A stretch of DNA of 64,000 nucleotides from Zootoca vivipara (lineage: Eukaryota): the NCBI RefSeq assembly GCF_963506605.1, contig NC_083281.1, positions 41,788,001 through 41,852,000 of the forward strand. Reading direction: 5' to 3'. Position 1 is the stretch's first letter; every line of letters starts with the position of its first letter. Positions 1 through 64,000 of the stretch are shown here, piece by piece. The position numbers were made by a program, and so were the translations under genes. The notes beneath the pieces are model-generated. The model ran no database searches. It worked only from the letters and a program-made list of their open reading frames with translations, and was not told the origin of the DNA.

Positions 1-182
1 GAGCACATTGGATGCAAAGTAAATAGGAGTGTGCACACAGACTCTTAATTGTTTTTGTCTGTCTCCAGCCTCTGTTACAATTCCTGGGAGGAGAGAATGA
101 CCCTGTGTGGATACACGTGGGGTGGGGGTGGGGGTAGGACACACATGCCTGCCCAGGGCCCTCTGCCCCCCACCACCCCCTA

Positions 183-3886
<3,704 letters not shown>

Positions 3887-5364
3887 AATCTCTGCATGGG
3901 GAAAACAAGAGGCAGACTATAAATTCCGGTTCACTTCCCTGTTCTGCTATAGCATTCATCAAGTCAAAAGAATTAAATGGAGACACTGTGGGGAGAGGGG
4001 GAGAGGAAGAGTTTTCTTAGAACAGGAATGGGGTGTCCTCATTACTGTAAGTCCACCCCAAATTCCACCATCTGTTATTCCTGTTGTGTCCATAGGAGCC
4101 AGCTCCTAGGGTCTTAGGAGTCTTCACCCCCCCCCCAATAAAATATTTAAGGAGGCTGGGGACCCCCAAAGTTAATGGCCATTGTCATTCAAATGGTGTG
4201 TGTGCACTGTATAATGTGATCGATTATGCAGGGTGGGGCTTACCTCCCCCCCCAAATATTTCATTCAAGTTGGCACCCCTGGTTGTATATTTGGCTCATG
4301 TAAAAATATTACAAAGCATAATATGAGTCTATGATTTTACGATTTAATTACACAAACAAAAATCAGCAAATCTGAGGCCTTCCAGATCTTGAAGGGTTGA
4401 AGTCCAAAAACACCCAGAAGGTTAGGACAGTGTGGATTTGAGCATATGACATACATTAAAACCAAGATTCCATCAACACAATTTCTGTTTTAAACCTGCG
4501 GTTGACCTCTAATCCTGTTAGACATGGGGCTGTATCACCACATGTAGTATGTGGATGGATCCCCAATCCCCCTGGAAATTTAATCTATCCACATAATTTG
4601 GTTTCATAGAGCAACTATGATTGATCAGTGGCTAGATGTGCTGAAAAATTGGGGGGGTGGAGTCAAAAGGAACCCCAGAGTTGGATCAATGGATGCATGG
4701 CTGACTGGTGCAAGCAGTGCATGAGTGGAAGGAAACATGCATGAAAACAGAGAATGGCAATTAATTTACAATAGTTCTTAAGATTCATGGGGCTCTCAAC
4801 CTGGTCGTCCCATCCCATCCTGTCCGCCTCCCCCACCCTGCCCAATCCCAACCCAGTAGACACACAGAGGCACAAAAGGCAGAGTGAAATAAAGTGCGGA
4901 GTCATTTACTATAGGGTTGCCATATTTAAAGAGGTAAAAATCTGGACACCTGCTCGTCCCACAACTATCTGCCACCACGGAGCCTCAGTTTACAAAGGTT
5001 TCTCTTCCATGTTCTGTTCTATATCAACAGTGATCACACACTGTTACAAATTACACTCAAAGGTGTTACAGTATAGTGCTCATATTAAACAAACACTATT
5101 AAAACCACATTGCTGCCTTCAATGATTTGCATGGAGTGGGAAAAGCTGCACCTCTGAAAACTCCAGGCGCAACAGTCTGCTCTGCACCCAGGACCAAGGA
5201 TGAGTGTGTATGTGTGTGTGTGTGTGTGCCTTTCACTATTCATTTTGGCAATGCAGCCATTCCTTCTCCCATGCAAATCAATGGAGATTGTGATTTTAAA
5301 ACTTTAGTACATAAATATTATTTCATTTAAATCTTATTGCACAAATAATTTAATTTTTCTCATT

Positions 5365-5369
<5 letters not shown>

Positions 5370-5421
<52 letters not shown>
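5370..5421. repeat. (TA)n microsatellite
   Basis: Direct reading. Confidence 0.95.
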
Positions 5422-5425
<4 letters not shown>

Positions 5426-5597
5426 GTTTAACACTAATTATAATATATATATTAAATGAATAAATAAACAGCTTGATAAAATGGCACAGGCTAGAAAGGT
5501 CATAGTGAAGGTGCCCTGGGTGGCAATAGGTTCAATATGTCAGCACACACCTGTCACAACCATGGCCCTTAAAGAAGATGGGAGAGCTAAGAGGCAA

Positions 5598-7029
5598 AAT
5601 CCCAAAATGGTTTTAGACCTTCTAGAGGGCAGTGGACATGATTTTCACCACTCGACAGCTTCAAGAAAAATGCAGAGAACAAAATTAACCCCTGTATATG
5701 GCGTTTATTGACCAGACAAAGGCCTTCGACACTGTAAATCGTATTGCTCTGTAGACTGTCCATCTGAAAGTTGGCTGCCCAGATAAATTTGTGAACATCA
5801 TTCAGCTCCTCCATGATAACAATGGCTCTGAAAGTGAACCATTCACAGTGGGATCAGGTGTTAAACAGGGTTGTGTTATCGCTCCAACTCTATTCATTAT
5901 TTTCATTACCATAACCATGATCCTACACTTTGTTGAAGGGAAACTCCCCACCACAGCAGAAATCATATATCAAACAGATGGAAAGCTCTTTAATTTGAGT
6001 AGGCTGAAAGCAAAGAGTAAGGTTACCATAACTTCCATCATAGAGCTTCTGTATGTGTATGCACACTCAGAGGATTAACTCCAAACCATCCTAAATATCT
6101 TCACAGAAGCTTACGAAAAGCTTGGCCTGTCGCTTAACATCCAAAAAACCGAAGTGCTGCACCAACAAGTACATAACAACCTCTGCAGCACCACAAATCC
6201 AACTCAATGCTGTAATGTTGGGAAGTGTTGATCACCTCTCCTAACTGGGCAGTTATCTTTCCACAAGAGCCAAAATCCAGCAGCGCATGAGCTCTGTGAG
6301 TGCAGCTTTCTCCCAATTGAAGTGCAGAATGTTTGAAAACCGTGACATTCATAGGGAAACCAAAATGCTTGTTTACAAAGTTATTGTACTACCAACCTTA
6401 CAGTATGCTCGTGAAACACGGACCACTTATAAACACAATCTCCAACTCCTCAAAAGATTCCGTCAACTGTGTCTCCGAAAATTTTTGCACATCACTTGGG
6501 AAGACAGGCAAACTAATGCCAGTGTACTGGATGAAGCAAAGATCACCAGTGTTGAAGCAATGATTCTTCAACATCAACTTCGTTGGACTGGTCATGTTGT
6601 GCAGATGCCTGATGATCGTCTTCCAAAGCAACTACTTATTCTGAACTTAAAAATGGAAAGTGTAATGCTAGTGGGTCAACAAAAGAGATTTAAAGACTCT
6701 CTCAAGGCAAAATAAAAAAGTAGTATAAACACTGACAACTGGGAAACACTGGCCGGCGAGTGCGCCAATTGGAGAACAGCCTTTACCAAAGGTGTGATTG
6801 ACTTTGAAGATGCTCGAACTCAAGATGAAAAGGAGAAACGAGCTAAGAGGAAGGCACGTTTGGCAAACCCTCACCGTTATCAACTTCCACCCAGAAACCT
6901 ATGTCCCCACTGTGGAAGGATGTGTGGATCCAGAATTGGCCTCCACAGTCACTAACAGATTCACTGTTAAGACCATTATCATGTTAAGACAATCTTACTC
7001 TGCTACGAATGATAGCCATAGAAGAAGAC
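5598..7029 (+). mobile_element. Degenerate 5'-truncated RTE-clade LINE (RT and C-terminal region)
   Basis: Frame-broken RT motifs QLQEKCREQ, AFIDQTKAFDTVNR, GVKQGCVIAPTLF, LRWTGHVVQMPDDRLPKQLL, and terminal CPHCGRMCGSRIGLHSH; stops, frameshifts and internal deletions. Confidence 0.88.
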
Positions 7030-7225
7030 CTTCAGATTTCCTGTTTATTTAGCATTCACCCTGCTTTGCCTGTGCAGAGGTATATAGGATGTCAGCTATT
7101 TATTAAGGATCATCCTGATTTTTTTATTTAAAAATGTATTTCACATTCTTCAAGAAATAGCAACATAAAAACATGCAGCAGATGAATACTAAGTTGCAGC
7201 ATATTACATATCAGTAAAATACAAG

Positions 7226-7291
7226 CCTGGCGTGCTATGGTCCATGGGGTCACGAAGAGTCGGACACGACTAAACGACTAAACAACAACAA
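7226..7291 (+). mobile_element. Bov-B LINE 3' tail fragment
   Basis: CCTGGCGTGCTATGGTCCATGGGGTCACGAAGAGTCGGACACGACTAAACGACTAAACAACAAC; same tail as the copy at 22697-23028. Confidence 0.85.
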
Positions 7292-8937
7292 AATACAAGA
7301 CCCAGTATTCATTCTGATTTGTTTGTACGGATCTTATATAACTTTCTGTTCACTGATTGTTAGCCCCACACTTTCTAGTAAATTTTCTTGTCGCTTTGCT
7401 TTCAACAAAAAGCCCATTAAAAAAATAGATTAGTTGTGTGCGCAAGAGTGCCAAAGCACTTCTATCAACTTCAATTGTGCAAATCTAAGTCTGTTGTTAG
7501 GCACCTGAATTGCCCCCACCAAACAGCAACAGTCTGGTGGGGACCCTGCTATACTGCAAATGATGTAACTGCTTCTATTCAAATTTGGACTTTCTGCAAT
7601 CTGAGAAATGATGGAAGAACTATAGAGAAAACACAGGAGGGCAAATTGTTGAGTGTTGAAATCATGTGGATGCCCCCCCCCCCAACCTAAGTGATTGAGG
7701 AATTAAATGTCTAGTATTTGAAACTTCCCTAAGCCTCATACAAGAAAATACACATAAACTGTGGGAGGTATTGAAAACCCAGATCTAGAAAATCTTTCCA
7801 ATATGATGCACAATTTCTTTTTCTTTTTTCTTTGCTAAGTATGTGGGAGGAAGTCTGGTTATACCCATGATTCAAGTGTTGACAGCTAAGGGAGTGGGAT
7901 GGTTTGAAAGTACAAAAACAAAACAAAAATGCCTGTTTCAGACTATCATTGTATGTTCCTCCCTGAAGTCTAACAAGGCTTGTTCATGAGGATTGGGCCA
8001 ATTATCCATAGAAGTGAAGGTTCACTTTTCAGTATAGCTTTTAGATTTTGGTAATGGAATAGAATAATTGTCAAACTTATGCACTAGCGAGCAAATCCAG
8101 GCTTTAGCAGAATAACTTCTGTCAAAATATTGTTCATTGTTTGATTACTTAACAATAAAGACTGCTACTATAGCTAAAGTGAAGGTAAAAAATACAACTC
8201 AATTTATGTTTAAGCCACAGGCTACTATAATGATGAAGAATGCTCAAGTAGATGGACCATCTAGGATTAGTTTAAGGATCCTGGTTAAAGATTAGATCCT
8301 TAATCAGCAGGAGAAGGTAATAACAGGATTACAATACAATTATAAAAATTACCAATGATTTCGAAGGATATCTATCAGACATAGCCTAATTTTGTGTTTT
8401 TTTACACTGGGTGTTTACAGCGTTAATTATTTCAGTTCATCTGATCAAAAGGATTGGAAAGCCAAGATAAAAAAATTGTTTAAAATTGATGTCTTTGTGG
8501 CCCTGGGCAAATTAAAGAACTGCCACATTACCTTATGTATCAAGATTTAGAGGGTGAAGTTCACCCTGAGTAAATGTAATAATCACTCGGTTTTGGGAAA
8601 ATATAATAATTATTCTGGAGGGAAAAGACTGAAATGTTATAAATCATATTGCTTGTGTGCTGTATGAAGCTGCAAAATGAGCCCCTACATGTAGCTACCC
8701 CCAAATCCCAAGTGGTGAGAAACTCCAGAGGTTCCTGAATTTATCCAGGGTTTGGTTTCATTGGAATGAAGGCCAGTGGAGACTGTGGTGTCTTTAGGGG
8801 ATATGAACATGGCACCCCTTTCCTTATAAACAAGGACTCAGGTTAGGGGCAAAAATCTAAAAATGGTGCAAAGGTTGAGAAAAACTTTATAAAAATGCAG
8901 TGTGTTGTAGCAGAGTGGGGGTGTGCGGGGTATTAAT

Positions 8938-8939
8938 GG

Positions 8940-8983
<44 letters not shown>
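8938..8983. repeat. (GTT)n microsatellite
   Basis: Direct reading. Confidence 0.95.
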
Positions 8984-8984
<1 letters not shown>

Positions 8985-8993
8985 TGTTTTCCC

Positions 8994-9265
8994 AGTGTGC
9001 TATAGTGGTTAGAATGTTGGACAAGGAGGTAGGAGATCAGGGTTCAAAAAGCAGGTGTTTCCTGTTTGGCAGGGGGTTGGATGGCCCTTGTGGTCCTTGT
9101 GGTCTCTTCCAACTCTATGATTCCTCCCATGAGGCATGACCTTTGGCCCCATTGCTGCTTCTCAGCCTAACCTACCTCGCAGGGTTGCTGTGAGGATAAA
9201 ATGGAGAGAGGGAGGACCATGTATGCCACCCTGAGTTCCCTGGAGAAAAATAGGGGTATAAATTA
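8994..9265 (+). mobile_element. Old tRNA-derived (MIR/CORE-like) SINE interrupted by a CR1 3' fragment
   Basis: TATAGTGGTTAGAATGTTGGAC head and CTCAGCCTAACCTACCTCGCAGGGTTGCTGTGAGGATAAAATGG body; same family at about 11090/11510-11650 and 39390-39510. Confidence 0.6.
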
Positions 9266-10392
9266 AAGAAGCAATGCAATCGCTGAAAGCTGGTGTGGGG
9301 CAATGCAGGAACTATGGGGATTACCAATGACGAAGAAAACCACCAGTTCCAGTGTTGCCTCAGCTGCACACATGCATTCGTGGGAGTCGCCGTCTGCAAC
9401 ACATTTGCCAGGGAGTAATTCGGATTGAACATTTTTGGAACATGTGCTCCCGTGGTCATAGTGCTTTCCAGAGCTTACCTGACAGGGTGGGTGTAAAGCC
9501 TGCAACAAGACTGGGCTTGAACACTCTTACAGTGCATATCTCTTCATGCTCCTATTACTTCAATGGGACATCTTCCCAGAGAAGAGCGCATAGAATTCTA
9601 ACTGGTTCAAGTGCTATGCAAATGTTAAAAACTGCTGTTTTCATGCTGTACAATAGACATTATTATATACAGTATGCACATTAATCAACACGGTGCAATA
9701 TTTGTACTGAAGCACTTTTATCCACCACAACTATTAATTCTATTATTATTTTGATTTACTATACCTTTTAAAAAATGAAACTCAAGGCAACTTACAAAAA
9801 TGTTTTCTTTCATCTCTTTTTTTCTATCTTACTCGCTTAATTGTCATGTATCTTGATTGTGTTCTATGTGGATATATACATAATTTACGTTGCACATATT
9901 GCATTTCTGTGTAAATAATATATACTTTATGTGATATTTGAGATTTGTTTAGTAAGGCTATAAACATATCACACACACAAACATATGTATATCGATGTCT
10001 ACATTTTTAAAGGGAGAAAAGGTTGGTGTTTGCCTTCTTAAAGGTTTGTGCCTCTCATTTTCAACCTACTTTTCAACCTACAGGGCCCCAAAAGAAAGAA
10101 AGAAAATCAGTGCAGATGCTGAAATTGTAATAAAATCGTTACATTAAAGAAATAAACAATGGGAGATAATGTTATGACGCTTTTAACTCAGAAGCCTCCC
10201 CACCATAACCAAATAAAATGTTTTACTGTCCACATAAAATAACAAATATAATGGACTTGGCAGGTCTTCCTTGGGAGAGAATTCCTGTGTCTATGTGTAC
10301 AATTCTTGACTAGAGTTGAGAACTATATGGGGCCTCCTGGTCCTTGTCCACGCCTCACCTGTCAGGGGCCATATTTGCCCTCCGTCACTTAC

Positions 10393-10560
10393 CTGTTAGC
10401 AGGGATGGTGAAAACTAGTCTCTCTCCGGTTCCCACAAATTGAAAGGGAGGGAAATGGCTTCTTCCTCATCACATTGGGCAGTGAATCATAGCGTGTCTA
10501 GAGTGCAAAAAGGCTCCAGGAGATCTCAAACGCATACCCTGTCCTTCTCTCTCTTTCTCT
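10393..10560 (-). other. Candidate non-coding first exon of LCK (5' end undefined)
   Basis: Strong donor CAG|GTAAGT (intron starts at 10392 on minus) in non-repetitive sequence, with RUNX (TGTGGT) and ETS (GGAA) cores upstream. The LCK ATG exon has its own acceptor (exon starts 3891), so an upstream exon is required. Confidence 0.35.
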
Positions 10561-11118
10561 CGCCACCTTCTCTGCTGATTTCCTGCCCTCCGAGTGCTTT
10601 GCACAGACAGCTCTAGAAGCTTGTTCTCAGCACTTGTTTGACCACAAAAGGTTCCAAGGCTGCTAAGAAAACCCAGAGGTTTCCTGCCAACTTCAAAGCC
10701 CTCCCTGCTGTCGTGCTGGATGGTGCCACTGGCCCCACGTGGATCCCATGTCCCACATTGTGTAGCTCTTTGCACATTTGACACGGTCAGCTCCTACCAA
10801 GCCCAGGGGACTCCTGTGAGCTTAGTTCAGCTGCTAATGTTGTGATTGCTTCCATGTTTCTGTGTGGCAGCTGTCTTGCCCTCCAAGCCAGCATGGAGTA
10901 GTGGACAAAGACTTGGGCCACTCGGTGAGTAGCTCACGATGCCATCATGGTCCTGTTGTTCTCTTAGCCATACCACATCTCTGTGGTTCCTGGTGGGGTC
11001 CATGACATCTGGCTAATGCACAGTGCCTCTGGCACGAAGCTGGATGGAGACAGTGAACCACAAACACCCTCAGGCCAAGCAGAGCCAGTGAGGCATAGTG
11101 GTTGGAGTGCAGTGTTGA

Positions 11119-11509
11119 CAGGGCCAGAGCGTCCATTTAGGCAAACTAGGCCGCTGCCTAGGGCGCCAAAATGGAGGGGGCGCTGGCCAGCCTGCCCACT
11201 GCCTGCCGCCCCCGATGCCGCCTCCACTGTGCCTGTCACCTGTTGAGCGGCTTCAGGCTGCTCTCCTGAGGCGTGCGCTTGCCTCTGGAGAGTGGCCTGA
11301 AGCCCCTCAACAGGCATAGCTGACAGGCACAGTGGAGGCGGCGCCAGGCTCGCGCTCCTCGCACGAAGCTCCGGAGGCGCGCAGAGAGCGTGAGCCTGGG
11401 GCCACCTCGCCGCACCTCTCAGCTGTTTTTTATTTTTTTATTTTTGGAGGGGGGGCGGGTGCCAGAAGGTGATCTCACCTAGGGCGCAAAAAGCCTAGCA
11501 CCGGCCCTG
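11119..11509. mobile_element. Non-autonomous hAT DNA transposon nested in a SINE
   Basis: TIR CAGGGCC...GGCCCTG; 8-bp TSD AGTGTTGA/AGCGTTGA (CpG decay); internal inverted repeat. Confidence 0.8.
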
Positions 11510-11989
11510 AGCGTTGAAGTATGGCCTGGGAGACCAGGGTTCGAATCCCCTCTCAGCCATGAAACTCATAGAGTGACCTTGGGCCAGTCACTGTCTCTCA
11601 GCCTAACTTACCTCACAGGGTTGTTCCATTGATAAAAATGAGGAGAGAGGAAAAGGTATTAGCATGTAATTTTAGCTTATAATGTATATTTTTAAATCAG
11701 TTCCTTTTGTTTACATTTAAAAAACTTAGTTTTATTGAAGAGTTTACTGTATATTTTATACGCTTTGTAAACCACTTTGGGGTTTTATAACATATTATTA
11801 AGCAGTATACAAAAACTGTCAAGTGCATAAAAATGTATGCCACCTTGAGCTCTTTGGATGAAAGATAGGATATAAATGTCATTAATTAATTAATTAGACT
11901 GCTCTCCCCCACCCACTTTGATTCTGGCCCCTCAACCAGGTATAGCTTTTGTTTATTTTATTTTAAAATTAGTTTTCAAATTATTATGG

Positions 11990-12181
11990 ATCCCAGAATG
12001 TCCCGCTTTTCCTAGGATGTCCCGATTTTCATTGGAGAAATGTTGGAGGGTAGGGAGTTATCCAAACCCCAAGCTTTCTGAAGTCAGTCCTGTGTAGGGA
12101 AATTTTTTAATGTTTAATGTTTGTTCTGTGAACCGCCCTCAGACCTCTGGATATAGTATATCCAGTATATATATTCAATAA

Positions 12182-12215
<34 letters not shown>

Positions 12216-12320
12216 GTTTTTATATATGTTGGAAGCTGCCCAGAGTGCTGGCACAACTCATTGAGATGTGTGGGATATAAATAGTAAAATGATCATTATG
12301 GAATGTTGGAGGGTATGATG
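11990..12320. repeat. Interspersed repeat; related inverted copy at about 18590-18940
   Basis: Shared segments (CCCAGAATGTCCC, AGAAATGTTGGAG, GGAAGCTGCCCAGAGTG) in opposite orientation. Confidence 0.6.
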
Positions 12321-12483
12321 TTCTGTGTGCATGGTTGGAGACCATTGAAATTCAATGGTTCTGAATTTCAGTTATTTGAAACCACAAGAGGGAAAAGTGC
12401 TCTTGTGCTCACGTGGGATGTGGGGCATCTGGTTAGCCATTGTGAAAACAGGATGCTAGACTTTATGGGCCATTGGTCTGAAC

Positions 12484-12781
12484 CATAGGTCGGCAACGTC
12501 CGGCCCATGGGCCGGATGCGGCCCACTGAGGCCATTTATCCAGCCCACGGGCCACCCGTAAACCTTAGCAACGCAGCGCAGGGACTCGCCGAGTGGCGCT
12601 GGAAATCATGACTGCGGCTGTGCAGTCTGCACAGCCGCGGACATGCACATGCACAGAAGCCATTTCCAGTGCCACGCTGCCCATGACCGGGACACCAGAA
12701 ATAGCTTCTGCGCATGTCCCGCCCAAACAATAGTCCGTTTGAATCCTCTGGCCCATGGCCGGAAAACGTTGCCGACGCCTG
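12484..12781. mobile_element. hAT-type MITE inserted in an older repeat
   Basis: Terminal inverted GTCGGCAACG...CGTTGCCGAC; GGCCC-rich subterminal motifs; GTCTGAAC duplicated near both ends. Confidence 0.7.
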
Positions 12782-13552
12782 GACTGGTCTGAACCAGCAG
12801 GTTGCTCTCACGTTCTGAAAGTCAGAAAAGCTGACAATATAAAGAAAGAAAAGGGAAAGGAAAAAGAGGGTTTCTTTTCATTCTAAAGAAAAAGACAAAG
12901 GGTTGGTGAATCATGAAGTTTGGGGTTTCTTTTCCATTGAGGTTTCATTCATTCATGCCAAGCGCAAGCCTACCCTTTCAGCTTACTAAAGGAACCACAG
13001 AAGCATTGTTCGCCATTTGGGAGAGCAGAGTCACCAAACAAAAAGGCCTGAGAGCAAGCAACGAGCGTGATCAGGAAACAGTACGTGTGAGAGAGAGATT
13101 CTACACAGAATAATAATTTTAAAAAAACCCCACAAGAAAACGTAGGGCTTTTGTTGCGCCTTGTAAAAGATGAATGCACCATATTTGAAGAGTATGAGTT
13201 TTGTAGGCCAGCTGTTCCTTTTCTTGAGATGATAACACTGAGGTCCTTCTTTCTGGCTTCCCCCAAAGGCCTGTAAGAACAGGATGCTGGACTTGATGTG
13301 CCATCGGCCTGATCCATAGACAGGCTCTGCTTACAGTTTCGTGATCTTATGATAAAGCAAAACGTGTGAAATGCCACACTCTTAACAAGGAGATGATTTT
13401 TTAATTGAGTAACGTGCTACAAATACAGAAGTTCAACCCATCCCAGAAAGCAACCACATACTCATCCAACCTGAATTTTATCACACAGCAAATTTCAATA
13501 CAAATAAGCAGCAGCGGCAGCATTTTAGCCAGAATGATCACTATCAGTTATA

Positions 13553-13681
13553 GTTACAGGTAGGTAGCCGTGTTGGGCCGACGTAGTCGAAACGAAATAA
13601 AAAAATTCCTTCCAGCAGCACCTTAAAGACGAACTAAGTTTTTATTTTGGTATGAGCTTTCGTGTGCATGCACACTTCTTC
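13553..13681 (-). mobile_element. Penelope-like pLTR fragment, 5'-truncated inside the hammerhead motif
   Basis: Highly similar to 23449-23572; similarity stops at GAAGAAG, so the CU of CUGAAGA is lost. Confidence 0.75.
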
Positions 13682-13762
13682 CCTTTCCAGACCAGAGAAG
13701 CAGTGAAAAGAATATGAGAGGAAGCGCATGAGACCTTTCTTTTTAAGGGTTACTTTCGTAAG

Positions 13763-13977
13763 TAGGGTTGCCAGACTCAATAGAGGACAGGACTTCTGTG
13801 CCTTTAATTGCCCTGCTCTCTTTTGAGTCTGGAAACCTTAAAGAGAAATCAGCAGACCCTTTGTTTAATTTCCAAGCAAAGGGTCTGCTGGTTTCTCTTT
13901 AAGGTTTCCAGACTCAAAAGAGAGCAGGGCAATTAAAGGCACAAAAGTCCTGTCCTCTATTGAGTCTGGCAACCCTA
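13763..13977. mobile_element. hAT MITE forming a near-perfect ~100-bp-arm hairpin
   Basis: TAGGGTTGCCAGACTC...GAGTCTGGCAACCCTA; 8-bp TSD TTCGTAAG/TTTGTAAG. Confidence 0.9.
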
Positions 13978-15366
13978 TTTGTAAGTGCTGACACAGAGAA
14001 GATGCAAGCCACTGCTCAGATTTGACAGCCCCATACTTACTGCCCCCTCCCCTAGCCTCCAACTTTAAAGCTGCCCAGGGAGGCACCGGATGTGATTGGG
14101 CCAGCATCACTGGTGGGAAGAGGTGTTTCACCTTTACTCTTGCACTCTTTCCCGAATTTAAATCACCCTCTTTGAAGCAGGGTTGCTATTCTTATCATGC
14201 CTGTAGATATTCCTACCATGGATAACATGGGTTAGGGGAGGGGCAGTATTTTGATCAGGGAAATGGGGGGTGCATTTGAATCAGGGGAGAGGGTTAGCCA
14301 CCCCTTCCCCCAACAGCACTGCTCTAAATTTAGAGGGCCAACCCCAACACCCTTGGTGGCTGCTATGAGGTGACAGTGAAAGCACTGGGAGACCCAGTTA
14401 TTGATCTCCCACATGACTCTTCCAGCTGTTTTGGCTGTAAGAATCGAGCCCACCCACCTGTTTCTGAATGAGTCACTTTGCTGAGTGTGTCTCACACTAT
14501 AATCAGTGCCAACCTTCCTACTATGTTTTGATTTGATCCAACTGCCGCCCTCACCTGCCTGGGCTTCCCACATGCTGTTTCCCTGACTGGGCTGTAGATT
14601 CTCAGACTCACGTCTTACCTGTCTTACCTCGTTTGGCAGTGGAATGTATTCCCCCTAAAGGTGGTGCGGACTCTCCTTCCTTGGAGGTTTTTAAGGAGAG
14701 ATCGGATGGCCATCTGTAATGGATGGACTAAACAACAACCACCACCATACAGGCAATTTGCACCTAAGGCAGCTCCATGCAAATGCAGCTTGAACCACAG
14801 AAGGGAAGAAATGACCTCACTGCGCTTTAAACCACTGATGTGAATGTACCTTGAGGTCAGAGCAAAGTGGAAACAATCTACACATTTACAACAAACCATG
14901 AACTGTGGTTTGCCCTGACGTGTGAATGCTGGCAGTGCCTCAGGCGTACAAAGGGGCCCTGACTGTGGAACCAACTGTTCTGGAGTCCTCCTGGGAAGAG
15001 AACCTGATTCTGCTTTCTATTTCAGTGATGTTGTTTGTTTTTATATTCTACACCACTTAGAAATGTTTAAAACCTTAAGGGGTTTATAAATGCTTTTCAG
15101 TAAGTATATAGTGGCAGAACCAGGCTCTCTTCCCAGGAAGCCCAGATATTAATTCTAGTATTAGTGTTGGAGAAATGTTATTATATGCAGGGTGGCCCTC
15201 TCTTTATTCAAGTTGGCACCCCTGGTACCGACGGTACCTAGAGGGCCATGTTCAGCCCCTGATCCCCTGGCCCTATTTTAGGAGTTTGCATTGTTTAGCA
15301 CTGGAAGGTGCAAATTAGGACCTTGATGGCTGGTGGCTACTCCATGTCACACTCTGAAACGAATAG

Positions 15367-16573
15367 GAATGGCGGACCTGTTTTCCATCTCTCTGACCTT
15401 CGTAAGGAATTTGGCGGTTGCTAGGGGAGTAAATGGCAACCCCCTACCCTCTCCGGGGGTTACGGAGAGGGGCCGCTGGCCCGCGATGCCCCCAGACCCA
15501 CTCCGACTGTTTTTGGAGTGGGGGGAGCTTGGGCTGAGCACTTACGACGGCCAGGACTCCCGGACGCTAATCTGCATGGCGGGGATTTCCATGGTTAAAG
15601 AAGATAATTAGGCTTAAATCTATGGACATACTTCAGAAGGAGGGGAAGAAGCGCTGTTTACTGCTGAGAATTTTATGCTGCTGAGCGAGAGGAGTCAAAG
15701 AATGTACGGCATCTGGAAGAAGGATTGATGGGGACGGAGCGATAAGGGAAGCAAGTTTTTATTTTTTCTTCATATTGTTGCCTCGTATCTTCCCGGACGC
15801 GATGTCCTGGCTTGTTTGGAGTGAAAGAGAAGCAAAAGACTGTGTGAGTTGAACTCTATAGCTGTTGTTACTGAGCATATTTCTTAAAGATGTGAAGTTG
15901 CCGATGAGAAAAGCCCCCCCCTAGTCAGACGGAAGGAGTTCTGGACGCGTTCGGAGGATTTATGAGCTGTGACGCACTTTAAATTGGAGCAGCGACCTGA
16001 AGCTAAGTTCAGCTATAGGGCAAGGAGATCCATTAATTTACCAAGAGTTCATGGTTGGATGTTTGGGTCTCCTGCCTGAAAAAGCTGTAAATTCTATAAA
16101 GATAAATAAATCGTAAATCTTCATGGTTATGAGAGAAAATGAAAGTGATTTGAGCCTTTTAAGATGGCGCTGCTACTCCGTCGCAACAGGGAGCTCCACT
16201 AAGAAGATTTATGGGGAGGCTGGACTGATTAACTCACACAGGAGAAAGAACATCTGTGAAACTTCGTTTGACATTTATCTCAGCAGCTGGAACAATCGGA
16301 TGAAAGTGGAAAACATCTAGGTGACTGTAAGGGGAAGATTTGGAATATTATGAGCTTGGAGGACGATTTGAACTTTAGAAATAAGACGGCAGTGGACAGT
16401 TGCGAGGAATTCCCAATTTCTTGAAGCATGGGAACCCAAAAATAAATTATTTAGATGATTTGGCATAACATTCGGTTTGATTGATATATATATGTGTATA
16501 ATTTGAAATATTGAAATGTGATATAATTGGTTTTAATTGGAAAATTAATAAAAATATTTTTTTTTAAAAAAAA
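15367..16573 (+). mobile_element. 1.2-kb non-coding retroposed element (probable non-autonomous L1/Tx1-mobilised element)
   Basis: Perfect 11-bp TSD GAAACGAATAG at 15356-15366 and 16574-16584; CpG-rich 5' part; AATAAA plus A-rich tail at 3' end; no long ORF. Confidence 0.75.
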
Positions 16574-17437
16574 GAAACGAATAGTTGGTGTAGTTTGGAT
16601 CTGGCTATTTCTGAAAAAGCTATTCAGAATTGCAGGCTCTGTTGCTGTTGGGACTGATGCCCACCTTCCTGTTTGCTCATTATCTGCTCAGCTTTTTAAT
16701 CTGTAAAGGAATGTATGTTAGATAGTACACATGTTGTTCAGGCACAGGGCTGTTGAAACAAAATGTACAAAGTTGTATCTGGAACAGTGGAGTGGGTGAA
16801 GCGTGGTGGCAAAGTACAACAGATACAAATTCAGGCTATGCAAAGAGACCAGTAAACATTTTATTTGTCTGTTTATTTAAAGTCTGTAACCTGCTCTTGA
16901 GGCAACAGCCTTTCAGAGTGGCTAACTAACACATATTAAGAATAACATGATACAGAATAAAACAGGAGCAACAGGAAGAGATAATAAAAGCCGGAGAACA
17001 GTGGTGCATCTAAGTGCAATATCTCAGTCGCCTGAGGAAATGCAAAAGAACTGAAAGGATGTCAGATCTGGTGCCAGGCAGGCTTCCCTGAAAAGAGCGT
17101 TCCAGAGTTGTGACAGGGAACTGGGACAACTCAGAAGGCCCTATCCTGGAACACTCCCCTCCCCAGTTGTGAGGACTGGTGGATCTGAGGATACTCCATT
17201 TTTGTCTGCAGCAAAATGGCCTTATTTTACAAAGCCGTTGGCAGTTGCTCCGAACCACCTGCTGACAGGGAGTCTCTGGCCTTTTGGGAAACTGTCTCTC
17301 TCCATCCCATAACCAAAAGCCTATGCCAGGTTGCTTTGTGTGAGTCCCTGGCAATTGATGGGTTTGTGTGTGTGTATCACTTGCTGAAGGATTCAGGCCT
17401 TAAAAATGCAATCAGAAGAGGGGTCAAGCAAGGCCCT

Positions 17438-20479
<3,042 letters not shown>

Positions 20480-21019
20480 TCACCCACTCCCTCTGTGTCA
20501 CATGTGTCTGTGCATAGAGGAAAGCTGTTTATTCTTGGAACAATAAAGCCCTGCCAATAAAAAAAAGAAAGCAGGAACTTTAATTATCCAGAGGTTAATG
20601 GGAGGCCTTTTCTCTCTCTCTCTTTGGTCTTGACTTATTGTCTCCAACTGGGAGGAGACACCCTGTTCTTTGAAAGGAAGTTTCAATGACATAAAAGACA
20701 GCGAGAGTGTAAAGCCATTAATCCCAACAGCACACCTTCCTTTCCTGACTCTTACTGTCAGAAGAGAAAAAGATATGGGTCCTCCACCCAGGTCTAAAAA
20801 AAGGAGCCAAAGGTCACTCCAGAAGATTCAAGGGCACTTTATAGCAAATCGTGCCCTCTTTCAGATGACATGTCAATAAAATCAAGGTGGGATAGTGGAT
20901 TAGCAACATATTCAGGCAACTACCCTCCAAAGTCTTATTGTCCCTCTGCATTGTGGCCCTCACCCAGCTTGCTTATGTTTTAATACTCCTTTTAATTACA
21001 GCACAACAATTACAGCATA

Positions 21020-21036
21020 GCACCACCTGCTGACCA
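21020..21036 (-). promoter_or_regulatory. Candidate CTCF site
   Basis: TGGTCAGCAGGTGGTGC resembles the CTCF core CCASYAGRKGGCRS. Confidence 0.35.
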
Positions 21037-21756
21037 GTAAGAAAATAGCCACTTGATGCACTTCAGTGCAGTATAGTGTTCACCAGTGAACCCTAGCACA
21101 CTTTGAATTACCCATACATTGCAGTCATGCATCATGTGAGAATTAGCGGAGCACAGACACAAGCAGTAGCAATTTCTATGACTAGGGGAACAGAGAACGT
21201 TGCCTTATTTCTTTTCGGTTCCATGCATCGGCCTCAGAAGTGAAAGGTTCTGACCCAAAGCAAGCGAGCAGATCCAGATGGGGTGAAGTAGAGCAAGGTC
21301 CATGTTCTGGCAAGGCAAAAGTCCAGAATTCAATAGCACCCTGGACAGCTCTATGCAAGGGTCACATTGGATAAGCAGGAAGAACGTAGCCAGATATCAC
21401 TGCAGCACCAGTGGACTCCTGGTTGAGCTTTAAATAGGCACCATGGGTCTCTTTGAGCTGCTAGTGCCACTCTCTGCGGGAAAAGCCTCTTTGTTTAAAG
21501 GGGCCCAGTTGGCTCCAATGGTGTGGGGGAGACTGGGGTTCCTATAGGGTGGGGAATCTTTTTTGGCCTGAGGACCACATTCCCTCTTGGCCAATCTTCC
21601 AGGGCCCATATGCCAAAGGTTGGTTGTGGTCAAAGTGAGCACAGGCACCACATCCATTCACATGCCACACAATGCACACACATACAGCACAGCACAGGCA
21701 CATGCATGCATATCCACAGACACACCTTCCTCCCCAGCAATTCGGCTTAGGAAAAA

Positions 21757-22100
21757 GCATTCTCTGTCCAGCCCTCACGGTCGGCAGTTTGAATCCCCGC
21801 AACGGAGTGAGCTCCTGTTGCTCTGTCCCAGCTCCTGCCAACCTAGCAGTTTGAAAGTACGCCAGTGCAAGTAGATAGATAAATACTGCTGTGGCAGTAA
21901 ACGGTGTTTCCATGCGCTCTGGTTTCTGCCGTGGTGTCCCATTGCACCAGAAGCGGTTTAGTCATGCTGGCCACATGACCCGGAAAGCTGTCTGTGGACA
22001 AACACCAGCTCCCTTGGCCTGAAAGCGAGATGAGCGCTGCAACCCCATAGTCGCCTTTGACTGGACTTAACCGTCCAGGGGTCCTTCACCTTTTTTTTTA
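21757..22100 (+). mobile_element. Sauria SINE (5'-degenerate)
   Basis: GGTCGGCAGTTTGAATCCCC B box, CCAGCTCCTGCCAACCTAGCAG, GTCATGCTGGCCACATGACC, CCTTCACCTTT tail. Confidence 0.85.
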
Positions 22101-22240
22101 CCTACAGGGTGAGAAGTTTTGCATTTTGCTCCCTATTCCCAGGTTTGGTGAGGCCACTAAAATTCTAGCACCCAACAGGCGTGATATGGACAGGAATGGG
22201 CTCTGAGGATGCCCACAACAAGTCTCTGCTCCCTTTAGTC

Positions 22241-22483
22241 CAGGGGTTGGCAAGGTTTACCTTGCCTGGGCTGGTTGACTCCAGCAGAGATCCCTCTGTG
22301 GGTTGGATTGCATGTGTGTGTGAGCGCCTGCGCCCACGATTTCTGGCATCTGCATCTGTGCAGCCGCAATTTCCGGCGCCGTGGAAGCCAAGCAGGCGGC
22401 TCGGTTTGGGGGTGGCTCGTGGGCCAGTTAAATGACCCCCATGGGCTGCTTGTGGCCCATGGGCCTTAGGTTCCCTACCCCTG
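22241..22483. mobile_element. hAT MITE
   Basis: CAGGGGT...ACCCCTG TIR; 8-bp TSD CTTTAGTC/CTTCAGTC. Confidence 0.8.
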
Positions 22484-22696
22484 CTTCAGTCCCTTTCAGC
22501 TGGGCCATAGGGTATTTGGTCAGGTCACGTTAAGCTGGTGGCTTGTTTGCTGCTAGAGCACAGCTGCACTGCATTTGAGGTGGAACAGGAAGCCTGGACT
22601 AAAGGGATAAAGAAACGGAATGAGAGGGGTGTCCTAAAGCATAGCAGAGAATGGCCAGGCAGTGTGCTGGTTCCTTCAAAATGTCCAACATTGAAC

Positions 22697-23028
22697 TCCC
22701 ATGGACTGCAAGAAGATCAAACCTATCCATTCTGAAGGAAATCAGCCCCGAGTGCTCACTGGAAGGACAGATCGTGAAGCTGAGGCTCCAATACTTTGGC
22801 CACCTCATGAGAAGAGAAGACTCCCTGGAAAGGACCCTGATGTTGGGAAAGATTGAGGGCACAAGGAGAAGGGGACAACAGAGGATGAGGTGGTTGGACA
22901 GTGTTCTCGAAGCTACCAACATGAGTTTGACCAAACTGCGGGAGGCAGTGGAAGACAGGAGTGCCTGGCATGCTCTGGTCCATGGGGTCACGAAGAGTCG
23001 GACACAACTAAACGACTAATCAACAACA
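22697..23028 (+). mobile_element. Bov-B (RTE) LINE 3' fragment
   Basis: PWTARRSNLSILKEISPECSLEGQIVKLRLQYFGHLMRREDSLERTLMLGKIEGTRRRGQQRMRWLDSV and (CAA)n tail, characteristic of Bov-B. Confidence 0.93.
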
Positions 23029-23374
23029 AAATGCAAATCTAGAAATAATAGTTAAATTTCCATAGAAATACAGTACATCTCACCATAGTGACTTGTGTGC
23101 CTGCTCAGTCTGCTGCACTGGGGCTGTGGATGGGCAACTCTGAGCACCCTCTTTTCTTATGGCTCCGTATCTTTAAACTGGACTTGGATGAGACAGCTGG
23201 ACTGTGCCCTACAAAGGAGGACACCCGGACACCTTAGTTGAGTCCCAAACATCTGAAGGGCACTGAGTTGGCAAAGGCTGATTTAATACACGTGTGGTTG
23301 TACACAGTCTTGCATAGGTTTGCTGCAGCTTCAGATTGATCAGACAGGTCATTCAAGGCACCATAGTTAAGTCT

Positions 23375-23570
23375 CTTAAAGACCAACTAAGTTTATATTT
23401 TGGTATGAGCTTTCGTGTGCATGCACACTTCTTCAGATATCTGTATCTGAAGAAGTGTGCATGCACACGAAAGCTCATACCAAAATATAAACTTAGTTGG
23501 TCTTTAAGGTGCTACTGAAGGAATTTTTTTATTTTGCTTCGACTCAGACCAACACGGCTACCCACCTGTA
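23375..23570 (+). mobile_element. Penelope-like element insertion (pLTR with inverted partial 5' copy)
   Basis: Perfect 15-bp TSD ACCATAGTTAAGTCT at 23360-23374 and 23571-23585; 64-bp perfect inverted arms 23375-23438/23445-23508. Confidence 0.8.
23443..23480 (+). ncRNA. Minimal type I hammerhead ribozyme motif (second, inverted copy at 23403-23440 on minus)
   Basis: GUAU-CUGAAGA-A-GUGUGC(AU)GCACAC-GAAA-GC-UC-AUAC: stem I GUAU/AUAC, core CUGANGA and GAAA, stem II hairpin, palindromic AGCU stem III, UH cleavage site. Confidence 0.65.
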
Positions 23571-24618
23571 ACCATAGTTAAGTCTGTAACCTTTGTATTC
23601 TGCTAAGGAGCAAGTCCCATTGAACTCAGGGGGATTTACTTCTGAATAGACATGCCCTCTAACCACTACCCCACCCTGGCTCTTTAAATGGTCTCCTGCC
23701 TCTGCCACCATCAGCTAAGGTTACTGCAAGCCTAAAGGTGGTGAAGTTGGGTCTGCTGCCTACAACAGATGGAACAGAGCCTTCAAGCAAGGGGGACGAG
23801 GGCATTTCAACCTCCCAGCACAGCATGCAAGAAACTGGAGAATAGCCAGCCTGGAAGGAAGAAACTTCAAAGGGAGAAGGCAAGTTGAAATTCATTGCAT
23901 TGCAATTCCTCAAGGGGTTCCACCTTATCACTGAATCGGGACAAAGGATTTTTATCGCACTACCTGTGCTAATTGACTCTTGGATGTCAGCAACAAGTGG
24001 TTTAAGGTCACTGTTAATGCAATTTTCACTGCTTTTTTCTGCATTTCATTTCCCTCTGACCTCACTGTTTACAATCTCCCGCCCTCAAAACCAAGCAACC
24101 TAGGATAAGATTTCATGCAGCTGATGAAGTTTATGCCAGAATAAATTTGTTCCATTGATCTTTAAGGTGCCACAAAGCTATTTGTTTTTGCAGCAAGAGA
24201 ATAGCCCAGCTACACCTCGGGAGACCAGTGGCCCTATTTTCAATCTCTAATATCCTGTAGGGGATGAAATCTCAATATTGTTGCATGCTACCCCAATCTC
24301 CAAGCTGTGAGATTCCATGTGCCTACCCAAGATTTGTGTTTCTTTGGGGGAATAAGGCACAGCAGAGGCTGTGGTGTCTTTATGATATATGGTTTATTTA
24401 CACATATATACAACCTGAACCTACGATGGAGGGGCTCACAGCATGGACACCCCAAGAGGGTCTTGTTTCTACCACAGCCTTGGATTCAAACAGAAATCAA
24501 CCGTTCTACTCTGATCCTCTCTCCAGCTTGCTGCCTTTACCAGCCTGCAACCTCCCCCCCCAAGTCACACCACAGCCCCCCAAAACTCTACTTCAAACAC
24601 TGGCTATGTCTTCTAACT

Positions 24619-24749
24619 CAGTGTTTCTCAACCAGTGTGCCTCCAGATGTTTTGGGACTACAACTCCCATCATCCCTAGCTAGCAAGACCAGGAATGATG
24701 GGAGTTGTAGTCCCAAAACATCTGGAGGCACACTGGTTGAGAAACACTG
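24619..24749. mobile_element. hAT MITE (hairpin)
   Basis: CAGTGTTTCTCAACCAGTGTG...CACACTGGTTGAGAAACACTG; TSD TTCTAACT. Many decayed relatives (CCAGATGTTTTGGACTACAACTCCCATC) at about 2280, 3430, 19670, 28660, 33590, 36140, 40990, 49890, 53240, 54700. Confidence 0.9.
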
Positions 24750-26558
24750 TTCTAACTAACTCAGAGCTGGAGGAGAGGCCCCACCCACATTGCATCTGGC
24801 ACAGAGCCTTTGTCTTCTTAGTGGCCCATTACCTTTCCTTAGGTCTCTAAATGGCTCATCTCCCAGGCGATTACCTCATGAGGGAACTAGTCTGGCTTAT
24901 TTATCTTATTAACATTTTCTGGGTCCAGGGATTAAGTAGCTGGCACCCCCAAGCTCATAAAAATATATTTGCACAGCATGATGGTTTTGTTTTGCTTTCT
25001 TGCAGGATATTTCAGTAGGAAAGTTAAGGTTCTGCTCCATTCCTCTCTTGTCGAAAAGCGTGGATATAAAGATGGCTTAGCACATCAGCCTGCAGAGCTC
25101 TCTCTCCCCCCACACTGCCAGAGTTTCACTTCCTGTGGTTCTCTGTGTATCTTCAAGCCCCATTTCCCCCACCATCTGCCTGGAGCCCATCAAGGCACCC
25201 GGGGGGGGGGAATATTGTGGTAGTTTAATTGCACTGCCAGTTTATCTAACGATCTTCACCCGTCAAGTCCCTTGACAGTGGAAAAAAATAAATAAACGGA
25301 AAAGAAAACATTATAGCCAGGCTACCTTAAACCCAATATCCTCCCTCTCTCTCTGCTTCTCAGCCTCTCCCACACGACTATGTGTGCAGTTCCTGTTGCA
25401 TACTCTCCTTTTTTTCCTCTCTCTTTCACAATCTAAGAGCCAGCATGCTGCCTGGAACTCCTAAGCTATTTTGAGAAGCCAAACAGCTGTTGAAAGGTTT
25501 TTCAACAGCAGCAGCAGCAACAGCTTGCCTCCTGCACCTCTCTCTGGCCATGGCACTTCCAGCAGGCCCTGCACATGCTCAGGCTCTACAACTTGCCCCC
25601 TTGCGGTCCTCATCACTAGGGGCTTGACCCCCGACTTCTGCCAAGCAAGATCTCCTGCAAGTTCTGACAGGGCTCTGCTTCCAAATCCAGCTGTCAGGTA
25701 AGGTGATGGGGCCCACCCACTCAGGGAGCACCCCCTTGCTGGCTTTTTAAGAGGCTGTTTTGCTCTCTCTAGGTCTGATCTCCAGAACCTCTAGTTAAAC
25801 ATTCCCAAATAGTAGGGCCGGGAAGATGACCCTGCTGGCCAGAGGAGATTAACTGGCTAGGTGGGCTCCAAGGTCCGACTTTCTTAAATTCACATAAATC
25901 CAGCTAGCAGCCAAGGATCCTTTTACAGTCCCCACTTTAAAAAATGAACACTGGCCTGCCTTTCAGGGCTGTGGCTGTTCTAAGGATTGTTGTGATAAAC
26001 GGTGCAGGCGTAGCACGTATTGGGGAGCCCCAGATTGAATGCAAGCCACCAGTCTGGCTGTCAACTTTTCAGCAGGGCTCTGTAGCTGTTGTTTTAACCC
26101 CAGCATATTGTACACCTGTTAGCGGGTGATGCTTATCTCCATTCTGTTAAAAAGCTTCGTTAAAAGTTGCACTTCAAGCTGCTCTGAAAGGCAAAAGAAC
26201 AGGCCAGGCGGCTTTTCTTTCTTGGTCAGTTGGCAACTCTACCCTTGGCCCACATATGGTGGCATGCCTAGGGATCTGGAGCACCTCTTCCTTTTACTAG
26301 CCTTGCAGGATCACACATTATGGAAGCCTAATGAATGTGTTGCCTTTATGTGAAGAGGAATGTAGGAAGGAATCTGTCTTATGCAGAGTGAGACCATAGG
26401 CCCATCTTGCTCAGGGTTGCCTATGATGATTGATGGGGGTTGCAGACAGGGGTCTTTCTTTCCCAGCCATCCTGAGGATACACCTAGGACCTCCTGCATG
26501 TGAAAAGCAGGCCCTGCACCTGGGCAGATTTTGTTCTAAATTTGGATATCCCATATAT

Positions 26559-26694
26559 CAGGCATCCCCAAACTTCGGCCCTCCAGATGTTTTGGACTAC
26601 AATTCCCATCTTCCCTGACCATTGGTCCTGTTAGCTAGGGATCATGGGAGTTGTAGGCTAAAACATCTGGAGGGCCACAGTTTGGGGATGCCTG
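26559..26694. mobile_element. hAT MITE
   Basis: CAGGCATCCCCAAACT...AGTTTGGGGATGCCTG; TSD CCATATAT. Confidence 0.9.
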
Positions 26695-28789
26695 CCATAT
26701 ATTGTCATTTTGGTTTCTTTTTAATGTTCAAAGCGGCTCTCAAAGAAAAGCATTTTAAAAGTCACCAAAATCCCACAACATTATAAGGAAGTTAAATAAA
26801 TTCATAAACACACGGAACATTGTTAAATATTACTGTTACTTTTCCATCCTTTCTTCCTGTGCCTTCAAAGCACAAGCATGGCATGCAAACACGTTGAGAG
26901 CAAGCCTCACTTAACACAGTAAAGATCAGGGCCCTACCTAGAGGTGGAGGGAACAGGCTGCCTCTGTCAGCAGATTTTGGGTGTCACGAAAGGGTAGGAA
27001 ATGAATTATTAGCATTTATCGGCCAGGGAAGGGGAAAGATGACTTGTGGGATTGTCTGCTTCAGGTTTCCAAATAATTCAACCAGCCTTGAGGCCTCTTG
27101 CACCTTGAATTGGGGAGTCATTTGCTGCTTTGTTTTAGGCAGCAAAATGTCTTGAGATGGCCCAGGTAAAGGCTCAGAGGGTTGCACTATAATAATAATA
27201 TTAAATAATAATAATAATAATAATTTATTATTTATACCCTGCCCATCTGGCCGGGTTCCCCCAGCCACTCTGGGCAGCACAATATTATTATCCAACAAAA
27301 TATTAAAATACAGAAATCCATCAAACATTAAAAGCTTCCCTAATCAGGGAAGGTGTAGCCTTTCCTGTGGCTTTATCTCCACCCTGGGAAGAGCTACATT
27401 TCTTAGTTTCGTTATTTAGCACACCTTTAGCTGTGAGGGCTCTACAGCTCTTCTGGTTTTATTTATACCTTTTTATATCGCATCTCAGCCCAGATCACCT
27501 GCTTGGGAGCAAGGGAAGCAGGGAGCAATCGCTCCCACCCCCACCAAAGCCAGACTGTGCTGTTCAGAAGGAACCTTGAATGCCAGAGCTTGAGATAAAG
27601 AAATTAAGCAGGTGACTACGAGGCTTTTCTCTATTGCTTAATCTCCTGTTGGGAAAGGGAAATCACATCACACATGTTTCTGTATGGTGAGCGGCTGTCA
27701 GAGAAGCACGTATCTGGACTGGGGTCACTTTGCATGCCAAACAATGACTTTCAAAACAGTCTTTGGGATGTTTTAGGAATCTGTGTTTGAATCCTTGTTT
27801 CGTTTTTGGCATATTAATCCCCCGGAGGCATAGAAATTGTGAAAATGTTAGAAGCAGGCTGTTCCATTTTAGCTGAAATATCTGAATCAGGCTTGTAGCT
27901 GAGGGACAGAGGGAAAAGGACACAAACACACCAGTTTTGCTTCCTCCTTCTTGGAAACAATGTGTTTACCGTTTTGTTTTGTTTTTGAATATACCCTTTG
28001 AGTCTTATTACTTAAGCAAATTTGCAGGGGTTCTGGAGTCAAGCTGAACAGCAACACTGTGGCCTGAACTGCACCCAGACCTTCACCCGAGTAACAAGCC
28101 TTGTCTGAATTCCATATGAGTACTATCATCAAAAAAGAAATAAGCAACAAAGCATCAGAGAGGCACCTCTATCTTTCCTTTCCTTTCCCTTCCCTTTGGC
28201 AGACTGCTGTGATGTTGCAGCCCCCTGAAAATAAGACAACACAGCGGCCAACTTTCCTCTTCTTTCCATTGCAGGGCTGCTGTGCCTTTTAAGAACAGAA
28301 ATTTGGCATCCCATGCTTTTCTCATCTGTCTGCCTGCATACTAGGGGAGAGTATTACCTGCTGAATTTCTGCTTGTCACACAACTGTCCGAATAAAACTG
28401 GCAATGGGAATCCCTCCTGTTTCAAACCAATAGTTCTTATCCTGCCTTTCTTTCTCAAGCTGGGAAGCTCCCTTTTGCTGGGTTCTAACTTACTACTGCT
28501 GATCTGTTTTGGTTATTTTATACAACTTCCAGCAAGCACAGTGTGTGCTGACAAGGTCATTTCATTCTGCACAGAGTGCAGGTGGGCACAGATCCTGCCA
28601 GGCTGACAAGGTTCTTCCAGACGACTCATTTAGTCCTCATTCATCTTGATCAAAAACAGCCTTCTCCAACTAGGTGCTATTTGGATGTTTTTACTACAAC
28701 TCCCATCAGCTCCAGCAAGCATGGTTGTGCTGCCAGGGGATGATGGGAGTTCTAGTCCAAAACACCTGACTAGCACCTGATTGGGGAAT

Positions 28790-28964
28790 GGTTACAAACT
28801 CCGCTAACCCGGAAGCAGTACCTCGGGTTGTGAACCTTGCCCCAGGATGAGAACGGAAATTGCGTGCCGGCATTGGCAGCAGGAGGCCCTATTAGCTACA
28901 GTGGTACCTCAGGTTAAGAACGGACCTCCAGAATGAATTAAGTTCGTAACCCGAGGTACCACTG
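28790..28964. mobile_element. Tc1/Mariner (Tigger-like) MITE fragment
   Basis: TACAGTGGTACCTC...GAGGTACCACTG termini; same family as 44824-45040 and 57200-57413. Confidence 0.75.
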
Positions 28965-29219
28965 TGTGTGTGTGTGTCCAAAACTTTTGCAAAATCTGTA
29001 TGTTGGGCAGAAATGCTGAGAATTGTGTCACATAACTGTATCAGGTCTGAAGCACATCCACCCCTTCTAAATGCTGTTCTGACTCACCTGCGTCCATCAT
29101 ATCTGTCTGCTCCTCCAACAGTTTCCTCTGGAAGACCTTTTCTTTTCTACAGTCAGGTCCACAGGACTTTCTGGAGCAAAACAGACACGTTTGCTGCCTG
29201 GGCCCAGCCTCTCCCTGCC

Positions 29220-32200
29220 ATGGAGTTTGCGGAGTTGATCAAGACCACCAAGGTGGACCATGTGGTGCTGTCACGTCCAGGACTCCCGTCCGTCAAAGGG
29301 ACACTTTGCATCACCAGTCACCACCTCCTTCTATCTTCCCAGCCGGGGGGAAACGGGGAACAGGGCCAGATTGAGCTGTGGCTTCTTATTCGCAATGTGG
29401 ACGCCATTGAGAAAAGGTGACTGTCTCTCCCACATCATACCTCCCCCACCCCCACCCCCAGCATCATTCGACCGGTTAAGAATCACCGAGGCTCCATATG
29501 CATGAAGTCAAAATGCTGTTGCTTTGCTCCCCGGTTTGTGAACTAACCAAACAAAGCCTTACAGAACCTGAGCAAATCAGAACCCCTTCTACTCCCCCAC
29601 ACCAAGAACAACTTGCAAAGGAGCTGCAGTTTTTAAGAGAAGCATTGCTGAGCCTAAACCCAGATCGAAGTCTTGCAAAGTGACCTCAGTGCAAAACATT
29701 AGCAAATGATGCAAAGCTCTGGGGAGGGTTGTAGCTCAGTGGCAGGACATCTGCTTGGCATGCAGAAGGTCCCAGGTTCAGTTCCCAAAGGACATCTTCA
29801 GGCAAGGCTGGGAAAGACTCCCTGCCTGAAACCCTGCTGCATTTATCATTAAATCTTCCCAATGTCTGGAGCAGGGGTAGGCAACCTAAGGCCCGTGGGC
29901 CAGATGTGGCCCAATCGCCTTCTCAATCCGGCCCACGGACAGTCCAGGAATCAGCGTGTTTTTACATGAGCAGAATGTGTCCTTTTATTTAAAATGCATC
30001 TCTGAGTTATTTGTGGGGCCTGCCTGGTGTTTTTACATGAGTTAATTGGTGTAGACAATCCTGAGTACCAATGGTCTGACTCGGTGTAAGGCTGCTTTTT
30101 ATATTCTTATGTTGTTCCTATCGTGCCCACCTCAGGCTAGTGTCCTGGCTCATGAAGTCACAGACCAATAGAAGCATAGAATTGTATAGTTGTAAGGGAC
30201 CACAGAGGGACACAGGTGGCGCTGTGGTTAAACCACTGAGCCTAGGGCTTGCTGATCAGAAGGTCGGCAGTTCGAATCCCTGTGACGTTGCTTGGTCCCA
30301 GCTCCTGCCAACCTAGCACTTCGAAAGCACGTCAAAATGCAAGTAGATAAATAGGAACCGCTACAGTGGGAAGGTAAACATCGTTTCCGTGTGCTGCTCT
30401 GGTTTGCCAGAAGCGGCTTTGTCATGCTGGCCACATGACCTGGAAGCTGTACGCCGGCTCCCTCAGCCAATAATGTGAGATGAGCATGCAACCCCAGAGT
30501 CGGTCACGACTGGACCTAATGGTCAGGGGTCCCTTTACCTTTACCTTTAAGGGACCACAGGGGTCATCTAGTCCAACCCCCCCGTAATGCAGGACTATTT
30601 TCCCCCAACGTGGGACTTGAACACACAACCCTGATATTAAGACATGCTGCATCAACTGAGCTAATGCTCCAAGGTCCAGTTGCCACCTTTTACCCTGGCT
30701 GTGCTCCGGTGCTCTTTTAACAGCAGCCTAATGTATGGACACTGAGCATGTGCTGTTTGAACTGAGTGTTGGCAAAGAGCCTTGCCTCCCTAATATCTTC
30801 ATCTCAGGCTGCTGTGAAAGGCAGAAGAGCAGGGCTGGGAGAGAAAAGTTGGTAACCCTGCTGGGGTGGCAAGAAGATGCTGGGCCGTCTACCTTGCCAA
30901 ATGACCCCAAAATCAGAACCACATTTGGCTTCTTGTCAGATGAGGATCAAACCAGCAACCGCTGCCCAGACCACCAACCTCTTGCATGCACCTGTGGCAC
31001 AATGCTAACCTCTCCTCTTTCCTTCCTGTGACTCCCCAGCGTTCAGAATCTAAGTTGGTATCAAAGCGCCCGGACTAACGGCTCCCCCCCAGGAACCAGG
31101 TTCGCCTTTTAACTCCATTTCAAGCTGCGAGGCATGGCCGCAGCTTAGAGGCTCAGTGTGTGTCTGCTCCTCAGCTTGCGCTGCTTGCCAAACTGGTGTG
31201 TGGGCTGAAGCAGTCCTAGGCCTCACATTTCCAGAAGACCCGCCTCATGCCTGGAAGATGCCTGCCACTATTTTCTTGAACCCTGTTTGTACAGGGAGAA
31301 ACGCATGCAAGTTACCCTGCCTTTGATTTCTGCACCTACAGCCAGGGCGGGGGGGGGAGGGGGATTGTGCAAGTGGGTGAGAGCACAGGAAGGCATAATC
31401 TGAAGCGGAGCTCCCCAGGACATGTGGAGGAATCACAATGTGTCTCTGAGCATGTGCAGTGTGTCCATCCCTCACCCCTAAGTATCCATTCCCACACCTT
31501 AGTTATTTAATGCTGATTTTATTTATTTTTAAAATTATTTTATTTTATTTATGTTACTGTTTTTTGGGGGGGGGAACGGGGTGGGCAGGTGTGGATTCCC
31601 TGGTCCTGAATGGGGTAACTGTGCCCCTGAAGGACCAGGTGTGCAGCCTGGGAGTCATTTTGGACTCACAGCTGTCTATGGAGGCACAGGTCAATTCTGT
31701 GTCCAGGGCAGCTGTCTATCAGCTCCATCTGGTACGCAGGCTGAGACCCTACCTGCCCGCGGACTGTCTCGCCAGAGTGGTGCATGCTCTGGTTATCTCC
31801 TGCTTGGACTACTGCAATGCGCTCTAAGTGGGGCTACCTTTAAAGGTGACCTGGAAACTGCAACTAATCCAGAATGCGGCAGCTGGACTGGTGACTGGGA
31901 TTGGCCGCTGAGGCCATATACCACCGGTCCTGAAAGACCTACATTGGCTCCCAGTATGTTTCCGAGCACAATTTGAAGTGCTTGTGCTGACCCTTAAAGC
32001 CCTAAATGGCCTCGGCCCAGTATACCTGAAGGAGCGTCTCCACTCCTGTCATTCTGCCCGGACACTGAGGTCCAGCTCCGACGTCCAGCTTCTGGCGGTT
32101 CCCGCACTGTGAGAAGTGAGGTCACAGGGAACCAGGTAGAGGCCCTTCTCAGTAGTGGCGCCCACCCTGTGGAACGCATCAGATGTCAAGGAAATAAACA

Positions 32201-32288
32201 ACTATCTGACTTTTAGAAGACATCTGAAGGCGGCTGCCTAGAGTGGCTGAGGAAACCCAGCTAGATGGGCGGGGGTATAAATAAATGA

Positions 32289-32334
<46 letters not shown>

Positions 32335-33115
32335 TCATTATAACACTGATTTTAACATTGTATTTTAAATTGCTGTAACCTGCCCTGGGACCCTGTGGTG
32401 AAGGGTGGGCAAGAACTTGTAGCAGTAGCAATAATAATAATAATAATAATAATAATGGAGGCTACCTCAATTAGAGGAGAATCCTTCCATCTGCAGACAG
32501 CATAGGAGGTTGCCTTATCCTGAGTCATACAGCTGCTCCATTTAGCTCAGTATTGTTTAGGGCAGCCCACATGGCACCCTCCAGCTGCTGTTGTATTAAT
32601 GTAGATTCGAAAAGACATTTCTGCTCTTTGAGCCAGCTCTCCCCTCTCTGCTTTGCTTTCTGTCTCTCCCAGCAGGCTGCTCATGTGACTTCCTGCCCGT
32701 CTCAAACCCAGAGTGTGCAGCTGATTGGGATTGTGGCCAAAGGCCTCCACACCCACCAAGCTCATTGCTCCTGCCTCTTCTGCTGCAGAGAAGCTCACTG
32801 GGGGTGGGGGGGAGGAAAGTGCCTCTGGATCTTCCCCTGCCCCTATTCACTGCCCTTTTATTTCATTTCCCCCTGCAGGCTTGCAAACGCTTCGGGCACC
32901 ATCACGCTCAAATGCAAAGACTTGAAAATTCTGCAGCTGGAGATCCCTGGGATGGAAGAGTGTCTTAACATCGCCAGCTCCATTGAGGTGAACAACATGC
33001 CCATCCCATGTAGCTTTATCTGAACTCAGGTGTAGATAAATGCCCTCTGAACATGCACAGAGTGCCTGTCATTGTCACAGCCAGCCCACAAATTCCTTGA
33101 GAAAAGGTGGCAGGG

Positions 33116-33156
<41 letters not shown>

Positions 33157-33733
33157 TTATTCCCCGCCCATCTGGATGGTCCCTTCTGCCTCTGCACCCC
33201 CTCCAATGGTAGTTTAAATTACCTTGGCCTTTGAGGGAAGGAAAAGCACTTTGTGGTAGCTCAAAATGACAACTAAAGGGCAGGATGAGTAACTGAGGTT
33301 CCCCTTCTCTTCCTCAAATCATAACAGGAAGGCAAAGACGTAAGTTAAATTCTGGTTCTATTTTTTAAAAAAATCTCTGTGAGTTTGGAAGGGCCAGGTT
33401 GAGCCTGTCAGTAACCTGAATCTAGACTGCTATGGTGGCCCGCAGCCAGGATTCCTCACCTGGGGTTGCTAGCTTGAGTGGCCTACTCTCTGTCGACCAG
33501 CCGAAGGGGGCGGGAGGCTTTGCTAGACCAGACCTATCCCCTCCAGAAAAGCAGATATCAATGGTGCATGTGTATGCATGATGTATACCAGCCTTCTTCA
33601 ACCAGGTGCTCTCCAGATGTTTTGGACTACAACTTCCATCGATAACGCAGTGATTGTGTTTGTAGCCAGAAATATCTGGAAGTGCTGACTTGGGCTGACC
33701 TGTCATTCAAAACATCTGCAGAGCCCTAGGCAC

Positions 33734-33768
<35 letters not shown>

Positions 33769-35579
33769 GACACACATTGGCCCAGTGCACATGTCACTGT
33801 AAACCATGGTTAATGGTTAGTCATGCATGCACTAAGCTGGGCTGTTGTGCACTTCCCCAGTCACACTTAGGAGAAACAAATGATCCCCGGCTTAGCATAG
33901 TTTCAGCCCCAAACTAGTAATCCAAGAACAAACCATTTCACTGTCAAATAGCTCTTAACACTTATAAGCTCTTACCACTTCTTGAAATTTGGATCCATTG
34001 TTTCAGATCCTTCCCTCTGGAGCAGCAGAAAACAAGCTTGCTCCATCTTCCATGGAACAGCCCTTCAGATATTTGAAGATACCGTATTTTTTCGTGTATA
34101 ACACGCTGCCCCCTATTTTGGGGGACTCGAAGTTAAGAAAATGGGGGGGGGGGGTTGACCAGAATTGTTGAGCTTTTTTGGGGAGGGTTGCTTGGAGTTG
34201 TTGAGGGGTTTTTTTGGGGAGGGGTGCCCACACATGTTTAGCTTGGGGGTGGGTGGGGAGATTGCCGGAAATCACTCACCATAATGACTGGCGCCAACTG
34301 GCACCAACGGTCGTCCTCATGATTGGTGCACCAGTAGCCAATCAACAGCAGCCCTTGACACAGCCAACAAACAGCCGCGGCTACAACCAAATTGCCCACC
34401 ACCCCTCAGCACTACCCATGTATAAGACGACCCCAAATTTTTAACATGGTTTTGGGGTAAAAAAACCTACCTAGTCTTATACAAGGAAAAATAATGTATT
34501 TGACAACCTCTCAGTTGTCTCTTCTCCAGGCTAAACATACCCAACTCCCACAGATTAGGGATCAGCAGCTGCTTGCCCTCTGCCCAAAATCCAGCTTCAT
34601 GAACAATGCATGGAGCCAACCCAAATGGGAAAAGAGAAACCAAGGCAATAGGATTTGGCTGGAGGCTATTCTGCCCAGGATTGGGAGAAGTGACTTGCCC
34701 CCCACCATTCTCTGTCCCCTTTATCAACCTGGGTCTCTGGTGAGGCCAGTTGCCGACCAGCATGCAGCTGCCACTATCTTCTACCCCCCCCCCCACACAA
34801 AGGACTTGACTGGCAGTATTGCCAGTCAACACAAATTACCCATTTTTATAACAGCAACTTTTATTTGTTGCATTTTTTCCAGGGACCCCAGGGCAGCTTA
34901 TGTTGCTTTCCCCAGCCCACAACCCTTTTTATTCCCAGAACATATGACAAGCTCCAGGTCACTGACTCACGGCCACGCGTCAGATTTGGAACCCAGGTCC
35001 AGTCTCATGCTGTGACCACAGAGGACCCCGTTGATAGGAAAGGGGGAAACTTGCACCTCCCAGGCACATACCTGAGTTGCTCCCATATGGGGGGGCAGCT
35101 TTGCCTTGCGCACACTGGCCTTAGAAGCACCCAGAAGTGACTGGGGGGTGTCACAAGACTGGCTGACCTGGCTTGCATCCCACAGGCAGCACAGGAAGGC
35201 TCTCTGGCTCTTTGGCAAGGGCTGCTGCTGGCCTGTTTATTTGTCCGTCGCTAACCCGCTAGCACAGGCAGCTTCTGTTCGCCTCGGGATTTCCTTGTTG
35301 GAAGGCAAACAATACCGAGAGGTGGAAAAGCATGAAAAAGATCCAAGTTATTTTTCCACATCAGGCACCATTAACCCTTCCAGAGGGATGTCCCTGAGCA
35401 GCAAGGCAGCGATGGCAGGAAAGGTCATCACTTCCCCAGGATCCAGTTCTGAGAAGCTGAGAGACAATTCAGAATGTCATACGAGATGCACTCAAGGCCA
35501 CCAATGCTGCCTTGACTGCCCTACGGCATAGAGTTGGGTGGCTGGGCAATGCAAAACACTAACACCCAGACACACACCC

Positions 35580-35628
<49 letters not shown>

Positions 35629-36628
35629 TTGCAGTATTTCCCTCTCTGGCTTCTGACATGCTTGCCCATAGGGTTCCAAGCATCTCTTTGCAGCCATAAG
35701 GACTATAAACTTTTTTTAAAAAAGAGCAAAAGCTGACACCCTGATGCATCAGCCCAGCCTTACTCTATCGTTAACAGCACCGAATAGAAAAAGGGTAGGG
35801 AAATAGCCTGCAAGATAAGGAGAGGGTGCTTTGGTGCAGGAGAACACACCCACCCACCTGACCATTTTACCTGCACAGACCCCTGGCTGCTGCAACTCAC
35901 CAGGCTCAGGGCTTTCAAATTATTATTATTATTTCTAAAATTTATACACCGCTTGATTGTTTAGAAACCCTCAAAGCGGTTTACAAAAATAATTCTAGAC
36001 ACTGGAGATGTTTTAAGTCTGTGCCGCTCCCTCTTCCCTATGGTTGGCAGAGCCAGAGCCCCTTAAGCAGGTTATTTAGGTAAGTGGCAGCGGGTGGGGT
36101 GGGGGGCTGCCAGTTCAAAAAGACACAATTGGTCTCGGCCAGCCTTCACCAACCTGGTGCCATCTACATGTTTTGCACTACAACTGCCGTGAGCCTCATG
36201 CTGGCTGGGGCTGATGGGAGCTGCAATCTGAAACATCTGGAGGCCTCCAGACCGGTGAAGGCTAGGTGTGGGGAAAGCTCCTGGGGATGATCCACCGCCC
36301 TTGTTCTCTTGCAGGCCCTCTCCTCCGTGGAGTCGGTGATGATGACGTACCCCTTCTTCTACAGACCACAGAACATGAAGCTGGAAGACGGGTGGGGGCT
36401 GCACCGCCTTGAGGAATTCTTCCAGCAAATAGCTGCAGATGTGAGTCACGAGGGGCTGTGGTTTTGCAGAGGCAGAGAAAAGCAGGGGTGATGGCTGTGG
36501 GGGGGGCAACTTCCCTCCATGTCCAAAGGAGTAGCACCCCTTCGCTCCCTGCCAGCCTTGCAGTTAGTCTGGACCTCAAGCCATATTGCCCAGAGAAGGG
36601 CAGGAGTCTGCCGCAGAAGACAAGCACA

Positions 36629-36666
<38 letters not shown>

Positions 36667-39600
36667 ATTCACCCTGGCACCCATCGAAATGTCTCCTCTT
36701 CCCCCAGGGCAGGGCAAGCAATCCCACCCTATAGCCAACTCTTGACCTGAACTGCCCTATCCCCTTATCCCATAAAGGGTGGTGGGACATTTGGTCCCTG
36801 GAGGGGACACCCAACTGGATGACAGCATCAAAAGAAACAGTATTCTACTTGCCACTGGACTTGACAATTTCCAGATAAAATTTCCTCCCCCCCCTTCAAA
36901 TATCATTTTCATTTTCATTTTCATTTTACACTTGAAACAATAACATTTCAAATAAAAGAAATGCGCAATTAATATTGACTCCCCTTCACCCCCCCCCCTT
37001 TCCATGGTGCATTTTATTACTTTCTTATCCATTACATAATTCTAATTTCTCGCTATATCTTTTTTCTACTTGCTACTGGCCTTGACAATTTCTGAATAAA
37101 ACTTCCATTTCAAAAAATGACCAACTACACAGGGTATATAGAATCTACCTTAAAAATTGCATATAATCATTTATTTTATCTACATCTGATTAAACCCCTG
37201 ATTAAATGTAACACTTTTTTTTAAGGCTGGTATTATAACAAGGAGTCCTCCAATTTAACTGCCCCAATCCTTTCCTTTGGCCTGAAGTTTCCTTGCAGTT
37301 TAAAGAAAACCGCATTAACTAAAATGCATGGTGGGTGGGGCTATATAACACCACACACACACCCCAACCTGCCACTGTGGGGTTGGCAGACACACACCAA
37401 AGACGATGGGGAGGCTGAGGGAGGAGCTCAGTGCCAATCTACTGGGCTGCTTCTGGCTTAAGGGCAGCAGTTCCAGACCTCTGCCTTGCAGGCTACAGGA
37501 AACAATCTGACGTTGACCCACTTCCCAGACAGGTGCCTGGAGGCTCAGCTATGTCAATGAGGATTTTGGGGCCTGCTCCAGCTACCCGCCCGTTGTCGTC
37601 GTGCCAACCAAAGTGGAGGAGGGAGCCCTGAGAGAGAGTGCCCGTTTCCGTCATGGGGGACGATTCCCCATCCTCAGCTATTACCACAAAAAGAATGGGA
37701 CTGTGAGTCCACCTTCATTTCCAGTGTCTCTTTCCTGCACCCGTCTTCCCACAGACCACACACTCCTAGTCTCCTGTGTTATTCTGCGGTGGCTGGTGGT
37801 GGTGGCAGAGCTTCAGAAAACAAGCTTGCCTGTTTTGTCTGAAGCTGAGCAAGTTATGCAAAAAAAATAAAATAAATCACTTATTTGGTAAATTAGTAAG
37901 CTGCCCTTCGGAGCAAGAATTAGGCAAGAAATGGTGCAATGTGAACTTGCATAACTGATGCACAGTTGTTATCTGTCGTGCAGTTACATTAGGAAGCTCC
38001 CTTGCCATGAGCCAAACCACTGGTCTAGCGAAAATAGTCCACTGCTCAATTATGTTCAGGGAAAGAACACAGGAAGAGTGCCTGATGCAAAGTCTAGCCA
38101 GTCCAGCAGCTCTCTGGGGTTTCAGATAGGGGTGCCCTTTCCCAGCCCCATCAGAGGACTGAACCTGAACCTTTTGCATGAAAGCAAAAAGACTACCCCT
38201 TAAAAAAGATACTGTGGCATTTGAAAAGGTTCAGAAATGATCAAGGAGGGGATGGAGAGCCTGCCCTGTGGAGAAAGGTTGCAGCGGGTGGGACTTTCCA
38301 GTAAGAGGCGACATGATAGGGATTTATATAATTCTGCATGGTATGGAGAAAGTGGGAAGAGAAAAACTTTCCCTTCTCTCTCATAACACTAGAACTTGCG
38401 AAGTTGAATGTGAGAAGATTCAGGACAGACAAAAGGAACTCCCTTCAAGCAGCTATGAAGCTATGGAACACACTCCCCCAGGAGGCAGTGAGGGCCACCA
38501 ACTTGGCTGGACAAATTAATGGAGGCCATGGCTATCAATGGCTACTAGCCGTCATGGCTGTGCTCTGCCTCCACAGCCAGAGGCAGAAATGCTTCTAAAT
38601 GCCAGTTCCTGGAAACCGCAGAAGGGGGGAGAGCACTCTTGTGGTTGGGTCCTGCTTGTGGGTTTTTCGTTGGGGCACCTGGTCAACCACTGTGAGAACA
38701 GGATGCCAGGCTAGATGGGCCAACGGGCTCTTTTTCTGCACTTTACTACTGAGCTTGAGCCACCCCTGTTGCAAAGGATATTATTAACATTATTATTACT
38801 TCATGAAATTTATACACCGCTTGATTGTAAAAGCAAAACAAAACTCAGAGTTGTTTACAAAAAAATAAAATAAAATCATCAGTGAGAAAAATTAACAGCA
38901 AGACTTTCAGAAAGCTAAAAGAGCAATAGTCTAAAAACAGATGAGAAAGGATTGACTCCTTTGGCCCCTATGGCAGCGTTCCTGCAGGGATTTGCAACGA
39001 ACGATCACGGCAGGGGAAGAGAGCTCCGGTGCTGCCACAGAGGCCCCCTCACCCCCCACCTGCCCATCCTTCTCATGTTGCTTTGGCAGGTGATGCTCCG
39101 CAGCAGTCAACCCCTGGTGGGGCCCAACCGGAAGCGCTGCCAGAAGGATGAGCTGCTGCTGCATGCTGTGCTGGCAGGGGGGGACCGTGGCTTCGTCCTG
39201 GAGACCAGGTCAGCGCAGGCAGCCAAGCAGGCAAGGATGCTGGGGGGAGGCACAGAGCACCGGAGTGCCTATCCTGGTTGGAAGAGATTTCACCGGCCTC
39301 TGGAGAGGTGAGCATGCTTTCAGGGCCCCAGAAATGAAATGGAGAAGTAGTTAACTAGAGCTCAACCGTCTAGCTCAGTGAGTGGCTTTGGGCTGGTGAC
39401 CGTCTCTCTCAGTCTAACCTACATCCCAGGGTGGTTGTGAGGATAAAACAGGGAAGGGGGAACCACATTTGTATAAACTCCCTGCAGGAAAGGTGGGGTA
39501 TGAATGTGAGAAATAAAACAATGAGCAGGGCACACCAGGGCACAAATGGAATGGAAAACCGATTTTAAAAGAAAAGCCGATTTTAAAAGAAAAAGTCCAA

Positions 39601-42600
39601 AGGAGAATAAGCAGAGCTGGGTGTGGTCTGTGCTTATGTGGCTCTGTCTACTTTGCAGGCATCACCTGGTTTACAGGTAATTTCTTCTGCTGAGATAGTA
39701 CAGGAAATATCACTCTGATGATGGTCCTGGGATCAAACTACATTTCTCCAGATCCCAGACTATTTTCTTTTCTTTTATTCTTTCATATCAGCAATTTTTA
39801 AAATACAATTTTACCAGTACCTACTCCCTCAAGGCTCCATCTATAACCAAACAGGTTAATAGCTCAAAAAGTAAAAGGCGGCTGTGTTGGTGCTTAATTC
39901 TCCTCCTGTATCAAATTCGCAAAAAAAAAACAAAAAAAACTGCCATTTGCTCCGATTCAGCAGTAGAGCACAGGTTTTCCTGGGGAAAGTGCAGGGATAA
40001 AAAACAACAATACTCAGACATGGAGCTTTAAAAACACGGCGAAAAAAGGAAGTAGGGATGAGCAGATGCATCCATCCTCCGATTGTGGAAGGAGAATGTA
40101 GCTTTCATGGCTAGTAGCCACCGAATGGCTTATCCTCCACATTTTGACCAAGTCTCCTTCTCTCTCTCTTTGCTCCTTCCCTGCCAACCCCCTCCCCCCT
40201 CCCACAGGGGTCGTCCCCTCCAAGAGAGCTTCATCAAGCTGGTGGAGGCTTGCAACGACCCGTCCCACAACATGGACCGCTGGCTGAGCAAGCTTGAAGC
40301 CTCCAAATGGCTGTACCATGTCAAGGAAGCCCTGAGCACCGCCTGCCTTGCGGCCCAGTGCATGGACAGGTAGTGATGCAGGCAGGGAGACCCAGACACC
40401 TCCCTCTATCCCATCCTCTGCAGCAGGCTGGGTTGACACGGGCTCAGGTGAACTCTGCAGAGGCAGGTGTAGAATAGACTAGAAAGGGGGATTAGAAAGG
40501 AGGGGTGAGAAGACAGTAGGAAAAGTCCCTTGAGCAGGACCACATTTCTGTTGGGCTGCGCAGGGTGGTGCCAAGCTACTGGGCATTCTGCGGCTTGCTT
40601 ACAGGGAGGAGGCCTGCGTCTTGGTGCACGGAGCCGAAGGGACAGACACAACCTTGCTGGTGACAGCCCTTGCCCAGGTCATCCTGGATCCCAACTGCAG
40701 GACACTCGCCGGGTTCCAGGGGCTGCTGGAACGGGAGTGGATACAGGTACCGGTACCTGCGGCGGGTGGGGCTTCAAGTGCCAGGTCTCAGTATGAAGGG
40801 TGCCCTGCTGCCCTGCATCTTCAGATCCTATGGGGTTATCCTCAGTGCACCCTTTATCTCTGGCTTTACGTACTGACTTGTTATAAACCAGCCTTTTCCA
40901 TAGAGGATAAGGCTACCATTAGCTCCTAATTGTGAAGGCTATACGGTAGCCTTGAGCAGATCTTTCTATATGGTGGGTCTTTGCCAGGGCAGTCTACAAC
41001 TCCCATCAGCCCCAGAGAGCATGGCTGTATGATGCTGGGGTTGAGGGGAACTAGGCCGTGTTAGCAGGGCCTGATGGGAGTTGTAGTCCAAAATTATCTG
41101 GAGTCCACCAGATTGGTGAAAGGCTGTTAAAAGCCATTCAAGCAAGCCTGTGTGCTAGAGGTATGTGTGGCCATCACACACATGTACATTCATGTGTGCA
41201 TGTGATTGTGCATGCACACAGGAGGCCATAAGGACTAGCAATGCCCTTTTTATGTTCCCACCTGCCCACTGCTCCTTGCTCCTCCTAGGCTGGGCATCCG
41301 TTCTGCCTCCGCTGCGCCCACTCGGCCTACTCCCACGTCCGTCTCAAGCATGAGGCGCCCACCTTCCTCCTCTTCCTTGACTGCGTCTGGCAACTGGGGC
41401 GCCAGTTTCCCTTATCGCTGGAGTTCAACGAGGGCTTCCTCTTGGCGCTCTTCGAGCACAGCTACGCGTCTCCCTATGGCACCTTCCTGTGCAACAATGA
41501 GAAAGAAAGGTGAGGCAAAAGTTGGGAGAGCGATACTGAGACTTGAGGCAAAGAGGCTTGGCAGCGGGGGAGGCATCAAACAGCTTGACCAGGTCTTCAA
41601 AATGTCATCCAATGATTTGAACTGGGTCTTTGCGCTTTTATAGGCAGCTGCCCTATAGAGTCAGATCACTAGCTTATCTAACTCAGTCCTCTCCACACCA
41701 GAGGTGGGGAACTGGATCCAGCCAGCCAACCAGATCCTTAAATCTCCACCAGTGGGCAGGATCCCAGTGATTGTCAGGGCTTCAAACCATAGAGCTGGGA
41801 GCCGATGGTTGGTTTCCTGTGCCCTGGGCTTTGCTGGCCTGCAAGCCCCTCTTTGGCCCAGTGGCATCCTTATTTTTATAGGGGCAGGTGGGCAAGGCTT
41901 GGTTGAAATGGCCACACAAGCCAAATGGGGAGGCTGGCAGGCCTACTCTGACTGGCAGCAGCTTGCCACGGTTTCAGGCAGGGGTCTTGCCCAGCTGTGC
42001 CTTGAGATGCCATTGACTGAACAGGGGACCCTCTACATGCAAAGTAGACCTTCTGCCACTAAGCTATGGCCCCACACTGCCAGAAAGTATGCAGGTTTCC
42101 TGCTCCTGAACTGCGACTCCTCCAATCTAACGGCAGTCAGGGCAAGGAGAGAAATGGATGGCAACAGCTCAAGTGTTCATAGGAAGCTCACACAATCAAA
42201 AAGCCCATGGGACATTCCAATGCAACTCTTGCATTGTTACCGGTACTGGCTCTTATAAATTACAGCGCCACATGGTGGAGGTGAAGAGCAGGAAAGGCAG
42301 AACTTCTGCACCATGGTAAAGGTAAAGGGACCCCTGACCATTAGGTCCAGTCGTGACTGACTCTGGGGTTGCGGGACTCATCTCGTGTTATTGGCCAAGG
42401 GAGCCGGCGTACAGTTTCCAGGTCATGTGGCCAGCATGACAAAGCCGCTTCTGGCGAACGGCGTTTACCTTCCTGCTGTAGCGGTACCTATTTATCTACT
42501 TGCACTTTGATGTGCTTTTGAACTGCTAGGTGGGCAGGAGTTGGGACCGAGCAACGGGAGCTCACTCCGTCGCAGGGATTCGAACAGCCGACCTTCTGAT

Positions 42601-44626
42601 CGGCAAGCCCTAGGCTCCGTGGTTTAACCCACGTGGCTTAACCCCGTGGTTTAACTATCCCCGTGCAGGTTGAGTGATTATATAAATCTAGACACACACA
42701 AACAAATGCAGAGGCTGGTGCCCCTGCTTGCATTGTTCCCCAACCCCACCTACACCTCTGCCAACCACTCCAGCCCCATCCTTCCCTTTACATCTCACCC
42801 AAATCCCCATCCTCACACAGCTCCCCTGTGTCCTGCCACCCCTGCTTTATTCAAACCTCTGATGTTGTTTAAAACCACCATTTTTAAACCTGCCTATTCT
42901 TCTGCTCCCATCTCCCTTCCTGGCCTCATGCAAAACCAGGTTTGTAGTGTGGCCATCTTCTAATGGAGACTGTGTGGTGACAGCCTTACATTTTTATGTG
43001 TATGGGAGAGAGAGACAAAGAGAAAACACACACACACAAATTTCACAGGGAAATGTCACCATCAGGTGTTAAATTGCCACCGTACTTTCATGGTTACTCG
43101 TTCTTACGGATGCAACCCCCATGTGGTGAAACAGAGATGCAGCCACAAGATGGGAGGGGCACCCAAAAGCTACAAGTACAAAACAGCCTACGCACATCCG
43201 ATTGCAGTTGCTCACATCAGCCCTCTCTATTGTCAAGATCTCAGGATTCATTGTCATTGTAGAACTCAGGATAGGATTGGGGAACTCACGGCCCTCTTTC
43301 ATTCTTGATCACTGGCCACATTGGCTGTTGGTGGGAACCGCAAGGTCTCCCTCCTTGCCCTAAAAGGAGTGCTCAAGTTTCTGGTTCAGACCCTCCCAGC
43401 CAGCCAGACCCTCCCTCCAGGGTTCCCCTCCTGCCCCCAAACTGCAGGGTAGTTCAACAGGTGCAGCACCTGTGTATTATATTATTAAGCACTTCTCCAC
43501 ATTCTAGCATAGCCTTTACCAGCCAGGTTTCTTCCAGAGGTTGGTACTGTTCTAGCTCAGACCTACCCCGCAAGAGGGACTAAAATGTCACCATCTCCCC
43601 CTGCAGGAAGCTCTGTGACGTGAAGGAGAAGACACACTCACTCTGGCCCTGGCTGAATAGCAAAGTGGGGGAGTTCCTGAATCCGCTCTATGCACACAAC
43701 CCCTTGGTTATCTGGCCATCGGTGGAGCCGCAGAGTTTGCTGCTCTGGCAAGGTAGGATAGATAAGTCCATTCTCTCTCAAAATAGGGACACAAACTTGC
43801 TTTATTTGCACTCTGTGGTCTGTAACCAAATCCAAGCCCCCCACCATATCAGGACAGAAGTATGAGAGGAATTCAATATAGCACTAAAACAAATGTTTCA
43901 TCAGCACAAGCGTTTCTGGTTACATGATGGAACAACCTCCTCTCTCCTTCCCCCAACTTGCTTTGCACCAGCAGGAACCCAAGCATTGGTTCCCGCAAGT
44001 GGAATTACTTGATTTTAGAAGCTCCAATATGTCACAGTGCTGGCAAATTTTCAGTCTTCTTGAGGACTTGAAACTTTTATTTTTTTTTAAAAAAAAATTA
44101 ATTTGTGGACAACTTTGTATTGCTAATTTCCATTACATTTAAAAACTGGGGTGGGGTATCCTTTTAAATAAACTTTAATTCACTTTAGCAATTCTCTTAT
44201 ACATTGGGGCTTCAAAGAACATTTTAGTCCTTTGCAATTGTGGTGCAATCAAACCCTTTTATTGCATATACATTTCACTGACTGATTCGGATTATGCTAC
44301 AACATGCCCATTTGGGATATCCAAATACCTTTCCTATTCCTTCAGCTGCAGCATTTTACTCGATATTCCTCTTCCAGACTATTAGTTATGGTGATACAAT
44401 ACTGCTACCATCCCAATCACAGCAAGAGCCCAGAGTCGAAGGGGAGTAGAAGAGGAAATAACTTTAATTACTGTACTACTTTTTCAACCTGCTATATATG
44501 GGGATATAGATATTAATCTAACAATTTCCTACAGGCTTATTCCTCCGCTGGGTCCGCTCATCCCACTATCTAGATGACGCATGGGGAGAAATTCAGAAAA
44601 TAGTGAAGTCCACACAGGAAGACTGA
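29220..44626 (+). CDS. Myotubularin-related protein 9-like (MTMR9 paralogue, catalytically inactive), 528 aa (548 aa with cassette exon). Exons: 29220-29416, [31040-31099], 32879-32987, 36315-36440, 37529-37702, 39090-39307, 40208-40369, 40605-40746, 41289-41509, 43607-43752, 44535-44626
   Basis: MEFAELIKTTKVDHVVLSRP...GTITLKCKDLKILQLEIPGMEECLNIASSIEALSS...YPFFYRP...RFRHGGRFPILSYYHKKNG...LRSSQPLVG...LVHGAEGTDTTLLVTALAQ...LEREWIQAGHPF...FEHSYASPYGTFLCNNEKER...IWPSVEPQSLLLWQGLFLRW. All junctions GT-AG; open frame of 1587 nt; syntenic with human MTMR9LP. Confidence 0.93.
29722..29836 (+). mobile_element. tRNA-derived SINE (Squam3-like)
   Basis: GTAGCTCAGTGG A box, GCATGCAGAAGGTCCCAGGTTCAGTTCCC B box; relatives at about 41980-42075 (-), 45500-45590 (-), 60682-60740 (+). 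Confidence 0.7.
30206..30547 (+). mobile_element. Sauria SINE inserted into a CR1 3' fragment, in MTMR9-like intron 1
   Basis: A/B boxes, ACCTTT tail; 13-bp TSD TAAGGGACCACAG at 30193-30205 and 30548-30560. Confidence 0.9.
31040..31099 (+). CDS. Candidate 60-nt symmetric cassette exon of the MTMR9-like gene (adds SVQNLSWYQSARTNGSPPGT)
   Basis: Branch-like TGCTAAC, polypyrimidine tract and CAG acceptor; AG|GT donor; phase 2-2; stop-free in frame. Confidence 0.6.
31575..32335 (+). mobile_element. L2-clade LINE 3' fragment with (TTA)n tail
   Basis: VCSLGVILDSQLSMEAQVNSVSRAAVYQLHLVRRLRPYL...HALVISCLDYCNAL, LQLIQNAAA, LHWLPV. Confidence 0.85.
34082..34493. mobile_element. Non-autonomous Mariner-like DNA element
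   Basis: TACCGTATTTTTTCGTGTATAA 5' end; internal TATAAGACG repeat; GTCTTATACAAGGAAAA 3' end. Confidence 0.55.
35581..35627. repeat. (ATT)n microsatellite (others at 12181-12212, 33116-33156; CA/GT runs at 19026-19058, 19248-19288, 36631-36664)
   Basis: Direct reading. Confidence 0.9.
38214..38730 (+). mobile_element. CR1 LINE 3' fragment
   Basis: Degenerate LEKVQ...RGDMI..Y...GMEKV, 'AGATTCAGGACAGACAAAAGGAA', 'TGGAACACACTCCCCCAGGAGGCAGTG' and typical 3' UTR. Confidence 0.75.
42316..42650 (-). mobile_element. Sauria SINE in MTMR9-like intron
   Basis: Near-identical to the copy at 803-1158. Confidence 0.9.
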
Positions 44627-44823
44627 GTGGGATGGCACCAAAGCAGACTGCAGCACAAGCCATTTCAAAAGCAGAAACCAAAGAACTGGGAAGGAAACGA
44701 TCAGCCACAGCCTGGTTTCTGCTGTGCTGGAAACCAGCAAGCACAGAGCTATCAAGGAGAGTAAATGGTGCTGGTCACTAACCATGTTGTGAACCCAGCC
44801 CTTGTTTGTGTGAGAGATTTGTA

Positions 44824-45040
44824 CAGTGGTACCTCTGGTTAAGAACTTAATTCGTTCCGGAGGTCCGTTCTTAACCTGAAACTGTTCTTAACCTGAGGTA
44901 CTAATTTAGCTAATGGGGCCTCCCACTGCCGGCTGCCACACGATTTCTGTTCTCATCCTGAGGTAAAGTTCTTAACCCGAGGTACTACTTCTGGGTTAGC
45001 AGTCTGTAACCTGAAGCGTTTGTAACCCGAGGTACCACTG
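44824..45040. mobile_element. Tc1/Mariner (Tigger-like) MITE downstream of the MTMR9-like stop
   Basis: CAGTGGTACCTC...GAGGTACCACTG with TA TSD. Confidence 0.88.
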
Positions 45041-46026
45041 TAAATAGGAGAATTTCCCCACTGGATACAGAGCTGGTCACTAAAGTCTGACAATTAAAAG
45101 ACACTTCATGTTGGACTACACAAGTTGCCAGATCTTTGTGTAGTCCAATTATTCAGGCTTCTCATCAAGGAAATAATCTTGTGCTTAGAGTACGTTTGGC
45201 AAGTGGGCAAAGTGTTTGGTGGGGTTTCCTCCAGAATATGATCTTAAAAACTGAAAAACCTAGTTGAATATGTCCTTCTACAGAATCAGGCCATGAGTCA
45301 GACCATCCAGCCCAGGGCCATCTCCCCTAGCTTTCCCTTCTAAGTGGTTTTCCAGACTCGTGATTCCCCTCTGCCCTAGGGAGCACAGCCATGCTGGTTG
45401 AGGCTAATGAGAGTTGTGAGTCCAAAACATCAGTTTGGGGAAAGCTTGATCTACTCCAACTGGGAGCAAGTCTCCAGCAGAGCAAGGGCTTCCTTCACCT
45501 TCCTGCCAAGGGCCCTTTTACCAGAAAATGCCATGGGGAAACTGAACCTTGGGCCTTCTGCATGCAAGGCATTTGCTGGGCCACTTGGTCCAATAGCAGC
45601 ATTTATGCCTTTTATTCTGGTTTTTGGACACCTGAGATGTGTCTTTTTAGTACCTGCCCTATTCTTCTGATTGTAAGGCCTGCTGACTCAGGCCAATGGC
45701 CCATCTAGTCCGGCATCCTGTTCTCACCATGGTTTTTATACGGTTGTAACTTGCTGCGGGACCTTGTGGTGAAGGATGGGTAAGCAATCCAGTCTGTACC
45801 ATTACAACTACTACAAATGCCCTGGGAATTATGTGCATCTTGAGAAAGGAAGGAAAATTCTGCAGCGAGGCCACCCAAATCCTAAGACTAAATTCGAAGG
45901 CCCATGTAAACTATTCCCCTTCAACAAATCTGCATAAAATGACTGAGTGTTAAAAGAGTAACAAAAGACATAAACAGCTAAGAAATTCAAACACACTCCT
46001 ACTGTAGCTGGAAACAAGAGTGATGA

Positions 46027-46032
46027 TTTATT
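46027..46032 (-). terminator. EIF3I polyadenylation signal AATAAA
   Basis: TTTATT on plus, about 220 nt downstream of the stop codon. Confidence 0.6.
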
Positions 46033-46252
46033 ATTTCCTTCTGTATAACTTTTATAAATATGCCAAGCATGGCAGGAAGCAGCTGTTCCCAAGAACAGAC
46101 AAGAAGCTGGACATTCTCGTGTTTCTCCAGAACACAGCAGCAGTTATAGTGCACTGTTCTCTGCTTCAGTCTGTGCATCTCCACTAAACCTCCTTAGGAA
46201 CAAGCAGAGATCCAGAAGGCAACTGTAGAAAGGGGAGGAGGAAGGGGCTGGT

Positions 46253-49200
46253 TCAAACTTCAAACTCAAATTCAAAGTACTGGGGATCAAAATAATGGAT
46301 GCGAACATAACCGTCCTCTCCACCGCTGCTGTAACTGAAAGCAGGAACAAAGCAGAAACAAAGTTATAGATTCAATTCCGGGAGTTCCACATTTCACCCT
46401 GGTGAGATGCACACCCGCTTAGAACACAGGGAGATGGACACCCTTACCTCTTTCCATCAGGGTGGAAAGCGACACTGTTAATAGGGCCAAAGTGGCCCTT
46501 GACTCTCCCAAATTCTTCCTCAACGCCCAGGTGGAAGAACCTAGAACCACGAAGGAAAAGGCAGTGAGATACAAGCAACAGAGCCCAGATGTTCATGCTG
46601 AGACTATCTTCAACATACCTCACCAAAGGGGTAACCATTGCCTACTGGTTGCTTGGGGAATTGACTGCATCACCACCATCACCCCCTTGCAGGAATAGGA
46701 GAAGCCAAAATTTGCTCACCTGGCCTCAAACTTGCCAATCCTGGTGGAAGTGGTCGTCACATCCATGGCCTCCTGTCCACCACCCAACACCACCTGCCAA
46801 AGAGGGAATGGGGGATGGGGAGAGAACACCTCAGTCACACACTCCTTTGTAGCATGTTAATGGGCCAAGGACTCAGAGCCCAATACATGATGTCTTCACT
46901 TTCCACCACACAGCAAAACATACTAACCAAGGATAGCCTAACTTCTGTCTACAGTCTGGTAACCTCTAGATTAGATTTGCAATGCATTGTACATGGGGCT
47001 GCTTTTGAAGCTGCTTCAGAAATGGCAGCTAGTGCTATAGAGTCTTGTGTGTCTTAGGACCCCAATACCTCAAGGACCACCTCTCCCCATATGAGCTGAC
47101 CCAGACCTTGCAATCATCATCTGAGGCCCTTCTCCATCGGGCCCCACTGTAGGAGGTCTGGAGGGTGGCAACATGCAAGAGGCCTTTTTCAGTGCTAGCT
47201 CCCTGCTGGTGGAATGCTCCCCCCCGGCACAATCATTACATACCATCAGGCACCAGAGAAAAAACATGTCAGGCATTTGGCTTTTAATTATGTGTGACCT
47301 CCTTCAGTGGGTAGCGCATTTTAAAAATATGCCTTTTTTAAAAATATGAATGTGTTTCAGAGTTTTTTCCTGTTCTGTTCAATGCTGGTTTAAATGTATG
47401 TGTTATTTATTGTTGTAAGTCGCTGTGGGTAACTTTTTTAAAAAGCAACCAATAAGTTTAATAAGAAATACTTAAATACTGTACATAAATAAATAATATA
47501 CTGGTGTTCTAGTGCCCACATGAATTCTAGGAGTTCTCCCAGCAACCAGACAACAGGGATGATAATCAATAATCAATACTTTAAGCTCTGGCCCACCCGA
47601 GTGTCTCCAAGGGGTATAGAATCATAGAGTTGGAAGAGACCACAAGGGCCATCCAGTCCAACGCCCTGCCAAGCAGGGTAGAGAAATGGGGAACCCTAGC
47701 CAATGCTCCCTGCTTGCTCTTTCACTCTTGAGTCTTGCCCCTCCATCTCTCAGTGTATTGTCACATCACACCTACCCAATCCTACTGAAGCCAGGAGGAG
47801 CTGGCAAAGGAGGCAATGCACAACCAACAGCATATATTCAAAAGGTAACATACGAGTCTAGCATCTCTGTCTCACATGGGGAAGATCTTTCACAAGCCTC
47901 TGGGACTCTATGAATGTCTAGCTATGAGGACGGGTGGGGATGCCCCGAAACAAGGGAGAGGTGCCCCATATGGCCCACCAACATACATGATCAAAGATGG
48001 GGGAGAGGGCTGCAGAGTTCACTGGCCGCTCTGTCCGGAACGTCTTCAGGTGGTCAAGCGTCGTGCAGTCAAACAGCTGCAGAGGAAGAAGTGAATTGGC
48101 AGAAGCCTTCTTAGCACACGCATCTCTTAAAGGCACAAAGCATCAGAGTCCTGGGAAAGGTCCCAGTCACCCGCCCTGGGAATGCCACAGCATCATGCCT
48201 AACCAGACGAGCACAAGAAGCAGACTTATCAGCCACTGCAGAGACCACCCAATGGCGATGGCAGCAGGCAGCCCATTGCGGTGGCTGCAGCAAGCACAAA
48301 ACAGACCTCAGAAGCCAAGGAGGGCTTCTTCTGATTGATGGTGCATTGTGACATGCACTGATTTATTACACTGTTTTAAGCAATCTTCAGTCCTTTGTCC
48401 AGCTGAGACAGGAGCCCCAGGCTGTGCCACCAATTCCAAACCAGGAAACTGCTATTTGGTGCAAGCAGCTCTTGTGCCATATCAAACTTAAGAGCCTGGC
48501 AGCTGGATCAGGCCAATGGTGCATCTAGTTTAGCATTCTCTTATCACAGTGGCCACCCAGAGTCCCAAATGGGAAGCCCACAAGCAGGACCCAGGCACAA
48601 GAGTACTCCTTCCACCTGTGATTCTCAGCAACTGGGAGTCAGATGTGTACTGCCTTCAACAGTGGAAATGGAACCTATTCATAAAAGCCTTCTCTTCCAG
48701 CACTTCCTAGTATGCTAAAACATGGATGGGGAGTATGGGAAGCTTCCTTTTGGGGTCACCTTTTTACCTCTCCGTGGCTACTAATGGGTTTTGCACCAAT
48801 CTCAAATTCCACACTTAAAGAGGGCAAATCAGGGAAATATGCAGGACGCACCTTGGCAGTGTTATCCTTGGAGGCAGTGATGAACATGGTCATGTCTCGA
48901 GAGGTCTGAATGTCATTGATCTGTTTGGTGTGCTCTTTGACGTTCATGAGGACCTCTCCTGACTAAAAGAGGAAAGAGAGGTGAAGGAAACTGAGCACCT
49001 CCAGACCAATGGAGGAAGAAACCACATCTTTCTCAAGTCCTGAATAAAACAGCCCATCCAAAACAGCTGACATGCATAAAAAAGAGAGACAAACAATACA
49101 AGACAATTTGTCATTTGGTTATCAGCTGCAGCTCACAGTTCCAACCCACACTAACCTTTGCACTGAACTGGTTCAACTCCCCGTTCTCATGTCCCGCAAT

Positions 49201-51950
49201 AATGTATTCCCCAAGGGGACCCCAAACAGCGCTGGTGATTTTGGAATCACTACAGGGGATCTTCATGTATGGCTCGTTGTCCTCTGTAGACAAAGCAAAA
49301 CAGGGTGAGATTCAGAGATGCCAAAGGGCAGGGGAGGCAGCCACCCATCCCAACCCTGAGCCCTCCACCTAGTGGCCTCACCAATCTGGCTGGAGTCACG
49401 GAGGTCAAAGAAGCTCACAAAACACTGGTAGCCCATTTGTTTGTCTGTGGAAAACATGATGATGTTCCCTCCAAAGTCAAAGCCGCAGGTACGCACGGCT
49501 GAGTTGGTCTTGACCAGAGCAAGCTGCTTCCCTAAGGCAAAAGACATCACACATAAAACTAGCCTGAAGGAAGGTATGCAAATCTCTGTATACCAGGTCC
49601 ATCAGTTCTGACCTGCTCTCCAAGGCCTCAGGCACAGGAGTAGGGTGGTTGGGGAACGAGAGCTTTCCCAGCTCTGCTACCAGAGGCTTTTCAACCAGGG
49701 ATGCCGAGGACTGGATTCTGGTACCTTACTGATTCAAAACCAGTGTGCTGCAGCCCACCTCTTATCGTCAGATAAGCGCCTGCCAAGCTTAAGAGTTCAA
49801 TCCTACACGTTTACCCAGAGGCAAGACCAAATGGGTTCAGTGGGGCCTTTTCCCAAATCAGCCTTAAGTTGATAGGTTTTTAATCCAGCCTTCCCCAAAC
49901 TGGCACCCATCAGATGTTCTGGCTTACAACTCCCATCAGCCTCAGGCATCTCCACCCTGCCTCACTATGGAGTGCTCCCATCATTCCACAAAAGCTTTTG
50001 TTTGAGGTTCTACCTGTCTCACAGTCCCAGAGCCGGCAGCTGTTGTCTGCAGAGCCTGTCAGCACATGCCTCGTGTCCCCTATAGGAGCAGTCAAGGAAC
50101 CAAAACACAATTATGTACAACTTACAGAAGGAGGTGTATATGACTTACTGCACAGCTTCAAGTATCCATACCAAATGAATTCCAAAGCATGGCTCATCCA
50201 ACTGCACAAGCCTTTTGCTGTCAGGTGTCTGGGGCAAAACTTCAACATCTTTCATATGAATCTAAGCATCCAGGAAGTTTCTTTTAACCAATCTGTATTC
50301 TTTAAAAAGTAGGTGTTCTGTAGGGTTATTACGATCTACTAATATGTTCAAAGTCATATTTGTACTAATTAGCCTCTTAGTCAAACTCATAAATTTGGTT
50401 ATTGTCTGTGAAAGTCAAGCACTATGACCCTTGTCTCCTTGATGGTACAGGCAGCTACTCTAATCCCCAAATTAGAGGTCAAAAATAACATTAATGTAAG
50501 GCCCAGCCACTACTCCAGGAGTAGCCAATGCAGTGTCCATGTTCCTGGACTCAGCTCCCATCAGCCCCAGCCAGAATGCCCAATCAATGGTCAGGGATAT
50601 AGGAGCTGGGAATACAGAAATATTGGCTATGCCTCCACTACTCTCTGAAATGCTCACTCCAACTGCAAAGTCTCTCAAGAGTATCTCAACTTAATACTTG
50701 AAAAAGGGTCAAAAATACCAAAGGATACAGTCAGCATCCACACACCAGACTGCGCCAGTATGTCCGCTGTATGTGCCGAGTCTCTCCCCGTTGACAGAGT
50801 ACCAAACATTAACAATCTGATAAAAGAAGAATAATCATATTATGAAAATGCACCCAAAACAGAAAGACAAGAACAAAATTACCACCCTCTAGTCTACCTG
50901 ATTTTGGACAATGTATTGACTACTTAATGGCTTGTGAGAAGCAAACAAATTTGCACTGAATTTTGGTGAGGGGGAAGTACTGGAAGAACTGTTTATATGG
51001 TTAACTACAAATCAGCAATACCTTCAAAAGGAAAAGAAAATAATATGCTAAATAGGCAACAATGTATACTTTTTAAAGGCAGCAAGAAGTTGCGACTGTG
51101 AGAAAGGTGTAGAAAAGAACAGTTCGAGGAAAACATACCGGATCTTTTGCTACTGTGAATAACAAGTCTCCTTCCCTGTTATATTTGATCTGAGTAATTG
51201 ATCTCTCGTGGCCTTGCAACAATATGGGTTTCTGTGAAGAAATGTACTATTAAATCACATATTCTTTATTACCCACCCTTCAACCTAAGGTCTCGGGGTG
51301 GGTTACAACATTAAAGAAGTTTAAAACAACTTTAAATTCATAAAATCCTCAGTTTAGTTGTTGAGCTGAACATTAGTTACTAAAACCACAAATAACTACA
51401 ATCTATTTAGACTCCACGCACAGGATCTGCAATAGGACCCTTCAGATATACGGCAGGAATGAAGCTCTCTTTAATAAGGCCATTTCGGTAAGGCAAGCCA
51501 AGAGGGTGAGGGCGGGGAGGGAAGGGGGAAATTGTCATTTCAACAGCATCGCAAGGCGCTCGCTCTCCCCCCCCCCACCTCTGCCGTGTAGAGGAAATAC
51601 CGTAGTTCGGCCATTACTACTTTTTAAACCTACCGAGCAAAGCAATTGGTGGGTTATCAGACGAGGAAGGGGGGTGTCGGCGTTTGTGGGTTGGGGGGAA
51701 GAATATAAACAAGACAAGGAGGCAGTCTGGATTTAGGGTGTGGCGGCTTCCGAAAGCGTCGTGCGCGCACACGGACACGCGTCCCGTTTCTGCGCGGGGC
51801 TCGAAAGAAACAAGCATGAAAACAACCCGCAGTGCGGCCTATAAAAGCCTACAGGTAAAGCGCACAGGCGGTAAAACAACGCCCGGGTCAATTAAGAAAC
51901 CCCATTCGATAAATCCGGAGGGCGGCGGGGGATAAAGGGAGTCTTACCAT
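46253..51950 (-). CDS. EIF3I: Eukaryotic translation initiation factor 3 subunit I, 325 aa. Coding exons: 51948-51950, 51139-51231, 50729-50816, 50014-50079, 49382-49531, 49156-49283, 48852-48962, 47987-48076, 46720-46793, 46448-46540, 46253-46334
   Basis: M|[31 protein letters not shown]|[30 protein letters not shown]...[10 protein letters not shown]...[43 protein letters not shown]; exons sum to 978 nt; WD40 repeats. Confidence 0.98.
46930..47300 (+). mobile_element. Decayed L2-clade LINE fragment in EIF3I intron
   Basis: CTGGTAACCTCTAGATTAGATT...GGGCTGC and CCCCAATACCTCAAGGACCACCTCTCCCC...GGCCTTTTTCAGTGC...TGGAATGCTCC. Confidence 0.55.
50080..50728 (-). other. U12-type (minor spliceosome) GT-AG intron in EIF3I
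   Basis: 5' splice site GTATCCTTT; branch point TTCCTTGAC (50091-50099) about 10 nt before the AG; no long pyrimidine tract. Confidence 0.92.
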
Positions 51951-52482
51951 GGCTGCGGTGAAGAGACGCCACCGGGAACAGCAACGGCGCCACGAGCGAA
52001 AAAGGCAGAGAATCCACTTCCGGCATCAAACCGGAAGGAAAAGCCCGGCAGCGGAATTATAGAGATAGGAAAAGAAGAGAGAAGTGCATCCAAAGCTTGG
52101 TTTCAGTTGGAGGATTCCGCGTATGCGGGGAGGGTACGTACGCAAGAAGATCACAAACACACAACACGCAGAAAACGAGCAAAGTTCCAGGTCTCGTTCT
52201 ATCTATGCGGTGAGAAGAATAACAATCCGCTCTTTCCTCTATGGTTCTCCCCTCATGCGCACGCGCGCTCCTTCTCTAGAAGGTCGGAAATATACAGTTC
52301 CCTAGAGGGACGTCACAAGCGCCTGGGCCACTTAGGAGGGCGGGGACCACAGAGCTAGGAAGAGAGAGCGACGCCCCGCCTTCTGCCAAAGAGATTGTCA
52401 ATGGCCGACTTCCGTTTTGTACCGGAAGACAAGGCTGCGCGTCTCTCTAGACTCTTGCTCGACTGTGGTCGAGTCTGTCGCC
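51951..52482. promoter_or_regulatory. CpG-island bidirectional promoter EIF3I/TMEM234
   Basis: Head-to-head ATGs 532 nt apart; ETS/GABP sites CACTTCCGG 52015-52023, CCGGAAG 52031-52037, ACCGGAAG 52421-52428; NRF1-like TGCGCACGCGCG 52256-52267; GC boxes; dense CpG. Confidence 0.85.
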
Positions 52483-56082
<3,600 letters not shown>

Positions 56083-56812
56083 GAACCGTCTTGGAAGGAG
56101 GGCAGAATTTGTGGAAGGCAACAGTTCTCCATGCTAATGCTGGCTCTACTCGTAGGACACACACACAGCATCTTTGGAGGCACCCAGTGGACTCCGCACA
56201 AGCTTAGAGCTCTCAAGGCCTGAAGGGAAAGCATTGTCTTCCTTAACCTCTAGCCCCACTGGTTGGCAGTGGGCCCTGGGTGGAGTGACTTGGCAATGGG
56301 ATGCTCCTGCCAGCCTGTCCACAGCAGAACCCCTGAGAGTTCTGGGGGTGCCTTCACATTAGTGGTACAATAAGGAGCACTTTCAACTTGGGCAGAGTTT
56401 GTTCAAAGTGCTCAAGAGAGCAATTTTCTGCAAAGGTGAACTAAAAGTGCAGGCATTCCTGCTAGTGCACATGCAGAGCTGTGAGGCAGGACAGTGGAAG
56501 AAGACATTGGAAGTGCTGAACTGTAAAGCCCCAAACAGCATCATCTGAAGGACTGCTTAGGCTTATGTGAAGTTGCCTAAGCACTGAAATTGGCTTTGGT
56601 AGCCCTGTTCTCTGGCCCATAATTAGTTAAGATCAGAAGGGCATGCAGAAAGGTTGGAGGACAATATGTTGGGAAAGTCTGGTCTAGGCTAATGCCTAGA
56701 TTTTTTCTGTGGATTTACTCTTTGATGCTTATTTTAATTGTTTCTTAATCACAGTATAAGCCACCATAGAAAGTTGTTACCTGGATGGGTGATGTGTAAA
56801 TGATGGTAAACA

Positions 56813-56818
56813 AATAAA
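56813..56818 (+). terminator. Candidate TMEM234 polyadenylation signal
   Basis: AATAAA about 730 nt after the stop; further AATAAA near 56955-56970. Confidence 0.45.
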
Positions 56819-57199
56819 AAACAATTCTGCATTTGAGTACCAGTATGTGCAGAGTGGCTTTTCCCTGCCACTGTGCAACTACAGCTCCCCACCCACCCAA
56901 ACCACTGGAAAGGGCAGGCTGGGCAGGGCATCTTGAGCTCCAGCACTAAAGAAAAAATAAATGAAATAAACCCCTGATAACTCTGGGCAAAGCATAAATC
57001 TTGTGTTGGCTACATTTGCAAAGTTTCAGGTGTGGACAGCTTTACCCTCTTCTTCAGAAACTCCCCAGTGTTTTCAATGAACTCCAGAAAGAGTAATTAG
57101 TTGACCACATGTGGGACTTGCAACAGAGTGTTGCAGTGGTTGTTGGTGGTTTTTTTTAATTAAAAAAAAAATTAAAGATTTTCTTGGTTTACATAAGTA

Positions 57200-57413
57200 C
57201 AGTGGTACCTTGAGTTACAAATGCCTCAGGTTACAAAACGCAGGTTACAAACTCCGCTAACCTGGAAGAGTTACCTTGAGTTGAGAACTTTGCGCCGGCA
57301 GCACAACAGCAGCAAGAGGCCCCATTAGCGAAAACACGCCTCTAGTTAAGAACAGTTTCAGGTTAAGAACGGACCTCCAGAATGAATTAAGTTCGTAACT
57401 AGAGGTACCACTG
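57200..57413. mobile_element. Tc1/Mariner (Tigger-like) MITE
   Basis: CAGTGGTACCT...AGGTACCACTG; TA TSD. Confidence 0.85.
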
Positions 57414-58682
57414 TAGGTGCATTGCTTCTTTTTTCTGGTTGTAAAGTCTTTTCTACAGATTGGTTACGTTTGATATGAGACATCAGTGTTGTATACAGTA
57501 TACAGTCAGGGAAGAAGCGGGGGGGCAGGGAGAGAGGAGGGGTGGTGGTGAGTTCAGCAGCACCCCTCCCCACAAATCAGTATTCTGTGGCCACTGAACA
57601 TGTCTAGTCTTCATTTTTCTATTTTAATTTTTTTATAGAAACATTAGCACTCCCCACCCTCTAAGCCTTCAGAAACACACCCCATGTGTGTAGATTCTCC
57701 TTGTATATATACTGCTAATGTAGCAAAGTACAGCAGAACAAGAAAGCAAAGATTCAAGAAGATAACTGTGCTGAAGACACATGTTTCCATTTCACCTTTA
57801 TTCCACAGAGTGTGGTGGTTTGCATGTTACAACATCTCTGCCTCAGTATCACTCAAGGAATAAATAGTTTGTGTAAAATGCAATCATAGCGTGCAATTTC
57901 TCTCATGTGACTACTGTGTAATTTTTCCATATAGGGAGGTTTCACAAAAAATGGCTCCTTGTGTGAAAATGTGGCAATAAAATATTGTATGCAAAGTTAA
58001 GTAGCACAAAAATGAAGGTAAAATCAGTCCTCACTAGCAAGCGCTCATCATTCTTGTGTCAAAGGAGTTGGTCAAAAATGCTGGATGAGAACTAGGGATT
58101 CAATGACTGAAAGAAAGTTGCATTCTTGAAGGAATATTAACAAGGCCCAGGAGGGGGGGAAATCCCTGTACTTTAAAACCTACTTTTATATATACTACGG
58201 TATACAGTGGGAAACTGTAGAGAGAATGCCTGGCTCACCTCTTCTAGCTGTCTCACTGAGAAGGAAAGAGACCTAGGGGCATTATCAAATTGAAAGCAAA
58301 AATGGTTATGGTCTGAACAAGAATGGAGAAAAATGATTATGTTAAGACAGGACTTGCCAGTCTGACTCACACTGGAACAATGTCTTCTGACCCCCATAAA
58401 GCCCCTCAGCCCCCTTCCACAATGTACCCTGCTCTAAGACACACACCCACAACAGGGAAAGCTGTGACATGAAAAATCAGAAGAGAATTTTCACTGTTGC
58501 TTTCACAAGCATGAAAGCTGGGACCATGCAGAGTAGCCAGCTCCAGGAAGCCACAAGCCCTTCCCTGCAGTCATGGTGGGAGCTGCTCCCCCAATGTTTT
58601 CTTCCCCCTGACAGCTGGTAAGAGCAGCTACATCGGTTTCTGTGTGACTGGGAACATAAGCTGGATACCTCCAAGTCGGCAG

Positions 58683-61000
58683 TCACTCTGGGCTCCCCAA
58701 CTTCTGTTTCAGGATCAAATACTATGAAGAAGGGAGGTAGGGAAAAGAGAGAGAAAAGGGAGAAATAAGGAAATGAGTTGTGGATGAAATTTTGTCCTTT
58801 GTACAGCACCTAGTGCACTGTTGGTTCTGAAGAGTATTAAACACTAATAGGCACCAGCACACAATGTACCCCATTTAGACTCCAATGGATGCTGCCTCTG
58901 ACAATTTTAGCTATTTGTGGCTGAGCACCCACCCACTGAATTTAAAAGAACCAAAAGCTGAAGAATCATCCCAGACCCACCAACTCTTTTCTCAAGGGTG
59001 GGAGGGTGCTGTAGGCATCATATTACAAAGGTGTGAACAAGAAGTCACAGCTCCACACCACAGCACTGGCTCTCCTAGCCTCTCCTCCCCATGCACAGAG
59101 GAGTTCCTTGAGGACCAGCTCTTACGTTCTTACGGCTGGCAATCGCTTGTTGCAGCCACAGGAGCTCCATGGCCAGGTGCTTTCGGTAGCGCTGGAGGTC
59201 AGGCACAGCTTGGGGCATCTCTGGTACTTTTTGGAAATGAAGCTCTGCATAACAAAAGGTCAAGAAACCACTCTTAGTCTGGCCCCCATGCCTTTCCCTT
59301 CCCGTTGGCTCCTGTTCCCTGCCCCCCCACTACTAGGTAAGTTTATTGGGGCAGGAACCTGCCTTTTCAGCATAAGCAAAAAATACCATGTTGGGCGATG
59401 ATGCTGAAGAACAGAGAAAAACAGTAACTGTACTGCAAAGCAAAGGAAGACAGTGGGTGGGAGCTTGGAGTCTCAAATTGTTCCACATGCCTTACCATGG
59501 CTCAACTTTGGAGACTCCATGTTGAGGATCATGCTGCTCCATTCGGACGACATGCTGTTGTGCTGCTTGCCTTCCTCACTCTCTCCTGGCAGGCTGCAGG
59601 CATTCCCAGGGGACCTGCTCACAAGACACTCCTCCTCAACCTCAGTTTCTGCCACCACCTCAGGTGGAAGGCTGCTTGGAAGCTGCATCTTGCAATCAGG
59701 GTCCTTTTTGGAGAGTAGCTCTTCTTGACAACAAAGCGCTGCCTCCTTTTCATGCAACTTGTTCTTGCTGGCTCCTGGCTCTTGGACACTTAATTCCCTG
59801 GCTTTTATTGGTTTCTGGACAGACTATATTTAAGACAGAGGAAGAAAAGCACCATTTTCAGTACAAGGCTGCAACCTCACATTTACTGAAGCCAGTTCTC
59901 ATTTCCCTCTTCTCTTTCGTTCTGGTGCAATTAAAAGCCAGTGAAAGCACTGCCAGCTTCTACCAAGAGCAGAAAGAACCAGCAACCGTACCTTTGGAAG
60001 AAACGCTGGCACTGGCATAGAATGCCTGTTCCACTTCAGCCAGTCCAGATCCCCTTCAATCTCCTTGACGATGCTCTCATATTCCCCCTTTAAGCTTTGA
60101 AATCTCTTCCTGACCAGGTAACCCCTGACATGAGCCTAGGAAGAAAATGAATAATAAAAAATAACAATCACAAATTAGGAAGGAATTAGAAGCCATGAGC
60201 CCAAGCCTGGATATAACACAGGCCTTCTAGGGTTGCCATGACTCCCCCCCACTTCCTGGTCTTGTACCTTTAAAAAGCAGCCCAACAAGCAGGAATTATA
60301 TAGTGACACTTTTTCTATCTCCATCTTTGCCAGGCTGCTGTGGAGGACTCAGGAGAAAGCCCAGTTAGGAAGCTGGCAGTCCTAGTATACTCTGCTCCTG
60401 ACCCCAATCCCAAGAGAAGAGATGCTGGAGGCAGGAAAGGAAAGAAAGAGGAGCAAAAGGCATATGTATGTGTGTGTATTTATATATTACATGCTACCAC
60501 CACCACTTTTGAGAACTTTTCCCTATGGGCATTCTTTAACAGAAGCCACCATTTCCATTTAAAAACAGCAGCAGCACAAAATGCTTTAAGCAGAGCAGTT
60601 TATTTGCTGCAAGGAAATCACTGAGGAAAGGGGTGGGATGGGTGAAATGTGTATTTACGCAAAGCAGGCCATGTTGGGAAGGGAGAGTAATGGCTCAGCG
60701 GTAGAGCATCTCCTTTGCATGCAGAAGCTCCCAGTTTTACATGCATGCAGAAGTTCCTCTCGCCTGCTTTGCACCCACATCAAGCCTTCCGCCCTCCCAG
60801 GGCTGCTGCTCCTTTTCAGGGTCCCCAGGGGGATGAAGCCAAACCATGAGGACTAGCACCCCTAGGTCTGCCTTGAGTGACAGGTCCACCATGCCAACCG
60901 ATGCCACCCACTATCCTGGTTCCGGCACCTGAAGCGTCACCACCACCCTCCTCCTCCTCCTCAGCGTTAGCTCCTGCTGCTCTTCCTCGCTCTCCGTCAT
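58683..61000 (-). CDS. IQCC: IQ motif-containing protein C, 233 aa. Exons: 60929-61000, 59992-60135, 59496-59823, 59126-59244, 58683-58721
   Basis: MTESEEEQQELTLRRRRRVVVTLQ|AHVRGYLVRKRFQSLKGEYESIVKEIEGDL (IQ motif)...LQRYRKHLAMELLWLQQAIASRKN|YLILKQKLGSPE*; 702 nt; phases consistent. Confidence 0.9.
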
Positions 61001-61011
61001 CTTCGGCTTTG

Positions 61012-61044
61012 GCTGCCCAGGCAACCGCGCTTCCCGATGACGTC
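61012..61044 (-). promoter_or_regulatory. RFX X-box plus CRE-like site at the IQCC start
   Basis: GTTGCCTGGGCAGC (61012-61025, minus) and TGACGTC (61038-61044) in a CpG-rich patch just upstream of the ATG. Confidence 0.55.
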
Positions 61045-62167
61045 TCCGACGCGCCACAAGCGAGACCATTTCTTATTCTTGCAGTTCCCATGAGCAGTCG
61101 CGAGGTGGCGCTGCCCAGGCGCGCTCTTTGTTCTTTAGGCTGCCCACGTTGCAAAGGGAATGTGTTTCCCATTCCTTAGAGCTGGGCTTTTGCCGGTATG
61201 CTGCTTACTCTTACCTGGCCTCCCCAACACTGGCCAAATCTTCTGGGTCCTGTAACAGACTGCTGTTCTCCAGGTGCACCAAAGATGGCTTGTCCCCACC
61301 CCCGCGGAAACCCGCTCTTTAGCGCTGAATCAGAGCAAGCGTCACTTGGGGTCCCCCCCCACCCCCCAGGATTGCTCCCTTTGCTCCAATTCAGCGCTAA
61401 AGAGCAGGTTTTCTTCCGGGAAGCAACGGGGCAAGTGGGAAATCGCTTGGACTTACGCTTTCTAGCCATGGAACAAGTGTGAACAAGCCCTGAGGATGGT
61501 ACCGTAAACACCCCGCAGCCAGTATTAGGCCTGCTACTTCTCTCTTGCTCACTTGACTTTTCATTTTTTCAAAGCATTCATGCAATTAAAAAGCAAGGTT
61601 ATCTATTAACTCTAGAATACTTTATAAGCTTCATGTCTTTACTTTTAAAGCTCTTCATGATCAGTCTTCCTATCACTTGGCCTTGGTGTCCCCGCTATAG
61701 GCCTAGTTGCTCTGTTCATTCTTCTGATTCTGTGCTTATTCATACCATGGTTTCTTGCACTTTATGATTGTCCTTTTTCTCTCCCAGATGCTTGGAATTC
61801 TATTCTGGAACACTCGCAGGCTGCCCCTCACACTGTATGATTAAATCTCTGTTACATAAGAACATAAGATGAGCCTGCTGGATCTTTATGCCCCATCTAG
61901 TCCAGCATCCTGTTCTCAGTGACCAACCAAATGCCTGGGGAAAACCAGCAAACAGGATTCAAGCACTGTGGCTTCCAGAACCTGGTATTCAGAAGTATTG
62001 CTACCTCCGGCTGTAGAGCATAGCCATCATGGCTTGTAGCCATATTCAGGGAGGAGTTTTTTTTGCAGAAGATTCATCACCCAGATCCAAACCTCTATAC
62101 ATACTCCCCCGCCCCCAGCGCGCACACACACAAAAGGGAAAACCAACCAATTGCATAGAAAAATATT

Positions 62168-62173
62168 TTTATT
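62168..62173 (-). terminator. Polyadenylation signal of the SH3D21-like gene
   Basis: AATAAA on minus in an AT-rich patch about 900 nt after the stop at 63072. Confidence 0.5.
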
Positions 62174-63071
62174 TTAAATTAAAACGTTAAAAAGTTATGC
62201 ATAAAGAGTTTTGAGTATTTTCATCTACTGTATTAGGCACTGTCCATGAGCGAGTCAGATTTCTTCAGACATGCTTCTCTGCCTGCCCTGGGGCAGTTGA
62301 AAGAGACTGGGCAGTTTACCTAGTGCTCCCCACTGGGACATATTAAGAAGAGGAGGACCTAGGGCTAGGCAGAGGGTGATGTAGTCCAAGGCAGTAGGAA
62401 GGCACTAGGGTTGGAGAAAGTTGGTGCAGCCTATGGCAAGCTATATGACTGCTTCTGAAGGGAGACTGAAAACGTTTGCCCACATTGCAAAGAAACCAAC
62501 TGCTCCCAAAACAGTTTAGCTCCATCCAATGAAAGCAGTCGCTTGATTTGTAAGAACTCTTGGGTGGCTGAAGCATCTTAGCCCATTGGCGGGAGAAGCT
62601 ATGGCAGCCAAGCCAAATTTCATGTGCCACAAGCCTGCTCGGTTAGCCATGGCCTGGCTTCAGAGGGTAAAAAATGACCTGAACCCATAGTTGGTGTTTG
62701 TGGGCCAATATGGAGGGGGATACAGGAGGTGGGGGGGGGCAGGAAAGAAAGGTGTGTTGATCACCTTTGGTTTCACTTGACAAACACCCACTGCAGCATT
62801 GTCATAGCAACTGCTGCTGGACCATCCCAGTGACCGAGGTGTCCTTAGCCACAGAGCAGCTGCCTGAAGCAGGCAGGAGGAAAGTGCAAATGGGTGGCGG
62901 CAGGCACTGCTAGTCACACATCAATACAGTTCTCTGGATGTGGCTGAGATGGGAAGGCCACAGGCTGCAAAGCTGAGTGGTATCCTTCCCCACCACCAAA
63001 AAAGGCACAGATTCAGCCAAGAGGTCAATAGTGATAAGCCGAGAGAGAGAAGTTGCAGCAGTGCAACTCAT

Positions 63072-63924
63072 TCAGTCCTTGGTAGAGATTGCGGAGGGAG
63101 TGTTGGGAGTATTTGAGGATGGGATGGCAGGGCCTGCCAGCTCTATGGCTCCACTTCCAGGTGTGTGGCGCTTACTGTCCAGTGACCCAGGTACAGGCAC
63201 CGTCTGCTTCAGCCATTCAATTTCTGCCTGCAAAGGAAGGAGCAAATGAACGTGAGCCATGCACAGCTCCCAAAATTCAATCACAGGAACAACAAGACAT
63301 TGTGCAGCCTGTGGAAGCGGAGCGAAATGGCTGCTCTTCCCTGAGTCACGTATGGTCAAGTTTATTTCAACACCCAAGGCAGAAAATCCCACAATTATCT
63401 CTTCCTGGATGTAACCCCCCACCACCACCAATAAATTAAACAGTAGTTTTCAGCTTTTCATGACCTCCAAAATCTCCAGCCTGAGGCAACTGCCCCATTG
63501 TAACTGGCAAGGCCGGCCCCGCTTGGCTTTGGCTATGTGCAGTGGTGCCTTGCTAGAGGAATTTAATTCGTTCAACAGGTCTTTTCTTATAACGAAAAAT
63601 TCGTCTAGCGAATCCCATAGGAATGCATTGGATTTCTTTTGAATTTTTTTGCCCATAGGAACGCCTTAATTGAATTTCAATGCATTCCTATGGGAAACCG
63701 CGATTCGCTAGACGAATTTTTCGTAAAACAAATTGTCTAGCAAGGCAACCTCCGCTAGAAAAAAACTTTCGTTAAGCGGAAATTTTGTTAAGCAGGGCAT
63801 TCGTTAAGCGAGGCACCACTGTATTGCAAGAGTAATTCTCCCTCCAAAGCCATTTCCTACCTGTAAGGCGGCCCGCTTGGTCTGCTCATGTCCCATCACC
63901 ACCTTCAGATCCTCCATGTCTTTC
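63072..63924 (-). CDS. Last two coding exons (63861-63924, 63072-63227) of a CD2AP/SH3KBP1/SH3D21-family adaptor, probably SH3D21; partial
   Basis: KDMEDLKVVMGHEQTKRAALQ|AEIEWLKQ resembles the family C-terminal coiled coil (CD2AP KELEKLRKDLEEEKTMRSNLE|MEIEKLKK); 64-nt phase-2/0 penultimate exon; GT-AG sites. Confidence 0.65.
63540..63821. mobile_element. Mariner/Tigger-like MITE in intron
   Basis: CAGTGGTGCCT...AGGCACCACTG termini with internal inverted repeats. Confidence 0.8.
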
Positions 63925-64000
63925 CTGCAAGAGGAAGGGGAGACATGAATTTTGGAGGGGGGAAGAAAACAGAGGACCAACCCTCCTCCACCCCATTGTT

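What the first reader, a model, noticed from the sequence alone, without database searches (positions are those of the whole stretch)
29220..44626. Intact protein-coding counterpart of the human pseudogene MTMR9LP
Seen: ten canonical exons, an open 528-codon frame, exon phases and sizes like MTMR9, and a dead active-site motif VHGAEGTDTT in place of HCSDGWDRT. Known: human has the pseudogene MTMR9LP between EIF3I and FAM167B, true MTMR9 lies near the paralogous BLK-FAM167A block, and MTMR9 regulates MTMR6/7/8. Inference: an ancient ohnologue, functional in lizards and lost in the human lineage, i.e. an essentially uncharacterised second phosphoinositide-phosphatase adaptor.
Basis: partly seen in the sequence, partly recalled or inferred. 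Interest (0 to 1): 0.7.

Follow-up and report, generated by a model that had tools for sequence, protein, structure and literature searches.

The report
Coil-less second MTMR9 lost in humans
This lizard gene is an intact, transcribed sister copy of the enzyme-dead lipid-phosphatase regulator MTMR9, found from sharks to lemurs and likely the gene that humans keep only as the pseudogene MTMR9LP; it lacks the far half of MTMR9's coiled-coil tail and is predicted to bind its active partner enzymes through the enzyme core instead.

Summary
Observation confirmed: ten GT-AG exons give an open 528-aa frame with a dead P-loop. The gene is already annotated: the 11-exon model equals RefSeq XP_034973538.2, 'MTMR9-like'. 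It is not lizard-specific; intact copies run from chimaera and sharks to birds, cow, rabbit and lemurs. Trees split it from true MTMR9 before the jawed-vertebrate crown. Both genes sit in matching kinase-FAM167 blocks, which fits an ohnologue; orthology to human MTMR9LP rests on gene order. Not found in the paper searches: the distal coiled coil is kept in 147 of 156 MTMR9 proteins and 0 of 121 '9-like' ones, and a 20-residue PH-GRAM microexon is confined to this paralogue. A model of the coelacanth copy with MTMR6 passes (0.83, best control 0.00) through the core surface that MTMR8 uses without its coil. That pass may reflect likeness only. Verdict: an uncharacterised, coil-truncated variant of a known regulator; binding is untested.

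The parts
29220..29416 (+). Exon 1 (ATG; first part of PH-GRAM domain)
   Evidence: depth 6-12 in RNA run X23, none in X21 and X22; contig of X1 covers 29178-29417
31040..31099 (+).
   Evidence: 15 spliced reads, 11 starts; in RefSeq isoform; homologous insert in shark, ray, frog, turtle, bird, snake and lizard 9-like proteins, 0 of 134 MTMR9 rows; low-confidence loop in the model
32879..32987 (+). Exon 2 (109 nt)
36315..36440 (+). Exon 3 (126 nt)
37529..37702 (+). Exon 4 (174 nt)
39090..39307 (+). Exon 5 (218 nt)
40208..40369 (+). Exon 6 (162 nt); holds the MDRWL motif (40272-40286), centre of the predicted dimer surface
40605..40746 (+). Exon 7 (142 nt); dead P-loop VHGAEGTDTT at 40624-40653 (Cys to Gly, Arg to Thr)
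41289..41509 (+). Exon 8 (221 nt)
43607..43752 (+). Exon 9 (146 nt); SVEPQSLLL (43719-43745), second half of the predicted dimer surface
44535..44626 (+). Exon 10 (92 nt to stop; 179 nt in MTMR9): short terminal helix, distal coiled coil absent
17441..20479 (-). Neighbour FAM167B-type gene (two coding exons), synteny marker
   Evidence: Pfam FAM167 7.5e-44 for the last exon; first exon read by eye
47921..49601 (-). Neighbour EIF3I (four exons tested), synteny marker
   Evidence: Pfam EIF3I hits
53317..53805 (+). Open frame holding a TMEM234 exon, synteny marker
   Evidence: Pfam TMEM234 9.9e-11

Best explanation
This is an intact, transcribed MTMR9 paralogue older than the shark-bony fish split, with a dead active site and no distal coiled coil; it is likely the orthologue of human MTMR9LP and likely works as an alternative, weaker regulatory subunit predicted to pair with MTMR6/7/8 through the phosphatase core. 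Shown: gene structure, transcription in one sample, dead P-loop, separate clade, loss of the distal coil, private microexon. Inferred: origin in a vertebrate genome duplication; pairing through the alpha6-alpha7/alpha7 and alpha16-alpha17 surface plus the short remaining helix; tuning of the partner's stability, location or PI3P versus PI(3,5)P2 activity as MTMR9 does, without the long coil clamp, so that the partner's own coil stays partly free; microexon as a switch on the PH-GRAM domain.
For: Separate clade of 24 rows (SH-aLRT 99) sister to MTMR9 (16 rows, 96-98), each with cartilaginous fish to mammals; both alternatives rejected by AU test. Matching blocks: Src-family kinase, FAM167 and MTMR9-type gene on C6 and on C3. 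No Cys or Arg at the catalytic positions in 133 of 133 parsed 9-like rows, of 139. Distal 21 coil residues at least 50% identical in 147 of 156 MTMR9 rows and 0 of 121 9-like rows. Coelacanth 9-like with coelacanth MTMR6: score 0.83, best of 3 controls 0.00, runs share at least 91% of contacts, partner pLDDT at least 88; the mark was reached by 51 of 78 solved and 2 of 108 mismatched pairs. The interface falls on the elements by which MTMR8 is reported to dimerise without its coil (PMC4809516; helix numbering is my count). W295, L296, Q489 and L493 are invariant in 24 of 24 9-like rows. Three MTMR6/7/8-type loci exist in this genome.
Against: A like complex is solved (MTMR8 homodimer 4Y7I) and close cousins of true partners passed 10 of 12 times, so may show likeness only; it used the coelacanth pair and had no MTMR9 positive control. 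Predicted interface columns are not significantly better conserved within the 9-like clade than other columns (0.79 versus 0.75, p 0.17; polar only p 0.35), and are less conserved in placentals. MTMR1 needs its coil to dimerise, and MTMR9-MTMR7 pairing is assigned to the coils. The paralogue evolves faster than MTMR9 (75% versus 88% identity to chicken). Only 1 of 3 raw RNA runs showed reads. No human pseudogene sequence was compared.
Confidence: 0.55

Rival explanations
1. It no longer binds MTMR6/7/8 in cells. After losing the coil it works alone or as a homodimer, as a lipid-binding pseudophosphatase or scaffold with other partners, in the way MTMR10 lacks a coil.
For: Distal coil absent in 0 of 121 rows retaining it; first half of the helix also diverged (median 31% identity to MTMR9; prolines in placentals); interface conservation not significant; coil needed for MTMR1 dimers.
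Against: Complex model passes with about 120 contacts, mostly on the core; 25 of 34 core-interface residues identical to MTMR9 versus 217 of 358 elsewhere; MTMR8 dimerises without its coil.
Confidence: 0.22
2. It is a functionally redundant second MTMR9 adaptor that differs only in expression; the coil loss has no effect.
For: Same exon layout and 61% identity; same dead P-loop; complex model passes.
Against: The distal coil is highly conserved in MTMR9 (median 86%) and absent in the whole sister clade; isolated MTMR9 coil (494-549) binds the MTMR7 coil and forms trimers; private microexon.
Confidence: 0.2
3. It is a decaying duplicate on the way to becoming a pseudogene, open in this lizard by inertia.
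For: Faster evolution than MTMR9; no reads in 2 of 3 RNA runs; human copy is handled as a lncRNA.
Against: Full-length proteins from chimaera to lemur, 57-81% identical to the window gene; conserved microexon in sharks and lizards; paralogue dN 0.32 versus dS 1.34 (near saturation); 8-11 changes in about 540 residues between lacertids.
Confidence: 0.03

Closest known systems
MTMR9 (inactive myotubularin, partner of MTMR6/7/8)
   Same: PH-GRAM plus myotubularin phosphatase fold, same ten-exon layout, same dead P-loop type HGxEGxDxT, 58-61% identity.
   Different: Separate clade since before the jawed-vertebrate crown; distal coiled coil lost; 20-aa microexon in PH-GRAM; faster evolution; different chromosome block.
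RefSeq 'myotubularin-related protein 9-like' (UniRef label zgc:154055 on the coelacanth copy)
   Same: This is that gene: 0 differences from XP_034973538.2, microexon included.
   Different: Automatic label only; no functional or evolutionary paper found. Some copies are labelled plain 'MTMR9' (chimaera P0422, pig, sifaka).
Human MTMR9LP (1p35.1)
   Same: Flanks EIF3I on the side opposite TMEM234 (PMC6340182); same segment as FAM167B, LCK, IQCC (PMC8269103), as in the window.
   Different: Treated as non-coding RNA in the papers seen; its sequence was not compared here.
MTMR8 phosphatase-domain homodimer (PDB 4Y7I)
   Same: Coil-independent dimer surface; the predicted heterodimer interface appears to use the same elements.
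   Different: MTMR8 is active and keeps its coil; here one subunit would be dead and coil-truncated.
MTMR10
   Same: Inactive and described as lacking a coiled coil (PMC11878207).
   Different: Not the MTMR9 branch; not compared directly here.

Membership tests
Myotubularin family | PH-GRAM domain followed by myotubularin phosphatase domain | tested here: met
   PF21098 3.2e-8 and PF06602 4.6e-124 on P0002, 98% identical to the window gene; Foldseek TM 0.78 to MTMR2 for the python orthologue model
Active myotubularins (MTM1, MTMR1-4, 6-8) | C(X)5R motif | tested here: not met
   HGAEGTDT versus HCSDGWDR; no Cys or Arg in 133 parsed 9-like rows
MTMR9 subfamily (MTMR9 plus paralogue) | Sister to MTMR9 against invertebrate MTMR9; shared exon phases | tested here: met
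MTMR9 orthologues proper | Falls inside the MTMR9 clade | tested here: not met
   AU test p 2.8e-45; true MTMR9 is on C3
MTMR9 orthologues proper | Full C-terminal coiled coil | tested here: not met
   0 of 121 9-like rows versus 147 of 156 MTMR9 rows
Regulatory subunit of MTMR6/7/8 | Forms a heterodimer with MTMR6/7/8 | tested here: inconclusive
   Model passes, 0.83 versus 0.00, but a like dimer is solved and close cousins pass; interface conservation p 0.17
Regulatory subunit of MTMR6/7/8 | Changes the partner's activity, substrate choice or stability | not testable with these tools
   needs enzyme assay
Vertebrate genome-duplication ohnologue | Duplication after the invertebrate split and before the jawed-vertebrate crown | tested here: met
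   both clades hold chimaera, skate, coelacanth; no lamprey, hagfish or named amphioxus MTMR9 in the tree
Vertebrate genome-duplication ohnologue | Several paralogous neighbours on another chromosome | tested here: met
   three gene pairs on C6 and C3; a segmental duplication of that age is not excluded; the C3 kinase is Src-family but its BLK name is recalled (best hits HCK/LCK)
Orthologue of human MTMR9LP | Same neighbours | tested here: met
   with papers
Orthologue of human MTMR9LP | Pseudogene exons group with this clade | not testable with these tools
   no human genomic sequence on hand

The most novel reading that the evidence does not exclude
Jawed vertebrates keep two kinds of regulatory subunit for MTMR6/7/8: MTMR9, which clamps the partner's coiled coil, and this coil-less paralogue, which docks on the core only and leaves that coil free for targets such as the KCa3.1 channel, or displaces MTMR9; a microexon conserved from sharks to birds switches its PH-GRAM domain by tissue. 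Humans lost this arm after the lemur split, so human and non-human PI3P control differ at this node.
Probability: 0.2. Interest if true: 0.7.

Novelty: new variant of a known kind. Interest (0 to 1): 0.42.

Why it matters
The myotubularin family is counted from the human gene set, so this member is missing from the reviews seen. It is a natural coil-deletion version of MTMR9, kept since sharks and bony fish split. That makes a structural question directly testable: do MTMR6/7/8 pair with their regulator through the coil or through the core? It also marks a human gene loss that the three gene-loss supplements searched do not list, and warns that some database 'MTMR9' entries in pig, chimaera and lemurs are this paralogue. 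Interest is held down because the gene is already annotated and its function is only predicted.

Tried and rejected
Lizard-specific duplication: rejected (p-AU 2e-47). N-terminal extension from the in-frame ATG at 29013, as in some RefSeq isoforms: depth 0-0.2 over 28978-29155 in the one expressing run, so no support in that sample; not excluded. Enrichment of conservation at the predicted interface: not significant. A profile of the MTMR9 distal coil hit 172 of 183 MTMR9-side rows (partly by construction), 0 of 140 9-like rows, but also 0 of 8 invertebrate rows at 10 bits (best 9.8), so the claim that the coil is ancestral rests on heptad-like tails read by eye. The coiled-coil score used an approximate propensity table from memory (window 0.87, C3 MTMR9 1.52) and is only supporting. 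The bootstrap tree did not finish; supports are SH-aLRT. Orthologue dN/dS could not be run: no orthologous DNA. Reads were laid only on 28800-31450, so junctions of exons 2-10 and exon skipping were not read-tested. 'Mtmr9b' in PMC7253214 is a footnote mark; one search was swamped by an unrelated number. Mochizuki and Majerus 2003 and Zou 2009 were not readable and are cited only through reviews. No monkey, ape, mouse, rat or teleost copy appeared in the capped lists (120 of 738, 120 of 930, 120 of 1274); this is not evidence of loss. Earlier scan notes: none.
Full report
Observation. The ten exons named in the finding join through nine GT-AG introns into 528 codons plus a stop, with VHGAEGTDTT at 40624-40653. 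An exon-8 search of the window's genome gave 11 matches: this locus, a 71% match on C3, and nine matches at 44-55%, three of them MTMR6/7/8-type. The C3 gene is a 555-aa MTMR9 with the same intron phases, identical sizes for exons 2-8 and 322 of 524 identical residues.

A missed exon and expression. A 60-nt exon lies at 31040-31099. Reads were laid on 28800-31450 only, about 6% of each run. Of three raw RNA runs, X23 covered exon 1 (depth 6-12) and the microexon, with 15 reads from 11 starts across the 1623-nt intron; X21 and X22 had no reads on exon 1. A contig of X1 (RNA by guess) covers 29178-29417. The 11-exon model has 0 differences from RefSeq XP_034973538.2 of Zootoca vivipara, so the gene and the microexon are already annotated, under the automatic name 'MTMR9-like'.

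Distribution and age. Searches listed 120 of 738, 120 of 930 and 120 of 1274 hits. Full-length 9-like proteins occur in chimaera, sharks, rays, sturgeon, coelacanth, lungfish, frogs, turtles, birds, tuatara, squamates, echidna, opossum, many placental orders, rabbit, squirrels, kangaroo rats and five lemur genera. In a 47-row tree (rows chosen by me to span taxa; microexon and tail columns left out) 24 9-like rows form one clade (SH-aLRT 99), sister to 16 MTMR9 rows (96-98), with 7 outgroup rows outside, 4 of them unnamed. Holding the window gene with MTMR9, or the lizard paralogues together, is rejected (p-AU 3e-45 and 2e-47). The duplication therefore predates the shark-bony fish split.

Neighbourhood. 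Left of the gene lie FAM167 and, just outside the window, a Src-family kinase whose best hits are LCK and HCK at equal score. To the right lie EIF3I and TMEM234. On C3 a FAM167 paralogue (65%) lies about 306 kb from MTMR9, with another Src-family kinase beside it; calling it BLK is recalled, since ranked HCK and LCK higher. Three gene pairs fit an ohnologue. Human MTMR9LP and TMEM234 flank EIF3I (PMC6340182, passage) in a 1p35.1 segment with FAM167B, LCK and IQCC (PMC8269103, passage). Orthology to MTMR9LP rests on this order alone. Intact lemur copies put the human-line loss after the lemur split (inference).

Selection. No orthologous DNA was on hand. Against the paralogue, dN is 0.32 and dS 1.34, near saturation. 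Identity to orthologues is 81% (anole), 75% (chicken), 67% (cow) and 64% (chimaera), against 96, 88, 91 (bat) and 87% for MTMR9: constrained, but faster.

What differs from MTMR9. Of 322 proteins, 139 sorted as 9-like and 183 to the MTMR9 side; these are isoforms and 90% clusters, not independent. Neither catalytic residue appears in the 133 9-like and 178 MTMR9-side rows that parsed. After dropping 18 and 27 rows without a canonical last exon, the distal 21 residues of the coil are at least 50% identical to lizard MTMR9 in 147 of 156 MTMR9 rows and 0 of 121 9-like rows (maximum 19%). The window protein stops 29 residues short. Invertebrate rows keep a heptad-like tail by eye, so loss in the 9-like stem is the likely direction, though the coil profile did not detect those tails. 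The microexon-type insert appears in 20 of 114 parsed 9-like rows (sharks, rays, frogs, turtle, birds, squamates; no mammal; 4 further cetacean rows carry an unrelated insert) and 0 of 134 MTMR9 rows. In a model of the python orthologue (pLDDT 82, pTM 0.88) it is a low-confidence loop in PH-GRAM and the terminal helix is 18 residues; the fold matches MTMR1, 2, 6 and 8.

Mechanism. PMC11878207 (sections 1 and 3.4 read) reports that MTMR dimers form through the coil, and that the MTMR9 coil (494-549) binds the MTMR7 coil and forms trimers; it also warns that structure prediction does not tell coil pairs apart (passage). PMC4809516 (first part of the results) reports that MTMR1 needs its coil, while the MTMR8 phosphatase domain dimerises without one through the alpha6-alpha7 loop, alpha7 and the alpha16-alpha17 loop, and that MTMR6 uses its coil towards KCa3.1. 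A model of coelacanth 9-like with coelacanth MTMR6 (100-550) scored 0.83 against a best control of 0.00, with runs sharing at least 91% of contacts and partner pLDDT at least 88; the mark was reached by 51 of 78 solved and 2 of 108 mismatched microbial pairs, and 71 of 105 solved and 2 of 126 unrelated eukaryotic pairs. The interface is residues 284-309, 410-414, 474-495 and the short helix 499-519, which by my helix count are the MTMR8 elements. Against this: a like dimer is solved, close cousins passed 10 of 12 times, there was no MTMR9 control, and interface columns are no better conserved than others in the clade (p 0.17), although 25 of 34 core contacts match MTMR9 versus 217 of 358 elsewhere. 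I put core docking as an alternative regulatory subunit at 0.55, no binding at 0.22, plain redundancy at 0.20 and decay at 0.03.

Literature. Ten searches found no study of this gene's protein or evolution; MTMR9LP appears in 18 papers, seen as listings and three as passages, as a lncRNA or list entry. Supplement searches of PMC7555810, PMC10195156 and PMC2864566 (one held file each) gave only true MTMR9 rows or nothing. PMC10961392, PMC12176553, PMC7354644 and PMC7253214 were seen as passages, and the first quarter of PMC7555810 as text. Subscription journals, preprint supplements and whole-genome gene-loss resources were not searchable and may already record the loss.

Verdict. Real, functional-looking and already annotated; the undescribed points are the clade-wide loss of the distal coil, the ancient microexon and a testable coil-independent docking model. 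New variant of a known kind, interest 0.42.

Noticed in passing
window 53800-59000: No doublecortin (DCX) domain among 62 open frames of 45 aa or more scanned between TMEM234 and beyond IQCC, though human DCDC2B is listed in this segment (its place between TMEM234 and IQCC is recalled). It may be absent or moved in this lizard; short exons would be missed.
   Followed up: partly
window 59078-61072 (-) and 63807-63998 (-): Frames that look like IQCC (weak IQ motif hit) and a CCDC28B-like exon (name recalled, no Pfam hit).
   Followed up: partly
window 5755-6952 (+), 22645-23016 (+), 31450-32200, 52841-53131: LINE fragments (weak RVT_1 hit at 5755-6075); types not determined.
   Followed up: no
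window 29870-30580: SINE-like repeats in intron 1 draw thousands of reads from elsewhere in the genome.
   Followed up: no
P0011, P0039, P0041, P0056, P0070 (placental 9-like proteins): Placental copies carry prolines at the start of the terminal helix and lack the microexon; the predicted interface is less conserved than other columns. This may be relaxation ahead of the human-line loss.
   Followed up: partly
P0121, P0275 (frog 9-like proteins): Very long branch (0.6-0.7) in ranid-type frogs, with a diverged microexon and interface.
   Followed up: no
P0422, P0519, P0536, P0575: Database entries named plain 'MTMR9' in chimaera, sifaka, pig and sturgeon have 9-like features (tree for P0422; motifs for the others).
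   Followed up: partly
G000 C6 41.78-41.83 Mb versus C3 115.07-115.46 Mb: FAM167 and the MTMR9-type gene are divergent on C6 but convergent on C3, implying local inversions after the duplication.
   Followed up: no
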